This document shows, in pieces, positions 1 through 38,240 of a stretch of DNA of 38,240 nucleotides. Source of the stretch: a virus. Its lineage: Duplodnaviria > Caudoviricetes. The notes below the pieces were generated by a model, which was not told where the DNA came from, searched no databases, and worked only from the letters and a program-made list of their open reading frames with translations. The stretch covers positions 1-38,240 of the IMG/VR virus record IMGVR_UViG_3300042923_000172, one strand, 5' to 3'. Numbering within the stretch: the first letter of the stretch is position 1; each line of letters begins with the position of its first letter. Both the position numbers and the translations under genes were made by a program.

Positions 1-127
1 TACGCCAAAATGATAGGAAAGAGGTTTGAAAGATTAACCGTTGTTGATTATGTTGGTTTGGATAAATATAAATTAAAAATTTGGAAATGTATTTGCGATT
101 GTGGAAACACAAAAAACGTTAAAGGAA
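1..127. repeat. 127-bp terminal overlap identical to 38114-38240 (circular contig)
   Basis: TACGCCAAAATG...GTTAAAGGAA occurs at both ends; 127 matches a common assembler k-mer overlap. Confidence 0.95.
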
Positions 128-636
128 CATTTTTAAAACGTGGATTAACACAAAGTTGTGGTTGTTTACAAAAAGAAAGAACATCCAAAGCTAATAAAAC
201 GCATGGAATGAGTAGGGAAAAGTTTTTCCAAGCGTGGATCAACATGGTTAGGCGTTGCCATTGGGATGGAGATACCCAATATTCCAATTATGGCGGTAGA
301 GGTATAACAGTTTGCAAACGTTGGCGAAATGATTTTTCGGAATTTAAAGAGGATATGTTGCCAACATATAAAGAAGGGTTGCAACTTGAAAGAATTGATA
401 ATTCAAAGGGATATGATCCGACAAATTGCAAATGGGAAACACCAACAAATCAAGCTAGAAATAGGCGTAATAATTCGCATTATGAATACAATGGAAAACT
501 TTTAACTGTTTCAGAAATTCACGAACGATACAACCCACATGGATTAGCATACACAACAATAAACAGTAGGTTAAAAAGTGGAATGAACGTTGAGAAATCA
601 ATACAAAAAGAAAGAGTGAGAGCCGGTTCATTTTAA
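10..636 (+). CDS. Putative HNH homing endonuclease (YGGRGI-type, N-terminal CxCxCG...SCGC)
   Basis: Motifs WKCICDCG, SCGC, YGGRGITVC, LERIDNSKGYDPTNCKW. Confidence 0.8.
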   Translation: MIGKRFERLTVVDYVGLDKYKLKIWKCICDCGNTKNVKGTFLKRGLTQSCGCLQKERTSKANKTHGMSREKFFQAWINMVRRCHWDGDTQYSNYGGRGITVCKRWRNDFSEFKEDMLPTYKEGLQLERIDNSKGYDPTNCKWETPTNQARNRRNNSHYEYNGKLLTVSEIHERYNPHGLAYTTINSRLKSGMNVEKSIQKERVRAGSF

Positions 637-649
637 CCGGCTTTTTTTT
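621..649 (+). terminator. Rho-independent terminator
   Basis: AGCCGGTT-cattt-TAACCGGCT followed by a T-run. Confidence 0.8.
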
Positions 650-764
650 GCGTATTTTGTCGATTTTTATTTTTCTAATATTTTCATATTTTTAGTAGAC
701 AAGCATATAGTAATAGTTTACCATAGGAGATGTAGAAGTTATAGAAATTATAGGAAGGAGGCAA

Positions 765-926
765 ATGATGAAAAAGGAGCAACGCAACATAGAAATTAGC
801 GAGGATATTTGGCGTAAAGTTGGATCATTAGCCGCAGAAATGGGCATTACAAAAAAAGATTTTGTTAGGGATGCCCTAACTAATTGGATTGTAGAAATAG
901 AAAACAGTCCAAGCGAAAATAAATAA
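765..926 (+). CDS. Small ribbon-helix-helix-like DNA-binding protein (53 aa; not in ORF track)
   Basis: MMKKEQRNIEISEDIWRKVGSLAAEMGITKKDFVRDAL; RBS GGAAGGAGG. Confidence 0.65.
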   Translation: MMKKEQRNIEISEDIWRKVGSLAAEMGITKKDFVRDALTNWIVEIENSPSENK

Positions 927-947
927 ATAAATAGTGGAGGGGTAAAC

Positions 948-1448
948 ATGGCGAATAGTCTTTACAATTTAACAACAGAATTTTTACAAGTTGCCGCACA
1001 ATTAGAGGAAATGGATTTAGAAAAAGAAATAATTGCCGATACCTTAGAGGCGTTACAATTACCGATTGAAGAAAAGGCTGAAAACGTAATTAAATTCGTT
1101 AAAAATTTAGAGGCAATGGCAGAGGCTAGAAAAACGGAGGCCAAACGTTTAACAGAATTGGCGGCAAAAGACACAAAAAAAGCAGAGAAATTATTAAGTT
1201 ATTTGGATGATAATTTAAAAATGTTGGGTAAAACAAAATTAACGGCCGGAGTTTTTCAGTTGAGTTACCGCAAAGGATCAGAAGTAATAGAGATTGACGA
1301 GGCAAAATTACCCGATTTTTATTGGGTTCCGCAACCTGCAAAGCCAATGAGCAAGGTGGAGTTAAAAGCTGTTTTAAAAGCCAATCCGGGCGTTACAATT
1401 GAGGGTGTTAGTGTAGTAAGAAAACCGGATAGTTTGGTGGTGAAATAA
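948..1448 (+). CDS. Siphovirus Gp157 family protein
   Basis: SLYNLT start, DTLEAL..IEEKAEN, C-terminal GVSVVRKPDSLVVK; lies upstream of ERF. Confidence 0.85.
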   Translation: MANSLYNLTTEFLQVAAQLEEMDLEKEIIADTLEALQLPIEEKAENVIKFVKNLEAMAEARKTEAKRLTELAAKDTKKAEKLLSYLDDNLKMLGKTKLTAGVFQLSYRKGSEVIEIDEAKLPDFYWVPQPAKPMSKVELKAVLKANPGVTIEGVSVVRKPDSLVVK

Positions 1449-2152
1449 TGAAACGTAGCGAAACAATAAGTGAATTAGCAAAAGCATTGGTTAAGTTCAA
1501 TTCGGAAGTTTCAAAAATTGCAAAGGATGCCGCAAACCCTTTTTTTAAAAACAATTATGCAACGTTGGATAATATCATTGATGAAGTTAGGCCGGTATTA
1601 TATAAAAATGGTTTATCGTTAATGCAATTTCCAAGCGGTGATGAAAGCGGCCTAGTTTCAGTTTCAACATTTTTAATGCATGAGAGTGGTGAATGGATGG
1701 AAAGCGAACCGTTAACAATGAAGCCTATTAAAAACGATCCGCAAGCAATAGGGAGTTGTATTACATATGCCCGGCGTTATAGCTTGCAAGCGTTTTTAAA
1801 CTTGAATACAGGTGAGGATGATGATGGGAACGGCGCAAGCCATAACAACCCACCGAAGCAACAACCAAAACAACAACGGCCACCGAAAGAACAACCACCA
1901 AAAAAGCAACAAGAAACACAGAAACCAACAGGCGGCGGCAATACAATTAGTGATAAACAATTAAAATTATTAAATACTCTTATTACAAGAATGGAAAAAG
2001 AAAAAGGTTTTGGCCGAGATCGTGTGTTATATACTTTTAATACTAAACCCGAAATTGGCCATTTTGAAAGTTTAAAAGATTTAACAGTTGGACAAGCCTC
2101 TAAGGCTATTGAAATGCTACAAAAGGCGTTAGGTGATAATCCGAATGAATAA
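1448..2152 (+). CDS. erf: ERF family single-strand annealing protein
   Basis: NPFFKNNYATLD, HESGEWM, GSCITYARRYSL, GEDDDG motifs. Confidence 0.9.
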   Translation: MKRSETISELAKALVKFNSEVSKIAKDAANPFFKNNYATLDNIIDEVRPVLYKNGLSLMQFPSGDESGLVSVSTFLMHESGEWMESEPLTMKPIKNDPQAIGSCITYARRYSLQAFLNLNTGEDDDGNGASHNNPPKQQPKQQRPPKEQPPKKQQETQKPTGGGNTISDKQLKLLNTLITRMEKEKGFGRDRVLYTFNTKPEIGHFESLKDLTVGQASKAIEMLQKALGDNPNE

Positions 2153-2185
2153 GGTTTTACAATCCAAAATAACGGGAGGTAATAA

Positions 2186-2659
2186 ATGAATTATAAAAGT
2201 TTAACGAATGAACAAACGAGAGAAATGATAAATGATTATAAAAGCGGGTTATTTATGCGTGAGTTAGGTAGAAAATACGGCGTATCAAATACAACTATAA
2301 AAAATTATCTAAAAGCGGCGGGCGTTGAATTAAGGGATGCCCGCCAAGAAATTAAAAAATCAGCACATTCGAGGATTGGAATTAAAAATCCATTATATAA
2401 AAACGGAAAAAGAACGCATAAACAAGGGTATATAATGGTTAACGTTGGTGCTAACAAATATGTTTTAGAACACAGATTAGTTATGGAAAGGGAAATAGGT
2501 AGAAAATTGTTAGATAGCGAGGTTGTACACCATATCAATGGGATAAAGGATGATAACGATCCTATGAATTTATTTTTATTTAAAAATGTATCTAATCACA
2601 ATATTTACCACAGAAAAACCGAAAAAGGCGAAAGGATTGAGTTGAAATATGAGTATTAA
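2186..2659 (+). CDS. HNH endonuclease with N-terminal HTH
   Basis: EHRLVME...[18 protein letters not shown]; N-terminal [17 protein letters not shown]. Confidence 0.85.
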
Positions 2660-3116
2660 TAGTGTGGTTTTAGTTGGAAGGTTAACTAAGGAAATTGAAT
2701 TGAAATATACACCAAATGGAGTTGCGCTTGCAAATTACACAATTGCTATTAATCGAACATTCACAAACCAAAACGGAGAGAAAGAGGCCGATTTCATTAA
2801 TTGTGTATCATTTAAAAAGCAAGCCGAAAATATGGCGAATTTCTTGAAAAAAGGATCGTTAATTGGGGTAACAGGACGTATTCAAACGCGTAATTATGAC
2901 GGGCAAGATGGCAAACGTGTTTATATTACCGAGGTATTAGCCGAGAATGTACAGTTTTTGGAGCCTAGAGGGGCGAATACAGGCGCAAACGAACAATTGA
3001 ATACAAATACACCACCGAACAACCAAACGTCGAACACGGGCCAAAATACGCCGTCAAATGATCCGTTTGCAAATAGCGGACAAATTGAAATTAACGATGA
3101 TGATTTACCTTTTTAG
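2649..3116 (+). CDS. ssb: Single-stranded DNA-binding protein
   Basis: [11 protein letters not shown]...GRIQTRNYD...DDDLPF acidic tail. Confidence 0.95.
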
Positions 3117-3128
3117 AATAAATCATCA

Positions 3129-3171
3129 TTGCATTTTTAATCCTTCCTTGTTAAAATATGGACAAGGAGGG
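3129..3171 (+). promoter_or_regulatory. SigA-like promoter inside an RBS-sequestering hairpin
   Basis: TTGCAT-17-TAAAAT; CCTTCCTTGT (3142-3151) pairs with ACAAGGAGGG (3162-3171). Confidence 0.6.
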
Positions 3172-3176
3172 GTTTT

Positions 3177-3752
3177 ATGAAATGGACAGATGAGTTAATA
3201 AAAACCGAGTTATTGAAAAGTATTAATGTTTTGGGGTTGGATCGTATGCCAACAGCCGAGGAATTGAAAGGTATTAACCGCAATGATTTGCATTGCAAAA
3301 TTAGCCGCACAAAAAAATATAGCGGTTGGGCCGAAGAATTGAATCTATCCTTAAAAAGTTGTACAACAAGAGCCGGGCAAAAATACGAGGGTGTATTGTT
3401 GGAGGTATTAAAAAACCAAGGTTATAAAGTCGAGGCCATGACAACAAAACACCCATATGATTTATTGGTAAATAGTGCTATAAAAATTGATGTTAAAGTT
3501 GCAAAACCATATTTATTGCGGGGTAAAGATCGAGTGCATACGTTTAATTTATCCAAGATCAAACCAACATGCGACATATATATATTAATTGCATTGGATG
3601 AAAACGAAAATATTGAACGTTTGTTTGTTATTCCTTCTCATTTTGTACAACAACCAATGGTTAATATGGGAAAAGAGAGTAAATATAATTTTTATGTTAA
3701 CTCATGGCATTATTTAACGGCGTTCGATGAGTTTTATAAAAAACTAGGTTAA
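3177..3752 (+). CDS. Putative PD-(D/E)XK endonuclease with N-terminal DNA-binding domain
   Basis: YEG...HPYDLLVN...KIDVKVA pattern. Confidence 0.65.
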   Translation: MKWTDELIKTELLKSINVLGLDRMPTAEELKGINRNDLHCKISRTKKYSGWAEELNLSLKSCTTRAGQKYEGVLLEVLKNQGYKVEAMTTKHPYDLLVNSAIKIDVKVAKPYLLRGKDRVHTFNLSKIKPTCDIYILIALDENENIERLFVIPSHFVQQPMVNMGKESKYNFYVNSWHYLTAFDEFYKKLG

Positions 3753-3893
3753 TAGGGGTTATTTCCATGAAAAAAAGGGGTAAACGGGCCAAAAAATACA
3801 TAAAGACTAGACAAAAAACGGCCGAAAAAGACAGATTAAAAGAGGCATGGCTAAATATTTTTAGAAAAAAGGGCCTTATTAAATAGGTGAGGT

Positions 3894-4082
3894 ATGGCGT
3901 TTATGAATAATAAAAATACAATACCAACCACAAGCGGCATAACGGCCGAAACATGCGGGCGATGTGGGCGGCTATTGAAAAACCAAAAGAGCCGCAATAA
4001 AGGATTTGGCCCGAAGTGTTTTAGAAAGTGGAAAGCAGATGGGCATCCTGTACAAACTGAAATTGATGAATTTTTAGAGTAG
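3894..4082 (+). CDS. Small Zn-finger protein (DUF6011-like)
   Basis: CGRCGRLLKNQKSRNKGFGPKC. Confidence 0.7.
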   Translation: MAFMNNKNTIPTTSGITAETCGRCGRLLKNQKSRNKGFGPKCFRKWKADGHPVQTEIDEFLE

Positions 4083-4125
4083 GCCGGGGATTAATTACCC
4101 CGGTTTTTGTTTTAATAGGTTATTG

Positions 4126-4157
4126 TTGTTTACAAAGTAAACAAATTACTGTACAAT
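4126..4157 (+). promoter_or_regulatory. SigA-like promoter overlapped by palindromic operator GTTTAC-N3-GTAAAC
   Basis: TTTACA-17-TACAAT; palindrome TTGTTTACAAAGTAAACAA. Confidence 0.65.
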
Positions 4158-4189
4158 AGGTTTATAGAATAATTTAGGAGGGGGATAAC

Positions 4190-4963
4190 ATGAAACACAT
4201 TATTAGTTTTTCCGGCGGGATCGGTTCATACATGGCCGCAAAACGAGTTATTGAGGAGCATGGAGCGGAAAACACTTTATTAGTTTTTACAGATACAAAA
4301 ATCGAGGATAATGATTTATATAGGTTTATGGATGATGCTGTTAAAGATTTAGGGGCCGAGTTTATAAAATTACAGGATGGACGGGATGTTTGGCAAGTAT
4401 TTTTCGATGAGAAATATATCGGTAACACCCGCAACGGCAATTGCACTCGCAATTTAAAACAAATTGTTTTTCGTAAATGGATTGAGGAGAATTATGCACC
4501 GGATCAATGCATTGTTTATATTGGCATTGATTGGAGCGAAGAATACCGGTATCAAAAGGCAATACCGCATTGGTTGCCATATACTGTAAAAGCGCCAATG
4601 TGTGATGCGCCATTTATGGATAAAAAAGAAATGTTTGAGGTTTTAAAAAATAGGGGCATTGAGTTGCCGAGGTTGTACCAAATGGGGTTTGCACATAATA
4701 ATTGCGGCGGTTTTTGCGTAAAGGCGGGCCATGGGCATTTTAAAAACCTATTGGAAAAGATGCCGGATCGTTTTAAATACCATGAAGAAAAAGAGCAAGA
4801 GTGGCAAATGGTAACCGGCAAAAAAAATACTATTTTAAGAGACAGAGCGGGCGGCAAAACAAAGCCATTAACATTAAAAGAGTTTAGAGAAAAAATAGAA
4901 AACGATAATATTAAACAATTAGATTTTGAAGATATTGGCGGGTGTGGTTGTTACCCGTACTAA
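4190..4963 (+). CDS. PAPS-reductase-like PP-loop (adenine nucleotide alpha hydrolase) protein, Cys-rich
   Basis: ISFSGGIGS PP-loop variant, CTRNLK, HNNCGGFCVKAG, C-terminal GGCGC. Confidence 0.75.
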   Translation: MKHIISFSGGIGSYMAAKRVIEEHGAENTLLVFTDTKIEDNDLYRFMDDAVKDLGAEFIKLQDGRDVWQVFFDEKYIGNTRNGNCTRNLKQIVFRKWIEENYAPDQCIVYIGIDWSEEYRYQKAIPHWLPYTVKAPMCDAPFMDKKEMFEVLKNRGIELPRLYQMGFAHNNCGGFCVKAGHGHFKNLLEKMPDRFKYHEEKEQEWQMVTGKKNTILRDRAGGKTKPLTLKEFREKIENDNIKQLDFEDIGGCGCYPY

Positions 4964-5101
4964 CAAGGCCCGGGCAACCGGGTTTTTTATTTGCCAAATT
5001 ATCAGTATATGCAAATTTTTATAAAATATTCTAAAAATATACTTGTACTATTTTGTAAAGTGAGGTAATATAATAATAGATTTAGAAAAGGAGGGCCGAC
5101 A

Positions 5102-5272
5102 ATGAACGAGTTGTTAACAATTAAAGAAATGGCCGAAAAATTAAAAGTTAGCCGCCAAACTATTTACGAATGGCGTAAAAAGGGTATGCCATATAAAACC
5201 ATTGGTGCCGTTATTCGTTTTGATATTAATGAGGTTGTAATTTGGATCGAAAAGCAAAACGAGGGGCAATGA
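5102..5272 (+). CDS. Excisionase-like/HTH_17 DNA-binding protein (56 aa; not in ORF track)
   Basis: MNELLTIKEMAEKLKVSRQTIYEWRKKGMPYKTIGAVIRFD; RBS AAGGAGG. Confidence 0.8.
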   Translation: MNELLTIKEMAEKLKVSRQTIYEWRKKGMPYKTIGAVIRFDINEVVIWIEKQNEGQ

Positions 5273-5273
5273 A

Positions 5274-6035
5274 ATGGCTAATCCGCAAGCTGAAAACGGT
5301 TATACAAGATTAGCCAACGAAATATTGGAGATAATGGCCAAAGTTAAATTAAGTCCAACGCAATACCGTTTGTTGTTTGTTGTTTGGCGTTTTACATATG
5401 GTTTTAACCGTAAAAGCCATAATTTTAGTTTAGGTTTTTTGGCTAATGCAACCGGATGCGATAAAAGGAGCATACAAAGAGATTTAACCAAACTAGAAGA
5501 AAAAAAAGTAATATTACAAGAAGTAAAAAACGGGGTTGGCCGAGTGATTGAATTTAATAAAAATTACGATGATTGGTTTGAAAGCATTGGCGAAACTACC
5601 AATGGTCAAATAGCCAATGGTCAAATAGCCAATGGCGAAACTACCAACACAAGCGTTGGCGAAACTACCAATGGTACCATTGGCGAAATAGCCAACCAAG
5701 AAAGAAATAAAGAAAACTATAAAGAAAATACTACTACAACAGACTGCTTTAATTTTTACGAACAAAATTTTGGATTATTAACTTTTCATATTAGCCAAAA
5801 GATAGGAGCATGGTTAGAAGATTTTAACGATCAAGACGAAATACTTATTTATGCCATGCAAATTGCATTAGAACGAAATAAACGTAATTTTGGTTATGCG
5901 GAAAGTATTTTAAAAGATTGGTATAGCAAAAACGCTAAGAGTTTAAAAGATTGTGAGGCATTACAAAACGAGTTTTTAAGAGTAAATGTTAAACCGCACA
6001 AAAAACAAAACAATATAGATTGGGAAAACGTATAG
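5274..6035 (+). CDS. Replication initiator (lambda O-like N-terminus plus DnaD-like C-terminal domain)
   Basis: ANPQAENGYTRLANEILE...RFTYGFN; FYEQNFG...YAESILKDW. Confidence 0.85.
   Translation: MANPQAENGYTRLANEILEIMAKVKLSPTQYRLLFVVWRFTYGFNRKSHNFSLGFLANATGCDKRSIQRDLTKLEEKKVILQEVKNGVGRVIEFNKNYDDWFESIGETTNGQIANGQIANGETTNTSVGETTNGTIGEIANQERNKENYKENTTTTDCFNFYEQNFGLLTFHISQKIGAWLEDFNDQDEILIYAMQIALERNKRNFGYAESILKDWYSKNAKSLKDCEALQNEFLRVNVKPHKKQNNIDWENV
5588..5695 (+). repeat. Six 15-bp iterons, probable replication origin
   Basis: TGGCGAAACTACCAA / TGGTCAAATAGCCAA units at 5588, 5603, 5618, 5633, 5657, 5681, followed by an A-rich tract. Confidence 0.8.
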
Positions 6036-6045
6036 GAGGGCGAAT

Positions 6046-6414
6046 ATGGAGCGGGAGCAAACCAAGGAAATTATTAAAATAATTAAATTGGCGTTTGGTA
6101 ATAAATTTGTTGTCGATGATCCGAAAAGTTTAGTTGATACATGGCACCGTTTTTTAAAAGATTATGAGTTTAATATGATTTACAACAATTTAGAGTTGTA
6201 TATTAAAAACAATCAATTTGCACCAAGCATTGCAGATTTAATTAAACCGCCAAAAGTAGAAATGGATAGATATGTACCAACAGCCGAAGAAACCAAATTG
6301 TATTTGGATGAACAAGAGCGGATTAGAAAACAAGTGTTAAACGATCCGAAAGTTGAGGAGGCCCGAGAAAAGGCCCAACTAGAGATTAGGCGCATATTAG
6401 GCATTAGGAGGTAA
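6046..6414 (+). CDS. Helicase loader/inhibitor (SPP1 G39P-like)
   Basis: VDTWHRFLKDY...YIKNNQFAPSIADL; lies between initiator and DnaB. Confidence 0.75.
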   Translation: MEREQTKEIIKIIKLAFGNKFVVDDPKSLVDTWHRFLKDYEFNMIYNNLELYIKNNQFAPSIADLIKPPKVEMDRYVPTAEETKLYLDEQERIRKQVLNDPKVEEAREKAQLEIRRILGIRR

Positions 6415-7742
6415 TGACGTTGGAGAACATAGAACAAATTTACCTATACAACCAAGAAACCGAAATTGCGGTATTAGGGGCCATCTTATTGGAGCCGGAA
6501 TTAATTAAAGATTGCCCGTTAAAACCGGATTATTTTACACCGGGAAAGCATCATAATTTATTTTGGGCCATGCGGGATATGGATAACAAAGGCATACCAA
6601 TTGATATTGTTACCATTTTGGAGCGTGTAGGGGCGGCGAAAATTGAAAGAATAGGCGGCATATCCTATTTGAGCGAATTGGCAAGCGCAATGCCCACAAC
6701 AGCGAATTTTAAATACTATTGCGGCATCATACAGGAGCATTACCAAAAACGCCAAGCGATTACCATTGCCAACCGGATTAAAGAGGAGGCAACATTAGGG
6801 AATCCGTTAGAGGCAATACAATCGGGAGTTACCGATTTAATGGCCATTGAAGATAGCGGAAACGATGAGGACGATGGAGATATAAAAAATGATTTAGTTG
6901 CCATGTATGATGATTTAGAAAACGCAACCGGGGAAATAACAGGAATTGCAACCGGGTTTAACGAATTGGATCGAATGACAGGCGGCTATAAACCGGGAGA
7001 TTTAATTATTGTTGGTGCAAGGCCAAGTATGGGGAAAACAGCATATGCCATTAACAAGGCTATTAACGTTGGTACTAAAACCGATGATGTTGCCGCTATT
7101 TTCAGTTTAGAAATGAGCCGCAAACAGTTATTACAAAGAGGAGCCGCAACCATAGGTAACATTGATGCGCAACGAATGAAAGCCGCCGCATTACATTTTA
7201 CCGGGAATGATTGGAGCAACCTAACCCATGCGATGGGCCAATTATCGAATAGTAATATAAAAATATTCGAGAAAGCGGGCGTGGATGTTAATTACATATG
7301 GGCAAAGGTTAGAAAGTTAAAACGCCAATATGAGGGCCGCCGGATCATGGTAATTATTGATTACTTGCAACTGATTGTTGGGAGCAAAAAACATGGCGGA
7401 AACCGCACCGCCGAAATTGGAGAAATTAGCCGCACATTAAAAACAATGGCCCGGGAATTAAACGTTGTTGTTGTTGCTTTATCACAGTTGAGCCGAGGGG
7501 TGGAACAACGCCAAGACAAACGGCCTATGATGAGTGATATAAGAGAGAGTGGGCAAATAGAACAGGATGCCGATATAATCCAATTTTTATATCGTGAGGA
7601 TTATTACGATAAAGAGAGCGAAAACAAAAATATTATTGAAATTATTATGGCCAAGCACCGAAACGGCCCGGTTGGTAACGTGCAATTGGCGTTTATTAAG
7701 GAGTATGGGAAGTTTGTAAACCTTGAAAGGCGTTTAAATTAA
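6414..7742 (+). CDS. dnaB: Replicative DNA helicase
   Basis: GARPSMGKT Walker A, IDYLQL, LSQLSR, DIRESGQIEQDAD. Confidence 0.95.
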   Translation: MTLENIEQIYLYNQETEIAVLGAILLEPELIKDCPLKPDYFTPGKHHNLFWAMRDMDNKGIPIDIVTILERVGAAKIERIGGISYLSELASAMPTTANFKYYCGIIQEHYQKRQAITIANRIKEEATLGNPLEAIQSGVTDLMAIEDSGNDEDDGDIKNDLVAMYDDLENATGEITGIATGFNELDRMTGGYKPGDLIIVGARPSMGKTAYAINKAINVGTKTDDVAAIFSLEMSRKQLLQRGAATIGNIDAQRMKAAALHFTGNDWSNLTHAMGQLSNSNIKIFEKAGVDVNYIWAKVRKLKRQYEGRRIMVIIDYLQLIVGSKKHGGNRTAEIGEISRTLKTMARELNVVVVALSQLSRGVEQRQDKRPMMSDIRESGQIEQDADIIQFLYREDYYDKESENKNIIEIIMAKHRNGPVGNVQLAFIKEYGKFVNLERRLN

Positions 7743-7844
7743 TTTGTCCAAGCTATGAAAATAAAAAAATATTACCATTTGTGGATAATGTTAGGGTTAT
7801 TGTGGATAACTTTACATTTTATATACCCAAAAAGGGGGTGGCGT

Positions 7845-8351
7845 ATGTCAAAGGTATGTAAAGAGTGTGGAGGTACCGGCATGGCGATTAATAACAAGTT
7901 TTGCCGGTGTACCGATGGAAAGTTACAAAAGGCGATGCATGAGGCGAGGTTAAAAAGTGAGGTACAACGAGCGAAAGAAAATGAGATCAAGGCAAAGGCG
8001 GTTATACATGCCGCCAATGAAATAAAAAGAAAACGGGGCGAAATTATTCCCGGTGATCCAGTAACAGAAATGCAAAACAGTTGGGCCGAACAATTAAAAG
8101 TTAATGTTGGTGATTGGATAGAGTATGGCGATACGGTAGGTGTTGTTGATGCAATTGATAATACAGGCCGCATACGTTTTATAGGTTATAAGAATAAAAA
8201 AACGGGGCGGTTGGATAATTCCCAAGGTTGGATTAATGGGGCCAGTAAAAAAACATTGCCGTTGGAAAGATTTGATGATGCTAACAAATTTTTAATTGAT
8301 TTGGCATTAATGACAAGGGATTTTGAATGGTTGGAGGAATTGACGAAATGA
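7845..8351 (+). CDS. Hypothetical protein with N-terminal CxxC and C-terminal IDEAL-like motif
   Basis: Start moved to MSKVCKECGG after RBS GGGGGTG; LIDLALMTRDFEWLEEL. Confidence 0.6.
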   Translation: MSKVCKECGGTGMAINNKFCRCTDGKLQKAMHEARLKSEVQRAKENEIKAKAVIHAANEIKRKRGEIIPGDPVTEMQNSWAEQLKVNVGDWIEYGDTVGVVDAIDNTGRIRFIGYKNKKTGRLDNSQGWINGASKKTLPLERFDDANKFLIDLALMTRDFEWLEELTK

Positions 8352-8500
8352 CATTTAAACATTATATCGCCAGTTGTATTGCTTGCTTTATGGTTTGGGC
8401 ATTAAGTTCCAAAGGGTTAACGAGTTTTGAAATTTTTGTAACAAGTGTATGCGGTATGTTGTATTACGAGGTTATTTTAAGAAGGGGGCGAAATCGTTGA
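8348..8500 (+). CDS. Small membrane protein (50 aa)
   Basis: ATGA-coupled to the upstream gene; hydrophobic MTFKHYIASCIACFMVWAL. Confidence 0.55.
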   Translation: MTFKHYIASCIACFMVWALSSKGLTSFEIFVTSVCGMLYYEVILRRGRNR

Positions 8501-8862
8501 ACGTTGTTAGTAAATTAGAAAACTATTTAAAACAGTTGGCGCACCCGTTTTATAAAAGAGTTGATGAGTTTAGGGATGAAGTAAAAAGGGAGGCACTATT
8601 AAAGGCCGCCGACAAGTACCCGGAGCCATTTAACCCGCAAAGTTGGACAAGCGAACAATTGGCCAAACACGCAATGGCCGAAAATTACGATCAAGGAAAT
8701 TACATAATTGGTTTATATGACAAATGCGTGGAGTTAGAGGAACGATTAAAAGAAATGCAAATAGAGGCCGAATATTGGCGATTGCGTTGCATTAAAGAGG
8801 GCGATAAGGGTTTAACACCCGTTAATATTAAAAAACCGAAATACGCCGATTTAGACGATTAA
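8497..8862 (+). CDS. Hypothetical phage protein
   Basis: ORF track; probable TTG start after GGGGG RBS. Confidence 0.6.
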   Translation: MNVVSKLENYLKQLAHPFYKRVDEFRDEVKREALLKAADKYPEPFNPQSWTSEQLAKHAMAENYDQGNYIIGLYDKCVELEERLKEMQIEAEYWRLRCIKEGDKGLTPVNIKKPKYADLDD

Positions 8863-8870
8863 AAAGGGGG

Positions 8871-9605
8871 ATGGAAAGAATGAATGTAAAATTATTAGCA
8901 CACACAAAAATTGAATGTGATTTTGAAGCGGAAATGATCGAAGCGGGGTTTAATTACAACGCAACCCACGGCCAAGTATTAGCTTTATCAGCTATTCGCA
9001 CATGTTACAGTCACACGGAGCCAAGCAAAATTGCGTTAGAAGAAGGGCAAAAGTATTTTGGCACTAAAGCAAAAGAGGGTGAGGGCACCGATGCCGATAG
9101 ACTGATTAGGCATATTATCAATAGCGGCCATACAAGCACCATGGAACATATTAACTTTACATTTGCGGTTGAAGGGGTTAGCCGCTCATTATTGGCCCAA
9201 TTAACGAGGCATAGGCATTTTAGTTATTCAGTTCAATCACAAAGATACACCCGTTTTGAAAGTGATTCTAAAAGCGGTGGATTTGATTATGTAACGCCGC
9301 CAACAGTACAGGATAAAGAATTAGAGTTCGCCTATAAAAACATAATGGACTATATACAAAGTATGTATGATTGGTTGAGGGAAAGAGGATTAAAAGCAGA
9401 GGATGCACGTTATATATTACCAAATGCCACGACATGTAATTTAACATTTACGGGCAATTTGAGGGGGTTATTGGAGTTTTACAGTAAACGAAACCCAAAT
9501 ACCCACGCTCAATGGGAAATACAAGAATTTGCCGAAAAAATCAAAGAGGCGGTTATTGATGTGGAGCCTTGGACAAAACAATTTTTCGAGGTTGCTAGTA
9601 AATGA
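8871..9605 (+). CDS. thyX: FAD-dependent thymidylate synthase
   Basis: GHTSTMEH, RHRHFSYSVQSQRY signature, EDARYILP, HAQWEI. Confidence 0.95.
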   Translation: MERMNVKLLAHTKIECDFEAEMIEAGFNYNATHGQVLALSAIRTCYSHTEPSKIALEEGQKYFGTKAKEGEGTDADRLIRHIINSGHTSTMEHINFTFAVEGVSRSLLAQLTRHRHFSYSVQSQRYTRFESDSKSGGFDYVTPPTVQDKELEFAYKNIMDYIQSMYDWLRERGLKAEDARYILPNATTCNLTFTGNLRGLLEFYSKRNPNTHAQWEIQEFAEKIKEAVIDVEPWTKQFFEVASK

Positions 9606-9922
9606 GTTTTAATCAAGGTTGGTTTTGCAAAGAATGTGGCCCGGTTAAAGAAAGTAAAAAACGATCCATTGCAAAAGTACAATATGATTGTTGTAAAGAT
9701 TGCGGCGGGATCGTTACCGAATGGGAGCGGCCATTAAACGAACGAGCCGGAAGGTGCCGCAATTGTGCGGCATCCGGTTTTGAAATGGCTATTCACAAAG
9801 GGCATTTAATACGGAATTGCAAAACGTGTAACGAGGTTTACGACATTGATGCTGATAAGTTAATACAAAAAGGAAAAGAGGAGTTTAAATATGAGCGATC
9901 AAAAAAGCAACGCATTGGATAG
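9602..9922 (+). CDS. Multi-CxxC zinc-binding protein
   Basis: Four CxxC pairs. Confidence 0.6.
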   Translation: MSFNQGWFCKECGPVKESKKRSIAKVQYDCCKDCGGIVTEWERPLNERAGRCRNCAASGFEMAIHKGHLIRNCKTCNEVYDIDADKLIQKGKEEFKYERSKKQRIG

Positions 9923-10283
9923 GTACCAAGAGGCAACAGGGCGTACAGCTAACCATGATTTTGCGGCAATTATTGGCCGTATGCAAGATAACCCGGTGTT
10001 AATTGAGTTAGCTAATTATGCATTAGGAGCGGCAGGAGAGGCCGGAGAGATTGCGGATATTGTTAAAAAGGTTGTATTCCATGGGCACCCACTAACGCAA
10101 GAGGTTATTGGTGAAATTGTTAAAGAGTGCGGGGATGAATTATGGTACATTGCCCGAGCAACAGCCGCATTAAAGGTTAAGTTATCCAAGGTTGCCGGCG
10201 GTAATATCCAAAAGTTAAAGGATCGTTACCCCGAGGGTTTTGACGAACAAAAGAGCATTAACCGAGAGGAGGCCCCACAATAA
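9891..10283 (+). CDS. MazG-like nucleotide pyrophosphohydrolase
   Basis: GEAGEIADIVKK...ECGDELWY...NIQKLKDRYPEGF. Confidence 0.85.
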   Translation: MSDQKSNALDRYQEATGRTANHDFAAIIGRMQDNPVLIELANYALGAAGEAGEIADIVKKVVFHGHPLTQEVIGEIVKECGDELWYIARATAALKVKLSKVAGGNIQKLKDRYPEGFDEQKSINREEAPQ

Positions 10284-10596
10284 TGTTTGCTAACAATACC
10301 GAGCAAATGGCAAGCGCATTAAAGGATATTGCAATTGTGGCATGGGGTTATTACGAGGATTTAAAGGGCCAAGGGTTTACAGATGAACAAGCATTTAAGA
10401 TGGTTTTAAGTTGGCAAGCATCGTTAATGGGCGGCAACAAATAAGAAGTTGGAGGGGTAAAGGTGAGCGTTTACAAAAATATATTATATAAGCATTTTTT
10501 AAGTAATAAAGGTTTTACAGTTGAAACGTTGAATTTATTAAACAATAAAAATTTACGCAAGTTAGCATTGGAGCAAGGTTGGAAGGATGTGCGGTA

Positions 10597-11088
10597 ATGG
10601 AGATATGCCAAGGATGTGGGGGAGCCGGTTGCAAGCAATGTAAGGATCAACAAACGCCCAAATTGTTTATACCGATTGAACCAATGGGAGCGGTTCGGAC
10701 AACCCAAAAAGGTAAATATACAAGTGAGGCATACAAGCGTTATGCCTCTTATAAAGAGCATATTGGATTAATGGCCAAGAATTATTTGAAGTTTATACCG
10801 CCCGGGGTTGCTGTTGCGATTACTGATTTAACTTTTTATATGCCGATACCCGAGAGCGGAAAAGTTAGTCGTATTGATCCATTAACAGGTAAGAGGAAAA
10901 AATACCCGGTTGCCGAGGGTATGCCGCACATCACTAAACCGGATATTGATAATTTAATAAAAGGGTTATTTGATAGTTTAAATGGGGTTGCGTGGGCCGA
11001 TGATGCACAAATTTTCAAGATTACTAACCAACAAAAAGTTTATAGAGAATACCCCGGCATTGAGTTTGGAATTGAATTTTTAAATTAG
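10597..11088 (+). CDS. rusA: RusA-type Holliday junction resolvase
   Basis: PMGAVR...KPDIDNLIKGLFDSLNGVAWADDAQI. Confidence 0.9.
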   Translation: MEICQGCGGAGCKQCKDQQTPKLFIPIEPMGAVRTTQKGKYTSEAYKRYASYKEHIGLMAKNYLKFIPPGVAVAITDLTFYMPIPESGKVSRIDPLTGKRKKYPVAEGMPHITKPDIDNLIKGLFDSLNGVAWADDAQIFKITNQQKVYREYPGIEFGIEFLN

Positions 11089-11433
11089 GGGGCGGCATCC
11101 ATGGCCAAGAAAAAACCAAACAAAGAGCAACGGGATAAAATACGAGCCGAGCGGGCCGATATTTACGAGCAAGGGTTTAACCATGGGTACCAAATGGGTT
11201 ATGAGGAAGGATTAAAAAAGGGTTGGGAACAAAACCAACGAAATGTAATTAAATTTGCAAATAGAGGGAGGTAACAACCATGCCAAAGAAATTTTTATAT
11301 GCTGATGAAGGATTTAAAGAACAACTAGCAGAGTTTATGCAACGAATTAACCCAAAACCAACGGGCGCAGAATTAGAAGAATTAAAGAAAAAGTATGAGG
11401 ATGAACGGGCCGCATACATACAAGGTAAAAAAC

Positions 11434-11853
11434 ATGCGGCCAACATGGGATAGTACATTTATTGCGGTTGCTGAAATTATAGCCAAACGATCAACATGCA
11501 AGCGGGCCAATGTTGGTTGCGTTTTAGTGGATCGTAACAATCGAATTATCGCAACAGGATATAACGGCGCAATACACGGGCATAAACATTGTTTGGATAT
11601 TGGTTGTCTAACGAATAGTGAGGGGCGTTGTATTCGTTGCATACATGCCGAACAAAATGCACTATTGCATGCTAAACAGGATTTAACAGGGTGTACAGCT
11701 TATGTCACACATGAACCATGCGAAACGTGCGCCAAGTTATTAAACCAAGCCGGTATTGATAAAGTTATATTTTTAAAGGCGTACCCAAACCCATACAATA
11801 AACATTTTAAAACACGGGTTTGGTTGCAACACAAAGGCAATATGGAGGGGTAA
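11434..11853 (+). CDS. dCMP deaminase (ComEB-like)
   Basis: RPTWD start, RSTC, ATGYNG, HAEQNA, PCETC. Confidence 0.9.
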   Translation: MRPTWDSTFIAVAEIIAKRSTCKRANVGCVLVDRNNRIIATGYNGAIHGHKHCLDIGCLTNSEGRCIRCIHAEQNALLHAKQDLTGCTAYVTHEPCETCAKLLNQAGIDKVIFLKAYPNPYNKHFKTRVWLQHKGNMEG

Positions 11854-11857
11854 CCAA

Positions 11858-12133
11858 ATGGGCATGCAACAAAAATTAGACCGGGAATATTTAAAAGGTT
11901 TTCAAGATGGACAAGCGGCAACCAATGAAACGTTAATACAAATGGCCCGCAATAGTGGAGTTATACAAGGCGCACAAGAAACATGGGATATTATCGAAAA
12001 GATGATACCCCAATTAGAGGGGATAGGGCCGAAAACAACAACGAAAATTATGCAGGCCATACAAAGATATGCAAAGCAAGAAAAGGCGAAATTATCGCAA
12101 AGGAATGGGCCTAATGAGAAAAGAAAAGGTTGA
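11858..12133 (+). CDS. Hypothetical protein with helix-hairpin-helix motif
   Basis: LEGIGPKT. Confidence 0.55.
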   Translation: MGMQQKLDREYLKGFQDGQAATNETLIQMARNSGVIQGAQETWDIIEKMIPQLEGIGPKTTTKIMQAIQRYAKQEKAKLSQRNGPNEKRKG

Positions 12134-12547
12134 TAAAGTTGTAAGGGATATGGAAGCCATGAAGTTTTTTAAAATGGATCGTTTGCCAAAAGAATTTTAC
12201 ACGTTAACCGATAAAGAAAAGGCCGAGGCAATAAACCAATACCGCCGCCGCAACAGTTTAGACCACGGCCGCCCATATGACGAAACTAAAAATTAATATA
12301 TTCAACATTTGTAAATATATGCTATTATTAGGACAAGGGGAGTGTCTTGCCGATTCTACCTTTTTAAAAGAGCCGCCGGATCGTTTGCCGGGATATAAAG
12401 CCATTTATAGGGAATGGAGCAAACGAGGCAACCAAGGCCAATATTGGTAATAAAGGCGGTTTGGCGCATTGAGATGGCGTTAAATCGCCTTTTTAAATAC
12501 AACGAGATTTACACCATGGCCCATTATTCAATTAGGAGTTGAGAGGC

Positions 12548-12661
12548 ATGGTTAAAAAATGTTTAGGTTGTAATGAGAATAAAGAAACATATAGAAAATT
12601 ATCGAGTTATTGCCAAAGTTGTTTTGAAAGATTATTAAAATTAAAGATTAATAACGAATAG
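12548..12661 (+). CDS. Small CxxC..CxxC protein (37 aa)
   Basis: MVKKCLGC...YCQSCFERLL; RBS GAGG. Confidence 0.45.
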   Translation: MVKKCLGCNENKETYRKLSSYCQSCFERLLKLKINNE

Positions 12662-12672
12662 GAGGGGCCGCC

Positions 12673-13176
12673 ATGGCCAAAAGTAAATACGATGAGTTAA
12701 ATATTGAAACCCGTTTACCCGAGATTGAACAAATGGCCCGTGATGGTTACCGAGATGAGGATATTTGTAAAAAGTTAGGGATAAGCCGACAGACTTTTTA
12801 TAATTGGGTTGCCAAGTATGAGGATTTTGCCGAGGCGGTACGAAAGGGCAAAGAGGTTGTTGATGCTGAAATTGAAAACAAGCTATTAGACAACGCCCGG
12901 GGTTATACCGTTTGGGAAGAAACACAAGAGTTAATGGATGTTTACGATCCATTAACAGGTTTGAAAGATAAACAATTAATAACAACCAAACGAGTTTTAA
13001 AGCATATTAAAGGCGATACAACGGCCCAAATATTTTGGTTAAAAAACCGTAAACCGGATGTATGGAGAGATAAACAACACATTGCACATGAGGGCCAAAT
13101 TGGGGTTAATGGTTTGGATTATATGAGTGATGAGGAGTTAGATAAAGCCTTAAAGGATTTGAAAGCCAATGAGTAA
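12673..13176 (+). CDS. Terminase small subunit
   Basis: HTH N-terminus; GDTTAQIFWLKNRKPDVWRDK. Confidence 0.85.
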   Translation: MAKSKYDELNIETRLPEIEQMARDGYRDEDICKKLGISRQTFYNWVAKYEDFAEAVRKGKEVVDAEIENKLLDNARGYTVWEETQELMDVYDPLTGLKDKQLITTKRVLKHIKGDTTAQIFWLKNRKPDVWRDKQHIAHEGQIGVNGLDYMSDEELDKALKDLKANE

Positions 13177-14716
13177 AAAAAATACAATAAGCCGCCTAGA
13201 CAAAGAGCGAGCATTATTGTTGATACGGGAAAAAAAGATAAGGGCGGCCCGGGTTAATTTTTGGGATTATTGCCAAGTCGAGGCCCCGGATTTTTACAAA
13301 CAAAATCGTTGGCATTTACAAATTTATTGCGATACGTTGCAAGCGTTGTACGAGAGGCGATTAACAAAAGACGAGTTTTATAATATATGTGAGGATGTTG
13401 CGCCCGAATGGTTTATTGAGCAATTTGATTGGGATCGCATGGCCGATGATGTTGTTTTTACTAAACTAATGATTAACATGCCGCCAAGGATGGGAAAAAG
13501 CCGAACATTGGTTAATTTTTGTAAGTGGGTATTGGGCCAAGAAATAACAAATAAGATTATGACAGCATCATATAACGATGATATGGCCCAAGAGTTTAGC
13601 CGTTACACCCGAGATGGAATTGACGAGGAAAAGTTATACCCGCATGAAATTGTTTTTAGTGATATTTTCCCCGGTACCAAAATTAAAAAAGGGGATGCAT
13701 CATATAAAAAATGGGCGTTAGAAGGTAACTTTTTTAATTATATTGGGGCCGGTATTGGTGGATCAATTACCGGTAAAGGTGGAGATATTGCCATTGTCGA
13801 TGATCCAATTAAGGATGCGGCCGAGGCTTATAACGAAACCCGTTTAGATAAAATTTGGTTATGGTACACCGGAACATTTAAGAGCCGTTTGGAAGAAAAA
13901 GACGGAAAAGCCGGCATTGAAATTGTTAACCATACACGTTGGAGCGATTTGGATATATGCGGGCGAATCCTAGCGAATGAGCAAGAGGCCGTTGAATGGT
14001 TTGAATTGCGCATGGAGGCATATTACGAGGGTATAGATCAATTGTTATGCCCGGCGTTATTAAGCAAAAAACGGTACTTATCATTGCGCCGTAACGTGGA
14101 TGAAAACATATTCTTTGCTAACTATCACCAAAAAACATTAAATGCCGAGGGGCGTTTATATAAGACTATCAAAACATATACCGATTTACCGAAAGATGTC
14201 GAGGGTAACAGTTTAACGGAAAGTGTTATAAATTATACCGATACCGCCGATGAGGGTAGTGATTATTTAGCAAGCATATGCGGAGCCGTTTACAATGGTG
14301 AGGTTTATATAACCGATGTTTTATACACGAAAGACGGTATGGAGATCACCGAGCCGCAAACCGCCGAAATGTTAGTAAAAAACAAAGTTGGATTGGCTCA
14401 AATAGAAAGTAATAACGGGGGCCGAGGGTTTGCCCGTAACGTTGAAAAACTAATTTGGGATAAGTACAAAAGCCGAATGGTTGCAATTAGATGGATGCAC
14501 CAAAGCAAAAACAAAAAGGCCCGTATTTTAACCAATGCAACCTATATACAGAATCATATTTATTTTCCGGTTAATTGGCATGACCGTTGGCCCGAGTTTT
14601 ACAAAGCAATTAACGGGTACCAACGAGAAGGGAAAAACACTAATGACGATGGCCCGGATGCATTAACAGGTATTGCCGAAATGATGGAAAAGCAACCTAA
14701 AATACGAGAATTATAG
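13169..14716 (+). CDS. Terminase large subunit
   Basis: MPPRMGKS Walker A, IVDDP, DTAD, IESNNGG, DDGPDA nuclease motifs. Confidence 0.92.
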   Translation: MSKKNTISRLDKERALLLIREKKIRAARVNFWDYCQVEAPDFYKQNRWHLQIYCDTLQALYERRLTKDEFYNICEDVAPEWFIEQFDWDRMADDVVFTKLMINMPPRMGKSRTLVNFCKWVLGQEITNKIMTASYNDDMAQEFSRYTRDGIDEEKLYPHEIVFSDIFPGTKIKKGDASYKKWALEGNFFNYIGAGIGGSITGKGGDIAIVDDPIKDAAEAYNETRLDKIWLWYTGTFKSRLEEKDGKAGIEIVNHTRWSDLDICGRILANEQEAVEWFELRMEAYYEGIDQLLCPALLSKKRYLSLRRNVDENIFFANYHQKTLNAEGRLYKTIKTYTDLPKDVEGNSLTESVINYTDTADEGSDYLASICGAVYNGEVYITDVLYTKDGMEITEPQTAEMLVKNKVGLAQIESNNGGRGFARNVEKLIWDKYKSRMVAIRWMHQSKNKKARILTNATYIQNHIYFPVNWHDRWPEFYKAINGYQREGKNTNDDGPDALTGIAEMMEKQPKIREL

Positions 14717-14740
14717 TATATTATTTTTGGAGGTGAGGGC

Positions 14741-16792
14741 ATGGGTTGGAAAAATTATGTTTTACCACCGGTATTTCATAAAAAAGCTAGTGAAATACAC
14801 CGGGCCGTAATTAAAATGTTGGGATTAACCCCGATATGGAGTAAAAGGAATTACGAAACATTTGCAAAAGAGGGGTACAACGCCAACGTTTGGGTTTATC
14901 GTTGTGTACAAGCAATTGCCCAAGGGGTTGCGGGGGTACCGTGGATGTTATACATGGTTGATAGTAAAGGAGAACGCAAAGAAATTTTGGTTCACGATTT
15001 ACTAAAACTATTGAACACCCCAAACGAATTTATGAGCCGATACGAATTGTTCGAGGCATATGCGGCATATGCGTTAATTGCCGGTAACAGCTATTTAGAT
15101 ATGGTTGGCCCGAGTGATAAAGCGAAACCAAAAGAGTTATGGCCATTGCGCCCGGATCGTATGCAAATTGTGCCGCATAGTACCGAGTTTATAGCGGGTT
15201 ACGTTTATTCTGTTAATGGTGACAACGTACCATTAGATAAAAGTCGCATAGCACATTTACGCATTTTTAACCCTATTGATGATTTGTTTGGATTATCTCA
15301 AATTGAGGTTGCGGGGCGTGGTATTGATAATGACAATGCCGCAAATGCATGGAATAACTCATTGTTAAATAACGGGGCAAGGCCGATGGGGGCGTTGGTT
15401 ACCGATGATGTTTTAACATCAAGCCAATTCGATAATTTAAAAAATGAGATTGATAAAAATGTAAAAGGTGCCAAAAACGCCGGAAAACCGATGTTATTAG
15501 AGGGCGGTTTAAAATGGCAAGAAATGGGCCTAAACCCCAAAGATATGGAATTTATTAACGCCAAAAAAATAAGTATTTTAGAAATATGCGCCTCATTTGG
15601 AGTACCGCCGGAGATCGTTGGTTATGGAGAGAGTAAAACATATGCCAATTATGCCGAGGCCCGCAAAGCGTTATATGAAGATGCGGTGATACCGCTATTA
15701 ACCAAAATTAAAGACAAGTTAAACGCAACATTGGTTAAAAAGTTTGGGGATAACTTAGTGTTAGAACCAAATTTAGATGCCATCGAGGCGTTACAAGAGA
15801 ATAGAGATTCTATTTATAAAAGAGCCATTGAGGCATATAATGGCGGCATCATAAAGTTAAATGAGGCCCGATCCGAGACGGGTTACGAGGATGTTGCGGG
15901 CGGCGATCAATTTATACCTACCCCAAAATTAGCGGCAACGCCGAAACCGGAGGGTAAGCAGGGCCATTTTTTTAACGTAAAGGCTATGAACATTGAAACC
16001 GAGGAGCAAAAAACGCTTTATTGGAAAGCAATGGAGAATGGCCGAGAAAATTATTATGAAAGGGCCATAAAGGCCGTTGAAAATCATTTTAAAGACGAAC
16101 ACAAATCAATTATAAAAGCGTTTAAAAGTGGCGGTGAGGATGCCGCTATAAAGGCTATTAATAAAAAAGGATTACAAAAAGTGTTAACCGGTATTTATGT
16201 TGAGGTTATGGATCATTTTGGTACCGATTTAATGGATCAATTCAAAAAGGATGCCGGCAACCATATGGAAACCAAGGCCCCGTTGATACCATTAGAAACT
16301 ATTTTTAATGTATTTGATAAAGCTGTACAAAAGTTTATTAGTACAACGGTTGCAAAAAAGGTTGTTGGTATTACACTAACAACCGAAAAGAAAATACGAA
16401 AGATAATAAAAGGGGCCGAAAAAGCCGGGGAAAGCATTGAGCAAATAGCGGCCGGGATTGATAAATTATATTTGGATCAAATTATACCTAATAGGAGTGA
16501 GGTTATTGCCCGCACCGAGGTTATAAGTGCATCCAATGCGGGTAATGCATATGCCGCAGATCAAACAGGGTTAAAATTAAACAAACAATGGTTAGCAACC
16601 CGAGACGAGCGCACAAGAGAAACCCATGATGCGGTTGATGGCCAAAAAAGATTAAAAACGGAATATTACGAGGTTGGTAACGTACAATTGTTATTTCCGG
16701 GTGACCCCGAGGGCATTGCCGAAACTGAAAAGGATTTAGCGAAAGAAGTAATCCAATGTAGATGCACCGAAATATATAGCGTTGTAAAATAA
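14741..16792 (+). CDS. HK97-family portal fused to a Mu gpF/SPP1 gp7-like minor head domain
   Basis: N-terminal ~390 aa portal (LWPLRPDRM, NNGARP, FGVPP); C-terminal IARTE...KQWLATRDERTRETH...IQCRC. Confidence 0.85.
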   Translation: MGWKNYVLPPVFHKKASEIHRAVIKMLGLTPIWSKRNYETFAKEGYNANVWVYRCVQAIAQGVAGVPWMLYMVDSKGERKEILVHDLLKLLNTPNEFMSRYELFEAYAAYALIAGNSYLDMVGPSDKAKPKELWPLRPDRMQIVPHSTEFIAGYVYSVNGDNVPLDKSRIAHLRIFNPIDDLFGLSQIEVAGRGIDNDNAANAWNNSLLNNGARPMGALVTDDVLTSSQFDNLKNEIDKNVKGAKNAGKPMLLEGGLKWQEMGLNPKDMEFINAKKISILEICASFGVPPEIVGYGESKTYANYAEARKALYEDAVIPLLTKIKDKLNATLVKKFGDNLVLEPNLDAIEALQENRDSIYKRAIEAYNGGIIKLNEARSETGYEDVAGGDQFIPTPKLAATPKPEGKQGHFFNVKAMNIETEEQKTLYWKAMENGRENYYERAIKAVENHFKDEHKSIIKAFKSGGEDAAIKAINKKGLQKVLTGIYVEVMDHFGTDLMDQFKKDAGNHMETKAPLIPLETIFNVFDKAVQKFISTTVAKKVVGITLTTEKKIRKIIKGAEKAGESIEQIAAGIDKLYLDQIIPNRSEVIARTEVISASNAGNAYAADQTGLKLNKQWLATRDERTRETHDAVDGQKRLKTEYYEVGNVQLLFPGDPEGIAETEKDLAKEVIQCRCTEIYSVVK

Positions 16793-16825
16793 AACCAAAG
16801 CAAATATAATAAGGGGGTACAAGCT

Positions 16826-17536
16826 ATGCGAGATTTTGAAGTTAAAAATTTTAGTTTTGAAATAAAAGCAACAAAAGATAACGAGTTTGAAGGTTATGCG
16901 GCGGTTTTTAATAACAAAGATAGTTATGATGATGTTATTGAGCCGGGCGCATTTGCTAAGACGATCCAAGAGAGTAAGAGAGTAAAAGTATTATGGCAAC
17001 ATGACCCGTGGCAACCGATTGGCAAACCAATTGCAATGTCAGAGGATAGTAAAGGCCTACACGTTAAAGCAAAAGTTAGTAATACCCAATTGGGTAAGGA
17101 TGTTGTACAATTGTTAAAGGATGGCGTTATTGACGAGTTATCTATTGGTTATAACACTATTAAAGCCGATTGGGATAGCATAAACGGTGTACGCCGCATT
17201 AAAGAGGTTAAGTTATGGGAGTTTTCACCTGTAACATTTGCCGCTAACGAGCAAGCCAATATTATTGGCGTTAAAAACATGGATGGATTAACCCCGGGAT
17301 TGGCCAAAATGCAAGCATGGATTGATGGCGAATTAAAGGCCGGTAAAGTATTAAGCGATAAAAACAAAAGTTTGGTACAATCCGCAATTGATGCATTAAC
17401 GGCACTTTTAAGCGCAACCGAAGGTAAAAGCGTTGAGCCGCCAAAAGGCACTCACCAACCAACGGATGAGGAAAAAAAAGCCGCCGATGATATTTTACTA
17501 ATGTTGCAAGAAATGCAACAATTTGCAAAAAAATAA
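16826..17536 (+). CDS. HK97-family prohead protease
   Basis: FEGYAAVF, LWQHD, LSIGY, LWEFSPVTFAANEQA. Confidence 0.92.
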   Translation: MRDFEVKNFSFEIKATKDNEFEGYAAVFNNKDSYDDVIEPGAFAKTIQESKRVKVLWQHDPWQPIGKPIAMSEDSKGLHVKAKVSNTQLGKDVVQLLKDGVIDELSIGYNTIKADWDSINGVRRIKEVKLWEFSPVTFAANEQANIIGVKNMDGLTPGLAKMQAWIDGELKAGKVLSDKNKSLVQSAIDALTALLSATEGKSVEPPKGTHQPTDEEKKAADDILLMLQEMQQFAKK

Positions 17537-17564
17537 TAATACTATTTTAGGAGGTTGGATAAGC

Positions 17565-18734
17565 ATGGAATTAAAAGACTTACAAAACCAATTGCAAACG
17601 AGTTTTGATGAATTAAAGAAAATGGGCCAACGTCAAGAGGACGAAATTAAAAAGTTTGGCGATGTAACCCAAGAAACAAAAAACAGCATTACGACAATTA
17701 ACGAAGAAATGACCAAGTTAAAAGGTCAAATTGATGATTTGGCTACAAAGGCAAACCGCATTGCGGTGCCGGGCCAAGGTTCTAACGATCCAAAAGAGCA
17801 AGAAAAGAAAAGCGCATTTTTTAAATTTATGCGTGAAGGATTCGGCGGTTTAAACCGTGAAGAAAAGGCCCTTGTACAAGATGCGGCCGGCGAAATCTTA
17901 GTGCCCGAGGCATTGGATTCGGTTTTATACCGTGAATTACCTAAACTAAACATTTTACGTTCACTTGCAAATGTGCGACAAATTTCAACAAACCGAGTGC
18001 GCCGCCGCTCGATCACTGAGTTAACAACAGGTTGGGGGAAACTTGAAACAACAGCCGCTAAACTTGGTGATTTTGAAAGTACACCGGTACCAAGTGACGA
18101 TTACATTTATGTTGAGGATGCGCTTGGACTAGTTAAAATTGGCGAGGACGAGTTAGAAGATACGGACATTAACTTAACTCAATTTTTAGCCGATTCGTTT
18201 GCGAGAGCATACGCAGAAATGGAAGAAAAGGCTTTTATGGTTGGTACAGGGCATGCAAACAACCAACCGGAAGGAATTTTAAACGGTACAGTTGTTGGCC
18301 GTTTTAATACGGGTGCTGTTGCAACATTTACGGCTGACGATGCTGTTAAACTAGCTTACCAAGTTGCGGCACAGTACCGCCAAAAAGGTGTTTATGTTGC
18401 AAATAGCCAAATTGAGTTAGCGATGCGATTAATGAAAGATAGCAACGGCCAATATTTATGGCAACCATCTTTACAAGCAGGAACACCGGCAACGTTTAAC
18501 GGCCGCCCGGTATACAATAACGAGGATGTTAGCGGCACAGTTGCAACAGGAAATAACATTCTTGTTTTCGGTGATGTTAACGCATCTTATCAAATTGTTG
18601 ATCGTACAGGTTCAACAATCCAACGCCTAAACGAGTTATATATTGAAGATGGCCTAATTGGGTTCAAGTTCAAACGCCGAGTGGGTGGCGGAATTGTACG
18701 CCCTAACGCTTTAAAAGTGTTAAAAGTACAATAA
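17565..18734 (+). CDS. HK97-fold major capsid protein
   Basis: Start MELKDL after AGGAGG; coiled-coil delta domain, GEILVPE, GTGHANNQPEGIL, KDSNGQYLWQP. Confidence 0.92.
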   Translation: MELKDLQNQLQTSFDELKKMGQRQEDEIKKFGDVTQETKNSITTINEEMTKLKGQIDDLATKANRIAVPGQGSNDPKEQEKKSAFFKFMREGFGGLNREEKALVQDAAGEILVPEALDSVLYRELPKLNILRSLANVRQISTNRVRRRSITELTTGWGKLETTAAKLGDFESTPVPSDDYIYVEDALGLVKIGEDELEDTDINLTQFLADSFARAYAEMEEKAFMVGTGHANNQPEGILNGTVVGRFNTGAVATFTADDAVKLAYQVAAQYRQKGVYVANSQIELAMRLMKDSNGQYLWQPSLQAGTPATFNGRPVYNNEDVSGTVATGNNILVFGDVNASYQIVDRTGSTIQRLNELYIEDGLIGFKFKRRVGGGIVRPNALKVLKVQ

Positions 18735-18744
18735 TTCTAGCTTT

Positions 18745-18779
18745 AAAAGCCGGGGGCATTGCGCCCGCCGGCTTTTTTT
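18745..18779 (+). terminator. Rho-independent terminator after the capsid gene
   Basis: AAAAGCCGG...CCGGCTTTTTT. Confidence 0.75.
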
Positions 18780-18800
18780 ATAAAACAAGGAGGGGTAAAA

Positions 18801-19193
18801 ATGCAAAAGTATTTTAAGGCAAAAATACCATTTTCAAGCGGCACAGGGATTTATAACCCGGCGGACAAAGAACCGAGCAAAGCCAATGCCAAAATGGTGG
18901 ATAGTTGGATTGAGGCCGGTTATGCGGTAGAGGTTGAGGCACCAATAGAGGAGCCAAAAAAAGAAATAAAAACAAAGGCCCCAAACGAGCCGAAAGAGCC
19001 GATTAAAACCGAGGTAATAGAAAGGGTTGCCGAGGAAGCTAAACAACCGAAAAACACAAAGAATGAAAGCCAAAACGATAATGTTGAGGATATGACATAC
19101 CCGCAACTAAAAAAAGCGGCGAAAGCGGCTAATATTAAAGGTTATCAAAATATGAAACAAATTGATTTAATTAAAGCGTTGAAAGGGGAGTAA
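18801..19193 (+). CDS. Head-associated protein with C-terminal Rho-N/HeH-like domain
   Basis: Start MQKYF; MTYPQLKKAAKAANIKGYQNMKQIDLIKAL. Confidence 0.7.
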   Translation: MQKYFKAKIPFSSGTGIYNPADKEPSKANAKMVDSWIEAGYAVEVEAPIEEPKKEIKTKAPNEPKEPIKTEVIERVAEEAKQPKNTKNESQNDNVEDMTYPQLKKAAKAANIKGYQNMKQIDLIKALKGE

Positions 19194-19198
19194 ACCCC

Positions 19199-19546
19199 AT
19201 GCCATTAAAAATAACGTTTGATACAAATGAGATCGAAGATTTTTTAAGAATTGATCCGGGAGCAGATGCCATTACCGTTGCAACCGTTAAGAGTGCGGCC
19301 ATAAACGAGGCCCAACAATTTTTAAATACTGATTTTTCAACAACGGTAACCAATGAGGATGGAACCACAACCACAACAGATAATGAGGCCCCGGCAATGG
19401 TTAAACAATGGGTATTATCAAGAATGGCCCAATTATACGAAATTCGCATGCCGGCACCATTTGGCGTGGGAGGTACGTTTAACACTTCACCCGATTACAC
19501 GTTAATAAAGCCATATCGAGTTATACAATTTAGAGGGTTTGAATGA
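19199..19546 (+). CDS. Head-tail connector (gp6/gp15-like)
   Basis: Position; FLRID...PAMVKQWVL...LYEIR...LIKPYR. Confidence 0.8.
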   Translation: MPLKITFDTNEIEDFLRIDPGADAITVATVKSAAINEAQQFLNTDFSTTVTNEDGTTTTTDNEAPAMVKQWVLSRMAQLYEIRMPAPFGVGGTFNTSPDYTLIKPYRVIQFRGFE

Positions 19547-19926
19547 TGATTAATCAATTGCGGCATAAAGTAACCATTGAAAGAAATACAGGGAGTACTA
19601 ACGATGGTGGCGGTAATAAAATTAAAGTTTGGGAACCATTAGCGGTTGTTTGGGCCAATGTTAGACCGTTGAACGGAAACGAAACTGTTATAGCCGAGCG
19701 AAAGAGCCAAGAGATAACCCATAACATTACCGTAAGATACCGAAAAGATTTTAAAAAAGATAATCACCGCATTAATTATAATGGGCGTATTATGCAAATT
19801 GAATATATAATTAATAAAGACGAACGCAACATTGAGTTAAATTTACATTGCAAAGAAATAACCGTTAACAAAGAAATACCAAGCACATGGAATGGCGATA
19901 AATTAACAACATCGTGGAGCGTTTAA
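19543..19926 (+). CDS. Head closure protein (SPP1 gp16-like) with C-terminal extension
   Basis: LRHKVTIE, DGGG, VWANVRP, ITVRYR. Confidence 0.85.
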   Translation: MMINQLRHKVTIERNTGSTNDGGGNKIKVWEPLAVVWANVRPLNGNETVIAERKSQEITHNITVRYRKDFKKDNHRINYNGRIMQIEYIINKDERNIELNLHCKEITVNKEIPSTWNGDKLTTSWSV

Positions 19927-19939
19927 AGGGGGTGATGGT

Positions 19940-20425
19940 ATGAGGGTAAACATGAAAGCCGATTTTAAACGAGCCGCCGGGGATGTTAAAACGTGGAGCC
20001 AAACCAAATTGCAACGCATACAAGACACGGTAAACGAAAGTGCTATAAACATACAAAGCGGAGCCAAAAAACGTTGCGTTGTTGATACCGGCCGTTTACG
20101 ATCATCCATTGCTATTGAACCATCCACCGGCCCGGGTTATGCATTACGGGTTGGTACAAAGGTTTTTTATGCGCCGTATGTTGAATTTGGCACCGGTATT
20201 TTTTCGGAACACCCAACCGAGCCGGGCCGCCAAACGCCGTGGGCATTTCCAGTACCGAAAACAGGAAAAAATAAAGATAAGTACAAATTCAAAAAAATCA
20301 CCGCCGAAGATGGCCAAGAATTATTTGTTACCCGTGGATCGAAACCACACCCGTTTTTATTCCCGGCCGCCGAGGAAGAAAGAACCAATTATTTGGCGGC
20401 AATGAGGAGGGTATTAAGTGAGTAG
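19940..20425 (+). CDS. HK97 gp10-like tail component
   Basis: VDTGRLRSSI, YAPYVEFGT, PHPFLFPA. Confidence 0.88.
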   Translation: MRVNMKADFKRAAGDVKTWSQTKLQRIQDTVNESAINIQSGAKKRCVVDTGRLRSSIAIEPSTGPGYALRVGTKVFYAPYVEFGTGIFSEHPTEPGRQTPWAFPVPKTGKNKDKYKFKKITAEDGQELFVTRGSKPHPFLFPAAEEERTNYLAAMRRVLSE

Positions 20426-20828
20426 AGGCCCGTTAAAAACAGCATTATGGCCATTGCAACAAGCTATTTATAACCGATTGGCCAACGATCCAATTTTAAC
20501 CCAAATGGTAACGGCCGTTTATGATGAGGTTGAGGAGGGGGCCATAATGCCATATGTGCAAATTGGCGATGATACAACAACCCCATACGATACTAAAACA
20601 GATTATGGCGAGCAAACAACATTAACATTACATGCATGGAGTGCCGGCCCCGGTAAATCCGAGGCAAAACGCATTATGGGTGCAATATTGCAAGCTATAA
20701 CAGCCGCACCATTAACATTAGAGGGTTTTACTATTGAAGAAATTAAACGGGAGTTTTTAGAAACGTTTAATGATGGCCAAGCCTATCATGGCGTATGCCG
20801 TTTTAGGGTATATATCAAACAATTATAG
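20418..20828 (+). CDS. Tail terminator (DUF3168-like)
   Basis: LQQAIYNRL, VYDEV, PYVQIGD, YHGVCRF. Confidence 0.85.
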   Translation: MSRGPLKTALWPLQQAIYNRLANDPILTQMVTAVYDEVEEGAIMPYVQIGDDTTTPYDTKTDYGEQTTLTLHAWSAGPGKSEAKRIMGAILQAITAAPLTLEGFTIEEIKREFLETFNDGQAYHGVCRFRVYIKQL

Positions 20829-20840
20829 GGAGGTTTTAAA

Positions 20841-21248
20841 ATGCGTGGAGTAGATATTTTAATTCAAGTTGAAAGCAAAGTAACACCGGGAACATATGTA
20901 ACCGTTGGAGGCCAACGAAATGCAACGTTTTCAGAGGAGGCCGAAACTATTGATGTAACAAGCAAAGATAGCGAGGGTTATACTGAAAATGATTACGGTT
21001 TAGGATCGTGGAGTATTTCATGTGATGGCGTTTATGTTGTTGGTAATGCGCAATTAACTCAATTAAGAGATGCGCAACGTAATAAAGAAAAAGTAAAATG
21101 CCGTTGGGTTGAAGAAGGTAGTACACAAGTCGAAGAAGGTTTTGCCGTTGTTACGAGCCGAGAAATCGAGGGGCCGTATGATGGTGAGGCAACATATAGC
21201 GTGGAATTAACAGGAAGTGGAAAGCCAACGTTAGTTACACCGGCATAA
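20841..21248 (+). CDS. Major tail tube protein (TP901-1 family)
   Basis: GGQR, ETIDVTSKDS, WSISCDG, ATYSVELTGSG. Confidence 0.88.
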   Translation: MRGVDILIQVESKVTPGTYVTVGGQRNATFSEEAETIDVTSKDSEGYTENDYGLGSWSISCDGVYVVGNAQLTQLRDAQRNKEKVKCRWVEEGSTQVEEGFAVVTSREIEGPYDGEATYSVELTGSGKPTLVTPA

Positions 21249-21254
21249 TATTTA

Positions 21255-21295
21255 AAAGGCCCGCCAAAATTTTACTATTAATGGTGGGCCTTTTT
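21255..21295 (+). terminator. Rho-independent terminator
   Basis: AAAAGGCCCGCC...GGTGGGCCTTTTT. Confidence 0.7.
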
Positions 21296-21353
21296 ATATT
21301 AAACTATGAATAAGACAAGCTATTATTTTTAAAAATCGAGAGGGGTAAAAGGC

Positions 21354-21755
21354 ATGAACAACAATTTAAAAACATACAAAGAGGTTACATTAAACGGCAA
21401 AGAACATTTATTAAAATTTGATTATAACGCCGTTTGCGATTTAGAGGAGATTTATAACAAAGGTATTGCCGGTATTTTAAAAGAGGAGCAAATTGGTTTT
21501 AGATTAGTAAAAACCTTTTATTGGGCCGGTTTGAAATGGAAAAACCCGGGGTTAACATTAGATCGAGTTGGAAATATGTTAGGTAAGGAAATCCAAGACA
21601 ATGGCAAAAATGTTATGGATTTAATGGGGCCTGTAATGGAGGCGTTGAAAAAGTCGAGATTATTAGGCGCAAACAAAAATACCGATGATGGTTTTGAAGA
21701 TGAAACGGATCAAGACGGAAACGAGCAAGAGGAAAACGAAAACCCAAACGAGTAA
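21354..21755 (+). CDS. Tail assembly chaperone (gpG-like)
   Basis: Position between tube and TMP; LKFDYNAVCDLEE. Confidence 0.8.
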   Translation: MNNNLKTYKEVTLNGKEHLLKFDYNAVCDLEEIYNKGIAGILKEEQIGFRLVKTFYWAGLKWKNPGLTLDRVGNMLGKEIQDNGKNVMDLMGPVMEALKKSRLLGANKNTDDGFEDETDQDGNEQEENENPNE

Positions 21756-22054
21756 AAGGGTTAAATTGGGCCGTAATTAAACAAATTGGTTACGGCCCGT
21801 TGCATTTAACCCCAAAACAATTGGGAAGGTTAACGCATGGCGAATTTTTGGATTTATACGATGGGTTTAAATGGCGGGATAAACGGGCCACGGAGCATTT
21901 TGCACAATTAGCATCATGGACAACCGCACCACATTTAAAACGACCTATTGATCCGAAAAAACTAATGCAAGAAAAGAAACCGAAAAAGAAAACAACCCCG
22001 GAAAAAACGGCCGCCATAGTAAGCGAATTAGAAAAATTAATGGGGGTGAGTTAA
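21743..22054 (+). CDS. Tail assembly chaperone gpGT extension via -1 frameshift
   Basis: Slippery C CCA AAC at 21743-21749; the -1 frame is open through ORF 21800-22054. Confidence 0.8.
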   Translation, partial: PKRVKGLNWAVIKQIGYGPLHLTPKQLGRLTHGEFLDLYDGFKWRDKRATEHFAQLASWTTAPHLKRPIDPKKLMQEKKPKKKTTPEKTAAIVSELEKLMGVS

Positions 22055-24210
22055 TGGCAACCATTGCCGAAATGTTTGTAGATATTGGAGCCGATGCAAG
22101 CCAATTTGAGCGAGAGGCAAACGATATGCAAAAGCAAATGGGCGGTTTGCAAAGTGAAATGCGCACCATGGCCGATACAATGGGTACAAGTTCAACAAAA
22201 ATGGCCCAAGATTGGAAAGCGATGAGTGCAGAAATGCAAAGTGCCATGCGGGCCAATACTGAGAAAATGAAACCATTTAAACAAGCACAACAAGAGGTGC
22301 AATATGGTTTTTTTAAAATGGCCCAAGGGATGAAAGATTACCAAGGTAGTACCGGTGATTTTATGACCGAGTTGGAGGCCATGGGAAAAAAACATAAAAC
22401 GGCAACCGATAATATGTTAAAAAACAATGATGCGGCAAAAATGAGTTTTATACAATCTATTGCCGTTATGAGTGCAAGGAGTACGCAAGCTGAAAAAATA
22501 GCCGCCAATTTTACCAAGATGGGTAACCCGCTTTATACTGTGAATAATGGGTTATTATCGGTTGCGGGAAGTATGAACAAGATAGCAATGGCCGGATCAC
22601 CCGCACGATTAGCATTAGAAATGTTAGGGCCAACCGCTAATATGAAAGATTTGCGAGATATGACCATGATGATCCAACAAGGGTTAATGAGGTTTACCAT
22701 GGTTAGTATTATTGCCGGGGTTGCGGCGGTTGGGTTTTATTCTAATTTACATTCGGCCGCATTAGAAGCGGTACCGGGGTATAAAAAAGCAACCGAAGAA
22801 ATGAGCAAAGCAACCGAGGGTATTTTTAAACCGATGGCCGAGTTATTCGGTTTAATAATGACACCAATTGTTGAGTTAATTACCTTTGTGGCCCAATTGG
22901 CCCAAAAATTTAACGAGGCACATCCGGTATTAGCTAAGATCATACAAGGGTTTATTATGCTAATACCGCTATTAACGCTAATATTATCACCGTTAGCCAT
23001 TGGTATTGGATGGTGGGCCGGACTAAAAGCCGCAATGTTTGGGGTATGGGTATTAATAGGCCCGGTTGTAACTGGATTTGCCGCAATAATGGGTACCGTA
23101 TTAGTTGTTGCCGCCGCAATTACCGCATTAGGGGTTGTATTGTGGGCATTATGGACAAAAACGGATTGGTTTAAAGATGCGGTTATTGGGGCATGGGAAG
23201 CTATAAAAGCGGCCGCAATAAGAATATGGAACGCTATTTATTTCCAAGGAATTAAACCAGCTATTGATGCGTTAATGACGTTTATACAAGTGAATTTATT
23301 GAAATTGCAATTGTTTTGGTATGAGAACGGCGAACAAATAATGAAAATATTAACGATTGTTTGGGGTTTTATTAAAACATACCTAGTAACCCAAATGGCT
23401 ATAATTCAAGGTATTATTGAGGTTGCGTGGACATTAATTAAAAACATTATTGTTACCGTTTGGAATGTAATTAAAATTGCCATCGAAACTGTATTTGGAA
23501 TTATTGGCGGCATTATAAAGTTTTGGTTAGCTTTATTTAAAGGTGATTTTTCCGGTGCATGGGAAGCGATAAAAGGCATTTGGAATACTTATCTAAATGG
23601 CATTAGAGACATTGTGAAAGCATTGTTTGAGGGTTATTTTAGAACGGTTAACGAAACCATGGGCAAAATACTAGAAAAAATTAAAGACATTTGGAATAAA
23701 GCAACGAACGCCGTTAGCACGGCATTAGGTAACGTTGATGAAAACGTAAAAGAGAAATTCGATAGCATCGTTAGTTTTATAACCGGATTAGGACAAACGT
23801 TTTTCAATGCCGGTAAAGGTCTTATTGAAATGATTGGTAAGGGTATTGAAAATGCGGCGGGCGAAGTAGTGGACAAGGTAAAAGACGTTGCGGGTAAAAT
23901 TCGTGATATGTTACCATTTTCACCGGCCAAGGATGGCCCTTTATCCGATTTGGATCGGTTAGATTTTGGCGGCCCAATTGCCGATAGTTTAAAACGAGGT
24001 ATACCAACCATACAACGTTTAATGAGTGAAATGGTAACGATGCCGAGTATTGTACCACCAACAATGCCAAGTTACTCATCCAATGCGATCCAACGAGAAA
24101 AAACGGGGCAAACGGTAATTGTTGAATTAGACGGCCGACAAATTGCCCGTGGTACATTGCCGCATATGGAAAGAGAAATTAGATTAAAAACCGGATTAGT
24201 AATGGGGTAG
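22054..24210 (+). CDS. Tail tape measure protein
   Basis: MATIAEMFVDIGAD start, Ala/Trp periodic helices, hydrophobic segments, PFSPAKDGPL. Confidence 0.9.
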   Translation: MATIAEMFVDIGADASQFEREANDMQKQMGGLQSEMRTMADTMGTSSTKMAQDWKAMSAEMQSAMRANTEKMKPFKQAQQEVQYGFFKMAQGMKDYQGSTGDFMTELEAMGKKHKTATDNMLKNNDAAKMSFIQSIAVMSARSTQAEKIAANFTKMGNPLYTVNNGLLSVAGSMNKIAMAGSPARLALEMLGPTANMKDLRDMTMMIQQGLMRFTMVSIIAGVAAVGFYSNLHSAALEAVPGYKKATEEMSKATEGIFKPMAELFGLIMTPIVELITFVAQLAQKFNEAHPVLAKIIQGFIMLIPLLTLILSPLAIGIGWWAGLKAAMFGVWVLIGPVVTGFAAIMGTVLVVAAAITALGVVLWALWTKTDWFKDAVIGAWEAIKAAAIRIWNAIYFQGIKPAIDALMTFIQVNLLKLQLFWYENGEQIMKILTIVWGFIKTYLVTQMAIIQGIIEVAWTLIKNIIVTVWNVIKIAIETVFGIIGGIIKFWLALFKGDFSGAWEAIKGIWNTYLNGIRDIVKALFEGYFRTVNETMGKILEKIKDIWNKATNAVSTALGNVDENVKEKFDSIVSFITGLGQTFFNAGKGLIEMIGKGIENAAGEVVDKVKDVAGKIRDMLPFSPAKDGPLSDLDRLDFGGPIADSLKRGIPTIQRLMSEMVTMPSIVPPTMPSYSSNAIQREKTGQTVIVELDGRQIARGTLPHMEREIRLKTGLVMG

Positions 24211-24218
24211 GGGGTTGA

Positions 24219-24452
24219 TTGGATTTGATCGTAAAAGTTAATAATCAAACGGTTAACTATGCCCGTAATTCAATTGATGTGGATGATGCTATTGGCCAAA
24301 GGTCAACAGCATCATTTGTAGTCATTGATCGAGAAGGTACCATGAGGTTTAAAAAAGGGCAACAGGTAGAGATATTCCAAGAAGTTGCCGCCAATACCGG
24401 TGATTATGCAACGTGGGATAATGACGATTTAACAAACAATTGGGAGGGATAA
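24219..24452 (+). CDS. Small tail protein, probably the N-terminal portion of the baseplate hub/Tal protein
   Basis: RSTASFVVID...FKKGQQVEI resembles the first beta-strands of tail hub proteins; that fold appears to continue at KIFGGVID in 27120-28709. Confidence 0.55.
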   Translation: MDLIVKVNNQTVNYARNSIDVDDAIGQRSTASFVVIDREGTMRFKKGQQVEIFQEVAANTGDYATWDNDDLTNNWEG

Positions 24453-24455
24453 AAA

Positions 24456-25934
24456 ATGGAATTTACCCCAAATAGTAATTTATACAAATGGAAACCAACA
24501 GACATAAAACTTAATACCATTACCGAAATGGCCGCAAATGCGGAAAAAATAGATAGTGAATTAAAAAATGTTAATGAACAATTGGCGGAAACTGTGAAAC
24601 AAATTAGTGTAAAAGATGTACGTTTTGGAGCGAAAGGTGATGGTATTACAGATGACACTAGTGCTATTCAATCGGCTTTCGAGTATGCAAAAGTAAACGG
24701 AATCTCAAAAGTTAAAATACCGATTGGAACTTATAAGATAACTAAAATCACCATTGATTTTAATGGGGTGACGATTGAAGGGGATGGAATAGATTTAACT
24801 GTTCTAAATTCCACACTTTCCGCTGGAGGGGCTTTTAGTTTCGGTAGTGTTTCTGCCCCATTAAAAAATATTGTTGTTAAAGATATGACCATACAAGGGA
24901 ATACGTCCTCTGCAAATCAATCAGCATTGCGTTTTTATGGGGTAGATACGTTAGAGGTAACTAGAGTTAAAATGAATAAGTTTGGATTTTGTGGGATAAC
25001 CTCTTTTGAAAATATTTTTCAAAACGTCACCATTACTCAGTGTCAGTTTATAGAAACAGTTGAAAGCGGGATGAGTGTTCGACCTTGCAACAATGTAATA
25101 GTTGATGGCTGCATTTTTGACAATATTTACGGTAACGCAAATCCACCTCATGGTGTTTATTTCAGAAGTACACCACAATACGGATCGAAAAACTTAACTG
25201 TTCGTGGTTGTATTTTTAGGAATACACCTGCTTCAACGATTGGAAATGCTTATGCCGTTAAGATTGTTTGTGATAACCCAACAACGGACTTACCAACAAC
25301 AGATGTCATTGTACAAGGCAACTACATTGAAAATTATTTTGCGGGTGTTTGGGTAGTTGGTGCTAAACGAGTTCATATCGCAAACAACCGTATCGAATCA
25401 ATGTCTGAAATTCAAACTCAACGTGCTGCTATTGGGTGTAGCAATCTATCCGAAGATATTGTAATTGCCAATAATAATATTAATGCTCGTAATCTCACTA
25501 ATTCATTGAATTTAGATGGTTGTAATCGAATCTTAATTGTAGGGAATGTAATGGAAACCGAGAAAGCCATCCCAATCTCACTAAAAAACATTAACGATTT
25601 AACCATTCAAAATAATGTTATTAAAGAAACATTGTCCACGGGGTCTAATAATGCCGTTATTGATTTTGATGGTGTTTGTACAGATTTTAAGATTAAAAAT
25701 AACACATTTAAAATTAGTCAACGGGGTATTCAACAACGAAACACATGTACGATTACGGGACTTGTTATTAGTGGTAACAGCATCAATCCTATTGAGGGCA
25801 GTACTCCAGTTTACGCTATTAACCTAGCAGGAACCATCGCAAACACGATTGTTACAAACAATGACTTAGTTGGGGCGGGAATTACCACACTTAAAACGTC
25901 TACCCAAGCAGGAAATATTACCGCATATGCTTAA
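24456..25934 (+). CDS. Tailspike/appendage with right-handed beta-helix (pectin-lyase-like, putative depolymerase)
   Basis: N-terminal anchor TPNSNLYK..D..KID; FGAKGDGITDDTSAIQ; repeated I.I.NN.I beta-helix rungs. Confidence 0.85.
   Translation: MEFTPNSNLYKWKPTDIKLNTITEMAANAEKIDSELKNVNEQLAETVKQISVKDVRFGAKGDGITDDTSAIQSAFEYAKVNGISKVKIPIGTYKITKITIDFNGVTIEGDGIDLTVLNSTLSAGGAFSFGSVSAPLKNIVVKDMTIQGNTSSANQSALRFYGVDTLEVTRVKMNKFGFCGITSFENIFQNVTITQCQFIETVESGMSVRPCNNVIVDGCIFDNIYGNANPPHGVYFRSTPQYGSKNLTVRGCIFRNTPASTIGNAYAVKIVCDNPTTDLPTTDVIVQGNYIENYFAGVWVVGAKRVHIANNRIESMSEIQTQRAAIGCSNLSEDIVIANNNINARNLTNSLNLDGCNRILIVGNVMETEKAIPISLKNINDLTIQNNVIKETLSTGSNNAVIDFDGVCTDFKIKNNTFKISQRGIQQRNTCTITGLVISGNSINPIEGSTPVYAINLAGTIANTIVTNNDLVGAGITTLKTSTQAGNITAYA
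24571..24600 (+). repeat. Cassette-boundary site A (read in frame as VNEQLAETVK)
   Basis: TTAATGAACAA TTGGCGGA AACTGTGAAAC. Confidence 0.7.
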
Positions 25935-25960
25935 TGAACAATCGGACGATTATGCGCAGT
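25931..25960 (+). repeat. Cassette-boundary site B
   Basis: TTAATGAACAA TCGGACGA TTATGCGCAGT; contains the tailspike stop codon. Confidence 0.75.
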
Positions 25961-25991
25961 AGATTATAAAATTCAATCAGCTTGGTAATAA

Positions 25992-26027
25992 CTAACTATG
26001 AGGGCCGCAAACCTTCATAGTTTTTTA
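25992..26027 (+). terminator. Rho-independent terminator after the tailspike gene
   Basis: AACTATGAGGG-ccgcaaa-CCTTCATAGTT-TTTTT. Confidence 0.75.
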
Positions 26028-26109
26028 TTAAATAAATTAGCATAATTTAAAGTAACGATATTTACTAAATGGACAAGTTGTGATATATTGGAAATAGAGG
26101 GGGTATTAT

Positions 26110-26829
26110 ATGATTGGCGTGATTTTCGGAAATTTAACTGTATTGGGCGAAGTAGGTAAGAACAAAAGAGGTATTTTATTTGAATGTATTTGCAAGTGTG
26201 GAAACAAAAGAGTTTTTCCGGGTAAAGATTTAAGGAGCGGCAATAATAAAAGTTGCGGTTGTTTATTAAAGAAACATGGAATGTCGAGCACACGGATTTA
26301 TATATCTTGGCAAAACATGAAAAAAAGATGCAACGATCCGAATTACAAGGATTTTAAAAATTATGGTGGCCGTGGCATTAAATATTGTGAAAAGTGGGAA
26401 ACGTTTGAAGGGTTTTATGAGGATATGAAAGAAGGTTATGAGGATAGTTTAACATTGGATAGAATCAATGTAGATGGAGATTACACCCTAGATAATTGCC
26501 GTTGGGTTACTTTAAAAGAACAAAGTAACAATAAACGTAACAATCATTTTTTAGAGTATAACGGCGAAGTTTTAACGCTATCTCAAATGGCTAATAAATA
26601 CAACATTGATTTTGAATTGTTTCGCCATCGAATAAAAAAAGGTTGGTCAGTTGAAAAGGCTTTATCTAATAAAACAGAATTAGAGGTTATAAGTTTTAAA
26701 GGTGAAATAAAAACAGTTTCAGAGTTTGCTAAAGAATATGGCATGACCTATCATCAATTAAAAAAACGATTAATGAGGAATTGGACGGTTGAAAGAGCGT
26801 TAACTCAACCATTAAGAAAAAGACAGTAA
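26110..26829 (+). CDS. Putative HNH homing endonuclease (YGGRGI-type)
   Basis: CICKCG, SCGC, YGGRGIKYC, LDRINVDGDYTLDNCRW; duplicated C-terminal HTH-like repeats. Confidence 0.8.
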   Translation: MIGVIFGNLTVLGEVGKNKRGILFECICKCGNKRVFPGKDLRSGNNKSCGCLLKKHGMSSTRIYISWQNMKKRCNDPNYKDFKNYGGRGIKYCEKWETFEGFYEDMKEGYEDSLTLDRINVDGDYTLDNCRWVTLKEQSNNKRNNHFLEYNGEVLTLSQMANKYNIDFELFRHRIKKGWSVEKALSNKTELEVISFKGEIKTVSEFAKEYGMTYHQLKKRLMRNWTVERALTQPLRKRQ

Positions 26830-26855
26830 ATCGAAATTGTTAAGGGGTGATAGTG

Positions 26856-27008
26856 TTGAAGATAAACCGCAGACGTAAAAGAGCAATAGCAAAGGCTGAA
26901 AAAGAAATGGACAGATACGAGCAATGGAAAGATTTCGTTGAAGCTGTTGGGGGTTCTTTGCAAAAAGGAAAAGACGGAAAATTGTATGGAGTTTTGAGAG
27001 TTGATTAA
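26856..27008 (+). CDS. Hypothetical protein (50 aa; not in ORF track)
   Basis: MKINRRRKRAIAKAEKEMDRYEQW...; RBS GGGGTGA. Confidence 0.5.
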   Translation: MKINRRRKRAIAKAEKEMDRYEQWKDFVEAVGGSLQKGKDGKLYGVLRVD

Positions 27009-27119
27009 TACGCCCAATTAACGGATGCTAAAAAGAAGGAGCAACATAAAAAGTATCTAATTCAATAAATAAAGATGGTAAAATAAAGATAATAAATCCA
27101 TTAAAGGGAGGGGGTTTTT

Positions 27120-28709
27120 ATGTTGACATGGGAAAGTGAATTAAAGACCGATACATTAAAAATATTTGGCGGTGTGATTGATACACAACCGGTAACCGAT
27201 ATTACGTTATTTGGAACGGGTAAACGTTGGGCCATACAATGTACTGATTACCATTACTTAACTGATAAACGTATTGTAGCCAAGTATTATGAGGATATGG
27301 CCGCCGGCCAAATTGTAAGGAATTTAATTACTCTTTATTTTGCCGCCGAGGGTATAACAGCCGGAAATATACAAGATGGGCCGATTATTACCGAGGCGGT
27401 TTTTAATTATGTAACCGGCACCCGTTGTATGGAGGGATTGAGTGAAAAAGCGGGGTTTGAATGGAATATAAACTACGATAAAACGTTAGATTTTTACGAA
27501 CGTTCAACATTTACGGCCCCGGTTACCATTACCGAAACAAGCAAAATAAAAAACGTAACGGTTGAAGATGAGGCCAAGGATTACCGAAATAAACAATTTG
27601 TGCGAGCCGGGAAAGATTTAACCGATCCACAAACGGAAAAATTTAAAGGTAATGGATCGCAACAATCGTTTACATTAGGATTTCCATTAGGTAAAGAGCC
27701 GCAAATTAAAATTAATGGGGTTGCGTTAAACAATGCGGCTGATATTGGTATTAAAGGGTTAGAGGATGGCAAGCAATGGTATTGGAGCAAAGGGGATGCA
27801 ACTATAACCCAAGAAAAAGAGGCCGTTCCATTGTTAGACACCGATGAAATAGAAATAACATACCAAGGGTTATTTGATATTGTTGCCGTTACATGGGATC
27901 AAAACGAGGTTGAAACCCGAAAGGCCGCAGAAAATAATAGCGGCATATACGAGAATGTTATTGATGAGCCATATGCAACGAACCGGGCCGCCGCATTTGA
28001 AACAGCAAATACCAAATTAAAAAGGTATGCTAAAATCGGGAAAAAAATTAGGTTTGATACATTTATAACCGGGTTTAAAGCGGGCCAATTGGTGATGGTT
28101 GATATGCCTAGTTTTGATATTAACAATAGCCAATTTTTAATTGAAAGTATTGCGGCAACTGAGTTAGGTACCGAAGATGGACGATGTACTTATAAAATTA
28201 CGGCCGTTGATGGAGCCGCAACAGGTGGTTGGGCCGACTTCTTTAAAAAGATGGCAACCCGTGGAGAAAATTTTGTATTAAGAGAAAACATTAAAGAAGA
28301 TGAAGTATTAGTGTTATTAGATCAATTTTCTAAAACATGGACAAGCACCGAGAGGCCTAACCTTTTTTATGAATTATATCCTAGTATGGATTTATACCCG
28401 GCATCCGATTTATTTCCTTCATTGGGTGATGATAATGAGGTAACGTATATTGCCTTATATGATGCAACCGGGGAGTTTTTTAGAAAAAGAATTACCAAGC
28501 AAGAGCGAACCGATACCCAAATTGTTAGTACTACATTTATTTCACCATTCGAGGCAAACGAGGTGCAAATAACGCATGTGGGTTGGTTTGGGGCCAATGC
28601 AACAGATGAAATTGGTAGCGGTTTATTAATAGATAAACAGATTTATAGTAAATTCAAAGATAAAGTTGAAGCTATACAAATTGATAAAATTGATTTGAAA
28701 GGGTGGTAA
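27120..28709 (+). CDS. Baseplate hub/Tal-like tail protein
   Basis: Position; IFGGVID, EDMAAGQIV, C-terminal LYPSMDLYPASDLFPS fibre-docking-type repeat. Confidence 0.7.
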   Translation: MLTWESELKTDTLKIFGGVIDTQPVTDITLFGTGKRWAIQCTDYHYLTDKRIVAKYYEDMAAGQIVRNLITLYFAAEGITAGNIQDGPIITEAVFNYVTGTRCMEGLSEKAGFEWNINYDKTLDFYERSTFTAPVTITETSKIKNVTVEDEAKDYRNKQFVRAGKDLTDPQTEKFKGNGSQQSFTLGFPLGKEPQIKINGVALNNAADIGIKGLEDGKQWYWSKGDATITQEKEAVPLLDTDEIEITYQGLFDIVAVTWDQNEVETRKAAENNSGIYENVIDEPYATNRAAAFETANTKLKRYAKIGKKIRFDTFITGFKAGQLVMVDMPSFDINNSQFLIESIAATELGTEDGRCTYKITAVDGAATGGWADFFKKMATRGENFVLRENIKEDEVLVLLDQFSKTWTSTERPNLFYELYPSMDLYPASDLFPSLGDDNEVTYIALYDATGEFFRKRITKQERTDTQIVSTTFISPFEANEVQITHVGWFGANATDEIGSGLLIDKQIYSKFKDKVEAIQIDKIDLKGW

Positions 28710-28712
28710 TCC

Positions 28713-29555
28713 ATGCCGACTTATAATAAAACCACATGGAACACAACAACAACGCCGTTAAGTGTAACAAACTTGCAAAAAATAGAGGATGGTATAGAGG
28801 TTGCTTATAATAACGTTGTATCGTTTGGTGTAACAACAATGGCAACAACCAATATTTATGCTGTAACAGTAACACCGGCCCCAACGGCGTATGTTGATGG
28901 TATGGGTGTGGTTGTAAAAATCAATGCCAATAGTACAGGAGCCGCAACATTAAACGTAAACGGATTAGGAGCAAAAGCATTAAAAAAAGCAAATGGTAAT
29001 GATGCGTTGAATTTAAAAACGGGCGGCATTTACACATTCAGATACAATGCAACAACTGGAAATTTTATCTTACAGGGTGAAGGGGGGGCAGGTAATGCAC
29101 AACCTAGTGATGTAGTAACAGGAAAAACATTCACCAACGATTTAGGCGAACAAGTAGGAACGTTAGAAGTAGGGAAAAAGTTTGCAAACGGCACCGTTAC
29201 TTCAAGTGCCGGGCAAGTAGAATGTTATGTAGTGATGGGCCAATATAATACAGTCCTTACCACAACGCCGTATGTAGAAATAGTAGGATTAAGTTTTTCA
29301 CCAAGTCGAGTGATATTATGGCAAGGTAATGCCTCAACCGATAGTATGATAGTGGTAAATTATGATTCTATTAATGCTTTTTATAAAAACACAGCTTACA
29401 ACATTACCATTACCACAGCAAATGCGCTTAATTCATCACATGCTGTAACTATTTACCAAGGCAATGATGCATTAAATTTAAAAGTCACACAATCATTAGT
29501 TAGGTTGCCCGTACCAAGTAACGGAACCGTATGGAATTGGATGGCTATTCAATAA
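28713..29555 (+). CDS. Tail fibre/receptor-binding protein
   Basis: YNKTTW...NLQKIEDGI anchor; GAATLNVNGLGAK...GNFILQGEGG. Confidence 0.8.
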   Translation: MPTYNKTTWNTTTTPLSVTNLQKIEDGIEVAYNNVVSFGVTTMATTNIYAVTVTPAPTAYVDGMGVVVKINANSTGAATLNVNGLGAKALKKANGNDALNLKTGGIYTFRYNATTGNFILQGEGGAGNAQPSDVVTGKTFTNDLGEQVGTLEVGKKFANGTVTSSAGQVECYVVMGQYNTVLTTTPYVEIVGLSFSPSRVILWQGNASTDSMIVVNYDSINAFYKNTAYNITITTANALNSSHAVTIYQGNDALNLKVTQSLVRLPVPSNGTVWNWMAIQ

Positions 29556-29572
29556 TAATAAGGGGTGAAACT

Positions 29573-29965
29573 ATGAATATAGGGCGCAAAATATATTACG
29601 AAAAAGCAACCGGAAACGTTTTAGTTGATACCGGTGAACGATCCGGGGCCGTGATGGTTCCGAATACAATAGAAAACGATTTTAAAACATACATTGCATT
29701 AAGCGGAAGAACATCGGAAACGGTAGGGGTTAAAGAGTTAAGTTATGGGCAATTCAAGGAAGATTTTTTAAATTGCAATGGATATAAAATTAATCCATCA
29801 ACATTGGCGTTAGAATTTAGTTATCCGAGTGCAACACCGGAGCAACCGCCGGAATTTAGAGAGCCGTTAACCGTACAAATAGATAAAATCGAACAAGAAA
29901 AAAACACTCTAAAAAGTGGACAGGCACAAATTTTATTAAAGTTAATGCGGAATAACATTAAATAA
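29573..29965 (+). CDS. Conserved tail-fibre-associated protein
   Basis: MNIGRKIYYEKATGNVLVDTGE; lies between the fibre gene and XkdX. Confidence 0.65.
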   Translation: MNIGRKIYYEKATGNVLVDTGERSGAVMVPNTIENDFKTYIALSGRTSETVGVKELSYGQFKEDFLNCNGYKINPSTLALEFSYPSATPEQPPEFREPLTVQIDKIEQEKNTLKSGQAQILLKLMRNNIK

Positions 29966-29978
29966 AGGAGGGCCGGCC

Positions 29979-30110
29979 ATGTTTGAAATAATTAAAGATT
30001 TTTATGATAGTGGGTTTTATACCAAAAGTGAAATTGCAGAATTTACGGCGGCCGAATGGATCACACCGGAACAATATCAAGAAATAACCGGAGAAACATA
30101 CGAAGGATAA
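29979..30110 (+). CDS. XkdX-family protein (43 aa; not in ORF track)
   Basis: IKDFYDSGFYTK...WITPEQYQEITGETY. Confidence 0.85.
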   Translation: MFEIIKDFYDSGFYTKSEIAEFTAAEWITPEQYQEITGETYEG

Positions 30111-30134
30111 GAGGCTTTTTTTAGCCTCTTTTTT
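30110..30134 (+). terminator. Rho-independent terminator
   Basis: AGAGGCT-loop-AGCCTCT followed by a T-run. Confidence 0.7.
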
Positions 30135-30203
30135 ATTTATGCCAATCTATCAATATATGTTTTATAATGGATATGTATTACCATAATTTGAGAGGTGGGC
30201 GAT

Positions 30204-30485
30204 ATGGTGGAAAATCAAGTATTAAATAAATTGGTTGATAGTTTTGATGATTTTAAAGAGCGGTTAATACGGATTGAAGAAAGATTAAAAAACATTGATG
30301 ATATGAAAAATGACGTTGATAATTTAAAAATTGGACAAGCCCAAACCGATGCGAGCGCAAAGAGTGCGCATAAGCGGTTAGACGTATTAGAAGCAAACCA
30401 AACATGGTTATGGCGCACTGTTATTGGGGCTATTATTGTTGGTTCCCTTGGTGTATTGTTTGCCGCATTAAAGGGAGGGGCATGA
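30204..30485 (+). CDS. XhlA-like lysis protein
   Basis: Coiled coil, NQTWLWRTVIGAII, C-terminal TM helix. Confidence 0.8.
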   Translation: MVENQVLNKLVDSFDDFKERLIRIEERLKNIDDMKNDVDNLKIGQAQTDASAKSAHKRLDVLEANQTWLWRTVIGAIIVGSLGVLFAALKGGA

Positions 30486-30486
30486 C

Positions 30487-31134
30487 TTGCAAATTTCCCA
30501 AGTTGGAATTGATCTAATAAAGAAATTTGAGGGTTGTAGTTTACGAGCATATAAACCGGTAAAAAGTGAATTGCATTTTACTATTGGTTATGGACATTAT
30601 GGCCCAGATGTTAAAGAGGGTGAAATTATTACACAAGCCAAGGCCGATGCATTATTAAAAAAGGATTTACAACGGTTTGTTGACGGGGTAAATAAATGGG
30701 TTAAAGTTAAATTAAACCAAAACCAATTTGATGCGTTAGTTAGTTTTAGTTTTAATTTGGGTTTAGGCAATTTATCCACATCCACATTACTTGAATATGT
30801 AAATCATAACGATTTTGAAAGAGCCGCTAATGAGTTTGATAAATGGATAAAGGCCGGCGGGGTAGTATTGGCCGGATTGGTGAAAAGACGAAAAGAGGAA
30901 AAAGAGTTATTTTTAAAATCAACATTGCCGCAACCGACAAAACAAGAGGGGGTTATTAATTTGTATAATCCGGGTTCACCAAGTTTAATCCAATCGACTA
31001 AAAATGTATTGGAAAAAATGGTTAAAGAGGGTAAGTTAAATAAAGTTTGGGTAGATAAGTTGGAAAAAGGCGAATTAACTGTTAGTGAGGCAACGGCATT
31101 GTTATTTGTTGCTATTGATCGAGGCGCAGTATGA
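30487..31134 (+). CDS. Endolysin, GH24 lysozyme
   Basis: IKKFEGC, TIGYGH, QNQFDALVSFSFNLG, LAGLVKRRKEE. Confidence 0.92.
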   Translation: MQISQVGIDLIKKFEGCSLRAYKPVKSELHFTIGYGHYGPDVKEGEIITQAKADALLKKDLQRFVDGVNKWVKVKLNQNQFDALVSFSFNLGLGNLSTSTLLEYVNHNDFERAANEFDKWIKAGGVVLAGLVKRRKEEKELFLKSTLPQPTKQEGVINLYNPGSPSLIQSTKNVLEKMVKEGKLNKVWVDKLEKGELTVSEATALLFVAIDRGAV

Positions 31135-31325
31135 AAAAGAAAATTGAGGCATTAATTGAGGTGCGCAAGATTATCGCATTAATGTTTGCCGGTTTATTTG
31201 TTTATATGGCCGTTACCGAAACACTAAATGCAAACGATGTATTAAATATTGTTTTAATGGTTATTGGTTATTATTTTGGAAAAAGTACCGCATTGGATAA
31301 ACCAACAGAAGGAAAGAAAGACTAA
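31131..31325 (+). CDS. Holin (two TM helices)
   Basis: VRKIIAL...VIGYYFGKS, next to the endolysin. Confidence 0.75.
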   Translation: MKKKIEALIEVRKIIALMFAGLFVYMAVTETLNANDVLNIVLMVIGYYFGKSTALDKPTEGKKD

Positions 31326-31396
31326 CCAACGAATTATATAATAGGTTGGTAAGTTTTCAAGGGGCAAAAATATTTTGTCTCTTTTTTTATTTTAAG

Positions 31397-31440
31397 TGTT
31401 TACAATGTAAATAACACATGGTATATTTACATTGTAAACA
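31397..31440 (+). promoter_or_regulatory. SigA-like promoter flanked by two inverted operator copies
   Basis: TGTTTACAATGTAAATA...TATTTACATTGTAAACA; TTTACA-17-TATATT. Confidence 0.65.
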
Positions 31441-31458
31441 AACGAAAGGAGGCAAACA

Positions 31459-31578
31459 ATGGGTTGTATCGTGACGGGGTTCATAATAGTTGGGTTAATA
31501 TCGTTGGAATTTATCGTGTTTAAATGTTTGAGCAAAAAAACACAAAAGAAAATTTTAAATTTTATTGATGAAATATAA
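31459..31578 (+). CDS. Small membrane protein (39 aa)
   Basis: MGCIVTGFIIVGLISLEFIVFKCLSKK...; RBS AAAGGAGG. Confidence 0.6.
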   Translation: MGCIVTGFIIVGLISLEFIVFKCLSKKTQKKILNFIDEI

Positions 31579-31697
31579 AAACCCGTTGGCGGCGTAGACC
31601 AACGGGCGAGGGGTAAAGAACCGGATCAATAGGCGATTGAGGCCCGGCGTAATTAAATTATATACCGCCGGCCAATAATTAACAACGGAGGTTAAGA

Positions 31698-31919
31698 ATG
31701 GCTATACGAGTTTATTTTAAACAAGGTAATTTAACTAATTTTAGAGAAGTTGCACCCATTAATTTATTGGGTGAATCCGTTAGACTATTTTTAAAAGCGG
31801 GAGGCCGTTTTTATTTTAAAGTAGTTGAGGCCGGCCCGGAATACATTACAGGTTTTGACGATGAGGGGTTAAATTTAACCATCGCCGTTGAGGATATTGA
31901 TTATGTTTTAGGGGGGTAA
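31698..31919 (+). CDS. Hypothetical protein
   Basis: ORF track; RBS GGAGG. Confidence 0.6.
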   Translation: MAIRVYFKQGNLTNFREVAPINLLGESVRLFLKAGGRFYFKVVEAGPEYITGFDDEGLNLTIAVEDIDYVLGG

Positions 31920-31922
31920 AAC

Positions 31923-32150
31923 ATGGGTAAAAATTTATTGGAAGGTTTAGAAGGTAAAAAGGTTTTTCCGTTGTTTACTAAACAAGGATTGGCCGCACGT
32001 TGGGGCGTTGATCGTCAAACGGTGCAAAATTGGAGTACAAGGCATACGGATTTTTGCAAACCGATTAACGGCGTAATCGTTGGGGCCGGATCGTATTATC
32101 CTTTTTATGAGGTTGAACGTTATGAGACATTAAGGGGGTTGGGGAAATGA
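31923..32150 (+). CDS. HTH DNA-binding protein (AlpA/MerR-like)
   Basis: TKQGLAARWGVDRQTVQNW. Confidence 0.7.
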   Translation: MGKNLLEGLEGKKVFPLFTKQGLAARWGVDRQTVQNWSTRHTDFCKPINGVIVGAGSYYPFYEVERYETLRGLGK

Positions 32151-32284
32151 CATTAGAAGAATTAATGAACGAGGAGTTGTTAGAGGTTTTGAAAGAAGCG
32201 GTTGAAGAATTGCCGGGCGGTGGCGCAAAAGCTAGAAATTGGTATTGCGAAGTGAAAGAAGAAGTTTTGAGCCGTATGGATTAA
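32147..32284 (+). CDS. Hypothetical protein (45 aa), stop inside site C
   Basis: MTLEELMNEELLEVLKE...VLSRMD; ATGA-coupled. Confidence 0.55.
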   Translation: MTLEELMNEELLEVLKEAVEELPGGGAKARNWYCEVKEEVLSRMD

Positions 32285-32310
32285 TGAATAATCGACCGAA
32301 ATAGCGACAT
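32281..32310 (+). repeat. Cassette-boundary site C
   Basis: TTAATGAATAA TCGACCGA AATAGCGACAT. Confidence 0.7.
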
Positions 32311-32326
32311 AAAAGGATGTGGAGAA

Positions 32327-32911
32327 ATGAACGAAGAAATCCAATTTTTAAAGGATTTACAAAACGAATTAAAATCACAAGAAAATGACTGTCAAGCAAG
32401 CCCGCGTTTTTGGGTGATTAAAGACTACCGTAAAGTTGTGGGGCACGAAGATTATGACACTGGAAGCACAGAACACTTTCACAATGATGGTGACCATACC
32501 ACCTTTAAAAATTTCGCTGAGTTAAAGGTATTTATCGAGGAATATTTTGAGGAAGATGTTGAATCAGATGAAGAATTACAACAACTACTTTCAGATGAAA
32601 ACGAGAGTTTTTATGAATTGTGGGATTATGTTGAATCTAACCTCAATGACGATGGATATTTTTCTTCAGTTTTCATGAAAGAAGAAAGTTACCTTGTGCC
32701 TAACACGATGTTCTTGACTAAGGAAGAAGCTAAAAGACATTTGAAATTAAATAATTATCATTATTCTCCAAAGGCACACACCTACGCCATGACTGCATGG
32801 AGAGCACCTAAAGTAGAACGGTTATTGAAGTTATTAGAAACATTCGATTGGGATTCAATTAAAGTATTAGAAAAAGCTTATAGTGATGGTACTGATTACA
32901 AAAGAAGTTAG
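32327..32911 (+). CDS. Acidic hypothetical phage protein (cassette C-D)
   Basis: QENDCQASPRFW...MFLTKEEAKRHL...AHTYAMTAWRAP; stop inside site D. Confidence 0.75.
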   Translation: MNEEIQFLKDLQNELKSQENDCQASPRFWVIKDYRKVVGHEDYDTGSTEHFHNDGDHTTFKNFAELKVFIEEYFEEDVESDEELQQLLSDENESFYELWDYVESNLNDDGYFSSVFMKEESYLVPNTMFLTKEEAKRHLKLNNYHYSPKAHTYAMTAWRAPKVERLLKLLETFDWDSIKVLEKAYSDGTDYKRS

Positions 32912-32937
32912 TGAACAATACGATAAAACCACAAACT
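32908..32937 (+). repeat. Cassette-boundary site D
   Basis: TTAGTGAACAA TACGATAA AACCACAAACT. Confidence 0.6.
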
Positions 32938-33040
32938 TTCGGTTTCTAGGAGAATTGAGTGGTATGGTTTACCGAATGTCTTTTGAAATGGATATCGACG
33001 GAAAAACAAAGGAATATATGGTGATAGTTAATAACTTAGA

Positions 33041-33059
33041 TTAGCGAACAATTTGGAAA
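33041..33059 (+). repeat. Cassette-boundary site E (left arm only)
   Basis: TTAGCGAACAA TTTGGAAA, then RBS GGAGG. Confidence 0.55.
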
Positions 33060-33072
33060 GGAGGAATAAAAA

Positions 33073-33228
33073 ATGCAAGATAAATATCTAATCATTTATC
33101 AAAATTCAGCTTGTTTGTTTAGAAGAGAAATTGTCAGTGTAGAGGATTTGAGTTATTGGGTAGATAAAATCGTTAATGATTATAAAGGTGAGATTTTCAC
33201 CATTAGCAAATGCTTAGTTAGTGCGTAA
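33073..33228 (+). CDS. Hypothetical protein (51 aa; cassette E-F)
   Basis: MQDKYLIIYQNSACLFRRE...CLVSA; RBS AAGGGAGG. Confidence 0.6.
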   Translation: MQDKYLIIYQNSACLFRREIVSVEDLSYWVDKIVNDYKGEIFTISKCLVSA

Positions 33229-33247
33229 TTCGAAAATTTCACGACAA
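33218..33247 (+). repeat. Cassette-boundary site F
   Basis: TTAGTGCGTAA TTCGAAAA TTTCACGACAA. Confidence 0.55.
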
Positions 33248-33437
33248 AACAAAAATAGTTTTAATGACCATGCATTTTTTACTATATGGCCGCATAGCTA
33301 TATAGCAAGCATGCTAATAGCTAGTGAGATGATCCGGGAGAAATTTTCCCGGATTTTTTTATTTTTTCGGAAATCTATTTACAAAATTATAAAAATACGA
33401 TATTATCGCTAATATCAAAATGAAGGAGGAATTAGCA

Positions 33438-34070
33438 ATGAATAGATTTTCAAGGCCGGTAGCTTTTAATAAAACAAAGGATGTTGACGTTGCTATTTTA
33501 AAACATTTGGAAGGAGTGGCCTCATTTTCCGGGTATGTAAAAAAATTAATAATACAAGATATTAACGTTGGCGGAACAATGAAAAAAAACACGTTAAAAA
33601 AACACTTAGAACATATTGATTTGGATCGGGTTACGATAATCGAAAAATTACCAAAAACCAAGTTGCATGCAAGATGGGTAACAATGAAACATCGTTGTTA
33701 TGAAGTTACCAATAATAACTATGAAAATTATGGCGGGCGTGGCATAACCGTTTGCGATCGTTGGCACGACTTTAATTTATTTTTAGAAGATGTTTTTGAT
33801 AGTTATATTGACCACGTTATAGAATACGGTGAAAAAAATACAACGCTTGAAAGAGTGGATAACAATAAAGGTTATAGTCCAGAAAATTGCCGTTGGGCAA
33901 CACATGAGGAACAAGTTACTAACCGCCGTTATAGATACAGTTATGAATACAACAATAAAACATATAATACGGCGCATAGCTTGGCAATTGAATTGGGTAT
34001 AAGTACGCAAGCTGTAAATAACATGGTGAAAAAAGGAGAAGTAAAAAAACGAGCCAACAAGGCCCGTTAA
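33438..34070 (+). CDS. RHH-like domain fused to a YGGRGI-type HNH endonuclease
   Basis: N-terminal RPVAFN...SFSGYVKKLIIQD; C-terminal YGGRGITVCDRW...LERVDNNKGYSPENCRW. Confidence 0.7.
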   Translation: MNRFSRPVAFNKTKDVDVAILKHLEGVASFSGYVKKLIIQDINVGGTMKKNTLKKHLEHIDLDRVTIIEKLPKTKLHARWVTMKHRCYEVTNNNYENYGGRGITVCDRWHDFNLFLEDVFDSYIDHVIEYGEKNTTLERVDNNKGYSPENCRWATHEEQVTNRRYRYSYEYNNKTYNTAHSLAIELGISTQAVNNMVKKGEVKKRANKAR

Positions 34071-34183
34071 AATAATATCCAACTAATTTCTTCAAGTAAC
34101 CACATAAATCCAACACATACCAAGAGGAATAAGACTAAACCAGAATAAAGTAAAATAACTAATTTATTTTCGTTTAAATCCAT
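34067..34183 (-). CDS. Antisense membrane micropeptide (38 aa)
   Basis: MDLNENKLVILLYSGLVLFLLVCVGFMWLLEEISWILF; RBS GGAGG. Confidence 0.6.
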   Translation of the reverse strand: MDLNENKLVILLYSGLVLFLLVCVGFMWLLEEISWILF

Positions 34184-34517
34184 ATAAATCCTCCAAAACA
34201 GTTTTAGCGGTCGGGCAAGGATTTGGGCAAATTCTAGTAGAAGCCCAACCGCATAATTTTATTATCGTCAAACAATCACAAAACAATACATGCAAAGTTG
34301 GCCATTTCGGAATTAAAAACGGAATGGTTTTTTTATTTTTATTTTTTGTGTTTTTGGAATAGGACAAATTATATACGGAATATTCTTTATTAAATACCGC
34401 AACAGAAGAAAAACAGGAATATTCCAAACCGCCATTTATAAAGGTTTTGCGGTAGAAAAGAACATTCCTATTTTCAGAAACTATTTACGCAGTAAATATT
34501 AAAAAGGGAGTGGTGAA

Positions 34518-35795
34518 ATGATATTCGAGGTTGGATCGTCAATCATTATGGCCGGCATAGCGGGGTTTGCTTATTTTAAAACAAATGGACCGGCAACAAA
34601 TGACAAAGAAAAAATTCAGAAAATATTCGATAATTCAAATTGGACCGGCAAAAACGGCGAAACAATTCGATTGCACAGAAAGGCAAGTTTTAAAGGTGGC
34701 ACAGAGTATGTTTATCAATTGCCGCTAGGTTTTGACCGTAAAAAGATTGAGAGCCACAAACACATTTTAGAAGATGGGTTGAACGTTAAACAAAAAATTG
34801 AATTTGATCCAAGCGAATTATTAAAAATCAATTGGAGGCAACCGATCGTAAAACAAATTAGAAAAATTCTAACAGACAAGAAAACAGCTAAGAAGGAAAT
34901 AGAAATTAATTTTGATGGAATGTTGCGGATCAAAGTTTATAACGAACAAATGGATAACAAAATTGATTGGGCCGAAAGTATGTTAAAACCCGGAACCTAT
35001 TCGGTAGTTATTGGCGCAACAAGGGATGGCCTAATTTATCACGATTTCGATAAATCGAAGCATTTAATTATTGCAGGGGTTCCGGGGTCGGGGAAAAGTG
35101 TCGTAATGAAAATGATTATTATCTCTTTAGTTCTTTCCAACCCGAATAACGTTGTTTTTAGTCTAATTGATTTAAAGGGTGGCCCGGCGTTTGCTAGGTT
35201 TAGAAATACCAAACAAGTTAAAAACTTAGGAGTTGACAACGAACAAGCGAAAAGCATTTTAAGAGACGTTAAAGAGGAAATGGATAACATTTATAAAAAT
35301 GTATTAGTGCCAAATGGTTATGAGGATGTAAGTGAGGCCGGCATAAAAAAACGGCATTTTATTATCGTGGATGAGGCGGCGGATTTAGCAAGCGATAAAG
35401 AGGCTGTTGAGTTATTAACCGATATAGTACGAAAAGGAAGAGGGAGCGGCCATTATGTCATTTATGCCACTCAATACCCAACAGTCCAAACGGTTGCAAG
35501 CCAAATAAAACGGAACATACCGGCCCGGCTAACCTATGTATTAGATAGTGCGATTGCATCAAATGCGGTATTAGATACCAATGGGGCGGAGGAATTACCG
35601 GAGATACCCGGTAGAGGGATTTATAAGATGGTTAAATCGCAAATTATCCAAACCCCATTTATAAGTAACAAAGACATAGAAACACTAATTAAACCGCACG
35701 TTATTATACAAGCACGAAAGGATGGGCAACATGGACAAAACGGCGGCCAAGCAACAACGGATCGAAAACATTCTATTGAGTTTAAAAAGATTTGA
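34518..35795 (+). CDS. FtsK/SpoIIIE (VirD4/coupling-protein-like) ATPase with N-terminal membrane anchor
   Basis: HLIIAGVPGSGKS, IDLKGG, FIIVDEAADL, RKGRGSG, ATQYP. Confidence 0.9.
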   Translation: MIFEVGSSIIMAGIAGFAYFKTNGPATNDKEKIQKIFDNSNWTGKNGETIRLHRKASFKGGTEYVYQLPLGFDRKKIESHKHILEDGLNVKQKIEFDPSELLKINWRQPIVKQIRKILTDKKTAKKEIEINFDGMLRIKVYNEQMDNKIDWAESMLKPGTYSVVIGATRDGLIYHDFDKSKHLIIAGVPGSGKSVVMKMIIISLVLSNPNNVVFSLIDLKGGPAFARFRNTKQVKNLGVDNEQAKSILRDVKEEMDNIYKNVLVPNGYEDVSEAGIKKRHFIIVDEAADLASDKEAVELLTDIVRKGRGSGHYVIYATQYPTVQTVASQIKRNIPARLTYVLDSAIASNAVLDTNGAEELPEIPGRGIYKMVKSQIIQTPFISNKDIETLIKPHVIIQARKDGQHGQNGGQATTDRKHSIEFKKI

Positions 35796-36318
35796 TTACC
35801 TAACAAGAGCGCAATTACAATTTATCCACAATTTGAAAGGTGATCGAAACGCAAACCGCATTTTAACTGGTATGGATGAGTATTTACATCATTTTCGTCA
35901 TGGATTGGAAAAAGTTTATTATTTGAGCAAAGCGGGGCGGGAAAGAGTAGGGGCGGAAGTGGTGCGAAAAAAAACGCCGAACATTCAACACTTTTTATTG
36001 AGAAATCAATTGTGGATTCATTTGGGTTATCCGCACACTTGGGAAAATGAAATAAAAATAACTGTTAAAGATATTTCCGTTGTGTGCGATGCAAAATTTA
36101 ATATGAAGGATAAAAATTTAGGCATTGTTGAGGTTGATATATCACAACCAATGATTAAGAACAAAGCCAAAATAGACAAATATCGAAAGATTAAAGAAAT
36201 GACAGGTAATGAATTTCATTTGATTTGGGTAACAGAATTGGAAAGCCGAAAAACAAAACTATTGGAGTTGATGAAAGGATTGCCGGGGCATGTATTCACA
36301 TTGAAAGAAATAAAATAA
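35722..36318 (+). CDS. Replication-relaxation (Replic_Relax/MOBC-like) protein
   Basis: wHTH N-terminus (YLTRAQL...VYYLSKAG), HFLLRN, CDA...VEVD...KIDKY. Confidence 0.8.
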   Translation: MGNMDKTAAKQQRIENILLSLKRFDYLTRAQLQFIHNLKGDRNANRILTGMDEYLHHFRHGLEKVYYLSKAGRERVGAEVVRKKTPNIQHFLLRNQLWIHLGYPHTWENEIKITVKDISVVCDAKFNMKDKNLGIVEVDISQPMIKNKAKIDKYRKIKEMTGNEFHLIWVTELESRKTKLLELMKGLPGHVFTLKEIK

Positions 36319-36330
36319 GGAGTTGGAACA

Positions 36331-36459
36331 ATGAAACAGAAAGCGAAAAAACCGATCAAGAAAAAACCAACGAAAAAGAAAAAGATTTCAGCTAAACAAA
36401 TTGCTACCGCCGTTGGATTTGGATTTAAAGTTTATAAGGCCATTAAACGGAGAGGATGA
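36331..36459 (+). CDS. Small highly basic protein (42 aa)
   Basis: MKQKAKKPIKKKPTKKKKIS...; RBS AAGGAG. Confidence 0.5.
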   Translation: MKQKAKKPIKKKPTKKKKISAKQIATAVGFGFKVYKAIKRRG

Positions 36460-36986
36460 TTAACATGGCATTGTTTAAAAAACGTGAGGAAACGTATAAT
36501 TTTGGGGAGTTTATGCGTAAAGAGGGTAAATGTGCGCCGAAGGTTGAAAAGTCGCAAAAAGAGCAAGTTTTGGAGGTTGTAGAGGGGTTAGCAACAATGA
36601 CATTAGTTGCAACGGCGGCAAAGATTGTATTGCCTGTTAGTTTGGTGGGTGTGCCATTGGTATTAATGGCAAGTAAAAAAGTCATGGCGGCAACCATGAC
36701 CAGTTCACAAGTTATTCCAATTCAAGGCGAAGCTATTATGGTTGGTGCTATTCCGGGAGCGATTAAAGAGAAAATTGTTCATTCGTTTGATCCGTTAATT
36801 GATTTGATGGTTGGGTTATCGTTACCAATTGCCGGAGTGATGTTAACAGGTGGTGCATTAATGATATTGGTCGGTATGAAAGATCGTGGTATGCAATTAA
36901 TTCTTAATTCTAGTTTAGGTTATATCTTAGTTCAAATGTCACCGTTATTCATTAGCATGTTGGCCGGAATCGGTGGGGCTATTTAA
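36456..36986 (+). CDS. Membrane protein with TrbC/VirB2 pilin-like C-terminal half
   Basis: FDPLIDLMVGLSLPIAGVMLTGGALMILVG...LGYILVQMSPLF hydrophobic hairpin. Confidence 0.55.
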   Translation: MINMALFKKREETYNFGEFMRKEGKCAPKVEKSQKEQVLEVVEGLATMTLVATAAKIVLPVSLVGVPLVLMASKKVMAATMTSSQVIPIQGEAIMVGAIPGAIKEKIVHSFDPLIDLMVGLSLPIAGVMLTGGALMILVGMKDRGMQLILNSSLGYILVQMSPLFISMLAGIGGAI

Positions 36987-37042
36987 GATAATAAATATTC
37001 AGCATAACCTAATAACATGATGATAAAGAAATATAAAATCAT
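36983..37042 (-). CDS. Antisense membrane micropeptide (19 aa)
   Basis: MILYFFIIMLLGYAEYLLS; RBS AAGGAG 9 nt upstream. Confidence 0.45.
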   Translation of the reverse strand: MILYFFIIMLLGYAEYLLS

Positions 37043-37400
37043 TTTGCCCATCTCCTTTTAAACTGGTTGATAATTTTTATTATCGCCAGTCTTTTTGTTT
37101 TTATACATTTTTTAAACTTTCGTTTTTATTGCAAGCGGTTTTATAGTTTGTTAGTATATGTTTTAGGGTGAAATTGCATAACTTGGTTTGTAGAAGTACT
37201 AGAGGGCCTATGATTGGCCTTTTTCTCACCGTTGGGCCGATTTTCCGGGCGGCCGATCCAACGTATTCAATGCCCGGGCAAAGGTTACGGAAATAACCAA
37301 AAATACTTTATTCGTGATTCAGTATTTTAAATTCCGTTAATTCGACACTTTCAAAAATCCGGTTGTTAGGTGTAGCACCGGATATTTTTTTATCCTATGC

Positions 37401-37430
37401 GTTTACAAAGTAAACAAAGTGAGGTAATAT
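37401..37430 (+). promoter_or_regulatory. SigA-like promoter with GTTTAC-N3-GTAAAC operator
   Basis: TTTACA-17-TAATAT; same palindrome as at 4128. Confidence 0.65.
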
Positions 37431-37456
37431 GAAAATATTAACAAAGGAGGGGTAAT

Positions 37457-37606
37457 ATGAAAAAAATATTCGATTACGTTATTTTGTTAGATGATATTGT
37501 TTTAGATCAAGGTGAGGTTGAGGCTATGAATGGATTAGAGGCAGAGGAAGCATTAGAATGGTTATATCCTAATTCAAGATATGTAATCACAGAAAAACGC
37601 AAATAA
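37457..37606 (+). CDS. Hypothetical protein (49 aa)
   Basis: MKKIFDYVILLDDIVLDQG...; RBS AAGGAGG. Confidence 0.55.
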   Translation: MKKIFDYVILLDDIVLDQGEVEAMNGLEAEEALEWLYPNSRYVITEKRK

Positions 37607-37671
37607 CAGTAATAGCGATAGGAGCGGCCGCATATATTGTATTGTAAGACATTTCGAGGAGGTAATAGCGC

Positions 37672-37824
37672 ATGAAAAAGGTTGTTATTGGAGTGAATCC
37701 AAATGGTGAATACTATGTAATTAGTTGTCCTAAAAAAATCATTGTAGAGTTTAAACAACAAAAGAAAAAGACATTGAAAAGGAAACTAAAAACCATTTGG
37801 TACAAAATTAAAGCGAGGGTTTAA
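37672..37824 (+). CDS. Hypothetical basic protein (50 aa)
   Basis: MKKVVIGVNPNGEYY...; RBS GAGGAGG. Confidence 0.55.
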   Translation: MKKVVIGVNPNGEYYVISCPKKIIVEFKQQKKKTLKRKLKTIWYKIKARV

Positions 37825-37898
37825 CCTTTGCTTTTTTTGTTTGCATATTGAATACAATTTGTATACAATGTAGATACAAACATAAAGGAGTGATTACA

Positions 37899-38126
37899 TT
37901 GGCAGAAAATTTCAGAACGGCCAAGTTAGAAAAATTCATCGCAAAACAAGTGGGGTTAATGGAACATCAACAACGGACAATTGAAGGTGCTAAAAAACAA
38001 GGTATCGCTGAATCTGTACTTTCAATTCTTCAAACAAACCAAACAGTAACATATAACTACACATTTGATTTGTGCCGAGAGTTTGGGATTGAAATGCCTC
38101 ATGTTTTAGGGGTTACGCCAAAATGA
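37899..38126 (+). CDS. Hypothetical protein, translationally coupled (ATGA) to the HNH gene across the circular junction
   Basis: TTG start after AAAGGAG. Confidence 0.6.
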   Translation: MAENFRTAKLEKFIAKQVGLMEHQQRTIEGAKKQGIAESVLSILQTNQTVTYNYTFDLCREFGIEMPHVLGVTPK

Positions 38127-38240
38127 TAGGAAAGAGGTTTGAAAGATTAACCGTTGTTGATTATGTTGGTTTGGATAAATATAAATTAAAAATTTGGAAA
38201 TGTATTTGCGATTGTGGAAACACAAAAAACGTTAAAGGAA

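Follow-up and report, generated by a model that had tools for sequence, protein, structure and literature searches.

The tips of tailspikes usually determine which host can be infected, and their exchange is normally ascribed to chance recombination. In T-even phages, the His boxes of the fiber genes are repeated junction elements for module exchange. Integrons (attI/attC, with the integrase IntI) carry one-gene cassettes whose stop codons overlap the site, and attC needs a hairpin.

As set out in those sections of Mavrich et al. 2018 that concern its layout (PMC6109161), the Rin shufflon of Bifidobacterium prophages joins a constant RBP N-terminus to variable C-termini. The expressed Rin gene has two direct sites, one internal and one right after its 3' end. 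Two to three silent inverted Rv cassettes and a rin gene lie adjacent, variation occurs by inversion at asymmetric rix sites of 11 bp, and the enzyme is predicted to be a XerD-like tyrosine recombinase of the armless type. The pdif/dif modules of Acinetobacter plasmids, in the parts of PMC13141974 that treat them, depend on a recombinase acting in trans; single modules are flanked by inverted sites, and a single module may be replaced when spacers match or nearly match on each side. For dif itself, portions of PMC2731167 describe inner arm bases that are the most conserved and a center that varies between species. T4-type phages have PeSL cassettes, which are described in sections of PMC2839356 as promoter-terminator stem-loops at module junctions.

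Here, we analyzed a 38,240-nt record (the window, meaning the whole stretch of DNA), which is a complete phage genome with terminal repeats. A scan of its 51 plus-strand ORFs identified siphovirus-type head and tail genes together with FtsK, Replic_Relax, Erf, a Gam-like protein, Sipho_Gp157, and RusA. We infer a Bacillaceae-type host for this soil phage, because the tape measure is nearest to that of Geobacillus phage GBK2 (top match, 51%) and the accessory-region matches are Bacillus phages in 34/34 cases. GGCC/CCGG is unusually frequent in the native genome (388 sites) and CT/TC is scarce; therefore, imported DNA is readily visible. Profile searches detected four HNH endonuclease genes (10-636, 2186-2659, 26110-26829, and 33420-34070), and an HNH-like start recurs from 38124 to the end, probably as the terminal repeat of the first of them.

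The tailspike ORF (24456-25934, + strand) encodes 492 aa. Residues 1 to 38 (24456..24570, +) form a constant anchor of native composition (Markov LLR of -0.13 per base), which is followed by site A (24571..24602, +), a 13-6-13 dyad with the spacer GGCGGA that is read in frame as VNEQLAETVKQ (aa 39-49). The remainder (24603..25930, +) is a foreign cassette for a right-handed, pectate-lyase-like beta-helix, recognized by PF12708 and PF13229, by fold matches, and by composition. Site B (25931..25962, +; spacer GGACGA) is a dyad in direct orientation to A; its left arm is identical to that of A at 12/13 bases and contains the TAA stop codon (25932-25934). These results confirm what a first-pass annotation had read from the letters, namely, a translated site between anchor and beta-helix and a second copy that shares left-arm bases and supplies the stop.

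The cassette is predicted to be a receptor-binding or depolymerase domain. Folds similar to it, at identities of 12-18%, are those of AlgE4, PfbA, and phage tailspikes; therefore, enzyme activity is predicted only. The sole other match to the cassette domain is P0096, a stand-alone gene (53-54%) that begins at tailspike residue 50 and shares the tailspike C-terminus. Of 18 phmmer hits to aa 1-47, 12 N-terminal matches were kept as anchor homologs, and 6 long or repetitive proteins were excluded. By eye, an LA[EDQ]-type junction is present in 10/12 homologs (8 under a strict pattern), at a distance of 37-190 residues from the protein start; it is followed by a GDSL domain, a beta-helix, an unassigned domain, or a stop. 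At the family level, then, conserved anchors are joined to unrelated C-terminal domains at this junction, with a second site after the gene, as the first-pass annotation had anticipated, and homology does not run continuously across A. One homolog, P0087, has 48 aa that comprise the anchor, LAE, and three residues before a stop, whose position is exactly that set by a B right arm; this gene is possibly an empty, cassette-less allele.

As in the expressed Rin gene, one crossover-type site is internal to the tailspike gene and a second, in direct orientation, follows closely on its end. Unlike Rin, the locus has a single tip and 32-bp dyads, none of them inverted, and the variation is seen between genomes; silent inverted cassettes are absent. 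Six-frame searches of the complete genome found neither tyrosine (PF00589) nor serine (PF00239) recombinases, with controls positive in 14/14 and 12/14 genomes, respectively. By analogy, the tailspike locus works most like the Rin shufflon, yet it is not a member. The suggestion that the locus is distinct from invertase shufflons therefore stands in that it has no silent cassettes or invertase, but it has to be tempered by the same layout in the expressed Rin gene, as far as the description of that gene in PMC6109161 goes.

With pdif/dif, as described in parts of PMC13141974, PMC5357621, and PMC2731167, the dyads share two arms around a 6-bp spacer. In contrast to those sites, A and B are direct rather than inverted, and A is translated. 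Canonical dif was rejected as an identification, since the conservation pattern is the opposite: inner arm bases are variable, whereas conservation is highest in the first two columns of the spacer. With PeSLs, the locus shares repeated junction elements where phage modules exchange, but the dyads have no stem-loop, and one is in a coding frame under DNA-level constraint. The likeness to integrons lies in the stop codons that overlap sites C, D, and F farther downstream and in the recombinase found next to a site in some phages. An attC-like hairpin reading was discarded, given no folding above shuffles and no arm covariation (p=0.13). No IntI-type integrase was found in the window, and the candidate Xer-like enzyme described below reaches 103 bits, far below the TIGR02249 cut-off of 265. 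A diversity-generating retroelement was likewise rejected: no RT is encoded by the 51 plus-strand ORFs, and the 20 largest repeat families listed for 20000-38240 include no long repeat pair.

We lean, with modest confidence, toward the reading that the cassette was put behind the anchor by a Xer-like tyrosine recombinase, in an event in which co-resident genomes cross over twice, each time at matched spacers. Judged from their sequences, A and B belong to a degenerate family of 13-6-13 dyads common to Bacillota phages. In rankings by a position weight matrix (PWM) built from other genomes, with the own genome left out, sites A, B, and C take ranks 1, 2, and 4 of 76,416 positions. When the PWM is built from in-frame sites alone, again of other genomes, site B falls within the top 0.2% of 75-nt stretches. 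We found no description of this site family in the full-text literature, a search whose coverage leaves out most subscription journals.

It is scarcely credible that LA[EDQ] is a coiled-coil neck conserved as protein only and that B is a chance 12-mer. Site A does lie at the end of a predicted helix: in an AlphaFold model (pLDDT 76, two-sequence alignment), aa 19-47 are helical, A is at the helix end, and the beta-helix comes next. However, the in-frame sites score higher than their synonymous recodings in 10/10 cases (p 0.0009-0.035; p=0.0075 for site A) under a PWM of non-coding B sites from other genomes, and the combined test gives a Fisher p=2e-8 over 7 lineages chosen by protein context. 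Conversely, when the profile is made from in-frame sites of other genomes, it recovers the non-coding B as the top match directly after the stop in 7/10 genes, and in the remaining 3/10 B lies 347-613 bp downstream, behind small genes. Taken together, these results largely refute conservation of the peptide alone.

The DNA-level family has a single sharp dyad axis at the center of the 6-bp spacer (2.59 versus ≤0.73 elsewhere, over 25 sites), and its arms match at 6.6/13 positions versus 3.3 at random places. The sites do not fold above shuffles (mean z of -0.3 to -0.7), and pairing between a site's own arms is not above that with shuffled partners (p=0.13). The sharp axis and arm matching, with no hairpin or covariation, make the dyad the sequence signature of a double-stranded protein-binding site. 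Such a protein-type dyad could also be the operator of a dimeric regulator, or of a nucleoid-type protein, that travels with modules, in which case swaps would be incidental to gene and domain boundaries. In agreement with this alternative, which we consider very doubtful, intergenic copies sit between stop codons and ribosome binding sites (RBSs), RBS-like sequence also following them in G447 and Lietuvens. Yet an operator gives no reason for an in-frame place at the tip junction, a post-stop partner, or slot-specific spacers. In this regard, A and B spacers within a genome are identical at 3-4/6 positions in 9/9 genomes tested, whereas between genomes A-A spacers average 4.4/6 and B-B spacers 4.2/6.

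The base composition of the window sets the cassette apart. The first-pass annotation had reported no GGCC or CCGG between A and B, and the gap from 24530 to 26003 (1473 bp) is indeed the longest in the genome; about 1e-4 gaps of that length are expected under a Poisson model. The eight CT dinucleotides that it had counted in 24781-24960 are also there, at what it took for ordinary usage, but CT between A and B (36.9 per kb) is 2.6 times the genome-wide rate of 14.1 per kb. According to a cross-validated Markov model, the top foreign segment is 24649-25997 (95 bits). Its left 5-bit edge interval (24542-24672) contains A, and its right edge (25978-26021) is 16-59 nt past B.

A second foreign segment (32251-33143) has edge intervals that contain sites C and F. 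Site C (32281..32312, +) is intergenic, contains the stop of a 39-aa ORF, is followed by an RBS, and forms the left edge of the segment. A 194-aa accessory gene (32327..32911, +; phrog_3205) separates it from site D (32908..32939, +), a weak copy that contains the stop of that gene; D scores 15.6 with itself in the PWM and takes rank 94 when left out. Site F (33218..33249, +) contains the stop of a 51-aa ORF at the right end of the accessory array. C, D, and F thus bound this array, D weakly. No site flanks the homologs of the 194-aa gene in A16R4 and SPbetaL1. In the window, the sites above threshold are all on the + strand, and there is a single tip. An additional site E (33041) was rejected, as only its left arm matches (score of -10.5, rank 1599). 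The D-E interval had been proposed to be an orphan C-terminal module; it is an open frame (45 codons), but it was rejected as such a module, since it has its own RBS-like GGAG and ATG, looks like a 26-aa mini-gene, and ends on half a match at E. Array genes with stops overlapping C, D, and F are small and occupy 32165-33249. A contig from another organism in run X1 gives a match that begins at 32286, within site C. The Markov model also gives a third foreign-like segment, weaker than the other two (29033-29445, 25 bits), in the C-terminal half of a 280-aa fiber gene; it has no good site, the best score being 8.8 at 29439.

The foreign DNA that reaches past B would fit an improbable alternative, that is, that the sites are relics: the cassette would have been made in an ancestor or donor, would have arrived by ordinary mosaic exchange as part of a larger block that spans the anchor, the cassette, B, and flanking DNA, and would now be inert. 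A genome without the enzyme is consistent with this, as are the points, about 250 bp before A and about 100 bp after B, at which CPD1 and CPQ4 part from site-free relatives. Against it, the anchor is native in composition up to A, A and B are the best-scoring sites in the genome, and more copies (C-F) bound a second foreign segment. We retain site-specific replacement as the preferred reading for the window.

Protein similarity led to 26 phage tail loci. Both A and B are present in 9/26 (the window, L110, L128, L138, Lietuvens, CPD1, CPQ4, CBP1, and L194), which is not a frequency estimate, since the queries finding CPD1/CPQ4 and CBP1 included the A peptide and the locus set is not independent of the sites. 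One clear site is present in 3/26 (L195, TPELB_ph1, and phiCp-D), and 14/26 have none (L137, Page, Pascal, Palmer, E2, AP45, phiEf11, IME197, phiCP39-O, phiCP34O, XP41-N3, 0105phi7-2, L192, and L196). Outside this count, the profile found both sites in L046, L048, L096, and L042 and site A in L039, L049, and L098. The same A and B pair is used with unrelated anchors in CBP1, Lietuvens, and L194. A search of the word index with the anchor returned no close relative, only the phage itself. The exact site-A pattern matched 0 loci, and the strict site consensus matched 1 that was already known. The anchor profile had no match in sets of 1, 7, and 53 bacterial genomes; a pattern search across 61 genomes gave 2 matches, and a degenerate anchor pattern gave 30 loci, with true anchors in 3. 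No site scoring >17 was found at four chromosomal beta-helix loci.

Two close pairs with sites in both partners are informative for swaps, one of them (L046/L048) noticed via the PWM, and in these pairs 4/4 breakpoints fall ≤3 nt from the 6-bp spacer. In L046/L048, whose flanks are 89-95% identical, identity ends 2 nt after the A spacer and returns 2 nt ahead of the B spacer, and the interval is occupied by unrelated tips and small genes. In the cultured phages CPD1 and CPQ4 (flanks, 91-100%), identity is lost after base 3 of the A spacer and regained 3 nt before the B spacer. Spacers are identical at 3/4 of the swap-pair junctions, and the remaining one, the A spacer of CPD1 versus CPQ4, shows 2/6 differences. 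With each swapped cassette come the right arm of its A site and the left arm of its B site, as expected from crossover at the spacer centers. Since A is at a domain boundary and B at a gene end, homologous recombination in the flanks would leave a similar trace.

Breakpoints at the motif, as the first-pass annotation had proposed, are thus seen in 2/2 site-bearing pairs, but site-free relatives (phiCP39-O, 34O, XP41-N3, and the Enterococcus pair) break elsewhere, and no site was found at breakpoints in L008/L009, L026/L027, L054/L055, L034/L036, or the Enterococcus and Pagevirus pairs. Likewise, its main claim, that the site swaps tips onto a constant anchor, finds support at the family level in site-bearing pairs of other phages, but no swap, excision, or variant of the window's own cassette was seen. 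Namely, in two soil runs (X1 and X2) from which this DNA may derive, the phage is present as one contig of 38,143 nt; the contigs of both runs span the tailspike region in one piece and contain no A-B joint or alternative tip, and contigs drop rare variants.

These swaps might alternatively reflect dyads that act as short conserved homology islands, in or near which Erf, Gam-like, and RusA proteins or the host RecA exchange tips by ordinary recombination with no dedicated recombinase, in the manner of PeSL cassettes or T-even fiber motifs. The genome does encode Erf, Sipho_Gp157, and RusA without a site-specific recombinase; no recombinase was found in either swap pair, tail genes without sites swap too, and PeSL-mediated shuffling is documented in the sections of PMC2839356 that address it. 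We nevertheless regard this alternative as rather unlikely, because sites that are only loosely alike between genomes are a poor annealing substrate, and the two-fold symmetry around the 6-bp center is not accounted for by homology on its own. Homology also leaves unexplained a synonymous constraint that matches the non-coding copies, from Bacillus to Clostridium phages, and the Xer-like gene beside a site in four loci.

Those four loci, L195, L042, TPELB_ph1, and phiCp-D, are other phage loci in which a Xer-like recombinase adjoins tail genes with at least one site. Both sites are clear only in L042; L195 has no clear B, and TPELB_ph1 and phiCp-D have no clear A. In L195, a 328-aa Xer-like recombinase lies between fiber genes and the nozzle gene, and the upstream fiber gene has A; this enzyme matches the XerC, XerD, and XerA models at E≤4e-61, all below cut-off. 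Its 52% homolog in L042 ends 73 bp after a tail gene with an in-frame A and a post-stop dyad. In TPELB_ph1 and phiCp-D, the recombinase is encoded between a tail appendage gene and holin, and the top site of the locus overlaps or follows the appendage stop (scores of 18.1 and 11.8, respectively); TPELB_ph1 carries a second annotated integrase. Ten phage records match the L195 recombinase, of which three were examined. The homolog in L199 sits among restriction-modification-like genes, and no convincing site was found with the homologs in L034 and L008/L009. By its position, the Xer-like family is a candidate for the enzyme acting on the dyads.

As for the site-bearing phages themselves, PF00589 is also absent from CPD1, CPQ4, and CBP1; therefore, the CPD1/CPQ4 swap pair is without the enzyme. 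No recombinase was found in the L046/L048 records, which are partial. PF00589 is present elsewhere in the genome in G447 and Lietuvens. Members of the Xer-like family annotated as "integrase" lie directly behind tail appendage genes at L197 4652-5846, L198 4788-5834, L195 3669-4655, and L042 14850-15874. A gene annotated as "integrase" also occurs in L155/L156/L161 (CPD1, CPQ4, and phiCP39-O), with no PF00589 match in CPD1 or CPQ4, and the syntenic gene in phiCP34O and XP41-N3 carries the annotation P-loop ATPase or helicase.

Under the preferred reading, the foreign beta-helix cassette, lying between two directly oriented dyads, would have entered by crossover within the 6-bp centers. The Xer-like tyrosine recombinase would be borrowed in trans from another phage, a prophage, or the host. 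Tip replacement would require two crossovers, A x A' and B x B', rather than excision; replacement would be favored over excision and loss because the A and B spacers differ within a genome and are closer A to A and B to B between genomes. A comparable replacement has been proposed for single pdif modules, in those parts of PMC13141974 that discuss them. A is read in a frame that avoids the TAA of the arm; therefore, any incoming tip would fuse to the anchor. B-type and intergenic copies would instead use their arms as stop codons. Such a swap would change the surface polysaccharide that is recognized.

The tailspike gene is itself inserted in another tail gene. A hub N-terminal piece (24219..24452, +; 77 aa) ends in an acidic Trp peptide, W-x-x-D-D-L...W-E, and matches the N-terminus of 59/76 hub homologs, whose intact forms are about 570 aa. 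The C-terminal piece (27120..28709, +; 529 aa) restarts with M-x-x-W-x-x-E-L, the point at which the hub homologs P0011, P0013, P0015, and P0017 also restart. Hence the tailspike and HNH genes interrupt the hub gene after about residue 56. The HNH gene (26110..26829, +; phrog_374) is of near-native composition and lies outside the A-B cassette, inside the split hub gene.

The same Trp peptides flank the split in L110, L128, and L138, where podovirus-type nozzle genes are split around anchor-bearing tailspikes. In L137, they are kept as an internal insertion, and the anchor gene is upstream; in Page, Pascal, and Palmer, both insertion and anchor are absent. Acidic Trp peptides are therefore common to unrelated sipho- and podovirus tail proteins, and from these sequences we infer that they are likely a portable docking loop for the anchor. 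Loci of the Trp-peptide type comprise window 24219-28709, L110 3910-7838, L128, L138, L046/L048 8353-11071, and L137 7435-9330. In Geobacillus E2 and Bacillus 0105phi7-2, an O-antigen polymerase/ligase-like gene on the opposite strand directly follows the tail appendage gene (L157 5395-6885 and L189 6427-7869).

Overall, the feature is real and family-wide, and it is a variant of known recombinase-served tail-tip variation. A broader reading, which we put forward tentatively and with more doubt than conviction, is that Bacillota phages share one address-coded recombination standard, with a Xer-like enzyme carried by some, a communal tip library, and an anchor held in a portable Trp-rich docking loop. 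If so, the spacer would designate the slot: GGC-type at the in-frame tip joint, GGA/GAA-type after the stop, and CGA-type between accessory genes. Phages without a recombinase of their own, from Bacillus to Clostridium, would then take their host-recognition tips from a common stock. Modules would plug in at two nested levels, namely, the tip on its anchor and, in several phages, the anchor gene in a docking loop that splits unrelated hub or nozzle genes. The occurrence of the site across Bacillus- and Clostridium-type phages and of a candidate enzyme in the cultured phage TPELB_ph1 makes such inter-phage exchange testable. It would extend the shufflon principle from inversion inside one genome to exchange among genomes and, if true, would give phages a plug-in route for changing hosts.

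Follow-up and report, generated by a model that had tools for sequence, protein, structure and literature searches.

Directly repeated Xer-like 32-bp sites at the borders of a tail-spike module and an accessory gene slot in a temperate phage genome, likely crossover joints of a recombinase supplied in trans

A row of small phage genes, each ending within a copy of the same short motif, raises the question of whether such motifs are crossover joints at which phages exchange genes and, if so, which enzyme would act on them. The row lies in IMG/VR record IMGVR_UViG_3300042923_000172 and was analysed in the context of the whole 38,240-nt stretch (hereafter, the window), a contig with a 127-bp terminal overlap, so that the window represents a complete circle. 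PHROG and Pfam annotation describes a temperate phage of siphovirus-like type, whose genes include FtsK, replication-relaxation, ERF and RusA and no integrase. The same annotation and tblastn searches with two tyrosine recombinases returned no tyrosine recombinase from the complete genome; thus, the enzyme would have to be supplied in trans. From homologues in 24 of 151 genomes, we infer a Bacillaceae host. The 529-aa tail gene retrieved no relatives among viral contigs and the HTH gene only two distant loci, and no cultured phage matches the tail or array DNA beyond single genes.

Six direct motifs and two foreign segments

A previous sequence-only reading had reported six copies of the motif, A to F, and all of them were recovered at their positions (Table 1). 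The pattern TTARYGMRYAA, composed once the sites had been seen, matches the window (both strands searched) six times, at the six sites only, and the same pattern plus the following T occurs on average 0.47 times, with a maximum of three, in 200 dinucleotide shuffles. The six motifs are a confirmed, real feature of the window. All are located on the + strand and no minus-strand copy exists in the complete genome. Their length, formerly given as 30 bp, is corrected to 32 bp by the symmetry axis, which allows an 11-10-11 or a 13-6-13 division. The proposed arm/core/arm architecture of the tyrosine recombinase type is found as 13-6-13 symmetry, two arms flanking a 6-bp core, in B and in the consensus of the host chromosomal sites described below. 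Stop codons of the upstream ORFs, claimed for C to F, were located in all four (C 32282-32284, D 32909-32911, E 33042-33044, F 33226-33228), and B holds one as well (25932-25934).

A, B and C are full sites and F a weaker one; D and E are better read as half-sites. With a right-arm model built from 31 other tail sites, the score of A, B and C is reached by 0.1-0.3% of window positions (0.3% for C), that of F by 2.8%, that of E by 13% and that of D by 50%. The half-site status previously assigned to E stands, and D, previously taken as complete, lacks a right arm too. Three models trained without the window all place A, B and C in their top 7. In the host-only model, B ranks 1, A 2 and C 7 of 38,209 window positions, and D, E and F are low; this model misses phage-type arms and phage-trained models were used instead. 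The two phage models give F ranks of 16-23 and D ranks of 27-54, and E is low in all three models. An accessory-site model trained on 41 accessory sites of other prophages ranks C 2, F 23, D 54 and E 1,817 of 76,418. By slot, the cores read TTGGC (A), TNGGA (B), TNGAC (C), TACGA (D) and TTCGA (F). The whole-site pattern gave four matches in viral contigs, all by chance, and the A-type pattern a single match in 401 genomes.

Table 1. Genes and sites of the two site-bounded segments, in window coordinates
Feature	Position	Strand	Remarks
Tail-spike gene, 492 aa	24456..25934	+	~40-aa anchor, then foreign beta-helix; PHROG tail spike, Pfam Beta_helix
Site A, full 32 bp, core TTGGC, in frame	24571..24602	+	Start of tail module
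Site B, full, core TCGGA, holds tail-spike stop	25931..25962	+	End of tail module
45-aa ORF left of array, stop codon within C left arm	32147..32284	+	Sequence
Site C, full, core TCGAC	32281..32312	+	Left joint of accessory slot; rank 2 of window
194-aa cargo ORF, PHROG 3205, function unknown	32327..32911	+	Common in Bacillota phages
Site D, left arm + core TACGA	32908..32939	+	Right-arm position is coding sequence, truncated gene
3' half of 72-94 aa gene, cut at D	32920..33044	+	Five longer homologues
Site E, left arm only	33041..33072	+	Ribosome-binding site at right-arm position
51-aa cargo ORF	33073..33228	+	Last codons enter left arm of F
Site F, weaker full, core TTCGA	33218..33249	+	Right joint of accessory slot

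The DNA between C and F was said to lack GGCC and to look foreign, and both statements are borne out. GGCC occurs 216 times across the window, whose two longest GGCC-free gaps span 24530-26003 and 32084-33288. A third-order Markov composition scan, blind to the motif and with a backbone model trained without the A-B and C-F regions, ranks 24649-25997 (103 bits) and 32250-33245 (76 bits) as most foreign, the next segment reaching 20 bits; A-B and C-F are the two most foreign segments of the genome. Similarly, of 41 segments compared, C-D, A-B and D-F have the three highest CT odds. The backbone itself is rich in GGCC and CCGG and shuns CT and TC (odds 0.1-0.5), an avoidance that perhaps reflects DNA modification or mutation bias.

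The best explanation for the six motifs is that they belong to a 32-bp Xer-like site family that marks where modules meet in Bacillota phages. In the open-access literature that was searched, neither these sites nor their enzyme turned up, and within it the family is undescribed.

The tail-spike module between sites A and B

The strongest evidence is carried by A and B, of which the sequence-only reading had made little use. In the tail spike, N-E-Q-L-A-E, the translation of site A, connects the anchor with the beta-helix; the anchor (~40 aa) has backbone composition and the domain between A and B is foreign. P0002 is a free-standing domain, 53% identical to the tail-spike domain, beginning just past A, and P0003 has in common the anchor only, joined to another domain. 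Here, a putative crossover site within a receptor-binding gene joins a constant part to a variable one.

Scans with left arm plus core patterns yielded 5, 24 and 42 loci, which were split into tail genes and chance matches by PHROG (34 proteins), shared anchors and context; removal of duplicates and of the minus-frame L083 left 32 tail sites and 26 control sites, all distinct. Position 26, a third codon position outside the search patterns that mirrors position 7 of the left arm, is G in 29/32 tail sites as compared with 2/26 chance matches and a background of 330/2,638 (12.5%); this G was spotted by eye prior to counting. When A-type sites are compared in pairs (which overlap in membership), 11 pairs keep 46-60 of 60 upstream bases, the shared anchor, and lose identity in the right arm, and two pairs present the reverse, with the module in common and identity ending just left of the site. 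A single BLAST match (3996-5867, 99.9%) connects the prophages L161 and L163, which have one genome number in common in their record ids; it corresponds to the A-to-B segment and runs from 5 bp before A through the final base of B.

A second site, mostly with a TNGGA core as in B, lies 1-3.5 kb past A in 16 of the 19 tail loci with at least 2 kb downstream and in none of 17 controls. According to our own reading, half of the prophages found through FtsK alone (10/20) carry A- or B-type sites, and five of the FtsK-found prophages have, as in the window, a stop codon inside B. The cultured phage TPELB_ph1 (PP197244) presents an in-frame site, a strong site at the tail-gene stop and a recombinase next to it. 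The expectation that gene-content breakpoints of relatives fall on the motifs is thus upheld at A- and B-type sites in other phages; C to F have no close relative on which it could bear. Contigs of two sequencing runs, from which the window DNA possibly derives, contain no joint at any of the sites; since contigs lose rare forms, this result carries no weight. We consider it highly probable that the sites are recombination joints.

Other features of the region deserve mention. In L179 (3821-4032), three tandem 60-bp in-frame units with one core, each beginning with an A-type site, lengthen the anchor. An HNH endonuclease gene (26110-26829) directly follows B in the window, a place taken in other phages by a small regulator and a 330-aa recombinase, and at least three further HNH genes are present (10-636, 2186-2659 and 33420-34070). 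The tail-region ORFs at 24219-24452 (77 aa) and 27120-28709 (529 aa) have no PHROG or Pfam match.

Homology-dependent recombination could use the motifs simply as conserved boundaries, for instance through the ERF annealing protein that the phage encodes, and a site-specific enzyme would then not be involved. This would account for the missing recombinase gene, ERF and RusA are both at hand in the window, and sites of the same slot do have ~20 bases of left arm and core in common. However, conservation in the right arm falls at the positions that mirror the left arm, a silent base included, and the remainder varies, which argues for protein recognition rather than a homology tract. Sites of the same family also surround a recombinase in host chromosomes. 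Taken together, we regard a purely homology-driven origin as unlikely.

The accessory slot between sites C and F

The C-F interval consists of single-ORF units in direct orientation. One ORF per interval had been claimed, which is correct except that the D-E ORF is the 3' half of a gene from a 72-94 aa family: five longer proteins (72-94 aa) align with query residues ~11-52 only. Since the piece matches second halves only, from inside D, this site is likely a true left arm plus core fused into a gene interior, a hybrid joint as judged from the alignments. On the right side, the final five codons of the 51-aa ORF, unlike those of its 76% identical homologue P0020, extend into the left arm of F, and homology to the distant relative L002 restarts at 33256, 7 bp past F. 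Both L001 and L002 have different genes at the C-F position and no such sites.

The 194-aa cargo belongs to no Pfam or NCBIfam family and has only unnamed look-alikes among its top Atlas matches. Three of its 80 homologues have the 32-bp site type just upstream, and 16/80 end in an AAAA-N6-TTT joint (background, 2.9%), a pattern formulated post hoc. Homologues with this ending (within L003-L082) come from B. cereus-type and SPbeta-type contexts. Their joint has the 6-bp spacing as well and is possibly a clade variant of the 32-bp site family.

Pairs of TNGAC and TTCG cores within 1.5 kb were found in nine among 135 loci, eight of the nine ordered C then F, and in none of five shuffles; the model was trained on the counted loci, which inflates the count, not the order. 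The longest ORFs inside these pairs have no blastp match to one another or to the window cargo. One-sided flank identity among accessory sites was seen only for L039/L040 vs L052, at a different core, and a promoter scan of the array returned 10 sites where 7.3 are expected. Examination by eye also revealed DNA methyltransferase-like genes between accessory-type sites in L276 (oriented 1729-2610) and L409.

The array invites comparison with integron-like stacking, in which the same recombinase clade would insert single-gene circles, one after another, at one site. Such a process would fit the single ORF in each interval and the direct orientation, as well as the near-uniform core of the host arrays and the one-core tandem units of L179. 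Insertion of a circle, on the other hand, should leave two like cores, yet C, D, E and F all differ, and the segment shared by L161 and L163 spans two unlike cores. Because neighbouring cores differ, exchange between phages fits better, and stacking appears quite improbable to us.

A recombinase clade and its relation to known systems

In genome contigs, the 32-bp pattern (13-6-13) was found in 11 places, 10 of them in Bacillales, and nine of these loci hold 71 sites between small genes with an almost uniform core. Long small-gene arrays bounded by the 32-bp site, with uniform core, can be seen in the Bacillaceae chromosomes of L094, L099, L100 and L102. Within host arrays, a ~280-aa tyrosine recombinase gene sits between sites, its stop codon being followed by a site ~40-70 bp on. 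All seven loci taken around this family carry sites, 1-8 each (one of them, L119, overlaps a training locus), and none of eight loci around other recombinases does. One genome, G002, has host arrays and no match to the 280-aa family.

The phage counterpart is a ~330-aa recombinase, 37-42% identical to the host enzyme, encoded ~300-450 bp past B and before a probable holin gene in six loci; L125 also holds an enzyme of this type. From 80 further 330-aa loci, 66 were scored once three contigs already in the set, duplicates and short loci had been set aside. In 18/66 loci, the gene is preceded at a distance of 150-750 bp by a B-like site, against 1/61 downstream control windows, and 48/66 have no B-like site at the threshold. 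The enzyme is missing in 7/10 site-bearing FtsK prophages within the DNA examined. Reverse TAGAC/TTGAC-like cores near the 330-aa gene, several of them downstream, were observed in L344, L352, L353, L363, L364 and L369 and are possibly the attachment site of the enzyme itself. Another candidate, a small catalytic-only recombinase beside ArpU-like genes (5 loci), occurs both with and without sites and is absent from the window, so it was discarded.

Host and phage enzymes form one clade (98/94), separate from XerC- and XerD-like proteins, which were assigned by sequence, in a tree that carries a long-branch warning. Their scores on the XerA-like model, which has a cutoff of 220 bits, are 208-224; the cutoffs for XerC, XerD and IntI are missed by a wide margin, the linked enzymes reaching 96-105 bits against the IntI cutoff of 265. 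The R-to-H spacing of the linked enzymes is 90-91, compared with 95-99 in Xer-like proteins. Position and tree link the 280/330-aa clade to the sites as their candidate recombinase.

An enzyme acting in trans had been anticipated by the sequence-only reading, which is supported, as none is encoded in the genome; the host candidate that it named, RipX/CodV (XerD/XerC) recombining pdif-like sites, does not fare as well. The 6-bp core geometry is identical, a trans supply of Xer is always on hand and an FtsK-like protein is among those encoded by the phage. The 9/11 match to a dif arm noted for B is present in the sequence, albeit confined to that site, and B matches host dif 7/11 in one arm. Nevertheless, the six sites match host dif at 1-7/11 per arm, and host dif (a dif-like site found once each in 3/5 genomes with a dif motif, in species that may not be the phage's host) is below zero on the site models, with -5 to -12 on the phage model and -27 to -30 on the host model. 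Moreover, the sites are directly oriented, no host-type site exists in 20 kb around XerC/XerD-like genes and it is another clade that adjoins the sites, which makes RipX/CodV hardly probable as the enzyme. Operators of a DNA-binding regulator that coincide with gene ends are a highly improbable reading: the motifs are palindromic, often directly precede a ribosome-binding site, and in ~16/20 loci (by eye) B is separated from the recombinase by a small divergent regulator-like ORF, but A lies within a coding region at a base-precise mosaic breakpoint and an operator does not need slot-specific cores in fixed order.

Among known systems, integrons, pdif modules and shufflons each have defining traits that the sites and their modules lack; by analogy, the tail gene recalls Rin and the accessory slot recalls dif modules. 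In Bifidobacterium prophages, as PMC6109161 describes, the tyrosine recombinase of the Rin shufflon adjoins the receptor-binding gene. It acts at rix sites, which are 11 bp long, asymmetric and identical to one another, and inverts silent C-termini that the genome itself stores. As far as that account goes, the two systems agree in that a crossover site, here a putative one, lies within the gene and another directly past its 3' end, with constant N-terminus and variable C-terminus; in the window, in contrast, sites are 32-bp, symmetric, direct and with differing cores, and variation is found between phages. Neither silent tail cassettes nor inverted sites nor a cis invertase are present in the complete window genome, and the accessible part of a paper on inversion contains nothing bearing on 32-bp sites (PMC5903667).

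The pdif modules of Acinetobacter plasmids are flanked by inversely oriented XerC-XerD sites resembling host dif, according to the portion available of PMC9771954. Double-stranded Xer-type sites with a 6-bp core that bound small gene modules, and an enzyme that can act in trans, would be common to both. The former pdif label fails nonetheless, as our sites are direct, have arms unlike host dif and track another recombinase clade. Nor can the integron label be kept. Rows of single genes, a tyrosine recombinase and arrays that can be enzyme-free recall integrons, but the six 32-mers, folded as such, give 0 to -2.6 kcal/mol and no attC-like hairpins, and site A would function inside a gene as well. 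No IntI-type integrase is encoded in the window and the linked enzymes have no insertion in the catalytic domain, a feature of IntI in the available text of PMC8138268.

A Bacillus phage example is the Tyrovirus gp50, a tyrosine recombinase whose gene belongs to the structural module and has an 11-6-11 site next to it. This single site is downstream of the enzyme, between neck and tape-measure genes, and the accessible text of PMC9703825 reads it as a putative attP. The likeness, by description, is that of a tyrosine recombinase beside a site of similar geometry, and that text describes no module exchange for the gp50 site (PMC9703825).

Our analysis points to a reading that we hold to be probable: the sites would be crossover joints of a dedicated tyrosine recombinase that is supplied in trans and swaps matching segments between phages. 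One enzyme would bind both arms, with strand exchange in the 6-8 bp core. Matching cores are a requirement for strand exchange by tyrosine recombinases such as Cre. With unlike cores, direct repeats should be stable and not delete their cargo, and the shared unit would run from the A core to the B core; two crossovers at like cores, between co-resident phage genomes, would then replace the segment. This is the logic of engineered recombinase-mediated cassette exchange (RMCE), in which heterospecific lox or FRT sites have 13-bp arms and a short core, unlike cores prevent deletion and two crossovers replace a segment. The 13-bp arms, the short core and the replacement by two crossovers would be shared; RMCE is an engineering method, whereas the exchange considered here is a natural, putative one.

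Accordingly to this model, exchange from A to B would swap a receptor-binding or depolymerase domain in frame onto a fixed anchor. The C-F interval would be an accessory slot, filled in this genome by a block from another prophage; D would likely be an off-target scar, and E a site that has decayed. A co-resident prophage with its ~330-aa recombinase, or the host with the ~280-aa relative, would be the likely source of the enzyme. Some prophages would have the gene of the cassette-exchange recombinase between their tail and lysis genes, hosts would have it in gene arrays, and the window phage would be a free rider of the system. For the broader proposition, a natural cassette exchange in which a regulated Xer-like recombinase reads core addresses and swaps tail-spike domains, in frame, and accessory genes, slot by slot, across unrelated phages, we see the chances as evenly balanced.

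The usual explanation for phage mosaicism and for swaps of receptor-binding domains is illegitimate or relaxed homologous recombination. In the present case, the joints coincide with defined sites for which there is a candidate enzyme, and this opens the question to direct test. If true, our reading would provide a site-specific engine for phage mosaicism and host-range change, and the recurrent Q-L-A-E junction of Bacillota tail proteins would be explained as a DNA signal. It would also tie phage modules to host gene arrays and provide a natural set of orthogonal recombination sites.

What the first reader, a model, noticed from the sequence alone, without database searches (positions are those of the whole stretch)
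33438..36986. Minimal DNA-transfer module (coupling ATPase + relaxase + pilin-like protein) in a phage lacking an integrase
Seen: an operon of membrane-anchored FtsK/VirD4-like ATPase, overlapping Replic_Relax-like protein, basic micropeptide and VirB2-like membrane protein. It is preceded by an RHH-domain gene and a ~330-bp non-coding gap. Known: MOBC-type mobilisation (e.g. CloDF13 MobB/MobC) needs only a coupling protein and a relaxase, and FtsK plus Replic_Relax pairs occur in other Bacillus phages without a function established to my knowledge. Inference: the module could move the phage circle across a membrane (into the forespore, or by hijacking a conjugation channel), or maintain it as an extrachromosomal element.
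Basis: partly seen in the sequence, partly recalled or inferred. Interest (0 to 1): 0.75.

Follow-up and report, generated by a model that had tools for sequence, protein, structure and literature searches.

The report
Phage DNA pump for entering spores
A soil phage carries a small gene set (DNA pump, DNA-cutting enzyme, pilin-like membrane protein) found almost only in viruses of spore-forming bacteria, preceded by a conserved DNA hairpin that is likely the cut site and a promoter predicted to fire during spore formation, so it likely moves the phage genome into the developing spore, which nobody has tested.

Summary
The operon is real. The window is a whole circular 38,113-bp phage with no integrase found. 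It carries ftsK, a MOBC-family (Replic_Relax) nuclease with intact catalytic residues, a basic micropeptide and a pilin-like protein. The 'RHH gene' is an RHH-HNH fusion.

The gene set is not new. It is the 'DNA translocation operon' noted in Bacillus phages in 2012, with function unknown, and it occurs with or without integrases.

Two cis features were not found in print by my searches. (1) An oriT-like element just before ftsK: TTC-N9-GVRAC, a perfect covarying hairpin, then GTGGYG. The hairpin is present in 74 of 85 non-redundant loci (1.9 expected) and in 15 of 20 held-out loci. (2) A family-wide sigmaE-type promoter with a SpoIIID-like box, though the window's own copy is weak.

The relaxase was in 19 of 272 spoIVA-positive and 0 of 129 spoIVA-negative Bacilli genomes. 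SPP1 and SPO1 carry sister modules.

Best reading (about 50%): delivery of phage DNA from mother cell to forespore. Nicking, transfer and timing are all untested.

The parts
33272..33365 (+). Conserved element upstream of the RHH gene: sigmaE-like two-block motif, small hairpin (33296-33322), then an intrinsic terminator (33331-33365). Shared with SPP1 gene 31, GBK2, Sam46, PBC1, S4-4 and SplendidRed.
   Evidence: Alignment; folds; sigmaE matrix gives >=10 bits in 5 of 8 RHH upstream regions, but not for the window's own copy; terminator
33399..33416 (+). Palindromic operator-like box before the RHH gene, overlapping a sigmaA-like promoter (33378-33406); RHH autoregulation is inferred
33438..34070 (+). 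RHH-like domain (SPP1 gp31 family) fused to an HNH endonuclease
34067..34183 (-). 38-aa single-helix membrane peptide with an RBS, convergent with the RHH gene
34357..34386 (+). sigmaE-type promoter candidate (GAATAGG, 15 nt, AATATTCT) with a SpoIIID-like box (TAGGACAAAT, 34360-34369) in the spacer; a weak copy of a family-wide motif
34408..34475 (.). Imperfect inverted repeat with GAA-N2-TTC boxes; not significant family-wide
   Evidence: DNA fold z -2.05; family test 9.5 vs 8.9 matches of 16
34465..34515 (+). oriT-like core: TTC (34465), GAAAC (34477-34481), 7-bp hairpin (34482-34498), GTGGTG (34510-34515, putative nick region overlapping the ftsK RBS); single copy in the genome
34518..35795 (+). 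FtsK/SpoIIIE-type ATPase with a short N-terminal hydrophobic anchor; Walker A (G192, K193) and Walker B (D285, E286) invariant; no gamma-domain hit
35731..36318 (+). Replic_Relax/MOBC nuclease: winged helix (1-76) plus PD-(D/E)XK domain; D120, E134, D136, K147 and Y151 invariant in 81 of 81
36331..36459 (+). 42-aa basic micropeptide; optional slot, with a close homologue in L089, similar basic peptides in L004, L024, L093, L106, L108, and small membrane proteins in L001, L020, L082, L085, L091
   Evidence: 16 loci inspected
36456..36986 (+). Pilin-like membrane protein (probable start 36465): variable leader, conserved Ala78, then a confident helical hairpin (about 100-176); homologous to SPP1 gp31.1

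Best explanation
This is a conserved phage operon for an FtsK-type DNA pump, a MOBC-family nuclease and a pilin-like membrane protein, which is predicted to be switched on in the mother cell of a sporulating host, would cut the phage genome beside a conserved hairpin, and would likely pump it across the spore septum so that the phage survives inside the spore. Steps: (1) Shown: the genes, their fixed order and overlap, intact active sites, and the conserved hairpin element. (2) Inferred from consensus matches: sigmaE turns the operon on after polar septation and SpoIIID shuts it off, giving a pulse during engulfment. (3) Inferred from MOBC homology: the nuclease binds upstream phased boxes with its winged helix and nicks at or near GTG/GYG, about 11 nt 3' of the hairpin. 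(4) Predicted with weak support: the nuclease docks on the FtsK motor, standing in for the gamma domain. (5) Inferred: FtsK and the pilin-like protein make a short channel through the two septal membranes, which would explain why no VirB4, VirB6, VirB8 or wall hydrolase is encoded with it.
For: Coupling: ftsK abuts the relaxase in 146 of 148 loci, always in the +1 frame, across 14 linker lengths in 81 of 81 non-redundant loci. A pilin-like gene follows in 123 of 148.

Cis site: hairpin with stem >=5 in 74 of 85 loci against 1.85 in shuffles. Strict form at the site in 47 of 85 and only 2 times elsewhere in 2.67 Mb. 99.1% of cells pair, 6 of 7 pairs are compensatory, and there is one G-U (33 sequences that I chose for similar stem length). 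15 of 20 held-out loci have it. In a protein-blind 18-mer search, 6 of the 7 hits with the full element precede ftsK. GTG/GYG resembles the CloDF13 nick GGGTG/GTCGGG (PMC5935869, passages).

Timing: sigmaE pattern in 45 of 85 forward, 4 reverse, 7.2 shuffled; with a SpoIIID-like spacer box 25 of 85 against 0.56, and 5 of 647 control regions; no sigmaK, sigmaF or sigmaG excess. A matrix from 19 published B. subtilis sigmaE promoters gives mean 7.22 bits against 5.97 +/- 0.20 shuffled. The same layout occurs at B. subtilis cwlD and ybaN (PMC517825 Table S2). The divergent XRE gene has a sigmaH-like promoter in 16 of 85 against 1.8.

Host range: relaxase in 19 of 272 spoIVA-positive and 0 of 129 spoIVA-negative genomes, Fisher p 0.0007. 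103 of 105 phage records are Bacillus or Geobacillus; the 2 Staphylococcus records are 98% identical to Bacillus phage DZ1 over 2.6 kb. The sister ATPase occurs in 131 records, all named after spore-forming genera or the thermophilic phage D6E. In SPO1 it shares an operon with a ParM-like protein and a Replic_Relax gene.

FtsK-relaxase complex: weak support, score 0.43 against best control 0.00; contact agreement >=46%; partner pLDDT >=84; the mark was reached by 116 of 157 solved and 2 of 215 mismatched pairs, and both mismatches scored under 0.60. SPO1 forms virospores (PMC12991052, passages). Deleting the related operons leaves plaque growth normal (PMC3357382, PMC6316719).
Against: No activity, expression or localisation is shown.

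The window's own promoter is a weak match: it is under 8.6 bits and not among the 33 best sites in the genome. The sigmaE signal replicates only modestly in held-out loci: regex 5 of 20 forward against 3 reverse, composite 0 of 20; matrix 6.29 against 5.18 +/- 0.47, with the best of 40 shuffles at 6.54. The regex patterns were chosen after seeing the motif. No sigmaE match was found before the SPO1 operon (6.0 bits).

The host-range test is not corrected for kinship, and the profile was built from Bacillaceae sequences. GTGG overlaps the RBS in most loci, although it keeps its place where the RBS is elsewhere. The motif is absent from the likely pAM373 oriT region, and the CloDF13 nick lies in a long repeat arm rather than after a small hairpin.

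Integrated prophages reach the forespore with the chromosome, yet many keep the module. The pilin-like fold is not separable from generic helical hairpins. One Halomonas phage and one unnamed phage hit the FtsK search and were not examined. One locus is labelled Nocardioides (L097), although its sequence is close to Niallia L095.
Confidence: 0.5

Rival explanations
1. Virion-free spread between neighbouring cells, for example in chains or biofilms: the module pumps phage DNA from one cell to another, as Streptomyces TraB does. Pathria et al. proposed this in 2012.
For: The parts are conjugation-like, there is an oriT-like site, and TraB, TcpA and CedB-type profiles hit the ATPase weakly. It would explain why integrated prophages keep the module.
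Against: No VirB4-like second ATPase was found near the module in 148 loci, and no wall hydrolase other than the phage lysin appeared among the neighbour clusters. The idea does not predict the restriction to spore formers or the sigmaE and SpoIIID motifs.
Confidence: 0.15
2. Mobilisation in trans: like CloDF13 MobB/MobC, the phage circle borrows the mating pore of a co-resident conjugative plasmid or ICE.
For: MOBC relaxase plus its own coupling ATPase is the CloDF13 layout (PMC12857230 section 17), and the nick-like motif fits.
Against: A pilin-like subunit is unnecessary for this. Virulent phages spend little time with helper plasmids. Streptococcal, enterococcal and staphylococcal hosts are rich in helpers (recalled), yet the relaxase was not found in 129 spoIVA-negative genomes.
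Confidence: 0.08
3. Replication or maintenance: the nuclease nicks a rolling-circle origin, and FtsK clears or segregates phage circles at division septa during a carrier state.
For: A hairpin plus nick site also describes rolling-circle origins (recalled). Many carriers are plasmid-like prophages (124 plasmid records). RacA-like MerR/DUF3967 genes sit within about 4 kb in 30 of 148 loci, mostly downstream. PMC11526630 assigns the operon to replication and segregation by similarity only.
Against: The window has its own replication genes and no repressor or Par system was found. The module also sits in integrated prophages. The pilin-like protein and the mother-cell promoter are unexplained. 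Related operons are dispensable for growth.
Confidence: 0.14
4. Host or competitor interference: a membrane-bound motor and nuclease that blocks sporulation, degrades mother-cell DNA or excludes superinfecting DNA.
For: The top structural neighbours are PD-(D/E)XK defence and repair nucleases. Expression in the mother cell would fit this too.
Against: A single dedicated covarying site on the phage's own DNA, next to the genes, points to self-processing. Homology is to relaxases.
Confidence: 0.1

Closest known systems
'DNA translocation operon' of Bacillus phages (0305phi8-36 orf200-207; SPO1 gp27.3/27.4; Bacillus virus 1 gp40, GBSV1, Gamma), Pathria et al. 2012, PMC3357382 (passages read)
   Same: MobC-related relaxase next to a coupling ATPase and membrane proteins. 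Bacillus virus 1, named in that paper, is the top cultured hit (45% identity). Non-essential in the laboratory.
   Different: That paper proposes biofilm spread and has no occurrence of 'spor'; the passages read describe no cis site or promoter. This copy uses an anchored FtsK and a pilin-like protein, with no VirB6 or actin.
SPP1 gp31/gp31.1/gp31.2/gp32 putative translocon (Godinho et al. 2018, PMC6316719, passages read)
   Same: Same RHH-like protein (61% identity), homologous pilin-like protein (hhalign 87%, E 4e-6), and the same upstream hairpin-terminator element. Non-essential and of unknown function.
   Different: SPP1 has an 836-aa TrwB/VirB4-like ATPase and no relaxase in that operon. 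The ftsK-type hairpin element was not found at the module in TP-84, PBC5 or 5 other such loci.
MOBC mobilisation regions (CloDF13 MobB/MobC; pAD1 TraX; pAM373)
   Same: Winged helix plus PD-(D/E)XK relaxase, adjacent coupling ATPase, and a GTG/G motif like the CloDF13 nick.
   Different: FtsK-type rather than VirD4-type ATPase, own pilin-like subunit, different oriT anatomy, phage context, sporulation-type promoter; no transfer shown.
Host SpoIIIE/FtsK and Streptomyces TraB
   Same: FtsK motor family; SpoIIIE moves DNA into the forespore (recalled; also stated in the Pony genome note PMC3853050, whole text read).
   Different: Short anchor, no gamma-domain hit, and paired with a nuclease and a dedicated hairpin site.

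Membership tests
MOBC / Replic_Relax relaxase | Profile match and homology to a typed MOBC relaxase | tested here: met
   PF13814 33.6 bits against cut-off 25.3; hhalign to the pAM373 relaxase 93%, 163 columns
MOBC / Replic_Relax relaxase | N-terminal winged helix plus PD-(D/E)XK fold with D..ExE/D..K..Y residues | tested here: met
   Model pLDDT 96; fold matches; residues invariant in 81 of 81
MOBC / Replic_Relax relaxase | Site-specific nicking of a cognate oriT | not testable with these tools
   A candidate site is defined but no activity was measured
MOBC mobilisation region | Nick-site sequence and oriT anatomy like CloDF13 or pAD1/pAM373 | tested here: inconclusive
   Resembles GGGTG/GT of CloDF13; the surroundings differ; motif not seen in the pAM373 intergenic regions
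FtsK/SpoIIIE-type coupling protein | FtsK ATPase domain with intact Walker motifs | tested here: met
FtsK/SpoIIIE-type coupling protein | N-terminal membrane anchor | tested here: inconclusive
   Hydrophobic N-terminus in 84 of 85 start calls, but below a 19-residue threshold in the window
VirB2/T4SS pilin | Profile match, and leader plus two-helix hairpin | tested here: met
   51 of 81 homologues hit PF18895, but the window protein itself does not; hairpin model
VirB2/T4SS pilin | Fold closer to pilins than to other helical hairpins; processing and assembly | tested here: inconclusive
   Archaeal conjugation pilin Z 7.0 (rmsd 2.9, 73 aligned) and H-pilus Z 6.8 (rmsd 2.8, 65 aligned) are tied with unrelated hairpins
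Self-transmissible Gram-positive T4SS | VirB4 ATPase in the locus | tested here: not met
   No second large conjugative ATPase near the module in 148 loci, only ABC and RecF-type proteins; none in the window
sigmaE/SpoIIID regulon | Promoter consensus match | tested here: inconclusive
   Significant family-wide, modest in held-out loci, weak in the window
sigmaE/SpoIIID regulon | sigE-dependent transcription and SpoIIID binding | not testable with these tools
   Needs an experiment
Bacillus-phage 'DNA translocation operon' (Pathria 2012) | MobC-like relaxase, adjacent coupling ATPase and membrane protein in a phage | tested here: met

The most novel reading that the evidence does not exclude
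Phages of spore-forming bacteria, including SPP1 and SPO1, encode their own mother-cell-to-forespore 'internal conjugation' machine. It consists of a sigmaE-timed pump, a pilin-derived septal pore and, in this branch, a relaxase with a hairpin oriT. It comes in interchangeable FtsK-type and VirB4/TrwB-type versions under a shared RHH regulator, and it actively loads phage genomes into spores after the septum has closed.
Probability: 0.45. Interest if true: 0.9.

Novelty: new member of a known kind. Interest (0 to 1): 0.62.

Why it matters
How lytic phages get trapped in spores is an old open question. The 2026 paper read here credits borrowed host segregation genes and identifies no intracellular mechanism (PMC12991052). 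This genome has no parS-like site within 2 mismatches (motif recalled). The module is carried by over 100 phage records, with sister forms in another 131, and is dispensable on growing lawns. A defined candidate cut site and candidate promoter make its function directly testable in B. subtilis. If true, it would be conjugation-type transfer between two compartments of one sporangium, and a route for long-term phage persistence in soil and in spore-based fermentations.

Tried and rejected
Programmed frameshift to an FtsK-relaxase fusion: the relaxase has its own RBS and start, and no shared slippery site was evident in the printed overlaps (output partly cut). One in-frame fusion (L080) sits at an 11-nt duplication.

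Module as a substitute for integrase: rejected.

Known RNA family: no Rfam match in 33200-38240. An RNA reading of the hairpin is disfavoured by 1 G-U in 227 cells.

Large inverted repeat as a family feature: not significant. sigmaF, sigmaG, sigmaK, sigmaA and Spo0A patterns: no excess.

Sequence search of the PDB with the relaxase profile: nothing under E 0.1. Foldseek of the pilin-like model: nothing under E 0.001. Direct comparison with CloDF13 MobC failed because that record is frameshifted.

No RNA holder was listed for the region. The pilin profile hit only 3 of 401 phylum-wide genomes, which was uninformative. The B83 paper has no FtsK mention.

Ten paper searches listed no functional study and no description of the hairpin or promoter. 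Subscription journals and bioRxiv supplements were not searchable, and they may hold one.
Full report
WHAT THE WINDOW IS. The 38,240 bases end in a 127-bp repeat, and the gene broken at the ends reads through once it is removed, so this is a circular 38,113-bp phage genome. Two soil-metagenome runs hold 38,143-bp contigs that match 33000-37600 without differences (they may be its source). Pfam and PHROGs on 63 ORFs give replication (O-like initiator, G39P, DnaB), head, tail and lysis genes, but no integrase, repressor or partition protein. Recombinase profiles built from related loci found nothing in six frames. It looks virulent.

OBSERVATION. The four genes are as described, with corrections. 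The relaxase starts at 35731. The upstream 'RHH gene' is a domain of about 46 aa, 61% identical to SPP1 gp31, fused to an HNH nuclease. A 38-aa membrane peptide lies on the minus strand. The ATPase is FtsK-type with invariant Walker motifs and a short anchor. The relaxase model (pLDDT 96) is a winged helix plus a PD-(D/E)XK domain. D120, E134, D136, K147 and Y151 are invariant in 81 of 81 sequences, and the family aligns to the MOBC relaxase of pAM373 (93%, E 3e-7). The 176-aa protein is pilin-like by family (51 of 81 hit PF18895). Its fold is a helical hairpin that cannot be told from generic ones.

FAMILY. I fetched 147 loci (the viral scan kept the best 80 of 241, and the set includes duplicates). 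Counting the window, ftsK abuts the relaxase in 146 of 148, always in the +1 frame, with 14 linker lengths among 81 non-redundant pairs. A pilin-like gene follows in 123 of 148 by clustering (91 by the stricter profile). A divergent XRE gene precedes ftsK in 122 of 146 loci but not in the window. A branch without the pilin (L128-L146, Pony) has a small hydrophobic gene upstream instead. Lysis genes lie upstream in 95 of 129 loci with enough flank and a recombinase lies in the flank of 44 of 147, so the module is not a stand-in for an integrase.

SISTER MODULE. The same pilin and RHH families also accompany a 720-900-aa TrwB/VirB4-like ATPase in TP-84, PBC5, SPP1, GBK2, Sam46, PBC1 and 0105phi7-2. 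That ATPase hits 131 phage records. In SPO1 it shares an operon with a ParM-like protein, three small hydrophobic proteins and a Replic_Relax gene, and that relaxase hits 65 records, all Bacillus. The window is a mosaic: an SPP1-type RHH unit in front of an FtsK-type machine.

THE CIS ELEMENT. Upstream regions were reduced to 85 non-redundant ones out of 145. Within 150 nt of the ftsK start, 74 of 85 carry a perfect hairpin (stem >=5) that begins right after an AAC/GAC-type triplet. Shuffles gave 1.85 (maximum 6) and the stretch further upstream gave 1. The 75 copies with stem >=4 and a GTG motif have 35 different stems, with fixed TTC (C 98%) and G-V-R-A-C upstream, and GTG 24-28 nt from the stem start in 64 of 75. 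The strict form occurs at the site in 47 of 85 and only twice elsewhere in 2.67 Mb; the window has one copy, at 34482. On 33 sequences chosen for similar stem length, 99.1% of cells pair, 6 of 7 pairs change on both sides, and only one cell is G-U, which favours a DNA hairpin. In 20 held-out loci, 15 have it.

A protein-blind search for one 18-mer variant in metagenomes gave 18 hits. Six precede ftsK, all among the 7 that also carry the flanking motifs; the other 11 have neither. A second pattern gave 6 of 6 in viral contigs, all seen before. GTG/GYG resembles the CloDF13 nick (PMC5935869), but the surroundings differ, the motif is missing from the pAM373 gaps, and it usually overlaps the RBS. 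So an oriT is likely, and the exact nick position is a guess.

TIMING. De novo motif search further upstream found a two-block motif with GGACAA in the spacer (log-likelihood 481 against 102 shuffled). It matches mapped sigmaE promoters and SpoIIID sites in Table S2 of PMC517825 (supplement rows, section 14 and passages seen; also passages of PMC3789822 and PMC5025042). B. subtilis cwlD and ybaN have the box in the same place. The sigmaE pattern is in 45 of 85 forward, 4 reverse and 7.2 shuffled; with the box it is in 25 of 85 against 0.56, and in 5 of 647 control regions. sigmaK, sigmaF and sigmaG show no excess, and the divergent XRE gene has a sigmaH-like promoter in 16 of 85 against 1.8.

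These patterns were chosen after seeing the motif. An independent matrix from 19 published promoters gave 7.22 against 5.97 +/- 0.20 bits in the training set, 6.29 against 5.18 +/- 0.47 in the held-out set (the best of 40 shuffles was higher, 6.54), and >=10 bits for 5 of 8 RHH upstream regions. By regex the held-out set gave 5 of 20 forward against 3 reverse, and 0 of 20 for the composite. The window's own site (34357-34386) fits the pattern but scores under 8.6 bits. Sporulation timing is therefore a family-level inference.

HOST RANGE. Among 401 Bacilli genomes, 19 hold the relaxase and 272 hold spoIVA. All 19 are spoIVA-positive (Fisher p 0.0007, or 0.0012 without the seed genome; kinship not corrected). 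Of 105 phage records (GenBank and RefSeq duplicates included), 103 are Bacillus or Geobacillus. The two Staphylococcus records are 98% identical to Bacillus phage DZ1 over 2.6 kb, and ftsK is annotated in two pieces in both. All 124 plasmid records are Bacillus, Priestia, Geobacillus, Brevibacillus or Cytobacillus. Unresolved: one Nocardioides-labelled contig (L097) and one Halomonas phage in the FtsK search.

MECHANISM. A phage that infects a cell committed to sporulation is left in a mother cell that will lyse (established knowledge). A sigmaE pulse, cut off by SpoIIID, would make the proteins during engulfment, when two membranes with thinning wall between them separate mother cell and forespore. 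That would explain why a pump, a relaxase and one pilin-like subunit suffice, with no VirB4. The relaxase would bind the upstream boxes, nick next to the hairpin and hand the DNA to FtsK. The complex prediction is weak support (0.43 against 0.00; mark reached by 116 of 157 solved and 2 of 215 mismatched pairs; agreement >=46%, pLDDT >=84). Genes, conservation and the element are shown; expression, nicking, docking, pore and direction are inferred. I put this at 0.5, cell-to-cell spread at 0.15, replication or maintenance at 0.14, interference at 0.10 and helper mobilisation at 0.08. The main puzzle for the favoured reading is why integrated prophages keep the module.

WHAT IS KNOWN. Pathria et al. 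2012 (PMC3357382, passages) named this relaxase-coupling-protein operon in Bacillus phages, including this copy's closest cultured relative. They found it dispensable, proposed biofilm spread, and did not mention spores. Godinho et al. 2018 (PMC6316719, passages) flagged SPP1 gp31-32 as a possible translocon of unknown role. The Pony note (PMC3853050, whole text) suggested DNA injection, and PMC11526630 (one passage) suggested segregation. PMC12991052 (passages) shows SPO1 virospores and notes gene 27.9, but identifies no intracellular mechanism. For MOBC biology I read PMC12857230 (section 17 and passages) and PMC7117660 (passages). Ten searches listed no functional test and no account of the hairpin or promoter. 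Earlier notes of this scan raise the spore idea and a mother-cell promoter for related cassettes (seen after my analysis and not independent evidence); none came up for the hairpin.

VERDICT. This is a new member of a known but functionally dark module. The added value is a sharply defined candidate oriT and a sporulation-type promoter that make forespore delivery directly testable. Interest 0.62.

Noticed in passing
window 33272-33365; L209:1122-1222, L221:4028-4128, L222:4033-4125: A covarying hairpin followed by a terminator, behind a sigmaE-like motif, upstream of gp31-type RHH genes in 7 of 8 regions compared. It could be a small mother-cell RNA of about 60 nt, or the cis site of the relaxase-free module. 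No Rfam match.
   Followed up: partly
window 34067-34183 (-); L149:4856-4960 and L153:4860-4960 (-): A short hydrophobic ORF on the opposite strand follows the RHH gene here and, by reading the printed sequence, also in TP-84 and PBC5. It could be an exclusion or inhibitor peptide.
   Followed up: no
window 38123-38240 joined to 1-636, 26110-26829, 33438-34070, 2186-2659: Four HNH endonuclease genes; the first three are 33-39% identical to each other, and one has fused to the RHH gene.
   Followed up: partly
L210:441-5951 (SPO1 27.9-27.3): A ParM-like actin, a putative adaptor, three small hydrophobic proteins, a 906-aa ATPase and a Replic_Relax protein form one operon in a model lytic phage known to form virospores.
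   Followed up: partly
L236:1575-1810: An orphan copy of the full hairpin element in a phage-like contig, with no ftsK within 1.6 kb downstream; possibly a hitchhiking oriT or a remnant.
   Followed up: partly
L080:8738-10579: In-frame FtsK-relaxase fusion at an 11-nt duplication of the RBS region; 1 of 148 loci.
   Followed up: partly
L044-L079, L105-L114 and two others: A RacA-like MerR/DUF3967 gene lies within about 4 kb of the module in 30 of 148 loci, mostly downstream in B. cereus-group elements. RacA anchors DNA at the pole in sporulation (recalled).
   Followed up: no
L001:after 6579 and L209:2049-2366: The small membrane protein in the slot between relaxase and pilin in L001 shares the motif EWFIE.GRVDQY with SPP1 gp31.2, another link between the two module types.
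   Followed up: no
L227 (OR670591) and OR670592: Two records named Staphylococcus phages are 98% identical to Bacillus phage DZ1 in this region; their host assignment is doubtful.
   Followed up: partly
window 4190-4963, 8871-9605, 9891-10283, 11395-11853: PAPS-reductase-like, ThyX, MazG and dCMP deaminase genes; a possible nucleotide or DNA-modification set.
   Followed up: no
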